In this document: one piece after another, positions 1-50,984 of the stretch
How the letters are laid out: each line of letters begins with the position of its first letter
How positions within the stretch are numbered: the stretch's first letter is position 1
Assembly (NCBI GenBank): GCA_040222015.1
Contig: JAVJWO010000009.1
Location: 1-50,984 of the forward strand
Length of the DNA: 50,984 nt
Direction of reading: 5' to 3'
From: Coleofasciculus chthonoplastes F2-STO-03
Lineage (GTDB): Bacteria; Cyanobacteriota; Cyanobacteriia; Cyanobacteriales; Coleofasciculaceae
Program-made: the position numbers and the translations under genes
The notes under the pieces: model-generated
Database searches by the model: none
What the model saw: the letters and a program-made list of their open reading frames with translations, nothing else
Told to the model about the DNA's origin: nothing

Positions 1-135
1 TCATTTGTCATTTGTCATTTGTCATTTGTCATTTGTCATTTGTCATTTGTCATTTGTCATTTGTCATTTGTCATTTGTCATTTGTCATTTGTCATTTGTC
101 ATTTGTCATTTGTCATTTGTCATTTGTCATTTGTC
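1..135. repeat. Heptamer tandem repeat (TCATTTG)n, about 19 copies, STRR type; cut by the window edge
   Basis: Perfect 7-bp periodicity seen directly. Confidence 0.97.
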
Positions 136-160
136 AGGGAATAGGGAATAGAGAATCCGG

Positions 161-207
161 TTCCCCTTCTCCCCAGGGAGGGAGAAGGGGCTAGGGGATG
201 AGGGGGA
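161..207. repeat. Short dispersed palindromic repeat (CCCCTTCTCCC...GGGAGAAGGGG type)
   Basis: Inverted repeat followed by GGGGATGAGGG; similar hairpins at 41100, 42739, 42961, 45539 and 46801. Confidence 0.7.
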
Positions 208-301
208 AAATGTCAAGGAGTAGATAGACACAGCTTAAAACCTTGCCAGCATTGGTTTTTTACCTGAAGTTGACACGGATGCATGGCACGTCCCTACACA
301 C

Positions 302-2014
302 TCAAAACTGCTGCCAAAGCTTAACTGTACCATCTCGATTTCCTCCTGCTAACCACTGACCCTCTGGACTTAGAGCAACAGATACCACAGAACCAGCATC
401 GTTATTGTCCAAGACAAGCAACGGTTCATCTATGCCTAGCCACCAGATCTTAATCGTACCGTCTGCATGAGCCGCGATCGCACTTTGCTGGTTATCGCTA
501 AACACAATAGACATGGCGGGTGCAGAGGGACATTGCCACATTTCTATCAGTTCAGCACGATCGAGTTGCCAGACTTTTAGCGTACCATCGGTACAGGCGG
601 CGGCTAACCGACGCCCATCGGGACTTAAGGCAAGAGAGTTGATTGAACTCAGATTGTCGGTGAGACTGAATTCTAGATCAAATGGCTGAAAATGCCATAA
701 ATCAATAATGCCATCTCCGCCGCCACTGACAAGAGTTTTGCCATCTAGACTTAAGGCGAGATCGGATAATCGTCCGGCTTCTTGAACTAAATCCTGCACA
801 AATTTTCCCTGATCCAATTGCCATAGCTTAATGGTTTGATCAAAGCTACCACTGATCAGAGTTTGGTTATCTGGCATAATCACCAGCGATCGCACGGAAC
901 CGTTATGACCTGTTAAGGTATGGCATAATTCTCCAGTCTCTAGATTCCAGACCTTAATCGTTTGATCAAATCCCCCACTCGCCAGCCATTTACCATCAGG
1001 GCTTAAGCTAAGACAGAGGATTCCCTGTTGATGATCACTAAATGTGTGAATCAGATCACCCGTCTCTAAGTGCCACAGCTTCACGGTTTTGTCTAAACTA
1101 CCACTAACCAGGATTTGACCATCAGCGCTCATTGCCAAAGCGCTAACCCAATCCTGATGTCCTTTCAGGGTTAATCTAAAGTTCCAATTGGGTAGTATTG
1201 GTTCAGGGACAAAAGCACTCGGATACGCTCTTATATCTTCTTCTCCAGCTCCCCCAGCTCCCCCAGCTCCCCCAGCTCCCCCAACTCCCCCAACTCCCCC
1301 AACTCCCCCAGCTCCCCCAGCTTCCCCAACTTCCCCAGCTCCCCCAGCTCCCCCAGCTTCCCCAACTTCCCCAGCTCCCCCAGCTCCCCCAACTCCCCCA
1401 GCTTCCCCAACTTCCCCAACTCTCCTCACAGGGGAAACCGATTCGGATGCGACAGGAAATAAGGATGGTTCACCCCCCGCCTCTGTGTGCCAATGGGTGG
1501 GTTGTTCGGGAGCAGCCGCAATCGGAATTTGGTAGTGTAGTTTATCAAGATCGGCAGTGACTTGTGCGATCGCGGCTTCGAGTTGCTCGATGTGGTTAGG
1601 CAATGAGGCACTATTGAGATAATCCACAACATTCCGCAGCGATTGTTCCACGCTAACAATTCGAGCTTGAAGTTGGGCAATTTTTATTGCTCCTAATTCA
1701 GAAGCCGGGTTCTCAATTTGAGCCAGATAGTCGGGGAGTTTGGCTTGTAGAGAGGCTAGTGCTTGCTTTTGTTGCTGTTGGTATAACGATTGACTCTCTT
1801 GGGACACTTGGCGATGCAGTTGAGCCATGGCTCCCGTTAACCGATTTCGGCTTTGTTGCTCAAACCGGAGGCGATTGATCAGATTCAGCAACAGGGCAAT
1901 TGACAACGGAACTGCCCCATAGATAATTTGACCAGACGCCGCCGCTACAGCCCAGCCAATGATTGAGACAGCAACAAAGATACACTCGGCAATTTTCAGA
2001 CGGTGAGTTAGCAT
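302..2014 (-). CDS. WD40-repeat protein with N-terminal TM hairpin, coiled coil and Gly-rich linker
   Basis: About seven GH...SGS.D.T(V/I)K(L/V)W repeats in the C-terminal half; two hydrophobic N-terminal segments. Confidence 0.92.
   Translation of the reverse strand: MLTHRLKIAECIFVAVSIIGWAVAAASGQIIYGAVPLSIALLLNLINRLRFEQQSRNRLTGAMAQLHRQVSQESQSLYQQQQKQALASLQAKLPDYLAQIENPASELGAIKIAQLQARIVSVEQSLRNVVDYLNSASLPNHIEQLEAAIAQVTADLDKLHYQIPIAAAPEQPTHWHTEAGGEPSLFPVASESVSPVRRVGEVGEAGGVGGAGGAGEVGEAGGAGGAGEVGEAGGAGGVGGVGGVGGAGGAGGAGGAGEEDIRAYPSAFVPEPILPNWNFRLTLKGHQDWVSALAMSADGQILVSGSLDKTVKLWHLETGDLIHTFSDHQQGILCLSLSPDGKWLASGGFDQTIKVWNLETGELCHTLTGHNGSVRSLVIMPDNQTLISGSFDQTIKLWQLDQGKFVQDLVQEAGRLSDLALSLDGKTLVSGGGDGIIDLWHFQPFDLEFSLTDNLSSINSLALSPDGRRLAAACTDGTLKVWQLDRAELIEMWQCPSAPAMSIVFSDNQQSAIAAHADGTIKIWWLGIDEPLLVLDNNDAGSVVSVALSPEGQWLAGGNRDGTVKLWQQF
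1243..1422. repeat. 9-bp tandem repeat (CCCCAGCTC/CCCCAACTC), about 20 units, in frame inside the WD40 gene
   Basis: Seen directly; encodes (GGA/GEV/GGV)n. Confidence 0.95.
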
Positions 2015-2101
2015 TCCCTGTTCATGTCATAAGGATTTATCTCTATCTTTTGAACTATGAATTATAAAAAAAACATAAGACGTAAGACGAATGACTAATA
2101 A

Positions 2102-3502
2102 TTAAAGACCAAGAACCATCCTGGCAATATTAAAATAAATCAACACACCCAACACATCAACCACCGTCGTAATAAACGGGGCTGACATCAAAGCCGGATC
2201 TAATCCCAGGGAACGGAACAGAAACGGTAACGCCGAACCCGCCACCGATGCCAGAATCGCGATCGCGACTAAACTGATACCCACAGCAACGGCAACAAAG
2301 ATATCATCTCTGAGCAGATACGCCCAAAGCGTTGCCACTGAGCCTAAAATTGTCCCCAATAGCGCTCCTGCCATCGCTTCACGCCCGATTACCTGTAATG
2401 AACCCATATCTCGAATTTCGTCAGTGTTTAAACCGCGAATCACCACCGTTGAAGATTGAGCGCCCACATTTCCCCCTGTACCCGTTAACAGAGGAATAAA
2501 TGCCGCCAGCGCCACAACTCTTTGTAAGATGTCTGCTTGAGAGTTAATGATGGTGGCAGTCACACTGTTTGTCAGTAACAACACAAATAACCAAACCACT
2601 CGTTTGCGGGCAACAGTTATTAAGTTGGTTTGAAAGTAATTATCGCGCCCAGATTGTACCCCACCCCCTAAGGCATAGATATCTTCAGTGGTTTCTCGTT
2701 CTAAAATATCGATCACATCATCAACGGTGACAATCCCCACTAAACGATGTTCTCGATCAACCACAGGTACAGCCAGAAAGTCGTAACGTTGGATTAACCG
2801 CGCCACGTCTTCTTGATCGGTATCGGTGTGAACACAAACAGCATCGCGACTCATGATCTCCCCCAAGGTTTGCTCCGGTGGAGACACAACCAAATCCCGC
2901 AATGAAACAATTCCACTCAGATGTCGTTCTGCATCAGTGACATAAACGTAATAAATCGTCTCCGTGGTACTGGCTAAACTACGAATTCGTTCCAGGGTTT
3001 CACCTAGAGTTAAGCTTTCTTTCAGGGAAATATACTCCGGAGTCATGATTCGCCCGGCGGTATCGGCTTCATAACCGAGGAGTTGGGCGGTGGCTTGGCG
3101 TTCCTGGGGACTCAGTTGAGCCAGTAAACGGCGAACAACTTTGGCGGGCAATTCATCAAATAATCGCACTCGATCATCGGGAGACATTTTGTCCACGATG
3201 TCAAGTACCTCTTGGCGTTTAAATTCCTCGATCAAGGATTGTTGGATGCTAGAGTCAAGATACTCGTAAACTTCGATCGCCTCAGCTTTAGAGAGTAAGC
3301 GGAACGCGATAACCTGTAGGGCGTCGGGCAATCCTTCGATCGCGTCGGCGATGTCCACAGGTTGTACGGGAACTAATACCTGTTTAGCGCCCTGAAAATT
3401 TTCTTGTTCCAACAGCATTTGCAGTTGAGTCCGAACTAACTCTCGCAATTCACTGCGCGATCCCGTCTGGAGGGGAATTTGGTTTTCGCTTAATTCAGAC
3501 AT
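2102..3502 (-). CDS. mgtE: Magnesium transporter MgtE
   Basis: MgtE_N domain, CBS pair (TAGRIMT, AVPVVD), TM motifs GGNVGAQS and DPALMSAPFITT. Confidence 0.97.
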   Translation of the reverse strand: MSELSENQIPLQTGSRSELRELVRTQLQMLLEQENFQGAKQVLVPVQPVDIADAIEGLPDALQVIAFRLLSKAEAIEVYEYLDSSIQQSLIEEFKRQEVLDIVDKMSPDDRVRLFDELPAKVVRRLLAQLSPQERQATAQLLGYEADTAGRIMTPEYISLKESLTLGETLERIRSLASTTETIYYVYVTDAERHLSGIVSLRDLVVSPPEQTLGEIMSRDAVCVHTDTDQEDVARLIQRYDFLAVPVVDREHRLVGIVTVDDVIDILERETTEDIYALGGGVQSGRDNYFQTNLITVARKRVVWLFVLLLTNSVTATIINSQADILQRVVALAAFIPLLTGTGGNVGAQSSTVVIRGLNTDEIRDMGSLQVIGREAMAGALLGTILGSVATLWAYLLRDDIFVAVAVGISLVAIAILASVAGSALPFLFRSLGLDPALMSAPFITTVVDVLGVLIYFNIARMVLGL

Positions 3503-3544
3503 AATCAGCCTGGATAGTTCTATACTGTTCTAGAGCCGGATTGC

Positions 3545-3720
3545 AAGAGTTGAATGGTGAGAGTTCTCCTCGAAGTATCCGAGGGTCATTGACGAATCAC
3601 CTCAGCTAGCGCTCACTGCCGATGTCCGACGGAGATGTCGATCACGGATTCTTAAGTCTTCAGTTTAACTTCAAGTGGTCTCTAGGTGTTTCCTGAGGGA
3701 TGAGGAATGCGTAGCAAACT
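3545..3720 (-). promoter_or_regulatory. Candidate structured 5' leader of mgtE
   Basis: Minus-strand hairpins CGAC/GTCG and CCTCGG/TCGAGG, long-range GGTGA/TCACC pairing, short Pro-containing uORF at 3717-3682. Confidence 0.35.
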
Positions 3721-3794
3721 GCTCTCTAAAACTCAACGCGATCGCGACGAAATGAGATACGAAGATTAAAACAAACTTTCTGTTTATGATGAAG

Positions 3795-3911
3795 TAAGTA
3801 GTCGGACAACATTAAATTTGACCGTTGAGATTGGGGAACAGGGAACAGTCAGGATTTGAGGCTGGTTAACATTTCTTAGGAAAGCGGACAGAATTTATGT
3901 CCAGGTATTTA
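3795..3911 (+). mobile_element. MITE of about 117 bp with imperfect terminal inverted repeats (TAAGTAGTCGGACA...TGTCCAGGTATTTA)
   Basis: Imperfect TIRs; alignable inverted copy at 6440-6556. Confidence 0.7.
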
Positions 3912-4190
3912 AGTAGGTAGGGACAATAAAAGTTAACGGCTGAAAACTCACTGATGTTTTGAATGGGTGGAAAGTTCTCTTTATTAACATCTTTCCCAAC
4001 TCACTCTCTTGGCTATCGTGAAGGTCTTCTCGCCAAATTTGATAGCTATTTATTCAGCAGACCATTTTGGGTAGAACTAATATACCGTGAGACAGAGACG
4101 AAAACACCTAACTGCTGATACCTATCCAAAACCTCCTTTAATGAACTAGGATCAAATTTTTTCTGTCATATCCTTTCCCGAAGGAGAACC

Positions 4191-5822
4191 ATGTCTTTCG
4201 ATCAGCCATCTAACTCTCACCTAGAGGTAAACTCTTCTCACCCCACCCATATTACCGCATTAGAACAGGAACTCATTGAACTGCGACGCCAAGTCTCTCG
4301 ACAGACATTACTCAACCAAATTGTTCAAGCGATGCGCGGTACACTGGTGTTGGAAGATATTCTCCAAACCACGGTCGATCAACTCCATGAAACACTTAAT
4401 GTCAGTCGCTGTTTGATTTTTCGACCGGATGGTGAGTCGCAAATGACGGCAGATCATGTTTCGGAAGCGACCGCCCAACGGGAGAGTATTTTGGGGGTCT
4501 ACTGTGATTTTTATCGGTATCACCACCAGGAATTGAGCCAGGGTCAGCCTGTGGTTGTCCCGCAAATTACTCCCAATTTTCCCGATGTGTTAATCGAGGC
4601 GGCGCAGGAATGTGAAATCTGCGCTATTTTGATTGTGCCGTTGCTTTACCAAAATTCCTATATTGGCGGGATTAGTCTACACCAGTGTGATCAGGCACGG
4701 GAATGGAACCGAGAGGATATTGAGTTTGTCCAAGCCATTGCCGATCATTGTGCGATCGCGATTCATCAAGCCCAATTGTATGCTAAGTTACAACGTGAAT
4801 TAAGAGAACGTCACCAGGTAGAAGAAGCACTCCGGCAAAGTGAAACCCGCTTTCGCACGGCGCTGAAACATGCACCATTGGTGGTGTTTAATCAAGATCA
4901 GGAGTTACGCTACACTTGGGTTTATAATGCGGTTCCTGATAGCGAAGCGGATACTATCTTGGGAAAAACCGACAGCGAACTCCTAGCACCCCAGGAAGCG
5001 CAACGTTTAATCTCCATCAAGCAGCGTGTACTGACTAGTGGGGTAGGAGTGCGAGAGGAAGTCTCCCTCACCATTAATGGTGAACTTCGATACTACGATT
5101 TGACCGTCGAACCCTTACGCAACTCAATCGGAGACATAGAGGGAATTACCTGCGCGGCAATGGATATTAGCGATCGCAAACACATCGAGGATCAGCTTAA
5201 GATTTCCTTACAGCAAAAGGAAGTACTGTTCCAAGAAATTCACCATCGGGTCAAAAATAACCTACAACTTGTCTCTAGCCTGCTTGATCTCCAATCACAG
5301 CAAATTGATGACCCTGAGATTTTTTCCCTCTTTCAAGCCAGCCAGAACCGAATCAAATCAATGGCTCTTATCCATGAAGAACTCTATCAATTTGAACACT
5401 TGCAGCGGATTAATTTTCTCAATTATATTGAAAATCTTACCTATCATTTGATTCAAACCTATGCTATTCATCCCGAATCTATTAGCCTACACCTTAATAT
5501 AGACCAAGATTTAAATCTTGATCTAGCAACCGCTATTTATTGCGGATTAATTCTCAACGAGCTAATCTCTAACGCCTTAAAACATGCCTTTAAGTCAAAC
5601 AATTATAAAGGTCATATATGGATTGAGATTTATTCAAATAAAAAAGATAATTCAAAAAATAAATTGATTGTGGGCAATAACAAGCCAACACCACTTGAAT
5701 CGATCGACTTTAATTCACCCAAAAGCTTGGGCTTGCAATTAGTCCGCGCTTTAGTAGCACAGCTTAATGGCAAGCTGGAAATAAAGAAAGCTAATAATAC
5801 AGTCTTTGAAATTGAATTTTAA
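4191..5822 (+). CDS. GAF-PAS sensor histidine kinase, HisKA_2 type
   Basis: GAF (LHQCDQAREW), PAS (FNQDQELRYTW), H-box EIHHRVKNNLQ, N-box NELISNALKHAF. Confidence 0.93.
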   Translation: MSFDQPSNSHLEVNSSHPTHITALEQELIELRRQVSRQTLLNQIVQAMRGTLVLEDILQTTVDQLHETLNVSRCLIFRPDGESQMTADHVSEATAQRESILGVYCDFYRYHHQELSQGQPVVVPQITPNFPDVLIEAAQECEICAILIVPLLYQNSYIGGISLHQCDQAREWNREDIEFVQAIADHCAIAIHQAQLYAKLQRELRERHQVEEALRQSETRFRTALKHAPLVVFNQDQELRYTWVYNAVPDSEADTILGKTDSELLAPQEAQRLISIKQRVLTSGVGVREEVSLTINGELRYYDLTVEPLRNSIGDIEGITCAAMDISDRKHIEDQLKISLQQKEVLFQEIHHRVKNNLQLVSSLLDLQSQQIDDPEIFSLFQASQNRIKSMALIHEELYQFEHLQRINFLNYIENLTYHLIQTYAIHPESISLHLNIDQDLNLDLATAIYCGLILNELISNALKHAFKSNNYKGHIWIEIYSNKKDNSKNKLIVGNNKPTPLESIDFNSPKSLGLQLVRALVAQLNGKLEIKKANNTVFEIEF

Positions 5823-5907
5823 TCAGAAAATAGTTAGGGTTGCACCATAAAAAAATATTCACAACGTTTATTTCCACCAACCTACTTACCCCTACCCTCC
5901 TTTTTGA

Positions 5908-6195
5908 CTATCCTCCTTGTTCACAAATCTCAAAAGCGTACTCTTGGGTTTCTTGCAGCTCTTGCAATACCGATGTATCAACCGCCTGAATATCTGACTG
6001 ATTTGATCTAGCTAATTTCTCCTCAACTTGATCAAATTGCTGCTGGGCTTCAGCAACAGCTAATTCTGCCTCAGTGCAAGTCTGTGTGGCTAATTCATCG
6101 AATTGATTATTACATCCAGATCCGAAAAAAACTAGCAATAATAATCCTGCACTGAACTGATTTTTTTTTTCTGGAATCAGGGAAGAAAATTTCAT
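5908..6195 (-). CDS. Small putative lipoprotein
   Basis: Hydrophobic signal ending in lipobox-like GSGC; helical body with two Cys. Confidence 0.65.
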   Translation of the reverse strand: MKFSSLIPEKKNQFSAGLLLLVFFGSGCNNQFDELATQTCTEAELAVAEAQQQFDQVEEKLARSNQSDIQAVDTSVLQELQETQEYAFEICEQGG

Positions 6196-6395
6196 ACCCA
6201 GAGAATTAAATGCACTAGAGTTACATTACTAACTACTCAGATTTATCCAGCTTTCAGGACTATTACTCGGTTTTTATTATTTCGATGATTAAAAAAAGTT
6301 AAGTAAATTGAATTTGAGTTATAATTAACTCGATTTTACCAACAGATTAAATAATCGATGATGATGCCAACGGATTTTATAAATTTCTGACTTTA

Positions 6396-6425
6396 GTTAA
6401 TTTAAACTTAACCATAAATTAATTT
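6396..6425 (+). promoter_or_regulatory. Cyanobacterial Pho box (SphR/PhoB site)
   Basis: GTTAATTT-aaa-CTTAACCA-taa-ATTAATTT: three YTTAAYYW-like units at 11-bp period upstream of phoX. Confidence 0.7.
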
Positions 6426-6439
6426 ACTCGTAGCTAACT

Positions 6440-6556
6440 TCATTACTAAGACATAAATTATGCCCACTGTACTAATAAATGTTAACAAGCATCAAATCCT
6501 TACTGTTCCCTGTTCCCTTGTCCTCATGCTTAAGTTTAATTGTGTCTGACGACTTA
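6440..6556 (-). mobile_element. Second, inverted copy of the 117-bp MITE, between the Pho box and phoX
   Basis: Reverse complement aligns along 3795-3911 (GGGAACAGGGAACAGT.AGGATTTGA core). Confidence 0.7.
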
Positions 6557-6592
6557 GAGTAAAATTTGGATGTAACTTTTTGGGGGAAGACA

Positions 6593-6934
6593 GTGGCGTT
6601 ATCCCGACGTAGTTTTCTGACCTTGGCAGGCGCGAGCGCCGCCGGAGCATTTATGGTTTCCCCGTTGGAAGCCTTTTATGCCAGAGTGACCCATGGTCAA
6701 TCCACAAATGGAGCGGGCTTTGGTTCCCTCGTCCCTGACCCCAGAGGTTTATTGGACTTACCACCCGGATTTACCTATAAAGCCTTCTCAAAAACCGGGG
6801 ATATCATGAGCGATGGGAATCCTGTACCCGGTGATCATGATGGCATGGCAGCATTTCCCGGACTCAGAGACACTACAATCCTAGTTCGCAATCACGAACT
6901 TTGTCATTGGTCATGCGTCATTTGCGATAATTGA
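6593..6934 (+). pseudogene. phoX: 5' fragment of PhoX-family (DUF839) alkaline phosphatase
   Basis: Tat motif SRRSFL, LLDLPPGFTY, HDGMAAF, LVRNHEL, then an abrupt end in repeat-like sequence; the full family is several hundred aa. Confidence 0.8.
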
Positions 6935-6942
6935 ATGGTTAG

Positions 6943-7005
6943 GTCGGGGCGGGTTTAGTTACATTAGGGTGAAAACGAAATGTTAGCAGTAAAACCCGCC
7001 CCTAC
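6943..7005. repeat. REP/REPIN-like element GGGGCGGGTTT-N-AAACCCGCCCCTAC
   Basis: Inverted arms with terminal CTAC; relatives inside cobN and at 41183 and 45622. Confidence 0.85.
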
Positions 7006-7033
7006 AAAAGATGTTTTATCGGAACGCCTCTTT

Positions 7034-7083
7034 TCCCTCTGCTGCCCCTGCTGCCCCTGCTGCCCCTGCTTCCCCCGCTTCCT
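7034..7083. repeat. 9-bp tandem repeat (CCCCTGCTG)n
   Basis: Seen directly, just after the stop of the HTH-GAF gene. Confidence 0.85.
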
Positions 7084-8028
7084 CTAGAGCCGTTGAAGAT
7101 TCTTCTGTAACTGTCGTTCTTGTCGCTGAAGTTGCTCGACCAATTCAATTTCTCGCAAACTACCGGGTTGAATATCCGTCGTTTCCCGGAGTTTTTGGGC
7201 AAGTTGATAACAAAATTGACATCGTTCTAAAATCTGGAGAATCGAAGGGGCAAACTTGGCAAATAGGACTTCATCATCTCGGGTAAAACCACGAGGATCA
7301 ATCTTCTTGACTAGATCATCTTGCGGTTGGTAGTTGGACTTTAATTTATTGATTAATTGCACCACCGCCACGAGATCTTGTTTGTCGTTTAGTAGGGGCC
7401 AAGCCAAAATGGTATAGGTGCGGTATCCGGTACGACGATCCGTCTTCTGCGCCATCTCGGAGCGCGGATCATCATAGACATCAAAGGGAATGTTAATCAC
7501 TTTTAAGGAAAAGGCGGCGAGACTAGCAATTCCTTTATTAGCCGGAATATCGATCAACAGACTACCACCGTCTCCATCCTCAGCAATCAGTGAACCCAAT
7601 TCTTGTCGTTCTTGATCCAATAAAAAAATACTGGTGCGATCCGCACGAAGCAAATTCCCGACTTTGCGGGTGAGGCGACCCAATAGTTGGCAGAGTGTTC
7701 TCACCAGTGTTTGTAACGCTTGGTCAACAGCACTCACCTCATGGCTGTAGGAGTAAGCCAGAAACTCACCCACTTCAATCGGTGAGTCAAAAACTAGATT
7801 CTGCTGGCTATCTAAACCAGCCACATCCTGCCAGTCCAATTCTAAGACTTGACAAAGTTCGACAAAGTTTAGTCCTTTAACGGGTTGTCCTTTGAGAAAG
7901 TGATTTAGGGTATCTAACGATAGTCCTAGGGCTTCCGCCAGTTCGCGATCGCGTCCATGACTCTTATCGCGCCAAGCTTGTTTGACTTTGGGAATGGACT
8001 GGGGATGCACACTAAATGACCGAATCAT
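7084..8028 (-). CDS. N-terminal Xre-like HTH fused to an adenylate-cyclase/PDE-type GAF domain
   Basis: LAEALGLSLDTLNHFLKGQPV...CQVLELDWQD HTH; GAF with QLINKL...FTRDDE (NKFDE motif). Start placed at MIRS; upstream alternative at 8088. Confidence 0.8.
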   Translation of the reverse strand: MIRSFSVHPQSIPKVKQAWRDKSHGRDRELAEALGLSLDTLNHFLKGQPVKGLNFVELCQVLELDWQDVAGLDSQQNLVFDSPIEVGEFLAYSYSHEVSAVDQALQTLVRTLCQLLGRLTRKVGNLLRADRTSIFLLDQERQELGSLIAEDGDGGSLLIDIPANKGIASLAAFSLKVINIPFDVYDDPRSEMAQKTDRRTGYRTYTILAWPLLNDKQDLVAVVQLINKLKSNYQPQDDLVKKIDPRGFTRDDEVLFAKFAPSILQILERCQFCYQLAQKLRETTDIQPGSLREIELVEQLQRQERQLQKNLQRL

Positions 8029-8360
8029 TGTTCTTCGTGGCGTTCCTCTCCCGTTCAATCCAAGATGATCATCGGAAAATAATGCCACGCCTCCATGTAG
8101 GTTTACAAATAGGTGACATAACCAAGTAAGCGACTGTGTTTATCGGTTACTTCGATTTAACCAGAGAAGCTTACAGGTACCCATCTGAACGGTTGGTCTG
8201 ATCCTAGATTAAAACGCTGTCTGTTCTTTTTACTACGATTTGTGTAAAATCTTTACGCTTCCAGCAAGGTAGCATATCAAGGAAAGCTTATGACTTGCCC
8301 AACTCTTGAAGAGCAATGCTGAAGTTAATAGCTATAGATACAAATTTTTTGCTATAATTC

Positions 8361-8376
8361 TGTAGTATTGGATACA
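8361..8376. promoter_or_regulatory. Candidate NtcA site
   Basis: TGTA-gtattgga-TACA matches GTA-N8-TAC; plus-strand TATAAT directly upstream (8353-8358). Confidence 0.4.
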
Positions 8377-8395
8377 CAAACAATACAAAAAAAAT

Positions 8396-8533
8396 ACAAA
8401 AAAAGACGCTGCTGTTTATTCAGTCCATTCAGCAACGCCCCAGCATTGAGTTTTCTAATCCTATCTATACAAATGGTATCTAACTGAGCAGAAACTGTTT
8501 GCAGTTCGTGTTCCACCCGTTTAACTGTCACAT
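8396..8533 (-). ncRNA. Candidate structured RNA, copy 1, ending in an intrinsic terminator
   Basis: Paralogue of 8745-8873; hairpin GAACTG-CAAA-CAGTTT; terminator GCGTTGCTG...CAGCAGCGT followed by a U-run. Confidence 0.6.
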
Positions 8534-8559
8534 CGATAGATTAGCCGTTCTACAACACT

Positions 8560-8700
8560 TGGACAACGCTAGACAACATTGGATATTGTTAGACATCATC
8601 CGGATTGCTTCCTGAATGTCCAATTCTGTCCAAAGATTTAGTTACAGTTATTTACCCCTTGTTTTGTCTAGGTTTGCCCACTTCTGGGTAGATTTGCCTA
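8560..8700. promoter_or_regulatory. 10-bp-phased array of TRGACA-like motifs in both orientations (candidate operator array)
   Basis: TGGACA 8560, TAGACA 8570, TGGATA 8580, TAGACA 8590; inverted TGTCCA 8617 and 8627; TGTCTA 8665, TGCCCA 8675, TGCCTA 8695. Confidence 0.5.
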
Positions 8701-8744
8701 GATTTTCGGATAACTCCTGATTTAATTTCTGTAATTTATGAAAC

Positions 8745-8873
8745 AAAAAACGCTGCTGTTATTCAGTCCATTCAGCAACGCTTCAATAATTGAGTTTTCT
8801 AATCCTGGATATATCCTAACCAAGTCAAGTCGGACTGTTTGCAATCCGCATTCCACCCTTTGAAGTGTCACAT
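8745..8873 (-). ncRNA. Candidate structured RNA, copy 2, ending in an intrinsic terminator
   Basis: Hairpin CGGATTG-CAAA-CAGTCCG; conserved AGGATTAGAAAACTCAAT block; same terminator. Confidence 0.6.
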
Positions 8874-8909
8874 TAGCTAATTTTGGATAACGGAAAATAG
8901 GTTATAAAG

Positions 8910-11900
8910 TTAGCTTATTGTCCTATCATCCATCAAGTTCGGATCACTCCCCGCTTCAATCGCCCCTTCTGCTTGCAGAGCGATCGCTCTTAATTTCTCC
9001 AGTATCTCAGGTTTAGCCGATTGCCACAGCGATCGCTGATGCGCCTCCAGTAAGCGTTCTGCCATATCTCGCATCGCCCAGGGATTCTTTTGCTGGATAA
9101 ACTCTTGCACCTGTTCATCCAACAAATAAGCCTCCGTCACCCCTTGATACATATAATCTGCCACACAATTGGCTGTCGCATCATAGGCAAACAAATAATC
9201 CACCGTCGCCGCCATTTCAAACGCCCCTTTATAGCCGTGGCGCATTACCCCTTCAATCCATTTGGGATTCACCACACGAGAACGATAAACGCGGGCAATT
9301 TCCTCCTGTAGCCGCCGCACCTTGGGGTTTTCGGGAATTGAATTATCGCCAAAATAGGTTTGCGGATTCTTACCCGTCAGCGCCCGCACCGATGCAGTTA
9401 ATCCCCCTTGAAACTGATAATAATCATCAGAATCGAGTAAATCATGTTCTCGATTATCCTGATTATGTAAAACGACTTGCAATTGTTTGAGCCGTTGTGC
9501 AAAGGCTTCCGGCGCAGCAACCCCCTCCTGATTCTGGGAAAATGTACCACAGTACGCATAACTACTCCAATTCATATACGCCCGCGCCAAATCCTGTTCA
9601 TCCCGCCAATTTTGCGCCTCAATCAATCCCTGTAACCCCGCGCCATAGGCTCCCGGTTTCGAGCCAAATATCCGATAGTGCGATCGCGCCTCGGCTTCCT
9701 CTTCACTCAATCCCGCTTCACACCAGAACGCTGTCTCCTGTTTCACTTGCGTCGCCAAGGGATTGTCCTCCGGGGATTCATTCAAAGCGGCAACAGCGAC
9801 CACGGCATTGTAAAATAAATCAATTAAATTAGGGAAAGCATCGCGAAAAAAGCCCGAAATCCGCAGCGTCACATCCACACGCGGACGCCCTAACACCGAC
9901 AGGGGCAGAATTTCAAAATCCACCACCCGACGTGACGGGCGATCCCAAATTGGTTGCACCCCCAACAACGCCAGCGCTTGCGCCAGATCATCGCCCCCAG
10001 TTCTCATTGCTGACGTTCCCCATACGGATAATGCCAGTGTTTTGGGATACTCCCCATTATCCTGGGTATAGCGTTCAATCACCGCTTCCGCCGCCTTGCG
10101 TCCCACATCCCACGCCGTTTCTGTGGGAATCGCACGGATATCAACGGAGTAAAAATTGCGCCCTGTGGGTAATACCTCCGGGCGTCCCCTCGTCGGCGCA
10201 CCCGCCGCCCCACTCTCGACATAGCGCCCCTCTAATCCCTGCAACAGATGGGTGATTTCTTGGCAGGTTTGGGTTAAGGCGGGTAAAAGGCGATCGCGAA
10301 TCCAGTCTAATTCCTGTTGCGTTCGTTGTCCGATTCGGGAATTAAGTGTAGAGACGTGCCATGGCGCGTCTGTAGGGGCGGGTTTAGGAACATTCTTGTC
10401 GCTATTGGTTGTAACATTTGTGCAAAACCCGCCCTGACTAAGTGTTGACCCTTCGCCGCCTTCATTGCCATGGTTTTGATCCTTTCCTTCTACCTTTGAT
10501 ATCAGGGATTCCACCAATTCCGCAGCTTGGGCTTCCAATTGCGCGATCGCTTGTCTCTTCTTGTCGCCTTCTAGAGTCAGTGGATCAAAGTCCCATCCCC
10601 AATCTTGCGCGATCGCACGAGTTAACCCCAAACGCCCCTTCCCCGGATGACGGGCAATTGCCACAGTTAAGTCTCGCAATAGTCGCCCCTGAGGACACTG
10701 TCCTAATATATGTAACCCATCCCGAATTTGAGCTTCTTTTAATTCACACAGGTAGCTATCGACTTGAGTTAAAAGATTCGCTTTTCCTGCTTCCCCTAGA
10801 AGGGCGGGTTTAGTCAAGCTATTCGACATCGACAGAACGTTATCGGTAAAACCCGCCCCTACAGCCTCTGCTTCTAGACGTTCCACCCCATCCTCAAATC
10901 CCAAATCGTGGTGCAGGTTTTCTTGGATAACCAGTTGAGTAATGCGATCGCGGATAATCGGTAGGCGAGAGGGATCTAAGCTTTGCGCTTCGTAATATTC
11001 ATCCACTAACCCTTCAAGCTGTTGCAAAGCATCATAGAGTTCAGCGCGAGTCATCGGTGGCGTCAGGTGGTCAATAATCACAGCCTGCGATCGCCGTTTC
11101 GCTTGAGACCCTTCCCCTGGATCATTGACAATGAAGGGGTATAAATGGGGCATTGTCCCTAAGGCGACTTCTGGATAACAGGTTTCAGAGAGTGCCAAAC
11201 TTTTCCCCGGTAACCATTCCAAATTTCCATGTTTTCCCAGATGTACTACCGCATGCGCCCCGAATTTCTGTCGCAGCCAATAATAAAAGGCTAAATAAGC
11301 TGGTGTTGGTTCTAAATCCGGCGCGTGATAATTTAATCCTGGGTCAATATCATAACCCCGCGACGGTTGAATCCCGACAAAAATATTACCCAGTTGGATT
11401 CCCGGAATGGGAATTGTTGATTGCTGATTGTTGATTGTTGATCGTGTAGGGGCGGGTTTAGGAACTTCCTTGTCGCTATTGGTAATAATATTTGTGCCAA
11501 ACCCGCCCTGACTGAGTATTAACTCTTCGCTTTCTTTATCCCAACGGTTACAGATGCCTTGTTGTACCGTTAAAGGTAACGTATCAAAATAATCGTGATA
11601 CTCTTGCCCAGATAACCCCTGTTGTACAGGACGTAATTCCCATCCTTCGGGGTCATTGGTTACCCCCGTGATTAAGCGCTGGATCAGTTCATCTCCGGTT
11701 TCGGGACTATCCTCTACCTGATACCCCGCCCCTTGCAACGCCTTGAGCATTTCCACACAGCTTGCCGGCGTATCAAGCCCCACACCATTAGCGAGGCGTC
11801 CATCTCGGTTAGGATAATTAGCTAAGATCAGGGCAATACGCCGTTCTGCTGGCGGAGTTTGGCGCAATTTTACCCAATTCGCGGCTAACTGAGTGACAAA

Positions 11901-12977
11901 ATTAATGCGATCGCGCACCGATTCATAAACCACGACATCCGTTTCCAGCAGCGGATTCCAGGTTTGTACTGCCTTGAATGAAACCGCACGAGTAATAATG
12001 CGTCCATCCACTTCTGGCAAGGCGACATTCATTGCTGTATCTCTTGGAGTTAATCCCTGAAATTGTTCCTGCCATTGTTCCTTTGTCCCGCCACTAAAAA
12101 TGACTTGCAGTACAGGTACATCCAAACGTTTCCATAACTCCAACCCAGGTTGTTCATTATCTATTAATTTAGCAACAGAGAAACTTGTTGTATTCAGTAA
12201 CACCTCAATTTTCGCATCATCTTTGGGTTGGAAATAGGATAATACTTCCGCCTGTACCTCCGGATCACGTAACGACGAGACAAATACTGGCACAGGATGC
12301 AACTGTTGTGCAACTAACGCTTGACAAAGTGCATCAATTGGTGATGTATTTCCTGCCAAATAATGAGCGCGATAAAACAGAATCCCCACTTTAGAGTTCG
12401 TAGTAAGCGCTTTAGCGCTTCCGTCTCCCCACCCATAAATCCCCACACGCGGTACAGGTTTAGGAGGTAGAGGCTCATAAGTTCTTCCCAAACACAAATC
12501 AGCAACAAATTTCAGAGCGTTGGTGCAATTCTCCACACCCCCTTCAATAAAATAACGCCATAGCTGATGAACGGCAGTTAGAGGAATAGTAGAATGACTA
12601 ACTAAATTGGGATCTGGACGATCATCTCCTGGCAATAGGATTAAGTTTGCCCCTGTTTGTTCTACAGTTGTCTGCACTACTTCCAATCCATAAGACCAGT
12701 AGGCAGATCCACCCAAAAGCCGGATAATAATAACGTCTGCCTGTTCTAAAACCTGTTCGGTGTAGGTGTCAATCGTTAATTCCTGCTGCAATTGTAGAAG
12801 ATTAACGGCTCGAATTGCGGGGAAATCTTGGGGTAAATGAGCCATTGACGCCGCCAAGGTTTGAATATCGGTGTCGGCGGCTGTAATCAAAACGATTGGC
12901 GCAGGTGTCTGTTCAATAAAAATAACCCCTTCAGCTTGTGGATTCCATCCTCCCGGTGTCGCAGCAATCCGATGCAT
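8910..12977 (-). CDS. cobN: Cobaltochelatase subunit CobN, with in-frame repeat-derived insertions
   Basis: MHRIAATPGG start, GKHGNLEWLPGK, LPTGRNFY, RPRVDVTLRISGFFRDAFP, HDLLDSDDYYQFQGG. Confidence 0.97.
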   Translation of the reverse strand: MHRIAATPGGWNPQAEGVIFIEQTPAPIVLITAADTDIQTLAASMAHLPQDFPAIRAVNLLQLQQELTIDTYTEQVLEQADVIIIRLLGGSAYWSYGLEVVQTTVEQTGANLILLPGDDRPDPNLVSHSTIPLTAVHQLWRYFIEGGVENCTNALKFVADLCLGRTYEPLPPKPVPRVGIYGWGDGSAKALTTNSKVGILFYRAHYLAGNTSPIDALCQALVAQQLHPVPVFVSSLRDPEVQAEVLSYFQPKDDAKIEVLLNTTSFSVAKLIDNEQPGLELWKRLDVPVLQVIFSGGTKEQWQEQFQGLTPRDTAMNVALPEVDGRIITRAVSFKAVQTWNPLLETDVVVYESVRDRINFVTQLAANWVKLRQTPPAERRIALILANYPNRDGRLANGVGLDTPASCVEMLKALQGAGYQVEDSPETGDELIQRLITGVTNDPEGWELRPVQQGLSGQEYHDYFDTLPLTVQQGICNRWDKESEELILSQGGFGTNIITNSDKEVPKPAPTRSTINNQQSTIPIPGIQLGNIFVGIQPSRGYDIDPGLNYHAPDLEPTPAYLAFYYWLRQKFGAHAVVHLGKHGNLEWLPGKSLALSETCYPEVALGTMPHLYPFIVNDPGEGSQAKRRSQAVIIDHLTPPMTRAELYDALQQLEGLVDEYYEAQSLDPSRLPIIRDRITQLVIQENLHHDLGFEDGVERLEAEAVGAGFTDNVLSMSNSLTKPALLGEAGKANLLTQVDSYLCELKEAQIRDGLHILGQCPQGRLLRDLTVAIARHPGKGRLGLTRAIAQDWGWDFDPLTLEGDKKRQAIAQLEAQAAELVESLISKVEGKDQNHGNEGGEGSTLSQGGFCTNVTTNSDKNVPKPAPTDAPWHVSTLNSRIGQRTQQELDWIRDRLLPALTQTCQEITHLLQGLEGRYVESGAAGAPTRGRPEVLPTGRNFYSVDIRAIPTETAWDVGRKAAEAVIERYTQDNGEYPKTLALSVWGTSAMRTGGDDLAQALALLGVQPIWDRPSRRVVDFEILPLSVLGRPRVDVTLRISGFFRDAFPNLIDLFYNAVVAVAALNESPEDNPLATQVKQETAFWCEAGLSEEEAEARSHYRIFGSKPGAYGAGLQGLIEAQNWRDEQDLARAYMNWSSYAYCGTFSQNQEGVAAPEAFAQRLKQLQVVLHNQDNREHDLLDSDDYYQFQGGLTASVRALTGKNPQTYFGDNSIPENPKVRRLQEEIARVYRSRVVNPKWIEGVMRHGYKGAFEMAATVDYLFAYDATANCVADYMYQGVTEAYLLDEQVQEFIQQKNPWAMRDMAERLLEAHQRSLWQSAKPEILEKLRAIALQAEGAIEAGSDPNLMDDRTIS
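10348..10440. repeat. Two abutting GTAG-REP elements in frame within cobN
   Basis: GTAGAGACGTGCCATGGCGCGTC (also at 50139) followed by GTAGGGGCGGGTTT...AAACCCGCCC. Confidence 0.85.
10802..10863. repeat. GTAG-REP element in frame within cobN, opposite orientation
   Basis: GGGCGGGTTT...AAACCCGCCCCTAC. Confidence 0.85.
11413..11512. repeat. Heptamer run (TTGTTGA)x4 plus GTAG-REP element in frame within cobN
   Basis: Seen directly; REP is a close relative of 10372-10434. Confidence 0.85.
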
Positions 12978-13037
12978 AGTCTTTTCAGAGATCCTGTGGT
13001 ATTTTATGCGTATTCATCTAGCGAGTGGGTGTATTTT

Positions 13038-13910
13038 ATGGCATTACCTAACTTTTTGGTTATCGGTGCGGCGAAAGCTGGAACGACAACAGTTTATCAA
13101 TATCTCAAACAACATCCCCAAGTTTATATGAGTCCTCGGAAAGAGCCACATTTTTTCTCGAAAAATGGAACAAAGGACTATCCTATCCCTACTTTAGAGG
13201 ATTATCAAGCTTTATTTCAAGGAGCCTCTGATGAAATAGCCATGGGTGAAGCCTCGACGAGCTACCTGACTCATCCTAAAGCAGCTGAACATATCAAATG
13301 CCACATTCCCAACGCTAAGCTAATTGCTATCTTACGTGATCCAGCTTATAGAACTTATTCCTTGTACATTATGCTACTAATGCTTGGTGGGAGAAAGTTG
13401 TCTAGTTATACCCATCAGGAAATACTTGATGATTTTCAGAGCCTTGTTGAAAAAAGATCGGGTTTAATCAGAGGAGGATTTTACTATAGCCATTTACAGC
13501 GATACTATAACCTATTTCCTGCTAACCAGATAAAGTTGGGTTTGTTCCAAAATTTAAAAGATAAACCAGACTTATTAATGGAAGACATATTTAATTTTCT
13601 AGAAATTGATTCAAGTTTTACCATTAATAAATCGTTTGGCTCTGCGAATAAAGGAGGTATACCTAGAAATAAAAAAATAGATACGTTCATAAAGAAAGTC
13701 AAGCCAATTTACCATAGCTTATCCCCAATTATTTCTCAACGATGGTCGAATAAGATATACAAAATATATGTAGATCTACGAAACAAAAACTTAGAGCAAC
13801 CGCCGAAGCTGCCACAGGAAATACGTCAGCAGCTAATTGAGGTGTACCGAGAAGACATCTTGAAGCTACAAGATTTACTCCAAAGGGATCTTTCCATCTG
13901 GCTCCAGTAG
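13038..13910 (+). CDS. PAPS-dependent sulfotransferase
   Basis: LPNFLVIGAAKAGTTT (5'-PSB), KEPHFF, GEASTSY, ILRDP (3'-PB). ATG 13038 chosen because it does not overlap cobN. Confidence 0.92.
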   Translation: MALPNFLVIGAAKAGTTTVYQYLKQHPQVYMSPRKEPHFFSKNGTKDYPIPTLEDYQALFQGASDEIAMGEASTSYLTHPKAAEHIKCHIPNAKLIAILRDPAYRTYSLYIMLLMLGGRKLSSYTHQEILDDFQSLVEKRSGLIRGGFYYSHLQRYYNLFPANQIKLGLFQNLKDKPDLLMEDIFNFLEIDSSFTINKSFGSANKGGIPRNKKIDTFIKKVKPIYHSLSPIISQRWSNKIYKIYVDLRNKNLEQPPKLPQEIRQQLIEVYREDILKLQDLLQRDLSIWLQ

Positions 13911-14125
13911 GTAAGTGATAGCCGACAGAGGTAAACATGATACCTACCGACAAAAGCGGATGCCCTTTACAAGAGGATACCATGATCGATAGAGTATAAA
14001 ATACTAGAAATCTTAAGAAAGATGTTATAAATAAATCGCTAAATCTTGGATAGCATCGAATAGAGGCTCTGCTTACACCGAATCAGAGGTGAAGCATTGT
14101 CACTTGCGAAAAAAAGACCAAACTC

Positions 14126-16495
14126 ATGGCGATATTGGGAAATCCAAGGTTTAGCCGAACGCTGCCATTGGCAATGTTCGAGCGGCTGCAAGAGTTATTG
14201 CAGCAGATGCAGGAAAAAATTGGTAGGGATGCTGTACTCTTGCGATCGCAGGACTTCCCCAGTGTATCTGTGGGTCTAGAGCAACAGGTGCAACGATTTA
14301 CGCTGCTGGTATCTCCGGTGTTCCGCGCCTTGCTAATCGCGACTCCGATTGAGTTACAAGGAGAAGCGGAGGCAAATTCCCATTCCAGCCTGTATCAGGT
14401 TGGGTTAACCTTTGAATCAGACGCGATCGCAGGTTTTCTCGACGGGCTCACTCAACAGTTCACCCGCCAACCCCAGATTCTGCATGTCTTCAAGCTTGTC
14501 CAAACCTATCCAGAACCGAACCAAGGAACAATCCAGAGTGAATTTACCCTGTTGTTGATGGACATACTCACCGCTAATCCCATCAGCAACGAACCCATCC
14601 ATCCTTACTGTGAGGTTGGTCAACCCATTGAAGCAGCGCTACGCCAACAGGTTGAACAGGAACGGCTGGTTCACCAGGTTACCACTCACATCCGTCAAAG
14701 TTTAGAATTACCCGTTATCCTCTCCACGGCTGTCGATGAGGTGCGCCATTTTTTGAACGTTGATCGATTATTAATCTATCAATTTGACGGCGATTTGGTT
14801 AACCTTAGGAATGAAGGCGATAAAATTGGGGTTGACAATTCCACGGAAATTGCCGATGAATTCGAGAACGCCAAGTCTCTAACTTCACCACTTCCCTCAC
14901 AACAGGATGAGGGTTGTGTCACCTATGAAGCCCGCCGTTCTAATCAAATTCGTTCAGTTCTCAATTGGCGAGAGGAAAAAGACTGCGCTCTCTATGTTTC
15001 CAACTGTCGCAGCAAATATCACCAAGGATTTACTGGGGCGATTGATGATATTGAAGTCGCCTACAGCGATTCTCCCTGTTTACTCCAACTGCTGCGACAA
15101 ACCCAAGTCAAAGCTAAGTTAGTCGCACCGATTATCGTTCAAAATCGCCTCTGGGGATTACTGATTGCCCACCAATGTTTTGCCCCCCGACATTGGCAAG
15201 AAAGTGAAAAACTGTTTCTCAAGCAAATTGCCGAACACCTGGCAGTTGCCATTTACCAAGCTCAATTGTATGCCCAACTGCACCAGCAAAAAAGTAGCCT
15301 AGAACAGTGCGTGATTGAGCGCACCCAGGAACTTCGGGATGCACTGCAAGCCACACAAGCCGCGAACCATGCCAAAAGTGAATTTCTGGCGGCGATGAGT
15401 CATGAGTTGCGGACGCCCCTGACTTGTGTGATTGGACTATCGGCAACATTATTGCGTTGGTCATTGGGGGAGGGAGGTAGCAAAACTGTATCCATTGAGA
15501 AACAACGGCGTTATTTACAAACCATCCAAGAGAATGGGGAACACTTACTGGCACTAATTAACGATATTCTTGATTTTTCCCAATTAGAGGCGGGAAAAGC
15601 CGTTTTAAATATCAACGAATTTTCCCTGCGATATCTTGCCCAGCAAACCTTACAATCTTTAAAAGAAAAAGCCAGCATTGGTCAAGTCGAATTAATCCTC
15701 GATTGGCAAGTCCCTACCCCCAAGGATCGCTTTCAGGCTGATCCACGCCGACTCCGGCAAATTCTGTTTAACTTATTGGGAAATGCGATAAAATTTACCC
15801 CGGCTGGTGGTCAGGTCACTTTAAGGGGTTGGCGAGAACAGAATCGAGCGGTGTTTCAAATCGAAGACACAGGAATTGGCATTCCCCAAGAACAGATTCC
15901 CCTAATGTTTCAAAAGTTTCAGCAGTTAGAGAAAACCTATCAGCGTACCTACGAAGGTACAGGTTTAGGGCTAGCCCTGACTCAACAATTGGTTGAACTC
16001 CATGGCGGTACGATTGACGTTGAATCCACTGTGGGAAAAGGGTCTATCTTTACCGTTTGCGTGCCCATCCAATCAGTTGTTCCCGGCGGAACCAAATCAC
16101 CCGCCCCATCGGAAAAGGGATCTTCGGAGCCAGGGAGTATCGTTTTAATCGAAAATAATGAAGCGAGTGCGACAGCCATCTGTGAAATTCTCACGGCGGC
16201 GGGTTATCATCTAGTTTGGCTGATCGAAAGTTCGACGGCTGTGAGGCAAATTGAACTGCTGCAACCCCATGCCGTGATTGTGGATTGGCAGTTATGGGCA
16301 ATGGACGGATATGAGATCAGCTATTATCTCCACCATAAGACGACAACAGCACACATTAAAGTGTTGGCTTTGCTCACATCCTCACTCTCAGCCGATGAAC
16401 AGCACGATCTCAACGCCCTCGTTGACGATTACTTACCCAAACCCATAGAACCTGCCCAACTTCTGCACAAAGTTGCCACATTGATGGCAATATGA
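14126..16495 (+). CDS. cikA: Circadian input kinase CikA-like (GAF, HisKA, HATPase, receiver-like)
   Basis: RQSLELPVIL...DRLLIYQF GAF, MSHELRTPLT, NLLGNAIKFT, GTGLGL, atypical C-terminal receiver. Confidence 0.85.
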   Translation: MAILGNPRFSRTLPLAMFERLQELLQQMQEKIGRDAVLLRSQDFPSVSVGLEQQVQRFTLLVSPVFRALLIATPIELQGEAEANSHSSLYQVGLTFESDAIAGFLDGLTQQFTRQPQILHVFKLVQTYPEPNQGTIQSEFTLLLMDILTANPISNEPIHPYCEVGQPIEAALRQQVEQERLVHQVTTHIRQSLELPVILSTAVDEVRHFLNVDRLLIYQFDGDLVNLRNEGDKIGVDNSTEIADEFENAKSLTSPLPSQQDEGCVTYEARRSNQIRSVLNWREEKDCALYVSNCRSKYHQGFTGAIDDIEVAYSDSPCLLQLLRQTQVKAKLVAPIIVQNRLWGLLIAHQCFAPRHWQESEKLFLKQIAEHLAVAIYQAQLYAQLHQQKSSLEQCVIERTQELRDALQATQAANHAKSEFLAAMSHELRTPLTCVIGLSATLLRWSLGEGGSKTVSIEKQRRYLQTIQENGEHLLALINDILDFSQLEAGKAVLNINEFSLRYLAQQTLQSLKEKASIGQVELILDWQVPTPKDRFQADPRRLRQILFNLLGNAIKFTPAGGQVTLRGWREQNRAVFQIEDTGIGIPQEQIPLMFQKFQQLEKTYQRTYEGTGLGLALTQQLVELHGGTIDVESTVGKGSIFTVCVPIQSVVPGGTKSPAPSEKGSSEPGSIVLIENNEASATAICEILTAAGYHLVWLIESSTAVRQIELLQPHAVIVDWQLWAMDGYEISYYLHHKTTTAHIKVLALLTSSLSADEQHDLNALVDDYLPKPIEPAQLLHKVATLMAI

Positions 16496-16572
16496 AGTGG
16501 TCTTATGTCCTTGGTCTTATGTCCTTGGTCATTTATACTTGGTTGTTGACTTAATCAATAAGGAGTGTAAGC

Positions 16573-16911
16573 ATGAGCGAATTTCTAGATTTCCTCAAAC
16601 ACAAGTATGCGTATGTCGCGATCGGAGAATTTAAGCCCGGTAAATTTGAAGAAGCCCAACAGCTTTATGAAGAAGCCATCTCGACCTACACTCACGGATT
16701 CCAAGGGGCATACATGCTGCGAGAACCGGGAACGGATAAAGGGATTGCCGTTATCTTTTGGGATCATATCGAAGATATGGAGGACAATCAAAATGAGGCT
16801 TACCAACAGATTTTGGAGAAGATGTCTCATTTATTTGTCAAGCCCCCCACGACAACTTTTTATGAAGTGTCTAGTCAAATACCCCCTTCTGTGGAAAAAG
16901 CAGAAGAATAA
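16573..16911 (+). CDS. ABM-like (dimeric alpha-beta barrel) small protein
   Basis: FKPGKFEEA...GFQGAY...AVIFW pattern; AAGGAG RBS. Confidence 0.75.
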   Translation: MSEFLDFLKHKYAYVAIGEFKPGKFEEAQQLYEEAISTYTHGFQGAYMLREPGTDKGIAVIFWDHIEDMEDNQNEAYQQILEKMSHLFVKPPTTTFYEVSSQIPPSVEKAEE

Positions 16912-16913
16912 TT

Positions 16914-17252
16914 ATGCTGCAACGAATCATTCTCAACGGCTTCAAGTCCATTAAAACGATGGATCTGGAGTTGCGCCCCTTAAATGTCTTGATTGGAGCC
17001 AACGGAGCCGGTAAGAGTAACCTCGTTTCGTTTTTTAAGCTGCTGAATGAGATCATGGCTGGACGACTTCAACAGTACATTGCTATGTCGGGACGCGCTC
17101 AATCTCTGTTGCACTTTGGACCCAAGATCACACCGCAACTAGAGGCGCAACTAGAGTTTGAGGTTGAGAATGGAATGGATACCTATACCCTGCGTTTATT
17201 CCATGCCGCAGGGGATACGCTTTTTTTTGCTGAAGAAACCTTGAGCTTGTAG
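16914..17252 (+). pseudogene. 5' fragment of an ABC/AAA_21 (AbiEii/OLD-like) ATPase
   Basis: GFKSI and NVLIGANGAGKSN Walker A; ends at 112 aa without signature motif or Walker B. Confidence 0.75.
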
Positions 17253-17310
17253 TAAATCGACAGGGTAAAGGCATTTTCACTCAATTACAAAAAGGCAGAA
17301 CTCTACAGAG

Positions 17311-17344
17311 GACAAATGACAAATGACCAATGACCAATGACAAA
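17311..17344. repeat. STRR heptamers (GACAAAT/GACCAAT)x5
   Basis: Seen directly; the same family overlaps the start codon at 18868-18903. Confidence 0.85.
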
Positions 17345-17345
17345 A

Positions 17346-18695
17346 TTATTCATTCATATTTCGATAAGTTGCTACCGCTGACGGTGAAATCCGGTTCAGA
17401 TAACGGAAAATCCAATATTTAATCACCGAATCGAGAATAACCGGAAACGTGGCAATAAACAAAAAGATAAAATCGTGATTTTCCGGAACCCCGAAATGTC
17501 GAGAAATTGCCGCCAGAATCACTTCCCAACCGTGGGGAGAGTGGAATCCGACAAACATATCGGTAAACAAAATAATGATAAAGGCTTTGGCGCTATCGCT
17601 GAGTCCGTAGACAATATCATCAATAAAGGATTTTAAGACCACAAAATCCGCTTTGCTAGTAACAATCACTCCAGCAAAAAAAGCGAGAGAAATTAAGTCG
17701 GAAAAAATATTATTAATCGCATCAGAACTGCGATATCGATAAGCTTCAGCTAGCTCTCCGGCTTTTGTCCTCAGCTGTTCTTCCATTTCTTCCGAGGATA
17801 ACTGAGGCGCCATTCCCAATAAGCTTTTAAAGTGCAGTTCCTCTTCAAACCGCTGGAGTTCTATGAAGGCTTCTTCCTTCATGTCGATGTTTAAGAAAAT
17901 GCCGGGTTCATTTTCTGGGCGAAATGAGTCAACAATAGGTCCAACGACGAAAGTTTTAGCAACCTGATGGGCTAAAATGGGAACAATGATCAGTGTTAAA
18001 ATAAACTTGATCGAAATTAAGGTTTTGTCTCGAGACGTGCGAAACTTTTTGACAACTTCTTCTTCGGCTTTGGGATCAAGTTCCCGCTGAAGTCGATTGA
18101 CGGTTCGCAGGATTGACCGAGGAACAACACCGGTTTTATCCAATACCGTTTCTAATGCTTCATTGGGGGGATTTACGTTAGCCTGCTTCAACTGGGATAG
18201 GGTTTTAGCATTGGCTGTCGTTCTGGCATTGCCGTTGGCTTGAGCCACTTGATTGGCAGATAGCGGGATCAACGAAACCGAGGATGGGTCAGGTTCTGAA
18301 TATCGTTTTAATATTTCATCAATAAAGTTGAGTTTTTCGATGATAATCGCTTGCTTTTCGGTTAATTCGATGGGATCATAGCGGGATAAATTGTCTCTAG
18401 AACCGAGCAAGCTATTCATGTTTTTTGGCTCAGAAATCTGGAAAACTGACCGACTGGTTCTAAATTCCCGTAAGCGAACTCGAATCGTATTTAAATATTT
18501 CTTTAAGTCAGCCTCGAAATAGGAAATAACACTATCACTATGTTGACTGGATCGACGGTCAATTTTTTCCCCATTAAAATGCTCATCTTCAATCGATTTA
18601 ATGGTTAACGCGGCTTTGTAAGCTTGATCTAAGGCTCTTTCGGGTGTATCCGAGAACCATTGGTTAGCCAGACGTAAAATAGAGGGTAGCTTCAT
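17346..18695 (-). CDS. pxcA: Proton extrusion protein PxcA (CemA/CotA family)
   Basis: TPERALDQAYKAAL, LSDSAKAFIIILFTDMFVGFHSPHGWE, KYWIFRYLNRISPS. Confidence 0.96.
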   Translation of the reverse strand: MKLPSILRLANQWFSDTPERALDQAYKAALTIKSIEDEHFNGEKIDRRSSQHSDSVISYFEADLKKYLNTIRVRLREFRTSRSVFQISEPKNMNSLLGSRDNLSRYDPIELTEKQAIIIEKLNFIDEILKRYSEPDPSSVSLIPLSANQVAQANGNARTTANAKTLSQLKQANVNPPNEALETVLDKTGVVPRSILRTVNRLQRELDPKAEEEVVKKFRTSRDKTLISIKFILTLIIVPILAHQVAKTFVVGPIVDSFRPENEPGIFLNIDMKEEAFIELQRFEEELHFKSLLGMAPQLSSEEMEEQLRTKAGELAEAYRYRSSDAINNIFSDLISLAFFAGVIVTSKADFVVLKSFIDDIVYGLSDSAKAFIIILFTDMFVGFHSPHGWEVILAAISRHFGVPENHDFIFLFIATFPVILDSVIKYWIFRYLNRISPSAVATYRNMNE

Positions 18696-18894
18696 CGAAA
18701 CGGCTAATATCTCAATAAAAAATAGTCCGGAGCACTCCTGGCTCTCAGTCGCCAGAATTAATATAGTCTACTTTACGTGGTATATTAACAGACTCAGCCC
18801 AAGTCAGTTTTGTCAATAACCCTCAAACCCTTACATAAACGTAGCTTGCTTCTCGCTTGCGCCAGTATGACGAATGACAAATGACAAATGACCA

Positions 18895-21084
18895 ATGACG
18901 AATTCGATTTGGATTAGTGGTGGTACTCGCACGGGCAAAACAACTCGGCTGGTGACTCTGTTTCGCCAATGGGTAGAAGCGGGATGGGGTCGATCGCGTC
19001 CGTTATCCTCTCCCATTGTCCACAAAAAGCGGCGCGATCGCTATCAGACGCCAGCCCTGTTAATAATGGCCGCCAATGCGGATAATCGTCGAGAGTTGAC
19101 GGATCGCCTCACCACGACGTTACAGGGGCGTTATCCAGTACGTTGTCAAACGCCCTTGGGATTCTTTCAGGATGAGGTGATTCTATTTTGGCCCCTGTTA
19201 ATCCAACGGTTAAATCTGAGAGCGCAGTTTCCCTTGCGCTTGCGCCCGGAAACCGAACAGGATTTAGCCATGCAGTTATGGCGTCCCCACCTGGAATCTG
19301 GATTAATTCCGATACCGGGAAATAATGAGTCAGTTCGGGTGCGGCGTCTGTTAGATTTGTTACAATTAGCCGCCCTGAGTGGGACTGCGATTGAAGAGAT
19401 TCCCAGGATGCTAGAACAGGGAGTGGTGGAACTCGAAGCCACCCCGGATCAATGGGAATTAATTGGTAAACTGCTGGGGGATTGGCGGGGGTGGTGTCTG
19501 CATAAGGGACTGTTAACCTACAGTTTGGTGGGTGAACTCTATTGGCGGGAAATGTTACCCGATGCGACGTATCAGCAGTATTTAACCCAGCGTTATCGGG
19601 CGATACTGGCAGATGATGTGGATGAGTATCCCGCGATCGCACGGGATTTGTTTGATTTACTCTTAGATCAGGGTATCGTGGGGGCGTTTACCTATAATCC
19701 CCAGGGTCAAGTGCGCTTAGGCTTAAATGCTGATCCGGATTATTTGTCAGGATTAGCCTCTCGGTGTCAAGTGGAATCCTTACCCTCACAACCGAATGAT
19801 TCCTTAGCTGATGCGTTATCCCCAATGGCGGTAGACCTGCTCAACGACCCCATGATATTGTCAGACTTGCCGGAGTTTTTGCGATCGCTACAAACCACAT
19901 CCCGCGCTCAGTTGTTGCGCCGCACCGCCGAGGTAATTGTAGACGCGGTGAAATCGGGACAAGTGGAACCGGGAGATATTGCCATCATTGCACCCGGATT
20001 AGACGCGATCGCCCGGTATACTCTAACCGATATTCTCAGCAAACAGGGGATTCCCATCCAACCTCTGAACGAACAGCGCCCCCTAATTAGTTCCCCTTTA
20101 ATTCGAGCATTACTCACCCTGCTAACCCTTGTCTATCCAGGGTTAGGGCGATTAGTGGATCGAGAGGCGATCGCCGAAATGCTTGTGGTTCTTAGTCGTA
20201 CACCCGAACCCGTGGCGACGCCTGATCCCGACTCCCCCATCCCCAGCCCCAATATTGACCCGGTGCGGGCGGGTTTACTCGCCGATTACTGCTACTCTCC
20301 TGATCCCGACTCCCCCCACTTATTACCCGTCGAAGCCTTTGCCCGTTGGGATCGCTTAGGACATCGGGCGACAACGGCTTACACCCAGATTCAGCAATGG
20401 TTAGAGGTGCAACGAGAACAGCAGCAACAGCGCCTAATTCCGTCCTGTGTGGTGATTCTTGATCGCGCCATCCAGAAATTCCTGTGGAATGGCTCTAATC
20501 TACCTTACGACCAAATTGCCGCTTTGCGGGAACTCATGGAAACCGCCCAACATTATTGGGAAGTAGATGGACGATTGCGGAAACTCCCCGCCAATACGAC
20601 TGACGAGGAAATAGCCAGAGGGGGAACACCACCACAGGCGACGATTTCCCAATTTATTCAGTTATTGCGTCGGGGAACCGTCACCGCCAATTCCTTTCCC
20701 CTTCGTCGTCTCCCCGCTACGGCTAATTCAGCCGTTACCCTAGCCACTATTTTCCAATATCGAGCTGCCCGTGGCTATCACCGTTGGCATTTTTGGTTAG
20801 ATGCGGGATCTCATCTTTGGAGTCAGGGAGGTGCAGCGACGTTATTTGCAGCGCCCTTATTTCTCAAGGATTGGTTTGGACAGCCTTGGACCGAAGCCGA
20901 TAAAATCCAAGCAGATGAGGAACGCCTACAGCGAATTTTACAGGATTTGTTAGGGCGAGTGGGTGAGCGAGTGTATTTTTGCCATAGTGATTTAGCCGTC
21001 AATGGGACAGAACAAACCGGTCCATTGTTAAACTTAGTTCATTCCTCAATAGAGTTAACGGCTGAGTCAGTTGTGAGTCATTGA
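18895..21084 (+). CDS. Conserved cyanobacterial UvrD/SF1-helicase-like protein
   Basis: GGTRTGKTT Walker A, ILADDVDEY Walker B-like, PGDIAIIAP. Confidence 0.8.
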   Translation: MTNSIWISGGTRTGKTTRLVTLFRQWVEAGWGRSRPLSSPIVHKKRRDRYQTPALLIMAANADNRRELTDRLTTTLQGRYPVRCQTPLGFFQDEVILFWPLLIQRLNLRAQFPLRLRPETEQDLAMQLWRPHLESGLIPIPGNNESVRVRRLLDLLQLAALSGTAIEEIPRMLEQGVVELEATPDQWELIGKLLGDWRGWCLHKGLLTYSLVGELYWREMLPDATYQQYLTQRYRAILADDVDEYPAIARDLFDLLLDQGIVGAFTYNPQGQVRLGLNADPDYLSGLASRCQVESLPSQPNDSLADALSPMAVDLLNDPMILSDLPEFLRSLQTTSRAQLLRRTAEVIVDAVKSGQVEPGDIAIIAPGLDAIARYTLTDILSKQGIPIQPLNEQRPLISSPLIRALLTLLTLVYPGLGRLVDREAIAEMLVVLSRTPEPVATPDPDSPIPSPNIDPVRAGLLADYCYSPDPDSPHLLPVEAFARWDRLGHRATTAYTQIQQWLEVQREQQQQRLIPSCVVILDRAIQKFLWNGSNLPYDQIAALRELMETAQHYWEVDGRLRKLPANTTDEEIARGGTPPQATISQFIQLLRRGTVTANSFPLRRLPATANSAVTLATIFQYRAARGYHRWHFWLDAGSHLWSQGGAATLFAAPLFLKDWFGQPWTEADKIQADEERLQRILQDLLGRVGERVYFCHSDLAVNGTEQTGPLLNLVHSSIELTAESVVSH

Positions 21085-21360
21085 CGAAGCCTTGTGTTGA
21101 TCCAGACTCTTTGTTATAACACAAGTGACACCGATTTAATCACATTCTGCTGTAGACTCATGCGAAAATGACACAGATTGACACAGAAAGATATTTCAAG
21201 CGATCGCACCCAAGACTCGCATTGTGGCGATATGGGGTAGCATTGAGCGGATCATGGGGAAAATTGGGTGATCAGGGAGTTTCAACTCGGGTGGATTGAG
21301 GAGTGCGATCGCATCGACGCGATAAAATGATAGAGGTGGATTGCTCAAGCGTGACGTTAA

Positions 21361-21561
21361 ATGAAACAAGTCGAACAGATTCAATCGGAAATTGAAGCGC
21401 TCTCCCAGGAGGATTTCCGGCGATTGAGAGAGTGGTTTGCTCAAAAAGATTGGGAAATCTGGGATAAGCAAATTGAGGCGGATAGTGCTAATGGTAAACT
21501 AGATTTTTTGCTGGAAGAAGCAAGGACAGCCAAGTCTCAAGGAAAACTAGGAAACTTGTAA
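21361..21561 (+). CDS. Putative antitoxin of a ParE/RelE-like pair
   Basis: VEQIQSEIEALS...WDKQIEADSANGKLD pattern; directly upstream of the toxin-like gene. Confidence 0.8.
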   Translation: MKQVEQIQSEIEALSQEDFRRLREWFAQKDWEIWDKQIEADSANGKLDFLLEEARTAKSQGKLGNL

Positions 21562-21818
21562 GTGCATCGAACAACCCGAAATTCTGGCAACGTTTTTACG
21601 CCTTACCAGAAACTGTTCAGCGTCAGGCAAGAAAAAGCTATGATTTACTTAAAGCTGATCCCAATCATCCATCTTTAAACTTCAAAAAGGTTGGAAAGTA
21701 TTGGTCAGCAAGGATTGGATTAAGTTATAGAGCCTTAGCCGTAGAAGATGGTTCTGACTTTATTTGGGTATGGATAGGAGATCATGATGAGTATGACAGA
21801 CTGATTCATCGTAATTAG
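21562..21818 (+). pseudogene. ParE/RelE-like toxin with a 1-nt frameshift near codon 6-7 (absent from the ORF track)
   Basis: GTG-HRTT in one frame; FWQRFYALPETVQ...HPSLNFKKVGKYWSARIG...WIGDHDEYDRLI in another frame from 21582. Confidence 0.8.
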
Positions 21819-22307
21819 ATATTTGGCTTGTAGCTTTAAGGTAGAAGCGCGATCGCGTGTTTTTCATGGTATACTTTTAATCGTGGGAAAATGTGCCTGC
21901 CTATAGATCCCCATCAACCCTAAGCCGTAGGGTGGGTTAGGCGGTATTCAATTAAGAGAACAAATCATTTAATTACCTATCTGCCGTAACCCACCAAGTT
22001 ATCGTTTCTAACCAGTGAACAAACGATTCGGGCAATTTCTATCAGATTAAAGGATGTACCCTAACAATAGTGCAGCGAGGAACCCCTACATTACCTACAT
22101 GATCAAATGCACCTGACGGCTACAGCAAGCTCATGCGATCGCGTGTTTTTTTATGGTATACTTTTCATCGTGGGAAAATGTGCTTGCCTATAGACTCGAT
22201 ACATAAGGTGGCAGACGGAGATACAAAAAGAGCGATAAGCTTCGCTTGTGCTCTTATGCAATCGCACGTCCTGGCTGGGCATCTATAATCGATTATTCGT
22301 ATAATTC

Positions 22308-22643
22308 CTAAGCCACAGCGTATCCAGAGTGTTGTCGGACTTTAGACGAATGAAAAGCGAGAACAATTTTGTCTTTAGGAACTCCAGCTGCAACCAGTTC
22401 GCAAGTAATACCATCTTCAATGCCGTCTCTTTGAATCCAAATTTTGTCGTTAATGATTTCGACGTGAACGACACAACCATGAATTCTACGCTTGCCATCC
22501 CATCCAGCATTCATCAGGACGAAGTTATTGCGATCGCGATCGATAATTAATTTACTTTCAATTTGCCCGTGACTGTAAGGAATTCGATGGTGCGCCTCAA
22601 GAATGCGTTGAATAATATCGCGGTATTCTTCTACTCGATCCAT
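22308..22643 (-). CDS. xisI: XisI family protein
   Basis: GWDGKRRIHG, KIWIQRDGIEDGI, GVPKDKIVLAFH. Confidence 0.93.
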   Translation of the reverse strand: MDRVEEYRDIIQRILEAHHRIPYSHGQIESKLIIDRDRNNFVLMNAGWDGKRRIHGCVVHVEIINDKIWIQRDGIEDGITCELVAAGVPKDKIVLAFHSSKVRQHSGYAVA

Positions 22644-23044
22644 TTTACGATCTCCACTTTTTCAGGGTCAAAAATAATTAGGTTTAGCTGCTGGGTTTCT
22701 ACGACCATTTTGGCGATATCTTCTTGAAAAAAATCGAGATACACTTCATCAGAAATGGCTAGATAAAGAATTCTTTGGGGTTCAGATCGTTTTAAAGCCT
22801 CGTGATAAAGGATATATTGTCCCAGGGCTTGTTCCAAATCATTGACAGGTGATGGGCTGGAAAAACCTTTGATTTCAACGGCAATTTTACGCCCTTTTTT
22901 TTCAGCCGCTAGCAGTTTTTCGGCTCCTAAATCAATGTAGACTGAACGAGAACCAATCGTCACTCTGAATAGCTCATCGGTAATCGTCCATTCGTCTTTC
23001 TCCAGCGCAGTTCTTACTGTGTCGTGGTAAACGTCCTTTGCCAT
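22631..23044 (-). CDS. xisH: XisH family protein (PD-(D/E)XK-like)
   Basis: AKDVYHDTVRTALEKDEW, IDLGAEK, IAVEIK, ALGQY; overlaps xisI. Confidence 0.93.
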   Translation of the reverse strand: MAKDVYHDTVRTALEKDEWTITDELFRVTIGSRSVYIDLGAEKLLAAEKKGRKIAVEIKGFSSPSPVNDLEQALGQYILYHEALKRSEPQRILYLAISDEVYLDFFQEDIAKMVVETQQLNLIIFDPEKVEIVKWIE

Positions 23045-23295
23045 TATACTACAGCCTGATTGACCGAAAAATGTACAAACGGTCTCCGATTCTTAATCTT
23101 ACCCTAGGATTAGGGATAGGAAGAGCGACAACGGGCAAAATTGTTAGAGGAGAGACTGCGATCGCTGGGTGTTGATCCAGATTTTTTGTGATAACACAGA
23201 CGACACCGATTGAATCACACTCTGCTGGAGACTCACGATTAAATGACACAGATTGACACAGAAGGACGTTAAGAGCGATCGCACCCAAGACACAC

Positions 23296-23515
23296 TGATG
23301 AGACAACGGTGATTATTGAGATGCAAGTCCTAAATTTATAGGGCTTTGAACAAGGAATTAAGATGGCACGAGAACAAAGAATTCAGCTTGGGCGAGAACA
23401 GGGGATTCAGGAATCTAAAGTAGAAATGGCTAGGAAAATGTTAGGGGTTGTCGATGAAGATACGATTAGTCAGATCACTGGCTCGAGTTTAGAAGAGGTG
23501 CGACGGTTGAGGTAA
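23296..23515 (+). pseudogene. Internally deleted copy of the Rpn gene; retains an intact 50-aa C-terminal ORF (23363-23515)
   Basis: DETTVIIEMQVLNL segment joined to the GREQGIQESK...EEVRRLR tail; AAGGA upstream of ATG 23363. Confidence 0.8.
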
Positions 23516-24013
23516 AAATTGTTATTAAGTGAGTGCGATCGCGTGTTTTTCATGGTATACTTTTAATCGTGGGAAAATGTGCCTGCCTATAGACCTGATC
23601 AACCGTAAACCGTAGGGTGGGTTAGGCGGTATTCAATTAAGAGAACAAATCATTTAATTACCTATCTGCCGTAACCCACCAAGTTATCGTTTCTAACCAG
23701 TGAACAAAAGATTCGGGCAATTTCTATCAGATTAAAGGATGTACCCTAACAATAGTGCAGCGAGGAACCCCTACATTCCCGACATTCCCTACATTCTCAA
23801 ATGCACCTGACGGCTGCAGCAAGCCCATGCGATCGCGCTTGTGTTGATCCAGACTCTTTGTTGTAACACAGATGACACCGATTGAATCACATTCTGCTGT
23901 AGATTCACGCTTAAATGACGCAGATTGACACAGAAAGACGTTAAGAGCGATCTCACCCAAGACACAATGATCGCCTGTTTTTTAGGTAAACTTTTAATTG
24001 GGGGAGGATAACT

Positions 24014-24889
24014 ATGATTTTCATTAATCCGAAAACGGATTTTGCCTTTAAGAAAATATTTGGCTCTGAGCAAAACCCAGAAATCCTAATTAGTTTCCTG
24101 AATTCCCTCCTCTACGGCGGACATCCCCACATCACCGATCTAGAAATTATTAACCCTTATCTGGCTCCGAAGATTCAGGGAATTAAAGATACGTTCCTGG
24201 ATGTAAAAGCTAAACTCACCGATGAGACAACGGTGATTATTGAGATGCAAGTCCTGAATTTATCGGGGTTTGAGAAGCGGATATTGTATAACGCAGCTAT
24301 TGCCTATTCCATTCAGTTGGAACCGGGAGACGATTATACCCTATTGAATCCAGTGATCGCCTTGACGCTGACGGATTTTGAAATGTTTGAGGATTTGCCT
24401 CAGGTGATTTCTAATTTTGTCCTCAAAGAAAAGAAGGTGTTGACGGATTACCCGATTAATGATTTGGAGTTAGTGTTTGTCGAATTACCGAAATTTACCA
24501 AAGAGCTAGACGAATTAGAAACTCTAGCGGATAAATGGATATATTTTATCAAATGTGCCAGAGTATTAGAAACGATACCGGAAGCAATGGCACAAGTCCC
24601 GGAAATTCGCAAGGCGTTTGAAGTAGCGAATCAAGCGAATCTGACTCGTAAAGAGTTAGAAGCTCTCTTACAGAGGGAAATGTATATTCATGACCAACGG
24701 AATGCGATAAAATTAGCATTGAGACAGGGAATTCAAGTCGGGCGAGAACAGGGTATTCAAGTCGGGCGAGAACAGGGTATTCAGGAATCTAAAGTAGAAA
24801 TGGCTAGGAAAATGTTAGGAATTGTCGATGAAGATACGATTAGTCAGATCACTGGCTTGAATTTAGAAGAGGTACGACGGTTGAGGTAG
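24014..24889 (+). CDS. Rpn family PD-(D/E)XK nuclease (PDDEXK_2)
   Basis: NPKTDFAFKKIFG, LDVKA...IIEMQ, FVELPKF, GREQGIQ repeats; GGAGG RBS. Confidence 0.93.
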   Translation: MIFINPKTDFAFKKIFGSEQNPEILISFLNSLLYGGHPHITDLEIINPYLAPKIQGIKDTFLDVKAKLTDETTVIIEMQVLNLSGFEKRILYNAAIAYSIQLEPGDDYTLLNPVIALTLTDFEMFEDLPQVISNFVLKEKKVLTDYPINDLELVFVELPKFTKELDELETLADKWIYFIKCARVLETIPEAMAQVPEIRKAFEVANQANLTRKELEALLQREMYIHDQRNAIKLALRQGIQVGREQGIQVGREQGIQESKVEMARKMLGIVDEDTISQITGLNLEEVRRLR

Positions 24890-25005
24890 AAATTGTTATT
24901 AGTGAATGCGATCGCACTCGTGTTGATCCAGATTCTTTGTGATAACACAAGTGACACTGATTTAATCACATTCTGCTGTGGACTCATACTTAAATAAAAC
25001 AGATT

Positions 25006-25096
25006 CAGGACTTACGCAGCCACACCAGATATACGGGTTTTGGTGCGTTGCGCTTCGCTAACACACCCTACATATAGATCCTTTGCATAAGTCCTA
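25006..25096. mobile_element. 91-bp MITE inserted in repeat A, with 5-bp target duplication
   Basis: TIR CAGGACTTACGCA / TGCATAAGTCCTA; AGATT at 25001-25005 and 25097-25101; other A copies show the empty site. Confidence 0.85.
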
Positions 25097-26027
25097 AGAT
25101 TAACACAGAAAGATGTTTCCAGCGATCGCTCTTCGAGTATTACAGAAGATCGCGTGTTTATTCATGGTAGACTTTTAATCGTGGGAAAATGTGCTTGCCT
25201 ATAAACCTCATCAACCGTCAACCGTAGGGTGGGTTAAGCGGTATTCAATTGAGAGAACAAATCATTTAATTACCTAGGAGCTGTAACCCACCAAGTTATT
25301 GTTTCTAACCTACATTCCCTACATTCAAGGAATGCACCTGACGGATGCAGCCAGCTAATGCGATCGCGCTTGTGTTGATCCAGATTATTTGTGATTACAC
25401 AAGTGACACCGATTGAATCACACTCTGATGTAGACTCACGATTAAGTAACACAGATTGACACAAAAAGAGGTTTTACGCGATCGCACCCAAGACACAATG
25501 ATCGCGTGTTGGTTTATGGTATACTTTTAATCGTGGGAAAATGTGCTTGCCTATAGACCCCATCAACCGTAAACCGTAGGGTGGGTTAAGCGGTATTCAA
25601 TTGAGAGAACAAATCATTTAATTACCTATCCGCTGTAACCCACCAAGTTATCGTTTCTAACGAGGGCAATTTCTATCACATTAAATGATTTTCCCTCACA
25701 ATAGTGCAGCGACTCGCCCCTACATTACCTACATTCTCAAATGCACCTGACAGATGCAGCAAGCCCATGCGATCGCACTCGTGTTGATCCAGATTCTTTG
25801 TTATAACACAAGTGACACCGATTTAATCACATTCTGCTGGAGACTCACGATTAAATAACACAGATTGACACAGATAACCGTTTCATATCTGTCTCAATCG
25901 AATCATCTATTAACGCTGTCCTCACACCTGTATCTGCTATCTGTGAAATCAGTGGGGCTAACCTCTAACATCCCCACCCCTACCGTTTCAATAAATCCGT
26001 GAAATCAGTGTTATGGAATCAAACCGT

Positions 26028-29000
26028 TTAGATGAAGTCTGGTTTCCGGGGATAATCCTCAACCACACGTTCATAAAACGCCTCCAGCGCTTCAACACAG
26101 GTTTTATCGTCATAGAGGCGATCGTGATTCGCTACGATTTGCGCCACAATACTTTTCCGCCACTGAGGGTCTAATCCTAAACGAACAGCAATGTCTATAT
26201 ACTCGGCTTCATCGTTAGCAATGGTGTCGGTGACTCCTAGCATTCGCAAAATGCCGTAGGAATGGCGACCTCGCATAAATTCACCGGGACAGGTGACAAC
26301 AGGTAAATTGCAGGCAATCGCTTCTAAGGTAGTATTACCACCAGACCAGCCTAATGTATCCAGGAAAACATCTGAGACTAAATTGAGACTGAGATAGTCA
26401 TTTTGATTCAGTCTGGATAACGTGACGCAGTACTCTTCACTATCTAAACCAAAGCCAGCAAACGCTTTTTTGAGCCGTTGTAAAAATTGCCGTTTAATTG
26501 AGTCACTCGGATGAGAAATAAAGACAAACTGCGCTTGAGGAACCCGTTGGGCAATGGCGGCAAAGATATAGTCGTATTGGGGTAAATACTTGAACGTAGA
26601 CTGGCACGATAAATATACGGTCGATTGTGGGCGTAGCTTTAACTCTGACCGCCTTTTGCGGGTTTTAGGCAAAACAGGTTTAGGATAGGAAATTCCAATA
26701 TTGGGTAGACGAATTAACTGTTCGGAATAATGGTTTTCTCCATTTTCCGGTTCCATCAAATCGCTGGAGAGGAAGTAATCAATCGTCGGTAGACCGGAAG
26801 TAATCGGATGTCCCCAGGTCAAGCACTGAACTGGTGCAAGACGCAGACCCGCTATTTGTGTGAGAGTGGGATGCATCCCTAAGTCGAGAAAAACCAGAAT
26901 GTGTAATTGGTCAGCAAGAATTTGCTTAGAAATACCTTCTAGATCATTAGGAATATGATGAAAAGCGTGGCTGTATACCCGCAAAAGCTGGGTTCTGGCA
27001 TCAACTCGTAAACCACCGTAGTAACAATAAACTTCAACCTGTTCCGCGTTATGATGTTTCAGCCAACCGCTAAACAGTTTGTTGACCGTTTGGGAGTAGA
27101 GGTAATTGGAGATATAGCCCACCCGAATTTTACCGCTTGGACTTAATGATGGCATCGGTCTAGGTTGAACCCATTGGGGATAGTTGGCAGCCATGACGTG
27201 ATGAACAAATTCCCCGTATTGTATTTGTAAATGCAAATCATCTTTACATTGATACTGTAAGTAAAAATTTGTTCGATAACCTATCCCTTTGAAGGCATTT
27301 TTTGTCGCTTCAGGAGTATCTAAAGAGGTTTGCTGAATTAAATCTTCTAAATATTGAGTGAAGCGGTGGCGGTAAAAATCAATCTCTGCTGTATCATCGT
27401 AAATAATTGGCAGTAAACTCTGCTTTTCCAGTTTCACCGCCAAGTCATAGGGAAACAACTGTGATGCCTCACCAGCAACAGCCATGGCTTCTTCTAGTCG
27501 CCCAAAATTTTGGAGTGTAGCGATGAAGCTTAAGTAAAGTTCAGGATTATTAGGATAAATTTGAATGGCTTGTTGATAAGTTTGAATAGCTTCTTCTTGT
27601 TGATTAAGATTTTTATAGCAATCAGCTAAAGCTTTATAGTAACCTACGTTACATCCGGAATGACCCAAGACTTTTTTAAACCGAGTTACAGCATCTTCAT
27701 AGTTACCTTGATAGTAAGCTGAATAGCCGAAAGCCAGATCGGAGTTTGGCTGATCTGACTTGGCTGCATACGCCAATCCGAGATTTTGTAAAATATCAGG
27801 ATTATTATGCTTTAATTTAATCGCTTTTTGATAAGCATCAATGGCTTCATCGAAATGCTCTTTTTCCATTAAAATATTGCCCAGATTTAGATAGCTGCCA
27901 TAATTATCGGGATTAGCCGTAATTGCTTGCTGATAAATGGACTCAGCCTGATCTAGATCACCAATTGTAGAAAAAATATTTCCTAAGTTGTTATAGGCAT
28001 CAATAAATTGGGGATTTAATGTTATTGATTGTTGATAGGCTTCAATCGCTTTCGCGGTGTTACTCAGTTTTTCTAGGACTAAACCTAGGCTGTAGTGATG
28101 GAGACTGATGGAGGGGTCAAGTCTCAAAGAGATAAGCACTCGTTCGAGAGCATCTGGATACTTTTCTTTATGGTAGTAAACCATGCCTAAATCGTGCCAA
28201 GCTTGAGCATGGTTTTTATCCCACTGTAAAACTTCCTTATACTTTTTTTCTGCCGCATCTAGCTGTCCAGAGACGTGCAGGCTTACGGCTTCTTTATGGA
28301 GAGAGTTCAACGCTTCTTTTTTTTGCTGAAGCTCGAAATCGATATTGAAATTATATAAGGATTTAATAAAAGGTTTATGGCGACGATTTTCTGAGAAGTT
28401 TGACCAACTATAATGATTCTGTTGATTGATATCCCAGTTCAAAACCTGAAGTCCATTGCCAAATGTGTGATGACTATCTTCGGGCGTGGGTAAATCTAAC
28501 AGGAGTTGACAGTGAGGGTGAGTCGCCAGGAAATCCCAATTGGCTTGCTGGACGCTACTCCAATTACTATTATTGACTATAATTAGGGATTGTTCTGCCA
28601 AAAAGGGTTTGACGAGAAGTAAGCTGATTAGTTGGGATCTATAATCATGATTGCCATTATAAAAATATACTCCTATTTTGAGATCGGGGTTTATTTCCTT
28701 TAAATCCAAGAAAAATTCCTCGAAATTTTGATTACAAAATAATACTTGCTCATCGAGATTAAATGCGCTTAAATTATCCAGCAATATTTCCAGATTATCT
28801 TCACAGGTATCAACTCCATAAAAATCATCTACAGCATAGGCGTTTCCTTCGGGGTGATTCAGCAGAGCGCCAATTAAGTTAGCTCCCTGAAAACAGCCAA
28901 TTTCACAGTACACTTCATCCGGTTCCATACACTCCACGGCGAAGTTTAGCAATTGCATGATATTGGCTGTAGTCTTGCCTTCAACGTTATCAAGTACAGC

Positions 29001-29090
29001 CTGGAACGGGTCATTTTTTGGATGAACTGACTCTTGCCCTAAGTTTTCGTATAAGTTGGGTAACTGCTGAATAAATTTGGTATAGTCCAT
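26028..29090 (-). CDS. Methyltransferase_24-like domain, TPR repeats and GT41 (OGT/SPINDLY-like) glycosyltransferase fusion
   Basis: YCEIGCFQG; many TPRs; APVQCLTWGHPITSG, CQSTFKY, DVFLDTLGWSGGNTTLEAI. Confidence 0.88.
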   Translation of the reverse strand: MDYTKFIQQLPNLYENLGQESVHPKNDPFQAVLDNVEGKTTANIMQLLNFAVECMEPDEVYCEIGCFQGANLIGALLNHPEGNAYAVDDFYGVDTCEDNLEILLDNLSAFNLDEQVLFCNQNFEEFFLDLKEINPDLKIGVYFYNGNHDYRSQLISLLLVKPFLAEQSLIIVNNSNWSSVQQANWDFLATHPHCQLLLDLPTPEDSHHTFGNGLQVLNWDINQQNHYSWSNFSENRRHKPFIKSLYNFNIDFELQQKKEALNSLHKEAVSLHVSGQLDAAEKKYKEVLQWDKNHAQAWHDLGMVYYHKEKYPDALERVLISLRLDPSISLHHYSLGLVLEKLSNTAKAIEAYQQSITLNPQFIDAYNNLGNIFSTIGDLDQAESIYQQAITANPDNYGSYLNLGNILMEKEHFDEAIDAYQKAIKLKHNNPDILQNLGLAYAAKSDQPNSDLAFGYSAYYQGNYEDAVTRFKKVLGHSGCNVGYYKALADCYKNLNQQEEAIQTYQQAIQIYPNNPELYLSFIATLQNFGRLEEAMAVAGEASQLFPYDLAVKLEKQSLLPIIYDDTAEIDFYRHRFTQYLEDLIQQTSLDTPEATKNAFKGIGYRTNFYLQYQCKDDLHLQIQYGEFVHHVMAANYPQWVQPRPMPSLSPSGKIRVGYISNYLYSQTVNKLFSGWLKHHNAEQVEVYCYYGGLRVDARTQLLRVYSHAFHHIPNDLEGISKQILADQLHILVFLDLGMHPTLTQIAGLRLAPVQCLTWGHPITSGLPTIDYFLSSDLMEPENGENHYSEQLIRLPNIGISYPKPVLPKTRKRRSELKLRPQSTVYLSCQSTFKYLPQYDYIFAAIAQRVPQAQFVFISHPSDSIKRQFLQRLKKAFAGFGLDSEEYCVTLSRLNQNDYLSLNLVSDVFLDTLGWSGGNTTLEAIACNLPVVTCPGEFMRGRHSYGILRMLGVTDTIANDEAEYIDIAVRLGLDPQWRKSIVAQIVANHDRLYDDKTCVEALEAFYERVVEDYPRKPDFI

Positions 29091-29129
29091 TGGCTCTGAA
29101 CCTATTTTGGTTATTCTAATCTAAAGGGT

Positions 29130-29690
29130 TTAAAGGCGATGACGAATAGTCGCTACTACGGGTAAAGACTCTAATCCTTGTTTAACGAGTTCTGGAATTT
29201 GGCTGAGGCAATCAACAATGGTGTTAGCAAAATTGTACTGCGGATTATCACCATAGTTTACCGTTAAATAGTGCAGTAATTCTAAGGCGTAGTCTGGATA
29301 ATCTAAGATATCAGCGACACAGGCTAATTTTATCCCATCGCGCATCCCCCTAAACCTGTCTAAGTAAGGTTGATTCGGTGGATATAACGAACTGCAATGG
29401 ACACCTTGAGTTACATAAAGCGTGGATTCACCAACAGCTTTTGATAAAGCTAAGGGAATATGTTTTTCAGTCCAACTGATGTTTCTCGATTCAAGCTCGG
29501 CATTAGCCGCATCACAAGCATCAGCATCGGCATCAAAACCATAAATTGTTAGGTTAGGAGCTAATTCAGCCCAATTTCCAGAACCATAATCATCATTAGG
29601 TAGTATCTTGCGAGACCCAACAATGCCTATTGTCATCTGGACTTGTTCAAGCTGACCCTTTTCTTTTAGTTTTTTAATAAATAGAGACAT
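29130..29690 (-). pseudogene. FkbM-like methyltransferase, apparently with an in-frame internal deletion
   Basis: VGSR...IYGFDAD...TLYVT...SSLYPPN N-terminus joined to KLACVADILDYPDYALE tail; no KxDxQG core visible. Confidence 0.6.
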
Positions 29691-29749
29691 AATTCAAATC
29701 CGATCTCATCTTATTGATGCTGGGCAAGAATGGAGCATGAGTCAAGGGG

Positions 29750-30913
29750 TTAGGTTAACTTCTCGTGAAAGCGCTGGCTAACCGCTGCCAGGTTTTCTTT
29801 GGCAGGAGCATAATCCGGATCAAAAGACAGCGCCAGTTTAAACGCTTCCATAGCTTTGTCAAACTGTTTCAATTCCAGATAAGTCAGACCTAGGTCGCAG
29901 CTAGGCAACACCGTCATGAAGTGCTGATCAAAAGGTTCGCGCTTATCGTAACTCCTATCTTGACCCATTTGGAGACATTTCTCAAAGTAAGCAGTTGCTC
30001 CCAGGGGAAATCCTAACTCTCTGAGCAAAATACCCGTGAGATGATTCAGAGGCGGATAATTGGGAAACCACTCTAAGCCGCGCTGACAGAGGAGTAGGGT
30101 CGTTTCGTAGTCTTGGTGTGCGTGTAAAAAATTCGCACCTATGGTAAACAGCAAAGCCCGGAGGCGAGCCGTTTCTTCCGGTAAGGTTCCGGTGATTAAG
30201 TTGGGAGTTAAGCGCTCAAAGGCTTCTGCCCAGCACTCTTGGGCTTTTTCGAGTTGATCAGTACGGAGATAGGCATCAGCCAGAGTTCCCAGCAGCAACA
30301 AACTGAGGGTTTCTTGCTGTCGAACACGTTCGAGTAGGGGAATGTCGCGAGTTAGATGTTTTTCCAGCAGTTGCTCATTGCTATAGCCATAGTGCAGTAT
30401 CTTGACTCCGGGTAATGTTTTGATGGCACTATCCTTGATGAGCTGGTTGTGATATTTAAGCTGTTCGTGGTAACGCCCTGTATACCTCAACTCTGGTAAA
30501 TTGCGAAAGAGTCTGAGGGTAGGGAGGGCGGTAATGGGTTGATGAATATCTGTCAAAAATAACCAGTAGGCTAGCATATCTGGAGCTAGGGTGAGTTGGT
30601 TGTGCCAATCTTGGGTTTCAACGACTAACTCTTCATCCGCATCGAGCATGAGAATCCAATCTCCTGCAGCTTGGTTTATCGCGTAGTTACGAGCGGCGGC
30701 AAAGTCGTCGCACCAGGTAAAATGTTTAACCTGCGCTCCGTACTGGTGAGCGACTTCAATCGTCTTGTCATCAGAGCCAGTATCGACGACAATGATTTCA
30801 TCGACATAAGGTTGAATGCTGGATAGACATCGAGGCAGGTTGTGCTGTTCGTTTTTAACAATTGTGCAGAATGATACAATCATTTCGGGTAAAGACTCCC
30901 AGGTACTAAACAT
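29750..30913 (-). CDS. GT2 glycosyltransferase with C-terminal TPRs
   Basis: IVKNE, VVDTGSDD, DDFAAARN, LDADE, LHYGY; the start may be 30883. Confidence 0.92.
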   Translation of the reverse strand: MFSTWESLPEMIVSFCTIVKNEQHNLPRCLSSIQPYVDEIIVVDTGSDDKTIEVAHQYGAQVKHFTWCDDFAAARNYAINQAAGDWILMLDADEELVVETQDWHNQLTLAPDMLAYWLFLTDIHQPITALPTLRLFRNLPELRYTGRYHEQLKYHNQLIKDSAIKTLPGVKILHYGYSNEQLLEKHLTRDIPLLERVRQQETLSLLLLGTLADAYLRTDQLEKAQECWAEAFERLTPNLITGTLPEETARLRALLFTIGANFLHAHQDYETTLLLCQRGLEWFPNYPPLNHLTGILLRELGFPLGATAYFEKCLQMGQDRSYDKREPFDQHFMTVLPSCDLGLTYLELKQFDKAMEAFKLALSFDPDYAPAKENLAAVSQRFHEKLT

Positions 30914-30920
30914 CTAGCGG

Positions 30921-31038
30921 GGCGGTTGAAACCGCAGCTACACAGACCAAACCCGCCTTCGCGGGTTAAAAAAACCCTAATTTTGCGGTTAGTCCGCGTA
31001 GGCGGACTTTGTTTGTATAGCTGCGATTTTAATCGCCA
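30921..31038. repeat. Long imperfect inverted repeat with nested hairpins (dispersed cyanobacterial element)
   Basis: GGCGGTTGAAACCGCAGCTACACAGAC ... GTTTGTATAGCTGCGATTTTAATCGCC. Confidence 0.75.
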
Positions 31039-31132
31039 GGGCTTAAGTTAACTAAATTAATTTTTTCTTGAGAGAGGCTACATAAATCATTTTACATGAC
31101 TCCACCAGAAGTTAGTATTAAAGAGTATATCA

Positions 31133-32455
31133 ATGGATAATCAAAACCCTGATTTATTAGAAAAAATTCGTCAGCAATTTGAAACGAGTCCTTATCCCAT
31201 CAATCCCCTAGAACATTCTCCAAAAACTGATAGCTCATGGCTGTATATCCAAAATTTAATCACTCCCTATTATCTGAGAAATCAAAGAGTCCTTGAAACG
31301 CCAGGAAAAATTATTTTAGACGCAGGCTGTGGCACAGGATACTCATCCTTAGTTTTAGCTGAAGCGAATCCGGGCGCACAGATTATTGGTGTTGACTTAT
31401 CCGAAAAGTCAGTTGCTATTGCCCAACAGAGATTACAGGTTCATGGATTTGAGAAAGCTGAGTTCTATCCTATATCCATTGAAGAATTACCCAAACTTGG
31501 CAAAGAATTTGATTATATCAACTGTGATGAAGTTCTTTATCTCTTGCCTAACCCGGTGAGCGCCTTGCAGATAATGCGGTCAGTCTTAAAACCTGAGGGG
31601 ATCATTCGCAGCAATCTTCATAGCTCCGTTAATCGCTTCCCTTATTTTCGTGCCCAGGAATTATTTAAAATGATGGGTTTGATGGATGATACTCCCCAAG
31701 ACATGGCGATGGAACTGGTTTGTGAGACAATGAAAGCCTTAAAAGACCAAGTGCTGCTCAAGAGGCAAACTTGGAATGCGTCGTTTGAAGTGAACAGAAA
31801 TAATATTTTAACCAATTATTTGCTTCAGGGTGATAAAGGCTTCACTATTCCGGAAATGTTCTCTATCTTAGAGGCGTCTGGATTAGAATTCATTAGCATG
31901 GTGAATTGGCGGCAATGGGACTTAATCAGCCTATTCAAAGAGCCAGACGATTTGCCCGTGTTTTTGGGAATGAGCTTACCAGAGACTTCTCTACAGGAGC
32001 GGCTGCATCTATTTGAACTCTTACATCCGGTTCACCGACTGCTGGACTTTTGGTGTGGGCATCCCCATCAAGCTCAATCCTGGATACCTGTTACCGAATG
32101 GACGAATTCTGACTGGCAGGACGTCCGGGTGCATTTGCATCCTCAGCTCAGAACACCAGCCGTGAGGGATGAAATGATCAGGTGTATCACTCAACTCAAC
32201 CCGTTTGAAATCAGTAAGCATCTGCCCTTGAGGGGAGTGCAGTCCTTGCTAGATAGTACCATCGCCGCTTGCCTATTGCCCCTGTTGGAATCGGCTCAGC
32301 CGATGTCATCTCTGGTAGAACGATGGCAGCAATTGCGCCCTGTGCATCCCCTCACCTTGGAAGCGACTACACCAGAGGAGGCTTTTGAACTGGTGAGACA
32401 AGCCCTGACTGGGTTAGAGGATCATGGCTATGTGCTGCTAGAACGCCAATCTTGA
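31133..32455 (+). CDS. Class I SAM-dependent methyltransferase
   Basis: ILDAGCGTG, IIGVDLS, FDYINCDEVLY, LKPEG. Confidence 0.9.
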   Translation: MDNQNPDLLEKIRQQFETSPYPINPLEHSPKTDSSWLYIQNLITPYYLRNQRVLETPGKIILDAGCGTGYSSLVLAEANPGAQIIGVDLSEKSVAIAQQRLQVHGFEKAEFYPISIEELPKLGKEFDYINCDEVLYLLPNPVSALQIMRSVLKPEGIIRSNLHSSVNRFPYFRAQELFKMMGLMDDTPQDMAMELVCETMKALKDQVLLKRQTWNASFEVNRNNILTNYLLQGDKGFTIPEMFSILEASGLEFISMVNWRQWDLISLFKEPDDLPVFLGMSLPETSLQERLHLFELLHPVHRLLDFWCGHPHQAQSWIPVTEWTNSDWQDVRVHLHPQLRTPAVRDEMIRCITQLNPFEISKHLPLRGVQSLLDSTIAACLLPLLESAQPMSSLVERWQQLRPVHPLTLEATTPEEAFELVRQALTGLEDHGYVLLERQS

Positions 32456-32516
32456 GGGATTGGGAACCCGGAGAAAAATTTTTTTGCGGCGTGATGATCG
32501 GAAATCTGGCAGAAGT

Positions 32517-32523
32517 GGGTAAG
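32517..32523 (+). promoter_or_regulatory. SigF-type promoter element of pilA
   Basis: GGGTAAG about 55 nt upstream of the pilin ATG, matching the motif known for cyanobacterial pilA1 promoters. Confidence 0.65.
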
Positions 32524-32576
32524 CTACATCCAGGAGATAAAACTTAAGCATCCCGCACCTCAAGGAGAAACCGCTC

Positions 32577-33119
32577 ATGAAAACTGAACTCAAAGCCAAG
32601 TTCCTGCAACACCTGAACCAGAAAAAACAAGATGATGGGGGATTTACCCTCATTGAACTACTCGTTGTTATCATTATTATCGGTATTCTATCGGCTATTG
32701 CCCTTCCCTCCTTCCTCAACCAGGCAAACAAAGCCAAGCAGTCGGAAGCTAAGCAATACGCTGGCTCTATGAATAGAGCGCAACAAGCCTACTATTTGGA
32801 AAAGAGTGGCTTTTCAAACGAAATTGGTCAACTAGGTCTTGGTATCACTACCCAAAGTGCCAACTACCAGTACTCAATTGTTGAAAACACAGCTAGTACC
32901 GCCGTAAGCAATGAAGCAATATCTTTGAAACCAGCTCTCAAGTCTTATGTAGGAGGTGTGAAGCTGGGTACAGTTGCAGCAACAAGTGAGGCAACCACTC
33001 TAGCTATCTTGTGTGAAAGCAATAATGTTGGCATACGAACCACTCCATTGGGTGGTGCGACTTTTAGCGGTAATGAACCAGTCTGTAATACCGGTAGTAA
33101 CTGGGAGCGTCTTGAATGA
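32577..33119 (+). CDS. pilA: Type IV major pilin
   Basis: Class III signal GG|FTLIELLVVIIIIGILSAIALP; C-terminal Cys pair; AAGGAG RBS. Confidence 0.93.
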   Translation: MKTELKAKFLQHLNQKKQDDGGFTLIELLVVIIIIGILSAIALPSFLNQANKAKQSEAKQYAGSMNRAQQAYYLEKSGFSNEIGQLGLGITTQSANYQYSIVENTASTAVSNEAISLKPALKSYVGGVKLGTVAATSEATTLAILCESNNVGIRTTPLGGATFSGNEPVCNTGSNWERLE

Positions 33120-33162
33120 TAAAGTAATACTTTTGATTTTTCAATCAAGTCTCCAGTTTTCT

Positions 33163-33192
33163 GAGAGTGGGTAGAGTTCTCTACCCACTCTC
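33163..33192 (+). terminator. Perfect stem-loop downstream of pilA, no U-tract
   Basis: GAGAGTGGGTAGAG-TT-CTCTACCCACTCTC. Confidence 0.7.
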
Positions 33193-33281
33193 TGTATCCA
33201 CTGTAAAGCGACCCGCTCACCACCCCATCACTCCCATAAGTTGATTGTTTAAGGACTGAATGTTTTTCGTGGTTTTAAATC

Positions 33282-35495
33282 ATGATTGCTAAGGCTTTTT
33301 CTTCTGATCATGCTGATTGGCAACAGCAAGCCAGTAAGTATTTAACTACAGGCAACTATACCAAAGCAGCACAACTATATGAGCAAGCGATTATCGCAGA
33401 CCCTACTGTCCAATCTAACTACTGGCATTTGGGACTAACATTCTTGCTACAAGGTCAAGAAATAGAAGCTCAAACCACTTGGATGCTGGCGATGGGGGAG
33501 GGTGAACCTGAACAAATAGACCAATGGGCAGAGGAACTAATTCAGGTTTTGAGGACAGAAGCAGAACGACGACAGTCTATTAAAGATTATCCAGTTGCCT
33601 GGGCAATCTGCCAACATATCCGGGAGATTACTCCAGCCAATATTGATAATCTATTGTATTTAATTCATCTATCTATCCAGCTAGAGACATTTACTGGAGA
33701 TGAACTAACAGATTTGGGAGTCATTGAACTGCTACAGAGTCAGCAAACGGTAGAGTTTGATACTAATTTACTCTTGCAAGTCTTACGAAGTATTTTAAAC
33801 TACGCGCCGTTAACTCCGTCAACGTTTGAATTTGCTCAAGCTTGTTCACCTTACATCCCTAATTCTAAGGCTTTAATTAAGGTATTACTATCCGCTGCTC
33901 ACCACATTGCTTTTACTCGACTAGAGTTTGCCCTAGCCGCACGTTTTCTAGAACTCTGTCTGCAAATAGATGAGCGCCACCTAGAAGCTTTATGGCTTCT
34001 AGCGAACTGTTACCAAAAATCGGGTCAGCATGAGCAGGGTATCGAAACGGCTAAATTAGCCTATTCCATTTGTCAAAATTTACCTGATAAGATTTTTTCT
34101 AATTTTCATCTCCTCCGCTGTTTGATGGAAGCTGGGGGAAAGTGGGCAGAATCTGTTTTGATATGTCAACGACAGGAATCGTTACTGGAATCACTGTTTG
34201 AAGAAAACCCTCAAAATCTGGATCAGGGTAGGACATTGCGACTCATCAATTCTACCTTCTTTTTCCCTTACTTTCGCGATACTCCCAAAATTAATCAACG
34301 TCTGAAAAATCAGCTATCTCAGCTGTGTCAGTCTAATATTGAAGTTTATGCTAATCGCTCATTCTCTCAGCAAAAAATTGCAAAAGCTTCTAAACCATTG
34401 AAAATTGGTTACCTTTCTAGTTACTTAAGAACTCATTCTGTAGGCTGGCTAATACGATGGCTGTTTCATTATCACAACCATCATCATTTTCAAGTTTATA
34501 CCTACTTCGTTAACTATAAACAAATCAATGACCCTCTCCAAGACTGGTATATCGAAAAGTCTGATCAATCCTATGATGGAGGATTTAAGGGTTTAGAGAT
34601 AGCTGAAAAAATTTGTAGGGATGAAATCGATATTTTAATTGATCTAGATAGCCTAACCTTGGATATATCCTGTGAGGTGATGGCACTAAAACCTGCTCCC
34701 ATTCAAGTCACTTGGCTAGGTTGGGATGCATCAGGGATACCTGCCATCGATTATTATATTGCTGATCCTTATGTCTTACCAGAGTCTGCCCAGGATTACT
34801 ATAGAGAAAAAATCTGGCGCTTACCCCAAACCTATATCGCTGTTGATGGTTTTGAAGTTGCTGTGCCGACTTTGCGCCGCGATGAGCTAGATATTCCTGG
34901 CGATGCCGTGGTATATGTCAGCGCTCAGACAGGATACAAGCGGCATTTAGACACTGTAAGATTACAGATGCAGATTATTAAAGCGGTTCCGAATAGCTAC
35001 TTCTTAATCAAAGGAGCGGGAGATCAAGAATCGCTCAAAAACTTCTTTATCCAAATTGCCGAAGCAGAAGGAGTCAGTCCAGAGCGCTTACGTTTTTTGT
35101 CAATCACTCCATCTGAGGCGATTCACCGAGCCAATTTGAGTATTGCTGATGTTGTGTTAGATACTTATCCTTACAATGGAGCAACTACAACTCTAGAAAC
35201 ATTGTGGAGGGGTATTCCCTTAGTTACACGAGTTGGACAGCAATTTGCAGCTCGTAACAGTTATACCATGATGATGAATGTAGGTGTTACAGAAGGCATT
35301 GCTTGGACTGATGAAGAGTATGTAGAGTGGGGAGTGCGCTTAGGCAAAGATGAAACATTGCGACAAGAAATTGCCTGGAAACTACGAAAGTCGCGACACA
35401 CCGCCCCTCTTTGGAATGCCAAACAGTTTACCCGTGAAATGGAAAATGCCTATGAACAAATGTGGAAAACTTATTTTATTAGTAGCCAAGGTTAA
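33282..35495 (+). CDS. ogtA: OgtA-like O-GlcNAc transferase (GT41/SPINDLY family) with TPRs
   Basis: LKIGYLS, HSVGWL, KPAPIQVTWLG, VLDTYPYNGATTTLE; directly downstream of pilA. Confidence 0.85.
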   Translation: MIAKAFSSDHADWQQQASKYLTTGNYTKAAQLYEQAIIADPTVQSNYWHLGLTFLLQGQEIEAQTTWMLAMGEGEPEQIDQWAEELIQVLRTEAERRQSIKDYPVAWAICQHIREITPANIDNLLYLIHLSIQLETFTGDELTDLGVIELLQSQQTVEFDTNLLLQVLRSILNYAPLTPSTFEFAQACSPYIPNSKALIKVLLSAAHHIAFTRLEFALAARFLELCLQIDERHLEALWLLANCYQKSGQHEQGIETAKLAYSICQNLPDKIFSNFHLLRCLMEAGGKWAESVLICQRQESLLESLFEENPQNLDQGRTLRLINSTFFFPYFRDTPKINQRLKNQLSQLCQSNIEVYANRSFSQQKIAKASKPLKIGYLSSYLRTHSVGWLIRWLFHYHNHHHFQVYTYFVNYKQINDPLQDWYIEKSDQSYDGGFKGLEIAEKICRDEIDILIDLDSLTLDISCEVMALKPAPIQVTWLGWDASGIPAIDYYIADPYVLPESAQDYYREKIWRLPQTYIAVDGFEVAVPTLRRDELDIPGDAVVYVSAQTGYKRHLDTVRLQMQIIKAVPNSYFLIKGAGDQESLKNFFIQIAEAEGVSPERLRFLSITPSEAIHRANLSIADVVLDTYPYNGATTTLETLWRGIPLVTRVGQQFAARNSYTMMMNVGVTEGIAWTDEEYVEWGVRLGKDETLRQEIAWKLRKSRHTAPLWNAKQFTREMENAYEQMWKTYFISSQG

Positions 35496-35579
35496 ACCGA
35501 AGTAGTTAGCAGAGTGTACTTGGTTACATAAAACATTAGAAAAAATTATTCATTTTGTGATTTTCTGAAATAGATTAAT

Positions 35580-36994
35580 ATGAAAAATCAATTCGTTATT
35601 ATATTAAAAAATCAACATTATAGTATCATATTTCTTGTAATATTAGTATTCTGGTTTCTCATCTTTATTACGAGTGGTTCCCTTTTTTCTGGATATCACT
35701 TTACAGATGATCATGAAATTGTTGCGATAAATTTTGATGTAGAAATTGAGAAAATAAATATAATTGAATTATTTATTCAATGGATTAAAAAAGACTTAAT
35801 TTCTGGCAGACTCCGACCCTTCTATTATATTCATAGAATAATAGAAACAAGAGTTTTTGGACTAAATTTTAGTTTGTGGTCTATTTACACTGGATTATTA
35901 GGTTCCTTGCAGTGCTAAGTGAGAAAGAGAATCATAAATTTTTATATGAAATATTACTAATAGTCCTGGTGTTAATGATGTCTTTGTCGAAAGAAAGTTT
36001 TATTCTTATCATTCCAGCTATCGCATTTATTAAAATTTGGATGTCTCATCACTTTCAAACAGTATCATGGCAGCAAGCTATAGTACAAAACTTTTTATCA
36101 ATTGCTCTTTTAGGATTAATTATTGTATCCGAAATTATAGTATTAATTTTTTTTGTAGGACTAACTCCTGATATCGGCTACGCCGGAATTGATAAATTTA
36201 GTATTTCAAGAATTATCAGTGCCGCTAAAGACTTACACCAGGCAGGAGATGGGTGGATAGCATTAGCTAGTTTATTAGCAATACTATTATTAGGTATGCG
36301 TCATTCGTTTCCAGCGATACTCAGAACTTTAAAGTCTCTATATCTTTATCTGACTTTATTCTTCTTAGTGGTAGTACCTCAAATCTTACTCTATGCAAAA
36401 TCTGGTATCTCTCACCGCTACATATTACCAGGAATCATAGGTTATTCGTTCTTACTCATAGCTCTTTATAGTTTACTGAACCAAAAGTATAGATTAGTGA
36501 CTAAGTTAATTTTAGTGTTAATCTTAATTAGCCTCGGATCAAAATTGACTTTAGCGTGGGAAGAAGCCCACACTTTTGCGCTCGAAGGTAAATCCACAAA
36601 TGCTTTACTGGAAACTATAGAAAAAAACACTACAACGAATGACCCAATTGTAATTGTTACGAACCCCACTATCTATTATGAATGGACTTTTTCAATTAAA
36701 AAATATCTTGATTATGTTTCTCAAAGACATAACTTATATTTAGATGCCTATGGAAACCCAAAAAGTAAATTTTATATAAAAGTAGAAAGCTATTATAATT
36801 ATAATACTTTAACTCAATTAAACAATAAAAGTAGAGTTCGTTGCATTATTGCCTTCCCAGAAATGAAAAGAATATTTTTAAAAAATTCATATAATTGGTT
36901 TGCAAAAGATAATTTTGCAGAATATGAATTTAGCCATTTTAACCGAAATTTAAATAAAAATTCAAAGATTTATCTTTACTGTAAAAAGACATAA
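35580..36994 (+). pseudogene. Polytopic membrane protein (GT-C-like), split into two frames (35580-35918 and 35876-36994)
   Basis: YHFTDD...GRLRP in ORF1; SKES and RYILP in ORF2; frame change near 35900. Confidence 0.6.
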
Positions 36995-37017
36995 AGTTTT
37001 ACTCCTTATTACTACAT

Positions 37018-39975
37018 TTATGGAATAAACTGCTCGATTTTTTGATTTACAAAACTGTCTGTCGAATAAAATGGAATGCTATCAGCTTTGACTTTTGCAA
37101 TCGCTTGCTTATTTTCATACTCTAAAACAAGCCGAGCTTTGAGGCGAGGTAAAAGGGCTTCCCATTGAATTATACTCAACCTTCCCACTAGCGAAATATT
37201 TACACTGTCACTAATATCCAAATCTTCTTGCATAAGAAGATTCATCACGATACCAGATAAAAGGAAATTGGCTTCCTCATCAGCAATGCCACTGGTGTCT
37301 ATGAGGAGTGTCATATCGCTTCTTTGGGAATGTGTAGCAACTGATCTCATAGCTTCTTCTAAGTCTCTTCCGATTACCTCTTCCGGTTGAGACCAATCTG
37401 GGAAGATAATTAAATTAATGTCTCTCAGATTTAAAGGCAAGAGGGTAGCATCAACCAAAGCCGCACTAACGATTTCTGCCATTTTTGACCATGAGAATTT
37501 TTTCGCTTGTGCCAAACCCGCCGCAATTAACGAGTTGCGAACATCGGGTTTTTGCACATCACAAAGCGCATTCGTTAGTTCATTACTATCAGTGTCATTC
37601 ACATATAATGCCGCTTCCCCAGCCACTTCAGGAATAGATGCATTGGCACAAGTTATCACTGGACAACCACAAGCCATTGCCTCCAAAATTGGCAATCCAA
37701 ACCCTTCATACTTTGAGGGATAAACTAATGAAACAGCACCAGAATACGCGGCTCTCAATTCCTGATCACTAAGTTGCAACATATGGACAACACTACCCGA
37801 CGAATAAGCTCTTAACTCTGGAGAAAGCAGGGAACCGCTACCCGTGCAAACAATATCAAAACCCTGTTTACTATACAGTTGTGCAAAAGCTTGGAAGAAG
37901 AGAATTGTATTCTTATAACCACCTCCAGTACCTACCAGAATAAAATAAGGCTTTGAGATGCCGTATTTCGTGCGGAAACTATTGACTTCTTCCAAATTCG
38001 CTGGATAAAAGCTACTTTTAACTCCACAAGGAGCCACTCTTACCAATTCTGGAGATATCTCAGGGAAAAACCTGACCAAATCACGCGCCGTATTTTCTGA
38101 AATAGCCAGGAAAGCAGACGCCTGTTGAATCGCACGATGCTTTTCTTGCCACATGGGATTATTCATATCCCATCCCAGAACTTCTGGAATCATGTCATAC
38201 GCCATAAACACAGAGGGTGTTGACAGGGGTGTTGTATAGTAAGTAGAAATAAATAAATCAGCGTCTTCCTCATCACAGATTTGCTGTAACATTGTCCGGT
38301 CAGCATCTGTACTGCTATAGTCATAAAGTGGTACACTTCGATAACGGATTCCAGGAATTTGGGGCGCTGTTCCAGATCGGTCAAGTATCACAATATACTT
38401 AGCAAATTCTTTATCTGACCATTCTTCTAGTAACGAAAACCAGACACGGGCAATTCCAGTTTTAAACAGTTGGAAAAATACACCATCAATAATAACTTTA
38501 GGCAAGGACTGATAGTATTTTTTTAAAAAAATCCCACGGTTGCGACTATGCAATGCTAACTGATCGAGTCGCCCATCTCGACCAGTAACGTTGGTTTTGT
38601 GACGAAAAAACTGATCGATATCAGGAATGGGAGTAAGCGGGTATCCTGCTATTTTGGCTCGATGAGACAAGTCTACATCATCCCAATATCCTGGTCCGTA
38701 ATCCTCACACCATCCACCCAAGGCTTGCATTACAGATTTTCTTGCACATAAAGCCCAGCCTTCTAGGTAGTTTTCTCTAATCTCATTCTGGACAAAGCCT
38801 GGTCCTGCGATACCGTCACATGCACAATCACAAAGGTATTTAATTGGTAAATCCAGAATTTCTACATCATTATTTAAAAATAAAACGTATTCGCTTTTTG
38901 CTATATCTAATCCTTGATTATTTGCTGCTGAGAATCCCTGATTATCTTCATTACGAATTAGAATTACATTATGTTTGTTACAAAATTCATTTATTGCAGA
39001 TTTTGCTGCTGGAGTACTACCATTATCTATAAAAATTACTTCAGTATTCTGCAAGTGTTCAAAGTTATTTTCCCATAACTCTAGTAGCTCGCTATGATCC
39101 CACCAAGGTACAACTACACTGACTAAGTTAACTTTGTTTTTATTTTCTTCACTCCCTTTTTCTGGAAAATTACCATTAGCTATAGGTTGATTTAATAATT
39201 GTTTTTTCGGTTTATAAGTTCCAACAAACAATAGTTGATAAGCACATAATTCCAAAAATTCTTCTTCCGAAACATTTGATAGAGCAAGATTACCAACTCT
39301 AACGACACGTTCAGGTTCCTTTGGTCGAAGCGAGTATAATTCTTTCCCTCCTAGATAAAACACTGAATTACATTCAACATCAGCTTGATATAAAAGTTCA
39401 ACAAAATCTTTTTTTGTAAAAAATCTTAAGTGGGTACGATCCAGAATTCCCTCGTCTTGATATTGCCAGGAACCAAGTTCTACAACTTGTCTTAATGTAG
39501 GTAAATGTCTTATATTAGGAATACTTGCAACCATAGTACCATTGAACCTTAGGAAAGCCGCATAGCGACGAGCTATTGTCCAAGGCTCTCTTAAATGTTC
39601 AAGAATATCTGCAAAAATAATGCAATCAAACTCTCCTTGATTAAATGGAGGTTCAAAAGTTTCTAATTCAGAATGGTAAGTCTGATCAAGATTTTTTGTA
39701 GCATAGTAAAAAGCTGAATCATTTAACTCTATTCCAACAATATATCGTCTTGGATTCTGTTCTTTTAAGGCTTTACCTAACATTCCAGCTCCACAACCCA
39801 CATCAAGAATTTTTAGAGCATTTTTGGGTACAACTGAAACTATTTCCTTACGTATATGCCGATAATATTCGGGAAGCTCGCTGAAGGGTTGCACCTTGGA
39901 TAAGTGTTTACTGTTTTGGCTCGTATAGCTATTTATGTCAGGATTCGACATATCTTTTTCCATCCTATAAACCAC
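37018..39975 (-). CDS. Methyltransferase, GT2 and GT4 triple-domain protein
   Basis: LDVGCGAG / ADILEH / [17 protein letters not shown] / NQGFSAANN / [20 protein letters not shown]. Confidence 0.92.
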
Positions 39976-40159
39976 CTTTACTTGTTATTCGCTGGTGTTG
40001 CCCTCACTCAAACTTATAAAAGCTTAGGCTGAGTAGACGTTCGTTGACTAAGTAGATTGAGTTACGAGATACAGACGACTCCTCATGTTAATTTTAATGT
40101 TTATCACTCTCTAAAACAACTGAAAGCTGCTTTGAGATAAGAAATAATAGTGACATTAA

Positions 40160-40591
40160 TTAATTTTCTGCTTCAGGAGAGATTTCTGAGCGATCGCGCT
40201 CTCCACTTCCCTCACTCTCTTCTCCCACCTGCTGCTGTAACTGCTCCAACTGTACCTTATACCCTGCCTCCTGAGGATGCAACTCAACCAACCTTTCCAA
40301 CGGCGCGATCGCACCTTGAGTATCCTGCATCTGTAACCGTATCTCCACCAAGCCTTCCAGCGCCACCCGATTATCCGGTTCCCTCTCTAAAACCAACTCA
40401 TACCCCCGTTCCTTAGCCGCTAGCTGTTGATTAACCGACGTCTCTTCCGGGGTAGCCTTCGTCTGCGGTTGCTGTAAGGCATTACTATAGAGACCAAATA
40501 GCCCATAGCCCGTAGAACCCAGAAAGGCTACCATTGAGCAGACAACCAGAATTCGTTTGAGGGGATTTTCCTTGGGTTTCTTATCCGACAT
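40160..40591 (-). CDS. Small membrane-anchored TPR protein
   Basis: N-terminal TM; GYELVLEREPDN...AIAPLERLVELHP. Confidence 0.8.
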   Translation of the reverse strand: MSDKKPKENPLKRILVVCSMVAFLGSTGYGLFGLYSNALQQPQTKATPEETSVNQQLAAKERGYELVLEREPDNRVALEGLVEIRLQMQDTQGAIAPLERLVELHPQEAGYKVQLEQLQQQVGEESEGSGERDRSEISPEAEN

Positions 40592-41358
40592 ACCTACCTA
40601 CAGGTAAATGAATCTGCCAGCCAATCAAGTCCTGGCTAATCGCTCAAGTCAGCTAAAGCGAGCGAGAACGACCGAATTTAACCAGCTTGAGCATTGAACA
40701 GTGAACCTGAGTTCACAGCTTCGCCCTATCCTTAACCTACCCAGATCTCGACCCAGAGCGATCACCTAATCTAAATAACACCTCAACCAATCGTATCGGG
40801 CGCAAAGGTTTAAGCCGAGGGCGACCCGATCGAATTGAATGGATTGGAGTTGTTCATTAATGCAGGCGGGTCGCCCCAACCAGGATCGCCAGTTCCCTTT
40901 CGGTCAATTCCATCATGCGATCGCAGGTTCTATTCGGGTCAATTCAATCGTGCGATCGGGTTCCATTCCCGTCAATTTTATCGGGCGCACGGGGCGTGCG
41001 CCCCTACGTGTCGGTGAAAAACAGTGCGATCGCCTGTTCCCTTCCAGTCAATTTAATCGTGCGATCGCAGCCTGATTCCCAGCAAGCGCCAATCTTGTTC
41101 CCTCCCCTTCGAGGGGAGGGTTAGGGAGGGGTCGCGTCAAAGTATTGCTTTATTGATTAAGTTTTGGGCGACCCGATAGTTTGTCGGGGCGGGTTTTACC
41201 GATAACCTGTAAGCCAAAACGGGTAACTTATGTAAACCCGCCCTGTTTCTAGCGTTGTTCATTCATGCAGGCATCTCGCCCCGACAAGGTGCGATCGCGA
41301 AATTTCTCCAACTCCGGTAAGATAGACAGCTACACTCGTAGACTATCCCCATGCCCCA

Positions 41359-42447
41359 ATGACTCGATTTCCCCATGACCAATTTGCCAAGGACTATCTT
41401 GAGCAACTCTTATCCCCCATCGGAAACGTTCAAACCAGTCGCAACATTGCTGGAGAAGTGCGCGAGGTTGACGTCTTATTTATCCCCACCTCTATCTCAA
41501 ATGACTACCTCCTCTCACTGGGACTTTTAGGGCGCTTCGCCACAACCTCCGCCGTCTTTGAACCCTTTCGCAACGCCGTTACCCCCAGTCAAATTCGCAG
41601 TTGTCTTTCTAAACTGTTTGACCTATATGCTGAATTAGAACGACGCGCCAGACGGGACTCTACTTCCCTGAACCCTAGTGAACTCCCCCGACTATGGATA
41701 CTTACCCCCACCGCCTCAACCCCCTTACTCGATAGCTTTGGCGCCTTGGGTGACGAACAAAACCGGTTCAATGGACTCTATTTTCTTCACGAGGCGTTCC
41801 GAACAGCCATCGTTGTCATCCACCAACTCCCTCGTACCCCCCAAACCCTCTGGTTGAGACTTCTCGGAAAAGGTAGAGTCCAACAACAAGCCATCGAGGA
41901 GATCACCGCATTACCTGAAGACAGCCAACGGCGGCAGTCTACGCTAGAGTTATTGTATAACTTGCAAGCCAACTTACAAGCTAACCAAGACCAAAAATTA
42001 GACACAGAGGAGAGGGAGTTAATTATGGCGTTAGCACCCCTATATCGGCAACAACTGGATGCCGCGCTGCAACGAGGCATGGAACAAGGATTGCAACAAG
42101 GCATACAACAAGGACAACGACTGATTATCGAAAACCTCCTCCAGACTCGTCTGGGACAGTTGACCCCCACCCTGACTGCTTTAATCACTCCCTTATCGGC
42201 ATTACCCCCTCAGCAATTAACTCCGTTTCTCCTGCAATTATCTCAACTTGAAAACAGTGAATCAGCCATTCAACAAGCACAGTATTTTATTGTCGAAAAT
42301 TTGCTGAAAATTCGATTTGGAGAATTGGATGAACAACTCACCGCACGGGTCACTTCTTTATTAGAATTACCCCCCCAACAGTTAAGCCAATACCTCTTGC
42401 AATTATCTCAGGTATCCCGTGAGCAACTCTTAGCTCGATTTCCCTAA
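41359..42447 (+). CDS. Rpn-like putative PD-(D/E)XK protein with GxQQ repeats and a duplicated C-terminal helical module
   Basis: HDQFAK, EVREVDVLF, FEPFRN, TLWLRLLGKG, GMEQGLQQGIQQG; internal AGGGAG-N6-ATG at 42025. Confidence 0.8.
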   Translation: MTRFPHDQFAKDYLEQLLSPIGNVQTSRNIAGEVREVDVLFIPTSISNDYLLSLGLLGRFATTSAVFEPFRNAVTPSQIRSCLSKLFDLYAELERRARRDSTSLNPSELPRLWILTPTASTPLLDSFGALGDEQNRFNGLYFLHEAFRTAIVVIHQLPRTPQTLWLRLLGKGRVQQQAIEEITALPEDSQRRQSTLELLYNLQANLQANQDQKLDTEERELIMALAPLYRQQLDAALQRGMEQGLQQGIQQGQRLIIENLLQTRLGQLTPTLTALITPLSALPPQQLTPFLLQLSQLENSESAIQQAQYFIVENLLKIRFGELDEQLTARVTSLLELPPQQLSQYLLQLSQVSREQLLARFP

Positions 42448-43505
42448 GCCAGTCCTTAGATCGGCGTCAATGACGAACCGTGCGATCGCTCCCTTGTTCC
42501 TATTCCCGTCAATTTTATCGGGCGCACGGGGCGTGCGCCCCTACAAGGATCGCTTGTTTCCTTGCGGTCAATGGAATCGTGCGATCGCTCCCTTGTTCCT
42601 ATTCCCATCAATTTGATTGGGCGCACGTCTGTGCGCCCCTACGTGCGGGCAACAAACGGTGCGATCACCTGTTCTCATCCGGTCAATTGAATCATGTGAT
42701 CGCTCCCTTATGCCCAGCAAGCGCCAATCTTTCTTGTTCCCTCCCCTTCGAGGGTCCGGTTAGGGAGGGGTAGCGTCAAAGTATTGCTTTGTTGATTAAG
42801 TAAAGAGCGACCCGATCAAATTGAATGAATTGGAGTTATTAATTAATGCAGGCATCTCGCCCCGACAAGGATCACCTGTTTCCTTTGGGTCAATTGAATC
42901 ATGCGATCACCTGTTTCCTTCCAGTCAATTGAATCATGCGATCGTGCCAATCTTTCTTGTTCCCTCCCCTCGAAGGGGAGGGTTAGGGAGAGGTCAGATC
43001 AAGGTATTGCTTTGTTGATTTAGTATTGGGCGACCCGATCAAATTAAATGGATTGGAGTTGTTCATTAATGCAGGCGGGTCGCCCCTACCAGAATCGCCT
43101 GTTCCCTTTCGGTCAATTCCATCATGCGATCGCCTGTTCTGTTTAGGTCAATGGAATCGTGCGATCGCCGGTTGTTCCCATTTCCATCAATTGTATTGGG
43201 CGCAAAGGTTTGAGCCGAGGGCGACCCGATCCAATTGAATGGATTGGAGTTGTTCATTGATGCAGGCGGGTCGCCCCTACCAGAATCGCCTGTTTCCTTG
43301 GGGTCAATTCAATGGTGCGATCGCTTCCTTATTCCTACTTCCGTCAATTTGATCGGGCGCAGGTCGGTCATTGGTGTCAATTTAAGCTTCGTTGTGCCCA
43401 TATCATTGCAGAACACTCACTATTTTCTCGGTGACATTTACGGGTAGCCTTAACCAATCCTAAGATTTGCTAAAATATGAACTAACCATGACTTAGGGAT
43501 GGACA

Positions 43506-43901
43506 ATGGCTCCTGCTACTGATATTCACCAAAAAGCGATCACGCTGATTGGACAGCTACCTCAGGACAAATTGATAGCAGTTGTGCAGCTATTGGAATT
43601 TTTAGCGCAGCCGCCTCAGTCGAGTACAGTTAGTCCCCAGGAAACCCAATTGCTTGAGGTGATAGAGAGCCATATCTCTGAAGAGGAACAAATCCATCTA
43701 AACACATTACGCGATCGCTGTGAATGGGATGAACTGAGCGAAGCGGAATATCAGGAACTAATTGGTTACGAAGATTTGTTAGAGGAAAAGCGAGTAAAAC
43801 GATTAGAAGCCCTGATCCAACTAGCGCAGATTAGGAATATTGACCTAATCCGCTTAAACCAACAAATTCAGTTGAGATCCCAGCCTTCCCATGCCGTCTG
43901 A
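43506..43901 (+). CDS. Helical protein upstream of HNH, putative antitoxin
   Basis: LSEAEYQEL...RVKRLEALIQLAQIR; overlaps the HNH start. Confidence 0.7.
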   Translation: MAPATDIHQKAITLIGQLPQDKLIAVVQLLEFLAQPPQSSTVSPQETQLLEVIESHISEEEQIHLNTLRDRCEWDELSEAEYQELIGYEDLLEEKRVKRLEALIQLAQIRNIDLIRLNQQIQLRSQPSHAV

Positions 43902-44325
43902 CTATGAACGAATCCCCACAGCACTGAGACAGGAAATCGCTCAACAGGCAAAGCATCGATGCGAATACTGCCGTTGCCCAGATGAATTCTCTCCTGACAG
44001 CTTTACCGTTGATCATATCAAGCCTCGACAACTCGGCGGAGCAACCACTACTGAAAATCTAGCCTGGGCGTGTTTCGGCTGTAATGGTCGTAAATACACC
44101 CGGACTGTTTATCCTGACCCAAAGACGGGACAAGAGATTGCCCTATTCAATCCTCGTCAGCAGAATTGGACAGAGCATTTTGATTGGACTGAAGATTTAA
44201 CTCAACTACTCGGTCGAACCCCCTGCGGTCGTGCCACCATCGCAGCACTTGCACTCAACCGTCCGGGAGTCGTAAATCTTCGACGCCTACTTATCTTAGC
44301 CGGACTGCATCCACCGAATCAGTGA
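43891..44325 (+). CDS. HNH endonuclease
   Basis: RCEYC, VDHIKP, NLAWACFGCN, LFNPR. Confidence 0.92.
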   Translation: MPSDYERIPTALRQEIAQQAKHRCEYCRCPDEFSPDSFTVDHIKPRQLGGATTTENLAWACFGCNGRKYTRTVYPDPKTGQEIALFNPRQQNWTEHFDWTEDLTQLLGRTPCGRATIAALALNRPGVVNLRRLLILAGLHPPNQ

Positions 44326-44758
44326 ACAGAAAGAATCCAAAAGCTTACTATTTGAATGGATTGTAATTATTCATTGATGAGGTGCATCTCGCCCCTACCA
44401 GGATCGCCTGTTCCCTTTCGGTCAATTCCATCATGCGATCGCAGGTTCCATTTCCGTCAATTGTATTGGGCGCAAAGGTTTGAGCCGAGGGCGACCCGAT
44501 CGAATTGAATGGATTGGAGTTGTTCATTAATGCAGGCGGGTCGCCCCTACCAGGATCGCCTGTTCCCTTTCGGTCAATTCCATCATGCGATCGCCTGTTC
44601 TGTTTAGGTCAATTCAATCGTGCGATCGCAGGTTCCATTCCCGTCAATTTTATCGGGCGCACGGGGCGTGCGCCCCTACGTGTCGGTGAAAAACAGTGCG
44701 ATCGCCTGTTCCCTTCTGGTCAATTCCATCATGCGATCGCGCCAAGCTTATCTGCCAA

Positions 44759-45166
44759 TCATACTACCCAATTTTCCCAAGTCAAGCCAGGAATTCGGGA
44801 AAATTCTTTCACGTTATTGGTAACTAAAGTGATATTATGAGCAAGAGCTTGGCAAGCAATAAGTAAATCCATTGCACCAATCACCATGCCCATTTTTTCT
44901 AATTCTGCTCGCATTTTACCATAAGTTTGTGTTGTTTGGACATCAAAAGGTAAAATTTCCAGCATCATTATAAACTGACTCAACGCCGCCCTGTTTTGTT
45001 CTTGACGCTGACTTTTGTAAGCTCCATACTCCAGTTCAGCCACTGTAATAGATGATACGCCAATATCAGATGGACTGAGGCTTTGAAACTTGGCGAGTAC
45101 GTTGGCGGGTTTTTGTCTGATAATGTAGATGCAAATATTAGTATCCAGCAAAAATCTTATTGCCAT
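44759..45166 (-). CDS. vapC: VapC PIN-domain toxin
   Basis: LLDTNICI, ITVAEL.YG, DLLIA, LVTNN. Confidence 0.94.
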   Translation of the reverse strand: MAIRFLLDTNICIYIIRQKPANVLAKFQSLSPSDIGVSSITVAELEYGAYKSQRQEQNRAALSQFIMMLEILPFDVQTTQTYGKMRAELEKMGMVIGAMDLLIACQALAHNITLVTNNVKEFSRIPGLTWENWVV

Positions 45167-45387
45167 ATTTCTCTAGTTTCCAGGCTAGGCTGTTCCCGGT
45201 TCTCCATAAAGTCATCCGAAAATAGATGTAAGCTTTCTCTTAAAGTTTGCCAAGGATTAGCTTTAGGAATCAAAATCAGTACATTACCAATTTTTTTAAT
45301 GTAAACTTCGTTATCCTGGAAGTGAAATTCTTTGGGTAATATAACCGTCTGATTATCATCATTAACTAATAATTTTGCTGTCTTCAT
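45157..45387 (-). CDS. vapB: VapB (AbrB/MazE-fold) antitoxin
   Basis: TAKL...QTVILPKEF, FSDDFM; overlaps vapC. Confidence 0.9.
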   Translation of the reverse strand: MKTAKLLVNDDNQTVILPKEFHFQDNEVYIKKIGNVLILIPKANPWQTLRESLHLFSDDFMENREQPSLETREIWQ

Positions 45388-45798
45388 CTATGTTTCGTGG
45401 CTGGGTATCTAGGGAGGAAAGCTGCGCCTCCTAATAATTACAAAGATAACATAAGTATTGAACCGATCTCGCCTCTTCCCTTCCAGTCAATTCCATCATG
45501 CGATCGCAGCCTGATTCCCAGCAAGCGCCAATCTTGTTCCCTCCCCTTGAAGGGGAGGGTTAGGGAGGGGTCAAATCACGGTATTGCTTTGTTGATTAAG
45601 TTTTGGGCGACCCGATAGTTTGTCGGGGCGGGTTTTACCGATAACCTGTAAGCCAAAACGGGTAACTTATGTAAACCCGCCCTGTTTCTAGCGTTGTTCA
45701 TTAATGCAGGCATCTCGCCCCGACAAGGTGAGATCGCTTTCTTTTCTCCAACTCCGGTAAGATAGACAGCTACACTCGTAGACTATCCCCATTCCCTA

Positions 45799-46700
45799 AT
45801 GACTCGATTTCCTCACGACCAATTTGCTTGCGTAATACCTCGACCAACTCTTATCCCCGATTGGAAAAGTTACAACCAGTCACAACATTGCTGGGGAAGT
45901 GCGCGAGGTTGACGTCTTATTCATCCCCACCTCTGTCTCAAATGACTACCTCCTCTCACTGGGACTTTTAGGGCGTTTCGCCACAACGTCCGCCGTCTTT
46001 GAACCCTTTCGCAATCCTGTCACCTGCGAGCAAATTTGTGATTGTATTGCCAAACTCTTTGACCTACATCGGGAATTGAGACGACGCGCCAGACGGGAAT
46101 CCACCTCCCTGAACCCAAGTGAACTCCCCCGACTATGGATACTTACCCCCACCGCTTCAACACCCTTACTCGATAGCTTTGGCGCCTTGGGTGACGAACA
46201 AAACTGGTTAAATGGACTCTATTTTCTCCACGAGGCGTTCCGAACAGCCATCGTCGTCATCCACCAACTCCCTCGTACCCCAGAAACCCTCTGGTTGAGA
46301 CTTCTCGGAAAAGGCACGATCCAACAACAAGCCATCGAGGAAATCACCGCATTACCCGAAGACAGCCAACTACGAGAGTTTACGAAGCGAGTTATTGTAT
46401 GACTTGCAAGCCAACTTACAAGCCAACCAAGACCAAAAATTAGACCCAGAGGAGAGGGAGTTAATTATGGCATTAGCACCCCTATATCGGCAACAACTGG
46501 ATGCCGCGCTGCAACGAGGCATGGAACAAGGATTGCAACAAGGCATACAACAAGGCATACAACAAGGACAACGACTGATTATCGAAAAGGTCACTTCTTT
46601 ATTAGCATTACCTCCCCAACAGTTAAGCCAATACCTCTTGCAATTATCTCAGCTATCCCGTGAGCAACTCCTCGCTCGATTTCCTATAGCCAGTCCTTAA
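45799..46700 (+). pseudogene. Second copy of the Rpn-like gene, with two frameshifts and a C-terminal deletion; internal ORF 46467-46700 intact
   Basis: Aligns to 41359-42447; frameshifts near 45830 and 46385; about 300 bp upstream is also duplicated. Confidence 0.88.
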
Positions 46701-46881
46701 AGTGTCGTCAACAACGAACCGTGCGATCGCCTGTTCCATACCCATCAACAAAGATGGTGCGATCGCAGCCTGATTCCCAGCAAGCGCCAATCTTTCTTGT
46801 TCTCTCCCCTTCGAGGGGAGGGTTAGGGAGGTCTGATTCTTGAGAAACTGTATAACTTAATAATCATTTACAGAAATAACC

Positions 46882-47097
46882 ATGCCAGACGTACAGCTTC
46901 TTTCTCCCAAACAACATACTCTCTCTATCCAACTCGACTTGAGCCGTTCTCAAGATAAAGAAAAAGCCTTACAAATATTAGGACTCTATATCAAACGCTT
47001 TGAACTCCTGCTGAGGAAAAAATATGCCAACATCGGACAGGATGCTACAGCTTGCGCCCGTGCCATTGTCCCACTCAAGGTTACCCGATCGAATTGA
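46882..47097 (+). pseudogene. Probable 5' fragment of an unknown gene, running into a repeat
   Basis: ATG ORF whose last codons come from the ACCCGATCGAATTGA repeat. Confidence 0.45.
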
Positions 47098-47112
47098 ATG
47101 GATTGGAGTTGT

Positions 47113-47214
47113 TATAGCACTGAGCGCTTGTATGTTTACACATTAGAAATGGAGGCTTTATCAGGAGGCTTTTAGATCACTTGTACTGTAACTACGCTAG
47201 AGCGCACTGCTATA
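47113..47214. mobile_element. MITE of about 102 bp with TATAGCA...TGCTATA ends, interrupting an array-2 repeat
   Basis: Inverted ends; the host repeat stops at GATTGGAGTTGT. Confidence 0.65.
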
Positions 47215-47496
47215 ATTACAGCGTTTTCAGACTCGATGTGATACACCCTGTCCAAGAGTAGAAAAGCACTATCTCATCTTCCTGTACTACAAGGTATTGG
47301 TATTGTTGATTTAGTATTGGGCGACCCGACCCAATTGAATGGATTGGAGTTGTTCATTGATGCAGGCGGGTCGCCCCTACAATACCAGGGGTTTCATGAC
47401 ATAGCTTGGTGCGATCGCTTTCTTTTCTCCAACTCCGGTAAGATAGATTGCTACACTCGTAGACTACTGTGGAATGGGTGGGAAACCGCATAATCC

Positions 47497-49047
47497 TCAG
47501 CCTCGAATTACAACAACTCGGCGATCGCAGGCTGTCTTTGCCGACTCTGTGGTGGTGCGTTCAGCAATCGGTGGAAGTCCCTGACGCTGGTCAAAAATCA
47601 CCAGCCACCCCGTTTCCAGCCCTAACCCCGCCAGATACCGATCCAACTGCTCGAGTCCAGCTTTTATCGGGTCAGGGCGTCCCTGGCGCCATACTTTCAA
47701 CTCCATCGCCAGTGTGACATCCCCATAGCGCAGACATAAGTCCATCCGATCTGAGCCAATAGCATATTCCCGCTCTAGAGTACCGCCTCCGTTCACCACC
47801 CGATGCAAAAATGCCATCAAGACCAAATGAGGTGCAATTTCATGGTAGGGAGCGCTTTTGAGTAAAGGTTCCCCATGCTGTCGCCAAAAGCTGATAAAGG
47901 CTTGCAGCAGTTGCTCTTGATCAAGTTTCCCCTCAGGCGTTAACCAACTGGGGGAAATTTGGGGTAAGGAGGCTTGGGGGGTTTGGCTTAACACCAGAGG
48001 TAACACCTCTTGGTAAATTGGATTCGCGATCGCTAAACCGCCCTGTGAACTCATGCGACACAAGCCTAAATCAATCAGGAATTGCACATCATCTTGAGGA
48101 ATATCCTCTAACTCTTGCCCAATCAACATCGGTTCAATCACCGCCCGCACTCGGTCTTCTCGCAGAATACTAGCTAAACTATCCAGGTGAGTATCTTGGC
48201 GTTGAATCAGAATTTCTTTGGCTGTCTCAATGTGGTTTACAGTAATCGGTTGAGTCGGTTCAGTAACCAACTCTTCCACAATTTCTTTGGCTAAGGCATT
48301 CACCAACCAGGGTTGACCCTGAGTTAATGCAAACGCTCGCTCTACTGCCTCCCTCTCAAACACCTGCCCGGTTTCAGTGGTATGCTGCTCATACAATTGG
48401 GCGACTTCGGCACAGGTAAAGTTTCTCAGGGTTAGGGATTTAATCTTGATATTGAACGGACTAGAGGTATTCAGACGACGACTCCCCCCAGATGCCAGCT
48501 TATAATCTCGCACATCCCGCACCCCAATCAGCGCCATCGCCTGGGGAAATCCGTTTGGTCGCTTCGGATAACCATTTCTGAGCTGGCGTAACACAGAAAT
48601 TAAGGTTTCATCTTGCAGAGAATCAATTTCATCAATGAACACAACCAATGGACGCGAGGACTGTTGCGCCCAAGCACTCAGCGCCGCCCCAATCTGTCGC
48701 CCTGGCTCAGAGGCGGGAAACTCTGGAGGATAGAGTTCGGGGGGAAGCCAAAAGGTGGCGTCATCGTTCCAAGCATCGAGCATCGCCTTTTCCGCCGCCC
48801 CAGGATCATGGGGAAAGGCTGCGCCCACTTCTGCGGATACCATCACGGCGGTGTATTGCCCACTAGCAGTAAGGTGCTGGGCTAGGGCAAGCATGGCAGT
48901 AGTTTTGCCCGTTTGCCGAGGCGCATGGATGACAAAATAGCCCTGCTGTACAATCAGTCGCTCTAGCTGGGGTAGCCGAGCCAAGGGAGGGAGCATGTAG
49001 TGAATGTCCACTTTGCACGGTCCTGCCGTGTTAAACCATTTGGGCAT
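47497..49047 (-). CDS. P-loop (AAA-like) ATPase with C-terminal PD-(D/E)XK nuclease-like domain
   Basis: HAPRQTGKTT, VFIDEID, SPFNI, TQGQPWLV; MDLCL...MELK...GLEQL. Confidence 0.88.
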   Translation of the reverse strand: MPKWFNTAGPCKVDIHYMLPPLARLPQLERLIVQQGYFVIHAPRQTGKTTAMLALAQHLTASGQYTAVMVSAEVGAAFPHDPGAAEKAMLDAWNDDATFWLPPELYPPEFPASEPGRQIGAALSAWAQQSSRPLVVFIDEIDSLQDETLISVLRQLRNGYPKRPNGFPQAMALIGVRDVRDYKLASGGSRRLNTSSPFNIKIKSLTLRNFTCAEVAQLYEQHTTETGQVFEREAVERAFALTQGQPWLVNALAKEIVEELVTEPTQPITVNHIETAKEILIQRQDTHLDSLASILREDRVRAVIEPMLIGQELEDIPQDDVQFLIDLGLCRMSSQGGLAIANPIYQEVLPLVLSQTPQASLPQISPSWLTPEGKLDQEQLLQAFISFWRQHGEPLLKSAPYHEIAPHLVLMAFLHRVVNGGGTLEREYAIGSDRMDLCLRYGDVTLAMELKVWRQGRPDPIKAGLEQLDRYLAGLGLETGWLVIFDQRQGLPPIAERTTTESAKTACDRRVVVIRG

Positions 49048-49301
49048 GGGCAGAGAGCAGGTAAGCCATTGTTCAATCTTACTATCAAGTTGGGTTGAAT
49101 ATTCAATTGTGCGATCGCCCCCTTAGATTTCTCCTGCTGAAAAACGCTATGACACAAAGGGTGTGAGGAAAGGGCGACCCGATACAATTGAGTGGACAGG
49201 AGTTGTTAATTGATGTAGGCGGCGGGTCGCCCCTACAGGTTGTTAATTTATGTAGGCGGATGTTCAACCGCCCTAACGAATAATCACTACATTTACCAAA
49301 A

Positions 49302-50102
49302 ATGCTGACCCAATCGTCTCAATCCTTACGTCAATCTCTCTTCCCTTCCCTAATAGCCCTTCTCTGTATCATTGCCGTGGGGGGGTTACAAATTCCCCAA
49401 CTCAATCAACTCCAAGGCAAAGGCGAAAATCTTTCTCCCATAGAACTGCAACGCCAAATCGAAGCCGAAAAGGTACGCCTAAATCTCCTCCAGAAAGTAC
49501 CAACATTCGGATTTGATAACCTAGTAGCCGATTGGGTTTTTCTCAATTTCCTGCAATACTTTGGTGATGATGAAGCTCGCGATGTCACCGGCTATCAACT
49601 TAGCCCAGAATACTTTGAAGTGATTCTGACCCGTGACCCCCGCTTCTTAGACGCCTACTTTTTCCTTTCCGGTAGCACGTCCCTCTATGCTGGTATGCCA
49701 GATCGGTCAGTAGAATTAATGGAAGAAGGACTCCAGCAGCTTTCCCCGAAAGTCCCCCCCAAATCTTATTACATCTGGCGCTATAAGGGAATTGACGAAC
49801 TGTTATTCCTCGGTGACGCCCAAGCCGCCCGCCAATCCTTTGAGAAAGCCGCAGAATGGGCAAGCACTTATGAAGATGAAGAAAGTCAGTACATCGCCTC
49901 AATTTCCCACCAAACCGCCCAGTTTATTGCCCGTAATCCCTCAAGCAAATCAGCCCAAGTCAGTGCTTGGTCAATGGTGCTACAAAACGCCATGGACGAT
50001 CGCACTCGTCAACGTGCCATTAATCAGATTGAAGCACTCGGCGGCAAAGTAGTTACCACCCCAGAAGGTGCTGTGAAAATTCAACTCCCACAAAGGGATT
50101 AA
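49302..50102 (+). CDS. Membrane-anchored TPR-like protein, resembling pilin-locus accessory proteins (PilG/XapA-like)
   Basis: N-terminal TM; LVADWVFLNFLQYFGD and DPRFLDAY motifs; family recalled from memory. Confidence 0.65.
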   Translation: MLTQSSQSLRQSLFPSLIALLCIIAVGGLQIPQLNQLQGKGENLSPIELQRQIEAEKVRLNLLQKVPTFGFDNLVADWVFLNFLQYFGDDEARDVTGYQLSPEYFEVILTRDPRFLDAYFFLSGSTSLYAGMPDRSVELMEEGLQQLSPKVPPKSYYIWRYKGIDELLFLGDAQAARQSFEKAAEWASTYEDEESQYIASISHQTAQFIARNPSSKSAQVSAWSMVLQNAMDDRTRQRAINQIEALGGKVVTTPEGAVKIQLPQRD

Positions 50103-50109
50103 AATTTGG

Positions 50110-50217
50110 AGGGCAGCAGGGGGAGCAGGGGGAGCAATGTAGAGACGTGCCATGGCGCGTCTGGCAGCAGGGGGCAGATGAGGGAGATGAGGGAGATGAG
50201 GGAGATGGGGAAGATGA
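50110..50217. repeat. 9-bp tandem repeats (GCAGGGGGA, GATGAGGGA) around a GTAGAGACGTGCCATGGCGCGTC palindrome
   Basis: Seen directly. Confidence 0.85.
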
Positions 50218-50290
50218 GTAAGTTAACTCAAAACTCTACCTTACCTGTTAACTGACTGTTACCTGTTAACTGTTACCTGACAAATGACCT

Positions 50291-50767
50291 TCATAAAATA
50301 CTGCTCATGATCTGTTGTGCGATTATGCCTAACCCATAGCCAACCAGGGAAAAGACGACCAAAACACTGAAAGCTTTCCATTCACCAAAGTTGGCAACTT
50401 GTAAATCTAACCGCACTAACGCCCCGGCTGATAGCAGCACTAGAATCCGGACAAAAACATGTATCCAGCAGAGAATCAACACTGCCAAAAAAGCGCCCAC
50501 AATCACGGAAATAAAAGCGCGGGTATCTGACTTCAGCCAACTGCTGTAAACGCTCTGAATCAGCGTCAGTGGGGCAGTTAGGGCTAAATCAATAAATACG
50601 ATATATATTGCCCCCATCAGCCACAATACCCAAGGTCTATCCGCATCTGCGATTAACTCAGAAGCCGCGATCAACCAGCCAAAGACGCAATGGGTGGCGA
50701 ACAAGATCGAGAAGGAAGTCCAAGGCAGTTTTTTGATCAACCTGGAGCCTCGGTTGAGGTAATACAT
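50291..50767 (-). CDS. Hypothetical integral membrane protein
   Basis: About five hydrophobic helices; SDTRAF and RLDLQ motifs. Confidence 0.75.
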   Translation of the reverse strand: MYYLNRGSRLIKKLPWTSFSILFATHCVFGWLIAASELIADADRPWVLWLMGAIYIVFIDLALTAPLTLIQSVYSSWLKSDTRAFISVIVGAFLAVLILCWIHVFVRILVLLSAGALVRLDLQVANFGEWKAFSVLVVFSLVGYGLGIIAQQIMSSIL

Positions 50768-50984
50768 CTCGCCTCACAAGCAAACATTACAATTGGCTAC
50801 GATCAAGTTCACAACCAATCACTGATCGAGATCGCAATACCTAAATAAACTACCCAGACCTGCTAAGAGCTGAGGTCTGGGTTTTTAGTAGCCCTGAAGT
50901 CATCGAACAAGCTAAGACTTCGGCGTGAGCGCTCAGTCGAACGCTGAACATACTTAATAGTTCGGCTTAGCTTGCACGATAACC

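Follow-up and report, generated by a model that had tools for sequence, protein, structure and literature searches.

The OmrA/OmrB small RNAs (sRNAs) of enterobacteria and the PrrF1/PrrF2-type siblings are encoded by two adjacent paralogous genes in which a conserved seed at the 5' end and a conserved terminator enclose a middle part that differs between the two; sequence upstream of the promoter is conserved and shared, and the targets encode envelope or surface proteins. The LhrC sibling sRNAs of Listeria, which form a multicopy and partly tandem family, repress the sortase-anchored adhesin LapB. In Synechocystis, the cis-antisense RNA PsbA2R overlaps a 5' leader, and RNAs of this type protect their mRNA. 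In the filamentous cyanobacterium Nostoc, the NsiR1 array consists of tandemly repeated sRNA genes that each have a separate promoter and terminator. DapZ and MicL represent 3'-region sRNAs that are transcribed from an internal promoter.

We analyzed a window of 50,984 nucleotides from Coleofasciculus chthonoplastes F2-STO-03, in which two adjacent copies, A and B, of an sRNA-like element are present. Coleofasciculus is a main builder of marine and hypersaline microbial mats. Copies A and B share all of the listed features with OmrA/OmrB and PrrF1/PrrF2, and the targets predicted here likewise encode surface proteins; however, they are unrelated to these in sequence, match no Rfam family and come from a cyanobacterial host. 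Like LhrC, they belong to a multicopy, partly tandem family, and the proteins predicted as its targets pass through a C-terminal sorting system, but the phylum is different, exosortase/PEP-CTERM takes the place of sortase/LPXTG, a single 5' seed replaces the CU-rich loops, and targeting is a prediction in the present case. Related loci in four other genera (G014, G024, G026 and G029) would overlap a 5' leader as PsbA2R does, whereas A and B are free-standing and could only act in trans. Compared with NsiR1, the present copies show no sequence or Rfam relation, come from a non-heterocystous lineage, number 2-3 rather than about 12 and lie in another context. Only copy A fits the DapZ/MicL type: it is situated in the untranslated tail of cobN, the terminator of which it shares, and has a -10-like box of its own as a promoter predicted from sequence.

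We favor, with a probability of about 50%, the reading that A and B are two sibling trans-acting sRNAs that descended from a cis-antisense RNA and pair with PEP-CTERM mRNA leaders. The literature that we searched contained no RNA regulation of PEP-CTERM/exosortase substrates in cyanobacteria and no sRNA reported for Coleofasciculus, and among the listed articles on cyanoexosortase, titles and abstract openings mentioned no sRNA. A 2026 study of RNA structures across 202 genomes of cyanobacteria has none of the terms PEP-CTERM, Coleofasciculus, exosortase, cobN and Microcoleus in its main text, although its supplements may list the motif under another name.

Paralogy, coding status and strand of copies A and B

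Copies A (8873..8742) and B (8533..8398) were found to be minus-strand paralogues, as the original prediction had it, and are arranged as direct repeats 340-344 nt apart with a mean column identity of 84% across 167 columns. Three blocks are common to the two copies: ATGTGACA (A, 8873..8866; B, 8533..8526), GGGTGGAA (A, 8858..8851; B, 8518..8511) and AGGATTAGAAAACTCAAT (A, 8806..8789; B, 8462..8445), the last of which had been proposed to be invariant and is indeed identical in A and B. The open reading frames that run over the copies (8352..8531 and 8722..8871) had no Pfam match and shared 38% amino-acid identity, compared with 84% column identity of the DNA; the invariant block falls in a different frame in each of them. 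A and B are thus non-coding and have no conserved reading frame, which bears out the earlier argument against a peptide.

Rfam 15 gave no match at the gathering cut-off over the whole window. Within 8000-9000, only three matches to unrelated eukaryotic families were obtained, all at chance level (E 4.3-9.3). The proposal of undescribed sibling sRNAs outside the known RNA families therefore stands: the copies are conserved, strand-specific, non-coding and terminator-bearing paralogues with no Rfam match.

Both copies end in a hairpin followed by a T-run, and the loop of the hairpin, AATGGACTGAAT, is identical in A and B, in agreement with the terminator and conserved loop described at the outset. 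The terminator consensus contained 11 predicted pairs, two of them with compensatory changes, together with many G-U and U-G pairs, and T-runs also followed the hairpin in family members. The strand of A and B is fixed because of the G-U pairs and the T-run, as had been argued, and the hairpin was stabler on the minus (sRNA) strand in 13 of the 14 family members. The copies thus have the intrinsic terminator on the sRNA strand that characterizes trans-encoded base-pairing sRNAs. A simple terminator scan did not call the hairpins of A and B, the loops of which are 14-15 nt long.

Extent and start of the predicted RNAs

The short form that we propose for sRNA A spans 62 nt on the minus strand (8745..8806) and comprises the seed (8806..8789), a spacer, the terminator hairpin and a T-run (8750..8745); it scored 87.4 bits with the covariance model R1 (E 4e-18). 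sRNA B (8398..8462, minus strand) comprises the seed (8462..8445), the terminator and a T-run (8404..8398) and scored 81.3 bits at 8401-8462 (E 1.4e-16); its 5' end may lie a few nucleotides further upstream, up to about 8470. Each gene would give rise to a short RNA of about 62 nt for A and perhaps about 65-70 nt for B. The 5' end of this RNA would coincide with, or lie slightly upstream of, AGGAUUAGAAAACUCAAU, which would form a single-stranded seed of 18 nt; a variable spacer of 5-8 nt and the terminator would follow. The proposed start is the first A of AGGAUUAG, or perhaps a few nucleotides upstream of it for B.

Upstream of the seed, the conserved region of A (8819..8873, minus strand) contains ATGTGACA, GGGTGGAA and an imperfect inverted repeat (8848..8831), and that of B (8463..8533, minus strand) contains the same two blocks and an inverted repeat at 8507..8492. 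The CAAA-loop hairpin with pairing-preserving changes of the original prediction falls in this 5' half, and our analysis gave no covariation support for it. Among 19 A/B-type sequences, 81.1% of the cells were paired compared with 80.7% in shuffles (238 of 500 shuffles were as high), the covariation score was 0.199 compared with 0.193 (180 of 500 as high), and the outer two pairs were broken in 11 and 9 of the 19 sequences. Furthermore, the forms of ~130-140 nt had no excess of folding over their shuffled versions, with z-scores of -0.23 (B) and -1.85 (A). All 19 A/B-type sequences, among them those from two other genera, had ATGTGACA and GGGTGGAA unchanged, and a regular-expression search found the strict form of the combined TGTGACA..GGTGGAA motif only at A and B genome-wide. 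The 5' half is presumably promoter-upstream DNA with a putative regulator-binding site, in which TGTGACA/GGTGGAA and the inverted repeat would serve as a transcription-factor site; in A, this region doubles as the last part of the 3' untranslated region of cobN and would be transcribed as such. A regulon search with a looser TGTGACA..GGTGGAA pattern led to matches in an unrelated MITE-like repeat and was discarded.

The homology among A/B, copy C (a third, diverged copy) and the members from six other genera of the family starts exactly at AGGAYTAG, and the 6 nt that precede it are unalike. In copy A, the -10-like hexamer TAGGAT (8813..8818, minus strand), a putative promoter element, lies 6 nt 5' of the first A of the seed and is kept at -12..-7 in 8/8 genus copies of A. 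A TAnnnT hexamer at -12..-7 was observed in A and in nine loci of other genera, among them TAGAAT in G016 and G070, TAAAAT in G026, G029a, G029b and G024a, TATAAT in G014 and TATGCT in G024b; copy C has TATAAT at -13..-8, after TGT. In copy B, 8 nt (..ATTTGTATAGAT) have been inserted between the seed and the ancestral site of the -10 hexamer. Owing to this insertion, B has no TAnnnT at -12..-7, which counts against the short form; its candidate -10 hexamers are TAGATA (8482..8477) and TACCAT (8478..8473), both on the minus strand. A sigma-70 scan, which also needs a -35 element, detected no promoter at either proposed start, and no -35 element was seen. Upstream of ATGTGACA, A and B have no common promoter-like sequence and no conserved TAnnnT.

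Since the wider homology begins only at AGGAYTAG, just after a -10-like hexamer, and since the 5' half shows neither covariation nor an excess of folding, the structured RNA of ~130 nt that had been proposed did not find support; A and B each probably encode an RNA of ~62 nt, half that length. In the predicted fold of the short form of A (-14.7 kcal/mol), positions 1-22 are unpaired and are followed by a 12-bp stem. The seed is thus unpaired in A, while part of it pairs weakly with the spacer in the predicted folds of B and C. The 18-mer seed is non-palindromic; in those genomes of the genus that carry copies A, B and C, it varies among them only by U/C at position 5. RNA-library contigs of a relative span the region at a depth similar to that of the flanking genes, although such contigs carry no ends, strand or level. 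Thirteen metatranscriptome runs contained 4-15% of the sampled words, and four of the 13 were aligned to the locus, all of them as contigs.

PEP-CTERM genes and predicted targets

In all six loci of G014, G024 (two), G026 and G029 (two), an ATG on the opposite strand is located 17-18 nt from the first base of the sRNA, so that an RNA starting there must overlap the mRNA leader. These loci have the head-to-head geometry of cis-antisense RNAs over leaders; A and B have no opposite-strand gene and therefore do not show this geometry in the window. The ATG opens a signal-peptide-like reading frame in each of the six. Complete PEP-CTERM proteins (224 and 250 aa) are encoded by two of these frames; another two, of at least 231 and at least 237 aa, are open at contig ends, and the remaining two span just 69 and 40 aa. 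The proteins from G014 and G024b shared 45% and 41% identity, respectively, with the D2 protein of the genome under study.

In that genome, the reverse complement of the seed, with 2-3 mismatches, was found directly before AAGGAG-N7/8-ATG of two genes, which are the predicted targets (L182 4383-4973 and 6715-7368, both on the minus strand). They matched TIGR04155 (cyano_PEP) with 55.6 and 54.4 bits against a cut-off of 21.6, and they adjoin an HpsJ-like gene and the gene for cyanoexosortase A (328.5 bits against a cut-off of 150). No relevant Rfam match was present at the D/D2 locus or at copy C. Relative to the PEP-CTERM start codons, the target 18-mers occupy -32..-15. Across the genus they are conserved while their flanks vary; in three genomes, for instance, AAGGAG has become AAACAG with the D2 18-mer unchanged. 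The predicted seed-target duplexes had energies of -15.3 to -28.1 kcal/mol, which 0-2 of 300 shuffled seeds equaled. Among 59 PEP-CTERM genes, only these two paired strongly (-22.7 and -21.9, the next best being -16.8), and one of 600 background start regions reached -22.8. Target prediction with the invariant block, which had been suggested as a check, thus pointed to the two cyano_PEP leaders beside cyanoexosortase A. At the computational level, a conserved seed and conserved target sites at ribosome-binding regions are present, as is typical of trans-acting sRNAs. A G-U-tolerant ungapped target scan was non-discriminating and was set aside (873 sites with at least 15/18 pairs, compared with 347-873 for eight shuffled seeds).

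Under the favored reading of two sibling trans-acting sRNAs, the seed would pair with the 5' leader of the PEP-CTERM mRNA just upstream of the ribosome-binding site, the targets in the same genome being the two cyano_PEP genes beside cyanoexosortase A. Pairing at this position would change translation or stability, with repression as the more usual outcome. The family was probably derived from a cis-antisense RNA that, in other genera, still lies head-to-head with such genes and over their leaders. Gene D is itself a weak R1 match (E 4e-4), a relic of a head-to-head copy, and the complementarity of its leader can be explained by descent. In G016 and G070, the cobN-linked sRNA is free-standing, but no D-like leader site and no cyanoexosortase A were found; the 18-mer pattern with up to two mismatches gave no leader-like site in either genome, and tblastn with the D2 protein gave nothing at E <= 1e-5 in G016, G070 and G026. 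Cyanoexosortase A was present in 12 of 15 sRNA-positive and 19 of 37 sRNA-negative genomes, an association that is weak and non-independent. A fuller scenario, which is tentative and less likely than not, would have a cis-antisense RNA escape and multiply into free-standing siblings (A, B and C), the first of which settled behind cobN in four genera or more. The siblings would now control exosortase substrates in trans through the 18-nt seed at their 5' end, and a putative regulator that binds TGTGACA-N9-GGTGGAA would drive their own expression. If this scenario is true, the PEP-CTERM/exosortase system would gain its first post-transcriptional regulator, and the evolution of an sRNA from cis to trans action would have been caught in the act in mat-building cyanobacteria. 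Should the target prediction hold, it would reveal a tuning of surface or sheath proteins and the origin of sibling trans-sRNAs from a cis-antisense RNA; should it fail, a new sRNA family for Rfam in 15 genomes and 7 genera would still result.

Distribution, neighbors and alternative explanations

The genome contains two full copies, the diverged third copy C (C23:1619-1682), which lies between a VWA gene and an NAD-binding gene, and one weak fourth copy. The covariance-model search of cyanobacteria that had been called for revealed strong R1 matches (E < 1e-7) in 15 of 52 family genomes, belonging to 7 genera, and weak matches only (E about 3e-3) in two further family genomes. In 144 genomes from 37 other families of the order, there was one match (G085, E 5e-4), which lay within a kinase-like coding sequence and was rejected. 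Among the genomes searched, the sRNA family is restricted to the family of Coleofasciculus. A pattern scan of genome contigs with a 17-mer gave at least 119 stretches; among the 80 matches listed, most were chance matches in unrelated phyla and five were Coleofasciculus loci. The 17-mer matches in Nostoc (three), Heteroscytonema, Chlorogloeopsis and Prochlorococcus were dismissed, as they were coding-like and had no terminator.

The upstream neighbor of A is cobN (8910..12977, minus strand), which encodes a cobaltochelatase subunit of 1355 aa (Pfam CobN-Mg_chel; TIGR02257, 1640.5 bits against a cut-off of 822). Synteny between its 3' end and the sRNA is conserved within the genus and extends to G016, G070 and G029. 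The downstream neighbor (7084..8088, minus strand) encodes a GAF-domain protein of 334 aa (Pfam GAF, E 1e-6); this gene adjoins in the five genus loci examined and does not adjoin in the loci of other genera. By eye, the N-terminal region of the GAF protein is helix-turn-helix-like.

Several other explanations of the locus were weighed against the trans-acting siblings. We regard as unlikely a structured sRNA of ~130 nt per copy that would start near ATGTGACA and carry a two-hairpin 5' domain for protein binding or seed masking. The invariance of ATGTGACA and GGGTGGAA fits such a form, as do the distance between blocks and seed, kept within about 2 nt in A-type copies, and the homology of B with its relatives, which begins at TGTGACA though the sequence upstream has been replaced. 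A third hairpin, predicted for A, can mask the beginning of the seed, but it is absent from B, and the results above on covariation, folding and TAnnnT upstream of ATGTGACA oppose the long form; moreover, copy C and six loci of other genera keep the seed, terminator and -10 box without this 5' half. It is improbable that A arises solely as a processing product of the 3' untranslated region of the cobN mRNA, with the 5' blocks as processing or stability determinants. Such an origin would suit the cobN-sRNA synteny and a stretch in which no terminator was found between the cobN stop (8910) and the terminator of A. However, the same module and a -10 box are also kept in B, in C and in the head-to-head copies, which come after a terminator or are located elsewhere, and TAGGAT is conserved in every genus copy of A; as an additional source of A, processing is compatible with the favored reading.

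The 18-mer could also be a DNA operator that acts in either orientation and is common to these loci and the PEP-CTERM promoters, the terminators being ordinary and no trans RNA being made. It does occur in both orientations near predicted starts (+1..+18 of the sRNA genes, -32..-15 of the PEP-CTERM ATGs), but it is not a palindrome, a strand-specific hairpin with a T-run invariably comes after it at a constant short spacing, and the free-standing copies between convergent or co-directional genes have nothing to regulate in cis, which makes this reading very improbable. A mobile or miniature repeat element is the least credible of the explanations, and the high-copy repeat that would have undermined the prediction was not found. 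Copy number varies: G005 has three copies in tandem, A, B and C follow one another in G008, and A/B were not found in G004. Nevertheless, there are just 3-5 copies per genome, no inverted repeats were detected in 8000-9400, and the cobN synteny is kept across genera. Hardly more credible are the tandem attenuators, or a leader, of the downstream HTH-GAF gene that the original prediction offered as its other option. The copies share the strand of the GAF gene, which adjoins in the genus loci, and the terminator of B lies about 310 nt upstream of its start. Yet the module recurs without the GAF gene at copy C, in G016 and G070 and at the head-to-head loci, some of them with PEP-CTERM genes, and copy C follows B in G008. 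No alternative anti-terminator pairing and no covarying aptamer-like fold were seen, and the 5' half has none of the covariation or fold excess of a riboswitch or attenuator. A position upstream of HTH-GAF is not the conserved context, because the conserved neighbor is the upstream cobN.

The spacer between A and B (8534..8725, unstranded) is peculiar to this genome; in a close relative, 34 nt take its place, and RNA-library contigs of that relative join 8532 to 8726 via these 34 other letters. The spacer holds a 72-nt repeat that we also found at two other sites of the genome with 93-94% identity.

A tandem pair of non-coding elements and its relatives

Repeat search and pairwise alignment placed two paralogous elements on the minus strand, copy A at 8873..8742 and copy B at 8533..8398, as the original prediction had proposed. 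The repeat search revealed four co-linear blocks with a spacing of 340-344 nt within 8396-8873, and the alignment showed a mean column identity of 84% over 167 columns. Both copies contained ATGTGACA and GGGTGGAA, CAAA enclosed by a short inverted repeat, the block AGGATTAGAAAACTCAAT in invariant form, and a hairpin with a T-run after it; the invariant block and terminator described earlier were thus present in A and in B. The 18-nt invariant block, hereafter the seed, begins AGGAYTAG and lies at 8806..8789 in A and 8462..8445 in B. The ORFs opening at a shared GTG (8352..8531 and 8722..8871) had an amino-acid identity of just 38%, translated the invariant block in different frames (DRIRKLN versus PGLENSI) and gave no Pfam match. 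The differing frames had been used as an argument against a peptide, and we agree that the A and B elements are not coding.

Rfam gave no match at the gathering threshold across the whole window, in agreement with the earlier failure to place the elements in a known family; within 8000-9000, three chance-level matches (E 4.3-9.3) were to eukaryotic snoRNA-type and unrelated families. The strain's own genome (7.72 Mb, 219 contigs) contained only two full copies, A and B, so the observation is real and does not reflect a high-copy mobile repeat. We conclude that A, B and their relatives are a real, undescribed family of sibling sRNAs, as had been suggested, in which the transcript itself is our inference.

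When 61 relatives were searched by BLAST, the tandem pair appeared in the genus; a second, shorter match, covering seed and terminator only, occurred at another place in each of these genomes and also in a few further genera. A and B were each present in 8/9 genus genomes, and copy C, a diverged copy located at C23:1619-1682 in the own genome, in 9/9. Neither of the two was found in G004 (99% complete, 620 contigs), and in G006 they lay on two short contigs. The array copy number varied within the genus: G005 carried three tandem copies (G005:C197:17214-17640), and G008 held A, B and C in one array (G008:C36:70840-71455), with C directly after B. The covariance-model search of cyanobacteria proposed earlier was run with R1, a model of seed and terminator (63 positions, 11 pairs). 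R1 matched 17/52 family genomes in 9/24 genera at E <= 0.01; 15 genomes in 7 genera gave strong matches (E < 1e-7), and two gave weak, unconvincing matches only. Among 144 genomes from 37 other families of the order, R1 gave a single match (E 5e-4), which lay inside a kinase-like coding sequence and was rejected, so that strong matches were confined to the family.

A 20-nt sense-strand identity to B, including 6 nt upstream of its seed, was observed in the own genome at C30:67730-67749 (about 1501-1520 of locus L003) and in G001, G003, G005 and G006. This site is intergenic, about 320 nt upstream of an opposite-strand NRPS-like adenylation gene, with a CAAAAT hexamer just upstream and, at about 60 nt downstream, a weak hairpin and T-run. 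The site could represent a diverged fifth copy or else be specific to B.

Terminator, proposed transcription start and upstream half

The consensus terminator hairpin has 11 pairs, with G-U or U-G at five positions and compensatory changes at two. When both strands were folded, the hairpin was more stable on the sRNA strand in 13/14 members, the exception being G024a (-14.7 versus -6.7 in A; -21.9 versus -10.5 in G026), which confirmed the strand previously assigned from G-U pairs and the U-run. A terminator scan did not call the A and B hairpins because of their loops of 14-15 nt, a point against the reading proposed here. In the folded short form of A the first 22 nt were unpaired, and in the folds of B and C the seed-spacer pairing was weak.

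A/B, C and the members from other genera were alike from AGGAYTAG onwards and unalike in the preceding 6 nt. Just upstream of this boundary, at -12..-7, we found a TAnnnT hexamer, which fits the -10 consensus and would be the -10 box of a putative promoter: TAGGAT in copy A, TAGAAT in G016 and G070, TAAAAT in G026, G029a, G029b and G024a, TATAAT in G014 and TATGCT in G024b, with TGT-TATAAT at -13..-8 in copy C. Taken together, boundary and hexamer mark the seed's first A as the probable point where transcription starts. In copy B the ancestral hexamer is set apart from the seed by 8 inserted nucleotides, and its start is probably a few nucleotides further upstream. A sigma-70 scan, which requires a -35 element, called neither start, and this counts against a start at the seed. 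Its sole minus-strand call in 7900-9100 was a sigma-70-like site, TGGACA-16-GATGAT, at 8622..8595; it sits in the inserted spacer and points to B, so a longer transcript could enter B in this genome only.

The original prediction had instead described structured RNAs of about 130 nt with a pairing-preserving CAAA hairpin. We aligned 19 A/B-type sequences, drawn from the genus and from two further genera. The two proposed 5' helices were paired in 81.1% of cells versus 80.7% in 500 column shuffles (238/500 as high), and their covariation score was 0.199 versus 0.193 (180/500 as high); the 5' hairpins thus showed no covariation above shuffles in these 19 sequences. The outer pairs of the CAAA hairpin were broken in 11/19 and 9/19 sequences, and the first helix had one pair broken in 12/19. 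Slid controls were lower (31-50% paired), as expected when one of the aligned sequences supplies the structure. The 138-141-nt forms folded no better than dinucleotide shuffles (z = -1.85 for A and -0.23 for B), the third hairpin of A was absent from B, and nothing promoter-like common to A and B was found upstream of ATGTGACA. With no fold excess, no covariation and homology starting at the seed, the earlier length and structure are probably wrong.

TGTGACA and G(G)TGGAA were invariant in 19/19 A/B-type sequences, including those of G016 and G070, and their distance to the seed varied within about 2 nt among A-type copies. If transcription begins at the seed, these blocks occupy about -67..-45, and we read them as a putative regulator-binding site. 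The strict combined TGTGACA..GGTGGAA motif did not occur in the own genome beyond A and B. The own genome also has a MITE-like repeat, on C69, C112, C125 and C215, that is bounded by terminal inverted repeats (..GTGGCGTGACAC.. / ..GGTGTGCCACGCC..) and has a GC-rich hairpin inside. The likeness of its GTGACAC-N10-GTGGAAT to the blocks upstream in copy A is probably fortuitous.

Complementarity to PEP-CTERM leaders

At 6/6 loci in four other genera (G014, G024a, G024b, G026, G029a and G029b), an opposite-strand ATG lay 17-18 nt from the sRNA's first base and opened an ORF with a signal-peptide-like start. Two of these ORFs were complete PEP-CTERM proteins of 224 and 250 aa (TIGR02595, 18.1 and 27.2 bits; cut-off 16); two ran off contig ends at at least 231 and 237 aa, one with a sub-threshold PEP-cistern match and the other with none; and two were short (69 and 40 aa).

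The own genome was scanned with the reverse complement of the seed, allowing up to 4 mismatches, which gave 161 sites. Among the best sites outside the sRNA genes, two lay directly before the AAGGAG-N7/8-ATG of the tandem genes D and D2 on contig C117 (L182 4383-4973 and 6715-7368, both minus). Their products are PEP-CTERM proteins of 196 and 217 aa carrying TIGR04155, a cyanobacterial sorting-domain variant (55.6 and 54.4 bits; cut-off 21.6), and their neighbours are an HpsJ-like gene and cyanoexosortase A (328.5 bits; cut-off 150). D2 shared 45% identity with the head-to-head protein of G014 and 41% with that of G024b. The 18-mers of D and D2 were kept through the genus, and that of D2 was unchanged in 6/6 genomes where it was found, while its Shine-Dalgarno region varied from AAGGAG to AAACAG (three genomes) or AAAAAG (G008). 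Most genus 18-mers (..CTAGTCCT) matched perfectly the AGGACUAG variant of copy C.

Duplex energies between the first 25 nt of A, B or C and the two leaders were -15.3 to -28.1 kcal/mol, and 0-2/300 shuffled seeds reached the observed energy. Across 59 PEP-CTERM genes of the own genome, only D and D2 paired strongly (-22.7 and -21.9; next -16.8, median -9.6), with 1/600 background start regions also reaching -22.8. The D leader is itself a weak opposite-strand R1 match (E 4e-4; 8/9 genus genomes) without a -10 box and is probably a relic of a head-to-head copy; descent alone may account for the complementarity of D. In G016 and G070, both of which carry the sRNA, neither a D-like leader nor cyanoexosortase A was found. 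Cyanoexosortase A occurred in 12/15 sRNA-positive versus 19/37 sRNA-negative family genomes, a weak association among non-independent relatives. The seed complement (0-3 mismatches) also occurred inside an acylase-like gene, in the stretch that encodes the conserved motif ..GDSYIAAIEFS[ND]P.. (own genome C120, minus, index 9636; also L215 of G016, L222 of G070, L224 of G024, L213 of G014, L039 and L050). This site extends outside the family to Heteroscytonema and Chlorogloeopsis, without an sRNA-like match there among the matches listed, and is either a conserved-peptide coincidence or a second, coding-region target.

These results yield a specific, testable target hypothesis. Each gene would be driven by a promoter comprising a -10 box and, upstream of it, a site for an activator or repressor, and the hairpin would end transcription to give an RNA of ~62 nt. 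Its free 5' end would pair with the 18-nt site directly next to the ribosome-binding site in the PEP-CTERM mRNAs, as two 8-bp helices around a 1-2-nt internal mismatch, and the duplex would alter ribosome access or RNase sensitivity. Repression would be the commoner outcome of such pairing; activation is conceivable, since UCCU at the site end could pair with the Shine-Dalgarno AGGA.

The A/B pair resembles OmrA/OmrB and PrrF1/2 in architecture (adjacent siblings with 5'-terminal seeds) and LhrC, with the sortase substrate LapB, in predicted target class; the other-genera copies resemble PsbA2R in lying cis-antisense over 5' leaders, and copy A resembles 3'-region sRNAs that have promoters of their own, such as DapZ and MicL. 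None of these has a sequence or Rfam relation to A/B. Literature searches on PEP-CTERM and sRNA in cyanobacteria and on Coleofasciculus small RNA found nothing relevant; among the matches listed, titles and abstract openings on cyanoexosortase and on the Coleofasciculus chthonoplastes transcriptome mentioned no sRNA.

Genomic neighbours, metatranscriptomes and the A-B spacer

Copy A begins 36 nt past the cobN stop with no terminator in between, so the region is also transcribed as cobN 3' UTR. By tblastn, the cobN 3' end adjoined the sRNA in the genus, G016, G070 and G029; among the loci examined, the GAF gene was adjacent in genus loci only. Past the GAF gene, at a distance of about 1.3 kb, the opposite strand carries a sensor kinase gene (GAF-PAS-HisKA_2-HATPase, 4191-5822, plus). 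A CbiX cobaltochelatase gene with a histidine-rich tail (L182 1272-2521; C117:45271-46520), preceded by a sub-threshold cobalamin riboswitch match (26.1 bits; gathering 31.5), lies about 2 kb from D. With cobN before the sRNA pair, cobalt/B12 genes thus lie near both predicted partners, possibly by chance.

Thirteen metatranscriptome runs matched 4-15% of the sampled words. In the four runs examined, a close relative's locus stood at about flanking-gene depth, in contigs that are uninformative on ends and level. These contigs have 34 nt where the own genome has 8533-8725, in line with the closer spacing of A and B, about 185 nt between starts, in most genus genomes.

The A-B spacer (8534-8725, minus) is specific to the own genome. 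It holds a 72-nt repeat with no Rfam match, 93-94% identical at C108:39601-39671 and C105:21849-21922, where the copies precede genes and follow a longer common sequence. RNA-library contigs matching 8545-8658 reached a summed depth of up to about 4,600-5,300, much above neighbouring contigs, and the repeat may be a leader or an sRNA in its own right.

Follow-up and report, generated by a model that had tools for sequence, protein, structure and literature searches.

What assembled the modular array that lies at positions 21091–25874 of a 50,984-nucleotide stretch of a Coleofasciculus genome (the window)? The array is a mosaic of non-coding modules, A and B, with genes between them. A preliminary description, made from the letters alone, read it as a platform for capturing and shuffling defence genes, integron-like but without an integrase, in which the octamer HIP1 (GCGATCGC) serves as the joint. 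The function of HIP1, a word known since the 1990s, has been under debate for about thirty years (PMC5861425; PMC4390886; PMC13756078). The proposed roles include chromosome structure, a by-product of methylation and repair, a DNA uptake signal, and a Chi-like site (PMC5861425; PMC4390886; PMC13756078; bioRxiv 10.1101/2024.09.10.611283). Our data show a hypervariable array whose preferred joint is HIP1.

Anatomy of the array

A repeat search together with self-BLAST bore out the claimed modular array, with eight direct repeat families and no inverted repeat of at least 30 nt. Self-BLAST found six copies of module A (~130 nt) and five of module B (~300 nt), which diverge from each other by 8–16% (Table 1). 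The genes between them are a ParE-like pair, xisH/xisI, a C-terminal fragment of Rpn, and a full Rpn; these identities, already proposed, were confirmed by Pfam (ParE_like, XisI, XisH, and Rpn) and, for the fragment, by alignment. The nine HIP1 positions named at the outset (21305, 21849, 22135, 23158, 23535, 23829, 24908, 25360, and 25769) all exist, each at a module change, and the last units, described as empty, indeed contain no gene (25148–25874). In the five arrays that reach the right edge, this edge is at an identical point inside A, after GATTGACACAGA.

Table 1. Features of the array and its left boundary (window coordinates)
Feature	Position	Strand	Remark
Left boundary gene	18895..21084	+	Conserved in cyanobacteria; NCBI name "recombinase family protein"
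Module A copy 1	21091..21216	+	Starts 7 nt past the boundary gene stop; no preceding HIP1
Linker X1	21217..21312	+	Ends with HIP1 21305–21312, the left joint of the ParE-like cassette
ParE-like toxin–antitoxin cassette	21313..21848	+	HIP1 at both borders
Antitoxin-like ORF	21361–21561	+	66 aa; ends 1 nt before the GTG start of the toxin
ParE_like toxin	21562/21564–21818	+	Pfam PF24732, 35.3 bits (cut-off 24.4)
Module B copy 1	21846..22143	+	HIP1, B5p, REP hairpin, B3p, HIP1
B5p-only copy and linker X2	22134..22300	+	B match 22134–22195, first 60 nt only
xisI	22308–22643	-	Pfam XisI, 144 bits
xisH	22631–23044	-	Pfam XisH, 179 bits
Uma2 nuclease C-terminus relic	23114..23191	+	EERQRAKLLEERLRSLGVDPDFL, then stop
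Module A copy 2	23157..23299	+	Self-BLAST
Rpn remnant	23290..23527	+	Rpn nt 201–260 fused to nt 703–875; same remnant in one sister species
Module B copy 3	23532..23837	+	Self-BLAST
Module A copy 3, then Rpn 5′ leader	23828..24013	+	A is 23828–23971; leader homologous to B5p
Full Rpn-family PD-(D/E)XK nuclease (PDDEXK_2)	24014..24889	+	Tail with variable GREQGIQV repeat
Module A copy 4	24906..25129	+	Interrupted by a 91-nt MITE at 25006–25096
Gene-less tandem units	25148..25874	+	B4 25148–25368, A5 25359–25502, B5 25500–25776, A6 25768–25874

The ParE-like pair combines a toxin domain match with a small upstream operon partner, as in type II toxin–antitoxin systems. The domain assignment stands, but the toxin is not intact: because 1 nt has been deleted after the GTG (CCC, as compared to CCCC in three of three relatives), it is frameshifted after codon 4 and has no in-frame start. 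Both domains of an XisH/XisI pair were found in adjacent genes that overlap by 13 nt. The full Rpn matches PF12784 (175 bits, cut-off 27.4) and TIGR01784 (172 bits, cut-off 52.1), and the number of GREQGIQV units in its tail varies from about two to five among six full Rpn copies. The remnant retains a 50-aa ORF (23363–23515) that aligns to the Rpn C terminus, and such a separate C-terminal ORF is conserved in two species. With one full copy and one remnant, the window holds a tandem rpn array, and two sister species (G002 and G008) hold several copies.

In this genome, the array is flanked by a conserved helicase-like gene on one side and a TPR-glycosyltransferase gene on the other. The former, the left boundary gene, shows 90–95% nucleotide identity across sister species, adjoins the array in a subclade only, and has no match in Pfam or NCBIfam. 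Its AlphaFold model has a mean pLDDT of 53.6, with 10-residue block means of 68–90 over residues 1–300 and dips at residues 31–50 and 271–280, and the best Foldseek matches of the model were PcrA, UvrD, AdnB, Rep, AddB, and RecB. The confidently modelled N-terminal part is predicted to have a UvrD/PcrA/AddB-like SF1 helicase fold, and on the basis of this fold, we rejected the gene as a site-specific recombinase.

Modules A and B are relics of gene ends

The two modules had been described as parts of a repeating scaffold; our analysis does not support a purpose-built platform. Module A opens with the final codons of a Uma2 nuclease gene, which take up its first ~35 nt, and the "RSL" codons of the Uma2 relic are HIP1 23158–23165. 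The first 58 nt of module B match the 5′ leader of Rpn; this homologue, B5p, carries TGGTATACT, an extended -10-like box. The middle of B is a REP hairpin dispersed genome-wide, the core of which gives most of the 89 BLAST matches of B. Modules A and B are thus relics of Uma2 and Rpn gene ends plus a dispersed REP. Two smaller elements interrupt the mosaic: the MITE in the fourth copy of A, with 118 BLAST matches genome-wide, and a 26-nt insert (about 22235–22260) that splits the HIP1 of linker X2 and has three further copies on contig C62.

The array varies between sister species

The A-B-A probe matched all eight other genomes of the genus and, weakly, 3 of 32 genomes outside it. Arrays of the same modules were recovered from six of the eight sister species; flanking sequence places those of G002, G004, and G007 at the same locus, as well as the right-hand tail of the one in G008. 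Compared between species on assembled contigs, as all arrays were here, the cassette content is not identical: in the sister arrays, the cassettes are PIN, DUF433/DUF5615, ParDE, HNH, and Uma2, with Rpn present in as many as six copies (six and a remnant in G002, two in G008). Pfam matches were found in 27 of 54 array ORFs, namely 10 PDDEXK_2, 5 PIN, 4 Uma2, 2 ParE_like, and one each of ParE, ParD, DUF433, DUF5615, HNH, and Phd, the last sub-threshold. Two derived joints, between A and the interior of Rpn (A|Rpn-internal) and between the MITE and A, are common to the window and G002.

HIP1 is the preferred joint

The array contains 14 HIP1 sites in 4.78 kb (2.9/kb), as compared to 62 in the 51 kb of the window, against 0.32 expected from shuffles (1.2/kb), and 6058 in the 7.72 Mb of the genome (0.78/kb). 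Over nine arrays, HIP1 marks 39 of the 118 distinct junctions that remain once inherited copies are removed (3% expected), and 78 of 231 strong breakpoints lie at most 2 nt from HIP1 (3.0% expected), although these counts and their p-values overstate the number of independent events, as related genomes share junctions by descent. Joints of the arrays coincide with HIP1 at roughly ten times the chance level. The idea of HIP1 as the joint holds as a preference and not as a rule, since the other 79 junctions, about two thirds, lie elsewhere; among them are A|Rpn-internal, the deletion within Rpn, the PIN1 cassette on its left, the xisHI cassette on either side, and the right edge of the array.

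The bias is specific to these arrays. Repeat ends coincide with HIP1 in 30 of 126 cases in the arrays, as compared to 122 of 17,401 (0.7%) elsewhere in this genome, and in Rpn arrays of other genera (seven loci), only 5 of 224 alignment ends do so. Left and right contexts also reassort at HIP1, which ranks first of 226 frequent 8-mers in this respect. The HIP1-B5p joint has nine different left partners, and on independent metagenome contigs, a full HIP1 precedes 20 of 20 B5p copies, with four kinds of left partner. An empty and a filled site both occur: contig C91 has X1-HIP1-B5p, the exact empty counterpart of the filled form X1-HIP1-ParE cassette-HIP1-B. In G008, the first base of this ParE cassette directly follows another HIP1, a decayed one located inside A instead of X1.

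The array lacks the hallmarks of an integron

Chromosomal integrons and CALINs have a fixed locus and variable, small, toxin–antitoxin-rich cassettes with conserved non-coding separators. The array resembles them in its fixed chromosomal locus, its variable toxin–antitoxin-rich cassettes, its non-coding separators, and its empty and filled sites. In contrast to integrons, it has no IntI in the genome, where the best match to TIGR02249 reached 21.9 bits (cut-off 265), and Pfam analysis of 40 window ORFs found neither an integrase nor a transposase. An attC-like fold was absent from A (both strands) and B5p, whose DNA folds were no better than shuffles (z of +0.27, +0.46, and +1.77) when judged by folding alone; the sole hairpin is the genome-wide REP (z -2.3). 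The absence of integrase and attC, as first described, was thereby upheld. Integron cassettes are mostly promoterless and co-oriented, whereas here both orientations occur, with xisHI and PIN2 facing opposite to the others, and the joint is an 8-bp palindrome.

Origin of the array

With moderate confidence, we consider the locus to be a duplication array of Rpn and Uma2 genes, a hypervariable toxin–antitoxin/nuclease island of Coleofasciculus that is reshuffled by short-homology recombination at HIP1. Its starting point would have been Rpn and Uma2 nuclease genes repeated in tandem, whose leaders and 3′ ends would persist as the apparent scaffold modules A and B, while the dispersed REP hairpin and the MITE would have been added later. 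Units would have been duplicated, deleted, re-ordered, and replaced, with recombination joining unrelated pieces preferentially at HIP1, often within ATGCGATCGCG, and no dedicated integrase taking part. HIP1 is the word that the pieces of the array most often have in common, and the likeliest mechanism would be joining there by short homology, independently of RecA. Two sources are conceivable, alone or together: template switching at breaks that the Rpn nucleases of the array possibly introduce, and homology-facilitated illegitimate recombination with DNA entering the cell. The reported stimulation of transformation and recombination by HIP1 may help, and any selective role of the array in shuffling defence genes would be hypothetical.

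Published work offers precedents. Rpn arrays are described as arising via tandem duplication, with Rpn not acting as a transposase (PMC10400941), and RpnA is reported to promote RecA-independent recombination, for which a template-switch mechanism was proposed (PMC5350276). The Pfam families differ (PF04754 for E. coli Rpn and PF12784 for Rpn here), so that this activity is carried over to the array Rpn only by inference. For HIP1, a Chi-like, transformation-enhancing action has been described (Kamoku & Nielsen 2024, bioRxiv 10.1101/2024.09.10.611283), and earlier work hinted at a link of HIP1 to site-specific and illegitimate recombination (PMC4390886).

An unlikely alternative, in line with the preliminary description, is a dedicated, integrase-free cassette system, in which HIP1 is the attachment site and HIP1-bounded cassettes are excised as circles and re-inserted at linker HIP1. 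The enzyme responsible would recognise HIP1 and could be a factor of the host or an array nuclease (Rpn, Uma2, or XisH). HIP1 flanks the ParE-like cassette and the HNH cassette at either end, and it also forms the two joints of PIN2. The empty/filled pair, the ParE cassette joint in G008, context reassortment at HIP1, and the array-specific bias also fit such a system, as does the 26-nt insert, which resembles the insertion of small elements such as SDR5 into HIP1 (PMC4390886). However, our searches brought up no candidate recombinase, and the neighbouring "recombinase family protein", with its predicted helicase fold, adjoins the array in a subclade only. In addition, two thirds of the junctions are off HIP1, the cassettes point both ways, relics of genes make up the linkers, and an 8-bp palindrome confers no polarity. 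Of the three outcomes that the preliminary description named as fatal to its reading (identical content across strains, breakpoints unrelated to HIP1, or misassembly shown by long reads), none was encountered. Of the proposed platform, our data support a modular, variable toxin–antitoxin/nuclease array with a HIP1-bounded empty/filled pair, which may reflect either gain or loss of the cassette; capture itself is an inference.

Somewhat less probable again is a history of ordinary tandem duplication and decay in which genes were inserted independently. HIP1 would then mark the joints without making them, either because HIP1 with a T-run acts as a small unit-end terminator or because HIP1 arises in place through the mutational ratchet that maintains it. 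HIP1 followed by GTGTTTTT indeed forms terminator-like hairpins at B5p starts, but the terminator scan was no better than shuffles (5 as compared to 3.5 expected). In Rpn arrays elsewhere, plain duplication is seen, both in the seven other-genera arrays and as described in PMC10400941, and some junction HIP1 sites are degenerate (25148 and 25500); yet plain duplication leaves unexplained the octamer-exact reassortment and the empty/filled pair, and outside the arrays, the repeat ends of this genome are not biased towards HIP1. An assembly artefact, with repeats collapsed or mis-joined, is very improbable: although this is a draft genome of 219 contigs, contig C91 starts inside REP, and the public contigs of the run that matches best are broken at repeats, the copies are distinguishable because of their 8–16% divergence, the same architecture occurs in assemblies of six sister species and on metagenome contigs, and the window and G002 have the two derived joints in common.

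Relation to known systems

Our full-text literature search, whose coverage left out most subscription journals and so does not prove absence, returned no description of a HIP1-jointed cassette array. The closest relatives are the rpn arrays and Rpn(L)/Rpn(S) (Zhong et al. 2023, PMC10400941). As described there, they are similar in their tandem Rpn nuclease genes (six copies in G002), in the absence of terminal inverted repeats and target duplications, and in the variable-number short repeats of the C-terminal tail, and the stand-alone C-terminal fragment resembles the small antitoxin form, Rpn(S). Here, in contrast, the Rpn genes belong to PF12784 instead of PF04754 and are interleaved with unrelated toxin–antitoxin/nuclease cassettes, with joints that prefer HIP1.

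In reports of HIP1-associated recombination, HIP1 is likewise a joining or recombination-stimulating place (PMC4390886; bioRxiv 10.1101/2024.09.10.611283), and small elements insert inside it (PMC4390886). Whereas these cases (among them Akiyama 1998 and Robinson 1997, cited in Elhai 2015, PMC4390886) are described as plasmid constructs or transformation assays, the array is a natural chromosomal one and has dozens of HIP1 joints that are conserved and reshuffled from species to species. The locus represents natural cross-species evidence that unrelated DNA segments join at HIP1 far above chance, and integrase-free variation of a cyanobacterial toxin–antitoxin/nuclease gene set. With the empty and filled site known, primers and reporters can be directly designed, which makes it a compact test bed. 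If the cassette-exchange reading were true, it would provide cyanobacteria with an integron-like shuffling of defence genes and HIP1 with a concrete molecular role.

An integrase-less genomic island of E. coli, excised RecA-independently between short direct repeats (Azpiroz & Lavina 2017, PMC5426353), similarly combines such repeats with the lack of an island-encoded recombinase. As described, it is a single island with its own repeats, in contrast to a multi-cassette array that uses a genome-wide iterated word.

Last, Uma2 (COG4636) nuclease genes form paralog clusters in cyanobacteria and are regarded as likely solo toxins (Makarova et al. 2009, PMC2701414). These arrays likewise include Uma2 genes and relics, while that passage describes no tie to HIP1 joints or to mixed cassettes. 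In a PADLOC scan that took in 19 proteins, the ParE-like pair, XisH, XisI, and Rpn of the window array had no meaningful match, both HNH proteins weakly matched PtuB-like models, and one Uma2 from contig C91 matched the candidate family PDC-S17 (E of 3.9e-69).

Two non-coding modules recur among toxin-antitoxin and nuclease genes

The source assembly is a 7.7-Mb draft of 219 contigs, of which contig C9 provides the window. Using repeat finding and self-BLAST, we detected two non-coding modules, A and B, within the array. The six A and five B copies bore out the modular repeats claimed at this place in the preliminary description. The genes that it had named (a ParE-like pair, xisHI, an Rpn fragment, and Rpn) were likewise present, either by Pfam or as an ORF corresponding to the Rpn end, and the last units, described as empty, are indeed devoid of genes. 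Toxin-antitoxin pairs and nucleases of the defence-island kind make up the cassettes.

Features of the array, its neighbourhood, and the second array (window coordinates)
Feature	Position	Strand	Details
Left neighbour gene	18895-21084		
Array	21091-25874		
Module A			~130 nt, 6 copies; one copy split by a 91-nt MITE
Module B			~300 nt, 5 copies; one copy is the first 60 nt only, another has an internal deletion
Parts of B			B5p, 58-nt head; REP hairpin, ~96 nt; B3p, 138-nt tail
ParE-like toxin and small upstream partner			Pfam
Deletion in ParE-like toxin gene	21562-21580		1 nt, in C-run after GTG start
Hairpin-like insert in HIP1	22232-22265		24-26 nt
XisI, XisH		minus	Pfam
Rpn C-terminal remnant	23363-23515		50-aa ORF; 5' part and internal piece of Rpn gene gone
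Full Rpn-family PD-(D/E)XK nuclease			Pfam; NCBIfam TIGR01784, 172 bits versus cut-off 52.1
MITE	25006-25096		91 nt, terminal inverted repeats; 118 BLAST matches in genome
Gene-less end of array	final 0.7 kb		B-A-B-A units
Second array	40700-47500		
DUF4351-containing protein, second array	41359-42447		broken duplicate near 45836-46700
HNH pair, second array	43506-44325		
PIN pair, second array	44759-45387		

The ParE-like pair stood only in part: its domain and partner were found, but the deletion (CCC versus CCCC in all three relatives) leaves the toxin without an in-frame start in this genome. The antitoxin of the cassette is intact, and the public contigs that match best are in the same deletion state. 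GREQGIQV repeat number varies among the Rpn copies, a parallel to the four-residue repeats that are reported to vary in Rpn toxin/internal-antitoxin genes (PMC10400941). The conserved stand-alone 50-aa Rpn tail could represent a putative free antitoxin. One Uma2 matched the PADLOC candidate family PDC-S17. A search of the whole window against Rfam at gathering thresholds gave no match, and a scan for promoter-like (7 versus 11.6 expected) and terminator-like sites (5 versus 3.5 expected) was uninformative. A xisH/xisI pair flanked by A and B5p fragments was also found outside the main arrays of this genome, on contig C192 (~77837-79114).

The scaffold consists mainly of leftover gene ends

We aligned 28 copies of A taken from nine arrays and made two translations, which revealed that A opens, over ~35 nt, with the final codons of a Uma2 nuclease gene (...LLEERLRSLGVDPDSL*); the stretch encoding RSL is itself a HIP1. 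Copy A2 in the window is preceded by a truncated Uma2 relic. The leader from A3 to the Rpn start codon is homologous to B5p, which carries an extended -10-like TGGTATACT box, read by eye, with the consensus scan speaking neither for nor against it. B had 89 BLAST matches across the genome, most of them due to the REP core and often in tandem clusters. Within B, only REP folded better than shuffled sequence (z -2.3). The Uma2 codons within A and the homology of B5p to the Rpn leader thus indicate that the scaffold is made of leftover Rpn and Uma2 gene ends, to which a dispersed REP and a MITE are added. Rpn arrays formed by tandem duplication (PMC10400941) and clusters of paralogous Uma2 genes (PMC2701414) have already been described.

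Array contents differ between species

A 516-nt A-B-A probe matched all eight other genomes of the genus, while only 3 of 32 genomes outside it were matched, weakly or through REP only. We then compared the arrays of six of the eight species and a second array of this genome on contig C91. Two species (G004 and G007) have the window's left flanking gene before the array, a third (G002) has the window's right flanking gene at the array's end, and a fourth (G008) has the right-hand tail sequence. Five arrays extend to the right edge, and in all of them it is the same base inside A.

The search for modules in sister genomes with comparison of contents, set beforehand, found the contents to differ between species rather than to be identical. 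The G002 array, of at least 9.6 kb, holds six Rpn copies, and other arrays contain two kinds of PIN pair, a DUF433/DUF5615 pair, ParDE, an HNH pair, and Uma2 genes, as well as a Phd-like pair scoring below the cut-off; a Pfam match was obtained for 27 of 54 array ORFs. The ParE-like cassette opens the window's array and closes that of G007. The Rpn remnant and the MITE within A, the latter duplicated in G002, are common to the window and G002, implying that some joints are old. Modules are missing from the locus in two more distant Coleofasciculus species, and in one of these a lone Uma2 gene stands there, which is perhaps the ancestral state.

HIP1 is by far the commonest joint

The nine HIP1 octamers listed in the preliminary description all exist, and all lie at module changes. 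HIP1 density reaches 2.9/kb in the array, compared with 1.2/kb over the window and 0.78/kb genome-wide; 13 of the array's 14 copies are non-coding and one lies in xisI. To count junctions, we used nine arrays (43.6 kb, 110 HIP1). Among breakpoints with at least six alignment ends, 78 of 231 fell within 2 nt of HIP1, with 3.0% expected from coverage. This stricter counting replaced a noisy, crude first count (88 of 818 within 3 nt versus 3.5% expected). When inherited copies were collapsed, 39 of 118 distinct junction signatures were at HIP1, with a nominal binomial p of ~1e-29 that overstates independence because junctions and genomes are related. HIP1 is the commonest joint by far. The claim that HIP1 acts as the joint holds as a preference, about ten-fold over chance, but two thirds of the distinct junctions lie elsewhere; some clear events made use of other microhomology, such as the joint between A and the Rpn interior, at CAC(T/C)GATGAGAC.

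The sequences flanking HIP1 also reassort: with 24-nt contexts, 28 left and 34 right classes form 56 combinations, and the HIP1-B5p joint has nine different left partners. HIP1 ranked first in reticulation among 226 8-mers with at least 15 copies, the other high-ranking words either overlapping HIP1 or belonging to the Rpn tail repeat. As a control, repeat ends elsewhere in the genome were on HIP1 in 122 of 17,401 cases (0.7%; 0.9% expected), compared with 30 of 126 in the two arrays of this genome by the same method. As a second control, we took seven Rpn array loci in other genera, where 5 of 224 alignment ends lay within 2 nt of HIP1. The HIP1 excess in the arrays held up against both controls.

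Metagenome contigs from JGI carried the full octamer at 20 of 20 B5p copies, found with a search pattern that required GATCGC only; their left partners were A (nine), the Rpn 3' end (seven), the PIN1 end (three), and B3p (one). Logan contigs over the region are short and broken at repeats. Seven of the 15 joints listed, out of 43, have an end no more than 3 nt from a HIP1 of the window; because these joints are metagenomic and probably represent paralogous or related arrays, we kept them out of the independent support.

Cassette joints include an empty and a filled site

Contig C91 runs from X1, the linker left of the ParE-like cassette, through HIP1 directly into B5p, while the window runs X1-HIP1-[536-nt ParE cassette]-HIP1-B5p. 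The ParE cassette of G008 has the same first base, there behind a decayed HIP1 inside A. HIP1 also bounds the HNH cassette on both sides and lies at both joints of PIN2. The DUF433/DUF5615 cassette is bounded by half-sites, the PIN1 and Phd-like cassettes have HIP1 on one side only, and xisHI has it on neither. Beside these joints stands the reading of the preliminary description, a HIP1-jointed platform that captures and shuffles defence cassettes without an integrase; we regard it as a live minority reading, and an unlikely one.

A hairpin-like insert inside HIP1 (GCGAT...CGC, or between nucleotides 3 and 4) was observed in the window, with three more copies on contig C62 (near 127, 1874, and 2843). 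It resembles SDR5 elements, which are reported to insert into HIP1 (PMC4390886).

A duplication array with changing cassette content

We conclude that the locus is an Rpn/Uma2 duplication array that has gained and lost toxin-antitoxin and nuclease units and changed their order. Short homology at HIP1, which frequently extends to ATGCGATCGCG, most likely mediated the joining in place of a site-specific enzyme. The breaks may have been made by the array's own nucleases. RecA-independent recombination is increased by RpnA in E. coli, for which template switching has been proposed as the model (PMC5350276); RpnA belongs to a different Pfam family than the Rpn found here. Incoming DNA may be captured through one homologous anchor in a linker and HIP1 microhomology at the other end. 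The Chi-like and transformation-enhancing effect reported for HIP1 (bioRxiv 10.1101/2024.09.10.611283) may contribute. An E. coli island without an integrase that excises through short direct repeats offers a precedent (PMC5426353).

Rpn arrays, Uma2 clusters, toxin-antitoxin islands, and anecdotal HIP1-linked recombination were already known separately. What appears to be new is the combination, a fixed, species-variable cassette array with HIP1-preferring joints and an empty/filled pair. We found no published description of a HIP1-jointed cassette array in the full texts searched, which leave out most subscription journals.

Integrons and the left neighbour gene do not account for the array

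The left neighbour gene is named "recombinase family protein" by NCBI and had no match in Pfam or NCBIfam. Its Walker A motif is intact, and the confidently modelled N-terminal part adopts a UvrD/PcrA/AdnB/AddB-like SF1 helicase fold, in a model with a mean pLDDT of only 53.6 and an unreliable C-terminal half. The gene belongs to the cyanobacterial core (2756 homologues at E<=1e-10), and the array adjoins it in a subclade only. Loci around homologues were inspected in 80 other genomes. Six Coleofasciculus loci share at least 92% protein identity, and modules lie downstream in four and are absent from two (L025 and L026); L025 and the truncated locus L027 have a single Uma2 each. In more distant genera of the 80-genome set, no array modules were found beside the gene. 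Given the helicase fold and the subclade-only adjacency, we gave no weight to a functional link and do not regard this gene as the recombinase of the array. A same-named protein, perhaps of the same family, occurs among HIP1-correlated families (PMC13756078).

An integron or CALIN was rejected because there is no IntI-like gene in the whole genome (best 21.9 bits versus cut-off 265), A and B5p do not fold in an attC-like manner, and cassettes lie in both orientations. Pfam found no integrase, transposase, or Cas protein among the 40 window ORFs scanned. From the sequence alone, no integrase, cas gene, or attC consensus had been visible either. The B+A unit had no match in plasmid and phage collections in distant BLAST mode; the modules thus bear no sign of belonging to a known mobile element.

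The window contains a second modular array

Further along the window we observed a second modular array, whose repeats differ from those of the first. It contains 12 copies of a ~35-nt unit that starts with HIP1, often two or three in tandem, and was found on this contig alone. A GC-rich hairpin repeat is present in six copies, alongside duplicated blocks of 150-300 nt; the genes of this array lie between the repeats.

Follow-up and report, generated by a model that had tools for sequence, protein, structure and literature searches.

Organization of the locus

An 8.4-kb stretch in the mat-forming cyanobacterium Coleofasciculus chthonoplastes F2-STO-03 is a chain of DNA blocks that consist of short repeats and of genes for toxin-antitoxin systems or nucleases (Table 1). 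It was analysed within a window of 50,984 nucleotides (positions 1 to 50,984 of contig JAVJWO010000009.1), and is bounded by two conserved genes that in 10 other-genus genomes are separated by only 157-257 bp (about 200 bp). The HIP1-like site at the left array edge (40758, one mismatch) lines up with the one in this short 'empty' intergenic region; of 11 other-genus stretches retrieved at the flanking genes, 10 have the leader with such a site 13-14 nt downstream. Across Coleofasciculus genomes the array ranges from 4 to 16 kb; the flank-to-flank distance is 4.3 kb in genome G007, 4.4 kb in G008, 8.7 kb in the genome studied here (G000) and 9.4 kb in G002, and G001 carries about 16 kb of blocks at the locus. 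The common blocks are the Rpn-like, HNH pair, vapBC and AAA ones, among others. The array neighbours pilin glycosylation genes.

Table 1. Features of the array and its flanks (positions in the window)
Feature	Position	Strand	Comment
TPR-like small gene, left flank	40160..40591	-	Conserved; adjoins the 266-aa gene in other genera
Leader CTATC.TTAA..TACCCA, left array edge	40726..40765	+	Conserved; HIP1-like site 14 nt downstream
Whole array	40758..49118	.	HIP1-delimited blocks in one orientation; 22 exact HIP1 sites
Scaffold run 1	40758..41290	.	Long REP 40819; 35-nt HIP1 units 40882, 40917, 41026; short REP 40983; CCCT hairpin 41100; long and nested REP 41166-41285
Rpn-like block, HIP1 to HIP1	41291..42481	+	ORF 41359-42447 (362 aa)
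Scaffold run 2	42482..43400	.	Short REPs 42520, 42619; 35-nt units; CCCT hairpins 42739, 42962; long REPs 42805, 43028, 43219
HNH pair	43506..44325	+	131-aa partner and HNH endonuclease (144 aa)
Scaffold run 3	44352..44740	.	Half long REP, 35-nt units, long REP 44489, short REP 44655
vapBC block	44733..45499	-	Begins at HIP1 44733; genes 44759-45387
Scaffold run 4	45463..45729	.	95% identity to 41030-41298; recent duplicate
Second Rpn-like block	45730..46722	+	Frameshift and internal deletion; copy at 45799-46700
'Stub'	46830..47082	+	Reading frame 46882-47097; remnant of a two-gene module intact in G005
Small mobile element, about 103 bp	47113..47215	.	Inserted in long REP; 99% identity to C175 and C49 copies
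Scaffold piece	47290..47466	.	Long REP 47319; lone Rpn-block leader from HIP1 47411
AAA-family ATPase, 516 aa	47497..49047	-	Right edge at HIP1 49111
Long GTAG REP	49172..49236	-	Immediately beyond the final HIP1
266-aa cyanobacterial gene, right flank	49302..50102	+	Conserved

Cargo genes

The initial annotation described a cassette array with Rpn-like, HNH pair, vapBC, broken Rpn-like, stub and ATPase-nuclease slots, and both the array and these slots are recovered here. The first Rpn-like ORF contains variable four-residue repeats, whose number varies. Inside it, an ATG at 42025 follows a purine-rich run that resembles a ribosome-binding site. Its product scores 21.7 bits with TIGR01784, below the cut-off of 52.1 (E=1.5e-4), and is at the cut-off for DUF4351; a PDB profile search of the family gave no matches. 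In the second Rpn-like block a small C-terminal reading frame is still open. The vapBC cargo is a PIN toxin with an adjoining VapB antitoxin: VapC (44759-45166) scores 184 bits with NF047863 (cut-off 140) and VapB (45157-45387) 69.5 bits with NF040493 (cut-off 60). The C-terminal motif of the AAA protein appears nuclease-like on reading by eye. No complete system was found by PADLOC in the cargo of this genome, where the HNH protein yielded PtuB-type domain matches only; PDC-M02, DarTG and GmrSD matches occur among this locus and its sister loci. In the stub, about 650 bp were lost between two near-identical 13-base stretches, neither of them HIP1, and short-homology joining is therefore active at this locus.

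Repeat scaffold

The scaffold was initially described as REPIN-like, its GGGCGACCCG elements consisting of two parts and an internal spacer. Each proved instead to be a single long-loop GTAG REP, not two REPs: a GC-rich hairpin with one 10-bp stem and a loop of about 40 nt, its only foot being a minus-strand GTAG. A REPIN identity was accordingly rejected, as there are not two inverted REPs and, among the 13 RAYT-like loci of the genome, no cognate RAYT flanked by GTAGGGGCGACCCG. The estimate of about 11 elements is reached only if variants and halves are included. Both exact 10-mer arms are present in six (40819, 43028, 43219, 44489, 47319 and 49172), the variant right arm CATCTCGCCCC in three (41166, 42805 and 45605), and two are halves (44352-44398 and 47083-47113); between 40700 and 49300 we counted 9 left and 10 right arms. 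A GGGCGGGTTT...AAACCCGCCC element is nested inside each of the copies at 41166 and 45605. The scaffold also contains 35-nt units that run from HIP1 to HIP1, together with four GGGCGCAC...GTGCGCCCCTAC REPs of a short type and five hairpins of the form CCCTCCCC...GGGAGGG, and all scaffold elements share one orientation. Duplicates within the array span 167-300 nt at 86-98% identity. A CRISPR array with spacer acquisition was rejected: the 35-nt units are related to one another throughout, and constant repeats with unique spacers are absent. Spacing across the genome has only a weak peak at 35 nt (23 versus about 10-15). No structured RNA in the array exceeded the threshold of an Rfam scan, which returned one sub-threshold unrelated match.

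The long REP is scattered over the genome. There are 166 sites starting with GTAGGGGCGACC, 131 of them with both arms, spread over 80 contigs, and for 96 of 160 copies the next one is more than 3 kb away. The initial annotation had named genome-wide scatter without cargo enrichment as evidence against its reading, and this is the outcome: the GGGCGACCCG REP failed as a cargo marker (9/175 cargo-type genes versus 179/5311 others, p=0.20), and so did any GTAGGGGCG REP (39/175 versus 1255/5311, p=0.72).

Organization by REPs would imply that RAYT transposases acting on their hairpins capture and move cargo. RAYT-like genes do occur in the genome; those on contigs C18 and C45 are flanked by the GTAGGGGCGGGTTT REP, a type nested in this array, and that on C62 by the short-REP type, and the right end of the HNH module is fused to a half long REP. 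However, no RAYT is present in the 22 loci of the genus or in the window, and none of the 13 RAYT-like loci in the genome is flanked by the GGGCGACCCG REP (GTAGGGGCGACCCG within 600 bp, 0/13, in an assembly of 219 contigs where a copy may be missed). Moreover, HIP1-jointed loci lacking this REP exist (C45:27.7-30.4 kb and C211), and the REP shows neither cargo enrichment nor the cycles described below. Movement of cargo by RAYT is thus very improbable, and it is HIP1, not the REP, that organizes the array.

HIP1 sites at block boundaries

HIP1 (GCGATCGC) is an abundant palindrome with which most array joints coincide; several edges had been placed at or near it, and exact sites are confirmed at 41291, 44698, 44733, 46723 and 49111. 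Blocks range from 26 nt to 1.4 kb and retain an intact HIP1 at both ends. Of the exact sites in the array, 19 are non-coding and 3 lie within genes; the density is 6.0 per kb in the 3155 non-coding bases, compared with 0.58 per kb in non-coding DNA genome-wide. GT or AT precedes all 19 non-coding sites, none of the 3 intragenic ones, and 305 of 1014 non-coding sites genome-wide. A binomial test of this polarity by junction class (10/11) was discounted, since the classes were hand-counted and their patterns contain the same letters. Several cargo edges are off HIP1: the left edge of the HNH pair, which differs in at least five genomes, and the left edges of the stub module and of the AAA gene.

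The initial annotation also proposed a general mechanism shared with the first array of the window. At other loci of this genome with unrelated repeats, repeat ends do fall at HIP1 and toxin-antitoxin or defence cargo is present, and non-coding HIP1 is enriched beside toxin-antitoxin-type genes (73/175 versus 1024/5311 other genes, among 5799 calls of our own ORF caller with the arrays of the window left out). Accessory DNA elsewhere is, however, not bounded by HIP1. In 60 stretches of 20 kb from G002, G005 and G007 compared with G000, with 673 kb aligned at 93.7%, HIP1 stood at both ends of 0/58 clean indels and 1/219 replacements outside the arrays, and at one end of 9/277 events, about the chance level; HIP1 as a genome-wide mechanism of gain and loss is thereby ruled out. 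The first array, too, gives only a weak block-reassortment signal (one cycle at HIP1; 46 edges versus 32-39 elsewhere), and the general mechanism holds only locally.

Reassortment of blocks among genomes

The content of the array is not invariant, and invariance would have counted against the cassette reading: size, order and copy number differ among congeneric genomes. Cargo faces both ways within the array, as noted initially, but each block keeps a constant orientation in every genome compared. Among alignments of at least 40 nt between 8 array stretches, 1 of 5458 was on the minus strand, and that was a self-palindrome. Of the right-hand alignment ends in the same stretches, 431 of 2147 fall exactly at the base after HIP1, and 26.4% of ends lie within +7..+11 of HIP1 versus 1.6% under the null, the compared pairs not being independent. 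The distal end of the long REP has 5.6 alignment ends per site against 4.8 at HIP1, but it forms no cycles in the graph of left and right contexts. This graph contains 12 independent cycles at HIP1 versus 0-5 at 14 other offsets, and 10 versus 0-4 for 11 other scaffold 8-mers. Typing of 138 of the 222 sites gave 28 junction types. The Rpn block has 8 unrelated classes of left neighbour, with 0-3 exact shared bases before HIP1 and agreement at 4-12 of 30 positions. Taken together, these comparisons of assembled sequences establish the block anatomy, the variable order and number of blocks across species, their reassortment at HIP1 and their fixed orientation.

At four-fold sites, the HNH pair is identical to that of G003, a more distant species, at 116/120 positions versus 96/124 in the flanking gene (p=6e-6), and by this measure it was recently exchanged between species. 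Three of four tests that compared identity in cargo and core did not reach significance (p=0.09, 0.19 and 0.37).

Some block orders may be wrong, because most genomes are short-read assemblies, and three of them (G003, G004 and G006) break inside the array. That the differing orders are all misassemblies of a repeat-rich region is nevertheless scarcely credible. The junctions of G001 recur in two metagenome contigs of independent origin (L017 and L018), the block sequences of different genomes diverge by 3-20%, and contigs of public run X1 span G000-like stretches 42000-42531 and 43265-44486. None of the public sequencing runs contained half of the stretch; in contigs from 4 of 24 runs, at 88% likeness, about 6 of 15 listed joints (of 58) touch HIP1, a hint only, as these are other strains with short sides.

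RecA recombination and slippage among long repeats could give a similar picture, HIP1 resembling a joint only by being conserved and conveniently splitting the repeats. Many joints do have longer homology in the form of a 35-nt unit on one side (the left class is a_end at 84/138 classified sites), long duplicates are present, some joints in population contigs pass through paralogous Rpn genes, and HIP1 is reported to be conserved by selection (PMC13756078). But the Rpn-end/Rpn-start, Rpn-end/DUF4365-start and f-end/Rpn-start junctions share at most 3 bases beyond HIP1, and recognizable multi-copy blocks stand on both sides of the joints, so that conservation of HIP1 alone cannot produce the reassortment. 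We consider this explanation unlikely, though a serious candidate.

A different possibility is a trans-acting, undescribed enzyme that recombines the polar (G/A)T-GCGATCGC site, excising and re-inserting blocks in an integron-like manner with no linked integrase. The one-sided flank of the array sites, a similar polarity in unrelated arrays (C45 8/9, C211 9/10, C7 7/8), the lack of inversions despite the palindromy of HIP1 and the changes of block order between species would all fit. However, array copies are not independent, and polarity can therefore be inherited by duplication; it is mixed in the first array and in C117, and two Rpn-block junctions are at one-mismatch HIP1 sites lacking GT. 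Indels genome-wide are not HIP1-bounded, no integron integrase exceeded the cut-off (best TIGR02249 score 21.9 bits versus 265), none of the 4 tyrosine recombinases of the genome is on this contig, and no excised circle was seen. Such an enzyme is decidedly improbable. The broader proposal, that a directional, undescribed activity at this site builds integron-like toxin-antitoxin and defence arrays at many loci, as the native job of HIP1, is distinctly unlikely. Off-HIP1 cargo edges, the 0/58 indels, the weak first array and the lack of IntI or an adjoining RAYT argue against a dedicated system.

Proposed mechanism

In our opinion this is probably a hypervariable locus in which short-homology crossovers at HIP1 drive the changes and the REPs are passengers. 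The chain would have grown at the conserved HIP1 site between two divergent genes. Crossovers at HIP1, with 8-11 shared bases, likely duplicate, delete and swap blocks without inversion; a longer stretch of homology at the other end of each event, in a flanking gene or the scaffold, may serve as the anchor that preserves orientation. Homology-facilitated illegitimate recombination is a known concept. Chromosome copies could exchange unequally, or transforming DNA could be taken up and anchored by homology; the genome contains comEC and dprA family genes. A new order would result from duplication followed by differential loss, whereas new cargo may be captured with one HIP1 end and one end at a chance microhomology, and later move within a HIP1-to-HIP1 block. 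RAYT enzymes encoded elsewhere presumably inserted the GTAG REPs into the 35-nt unit, and the toxin-antitoxin and nuclease genes may persist by resisting loss or by defending against phage. The likeliest candidate trigger at HIP1 is a methylation-linked nick or a repair hotspot; the genome has 11 C5 methyltransferase matches.

For three decades HIP1 has had no settled function (PMC5861425, PMC13756078), and the evidence on recombination quoted in these sources is one deletion and plasmid experiments. The locus offers natural, repeated and comparable HIP1 joints, with intragenic unrearranged sites as built-in controls and a testable one-sided flank rule (GT/AT), and thus a natural test bed for HIP1 function. 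If HIP1 is the active joint, cyanobacteria would have a cheap, integrase-free means of assembling and exchanging arrays of defence and toxin-antitoxin genes, and new anti-phage genes could be sought in such arrays. If plain repeat turnover is at work, this is still a well-mapped hypervariable locus.

Relation to known systems

Sedentary chromosomal integrons and CALINs combine a fixed chromosomal platform with a variable order of toxin-antitoxin and defence genes. The array resembles them in its variable cassette order at a fixed locus; in contrast, it has no IntI, its cargo lies on both strands, its joints are a palindrome of 8 bp that occurs genome-wide, many blocks are geneless and duplicates are common.

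With the GTAG REPs and REPtrons (PMC3733652, PMC6006769) and REPINs (PMC3116915), as these sources describe them, the array shares a GTAG foot, a GC-rich stem, more than 150 dispersed copies, RAYT in the genome and nesting of repeats. It differs in that the element is one hairpin with a long loop and not a pair of inverted REPs, that no RAYT adjoins and that the REPs sit inside blocks, not at the reassorting joints. Tandem duplication has been reported as the origin of rpn arrays (PMC10400941); the RpnL-RpnS case of that report resembles the present one in tandem duplication and in four-residue repeats of varying number, and the ATG at 42025 is a candidate internal start. Here, however, the protein does not reach the TIGR01784 cut-off, HIP1 fixes the duplication ends and other cargo is interleaved. 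The small repeat SDR5 of Nostocaceae is likewise linked to HIP1, but is reported to be inserted inside it, between the third and fourth base (PMC4390886, PMC5861425, PMC13756078), so that HIP1 is split there and whole at the block ends here.

No description of HIP1-jointed gene arrays, and no paper on HIP1 in Coleofasciculus, was found in the open-access literature searched. According to one report HIP1 supports both site-specific and illegitimate recombination (PMC4390886), and according to another it makes transformation more efficient (10.1101/2024.09.10.611283). HIP1-mediated events were reported for the smtB excision in Synechococcus PCC 6301 and plasmid recombination in PCC 7002 (PMC13756078; PMC4390886), as crossovers at GCGATCGC with little other homology. 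The joints described here appear to be of the same kind, lying inside GCGATCGC with little flanking homology. However, the cases in these reports are single deletions or laboratory plasmid events, whereas here dozens of blocks form a standing, polar gene array that varies genus-wide.

Anatomy of the array

The array adjoins a pilin and glycosylation cluster on contig C9 of a genome (G000) of 7.72 Mb and 45% GC, which holds 6058 sites (0.78 per kb) of HIP1, the abundant cyanobacterial palindrome GCGATCGC. Cut at HIP1 and near-HIP1 sites, it resolves into a small alphabet of blocks in a single orientation, and its non-coding DNA carries 6.0 HIP1 sites per kb vs 0.58 genome-wide. The initial annotation had correctly located the repeat elements, the HIP1 edges and the six slots of cargo; its count of about 11 elements is made up of six with both exact arms, three with a variant right arm and two halves. 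HIP1 does not coincide with several of the cargo edges, and the stub was produced by a deletion at a 13-base microhomology other than HIP1. A long REP has two further small dispersed elements, of about 103 and 75 bp, nested within it (47113-47291); one of them matches other copies in G000 and in the congener G002 at 99-100% identity.

Features of the array, its block types and the cargo order in G000 and congeneric genomes
Feature	Position in window	Strand	Content
Left flank	40160-40591	minus	small TPR-like gene
Array	40758-49118		chain of HIP1-delimited blocks
Stub	46830-47082		remnant of two-gene module
Right flank	49302-50102	plus	conserved 266-aa gene
Block type			35-nt unit
Block type			35-nt unit containing short GTAG REP
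Block type			35-nt unit versions with long REP
Block type			35-nt unit versions with CCCTCCCC hairpin
Block type			gene-bearing blocks
Order in G000			Rpn, HNH pair, vapBC, broken Rpn, stub, AAA
Order in G007			vapBC, Rpn, HNH pair
Order in G008			vapBC, Rpn, Rpn
Order in G002			another PIN pair, HNH pair, Rpn, DUF4365 pair, part of stub module, Rpn, Rpn
Order in G005			glycosyltransferase, intact stub module, PIN pair, Rpn, Rpn remnants
Order in G001			glycosyltransferase, HNH pair, three Rpn copies, DUF4365 pair, two vapB remnants, deleted HNH pair, AAA

Empty and filled sites

Ten genomes from other genera have 157-257 bp between the flanking genes; the interval within the genus is 4.3 kb in G007, 4.4 kb in G008, 8.7 kb in G000, 9.4 kb in G002 and about 16 kb, with another left neighbour, in G001. 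Of the genomes searched, all four congeners and none of the 36 from other genera yielded the scaffold. In 10 of 11 stretches compared from other genera, a HIP1-like site stands 13-14 nt downstream of a conserved leader, in register with window position 40758; the right end of the array shows modest similarity to the empty site.

An 18-nt motif with its HIP1-like site (window 40726-40765) is conserved upstream of the small TPR gene in many cyanobacterial genera, and in G001 and G005 upstream of a glycosyltransferase gene (compared stretches: L010-L013, L250-L254, L256, L258 and L093). The motif is possibly a promoter or regulatory site in which the position of HIP1 is fixed.

Reassortment of blocks

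Blocks have been reassorted within the genus: content varies, the order and number of cargoes differing among the genomes compared. Every block keeps a constant orientation, and a single minus-strand alignment of at least 40 nt, a self-palindrome, occurs among 5458 in 8 array stretches. A search for the integron integrase IntI found none, and a dedicated directional system, which could also impose one orientation, seems to us improbable.

A cargo pair of G001 (L006 9307-10355) matches the PADLOC candidate system PDC-M02A/B, and similar reading frames occur in G002-G004.

The HNH pair (a 131-aa partner and an HNH endonuclease) has been transferred between species: at four-fold sites, 116 of 120 are identical between G000 and G003, against 96 of 124 in the flanking gene (p=6e-6). 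Three further tests of this kind were not significant. The comEC and dprA families are present.

Joints at HIP1

Among the 8 array stretches, right-hand alignment ends fell on the base directly after HIP1 in 431 of 2147 cases, a figure to be read with the non-independence of alignment pairs and the attraction of alignment ends to a conserved 8-mer; for these reasons we used a graph test requiring both sides of a joint to be recognisable. The left/right context graph had 12 independent cycles at HIP1 vs 0-5 at 14 offsets, and 10 vs 0-4 for 11 other scaffold 8-mers. Classification assigned 138 of 222 sites to 28 junction types; many of the 84 unclassified sites are intragenic with fixed neighbours. 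Eight left classes precede the Rpn block, and ahead of HIP1 they have 0-3 exact bases in common, too little homology for RecA.

The joints are polar, (G/A)T-GCGATCGC: GT or AT precedes all 19 non-coding exact HIP1 sites of the G000 array, a proportion inflated by duplication, compared with none of its three intragenic sites and 305 of 1014 non-coding sites genome-wide. At another locus, in G005 (L157 3832-4899), a copy of the HNH pair is bracketed by a pair of HIP1-centred 29-nt direct repeats, a single case.

Long REP and RAYT-like genes

The long REP reads on the minus strand as GTAG, a 10-bp stem, a loop of about 40 nt and the return stem, a shape matching long GTAG REPs as described in passages of PMC3733652 and PMC6006769. 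The element does not fit the name REPIN-like, lacking the doublet by which PMC3116915 defines a REPIN. Nor does it mark cargo: long REPs accompany 9 of 175 Uma2, PIN, XisI and Rpn genes vs 179 of 5311 others (p=0.20), and its 166 copies in G000 (96 of 160 solitary) are spread over 80 contigs. We therefore rejected the long REP as scaffold rule. Non-coding HIP1 is commoner beside the same 175 genes (73 vs 1024 of the 5311; p=3e-11), an excess seen in all three bins of non-coding length.

RAYT-like (REP-associated transposase) genes occur in G000, among them, away from the array, cognates of two of the array's REP types; none was found inside the array, and no RAYT-like gene carrying the long REP was found. 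Those at C18:49541-50137, C45:9883-10512 and C62:1122-1829 have cognate REPs on their flanks and themselves sit in HIP1-bounded blocks; the last holds a REP within its own reading frame.

Other loci

Across 673 kb aligned with three relatives, none of 58 clean indels and one of 219 replacements had HIP1 at both ends; HIP1 therefore does not serve as the general route by which this genome gains and loses genes.

The other array of the window (array 1, 21000-26000) had been taken to share the design. It does have HIP1-delimited blocks and no inversions, but it gives one cycle at HIP1 and mixed polarity, a weak signal of block reassortment. Its content varies among G002, G003, G007 and G008 (Rpn, PIN, HNH, Uma2). 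Between the two arrays (26028-39975) lie a pilin gene (32577-33119) and a set of glycosyltransferase and methyltransferase genes that varies from species to species, and the left neighbour of the main array in G001, G004 and G005 is a different glycosylation gene set. A truncated ATPase gene at 16914-17252, a PADLOC HEC-01A match, adjoins heptamer tandem repeats.

Outside the window, 41 of 2168 non-coding repeat ends are in register at HIP1, at up to 31 loci if coding ends are included. The 69 proteins scanned (64 of 96 called in 20 such loci, chosen and not sampled, and 5 from relatives) represent many toxin-antitoxin and defence families. Local repeats ending at HIP1 occur on C24, C45, C62, C211, C7, C193, C28 and C6 (L230-L249), with ParE, PIN, BrnT, Fic, HigB, Phd, GmrSD, RelA/SpoT, DUF29, Uma2 and DarT with a macro-domain gene as cargo.

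Proposed mechanism and known systems

The array is most simply explained by short-homology joining that prefers HIP1 as its joint. Two HIP1 sites at the leader would first have bounded a duplication, giving direct repeats whose dense HIP1 sites in like context would favour further events; REPs might then insert into units, and cargo enter with HIP1 at one end and a chance joint at the other. The chain would be reordered through duplication and loss, and DNA of relatives, anchored in flank or scaffold, could exchange blocks. The comparisons show the anatomy of the array, the reassortment of its blocks and one transfer; how the events followed one another, by which route DNA was transferred and which enzyme acted are what we infer.

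The literature supports joining at HIP1 indirectly. HIP1-flanked excision and site-specific plasmid recombination are reported in passages of PMC13756078, PMC4390886 and PMC5861425, and a part of 10.1101/2024.09.10.611283 describes HIP1 as a homology- and methylation-dependent transformation enhancer; rpn arrays appear as products of tandem duplication in a passage of PMC10400941. A standing, polar, HIP1-jointed block array compared genus-wide was not found in the literature searched, which excluded subscription journals. HIP1 recombination, REPs, rpn arrays and defence hotspots were each already known separately.
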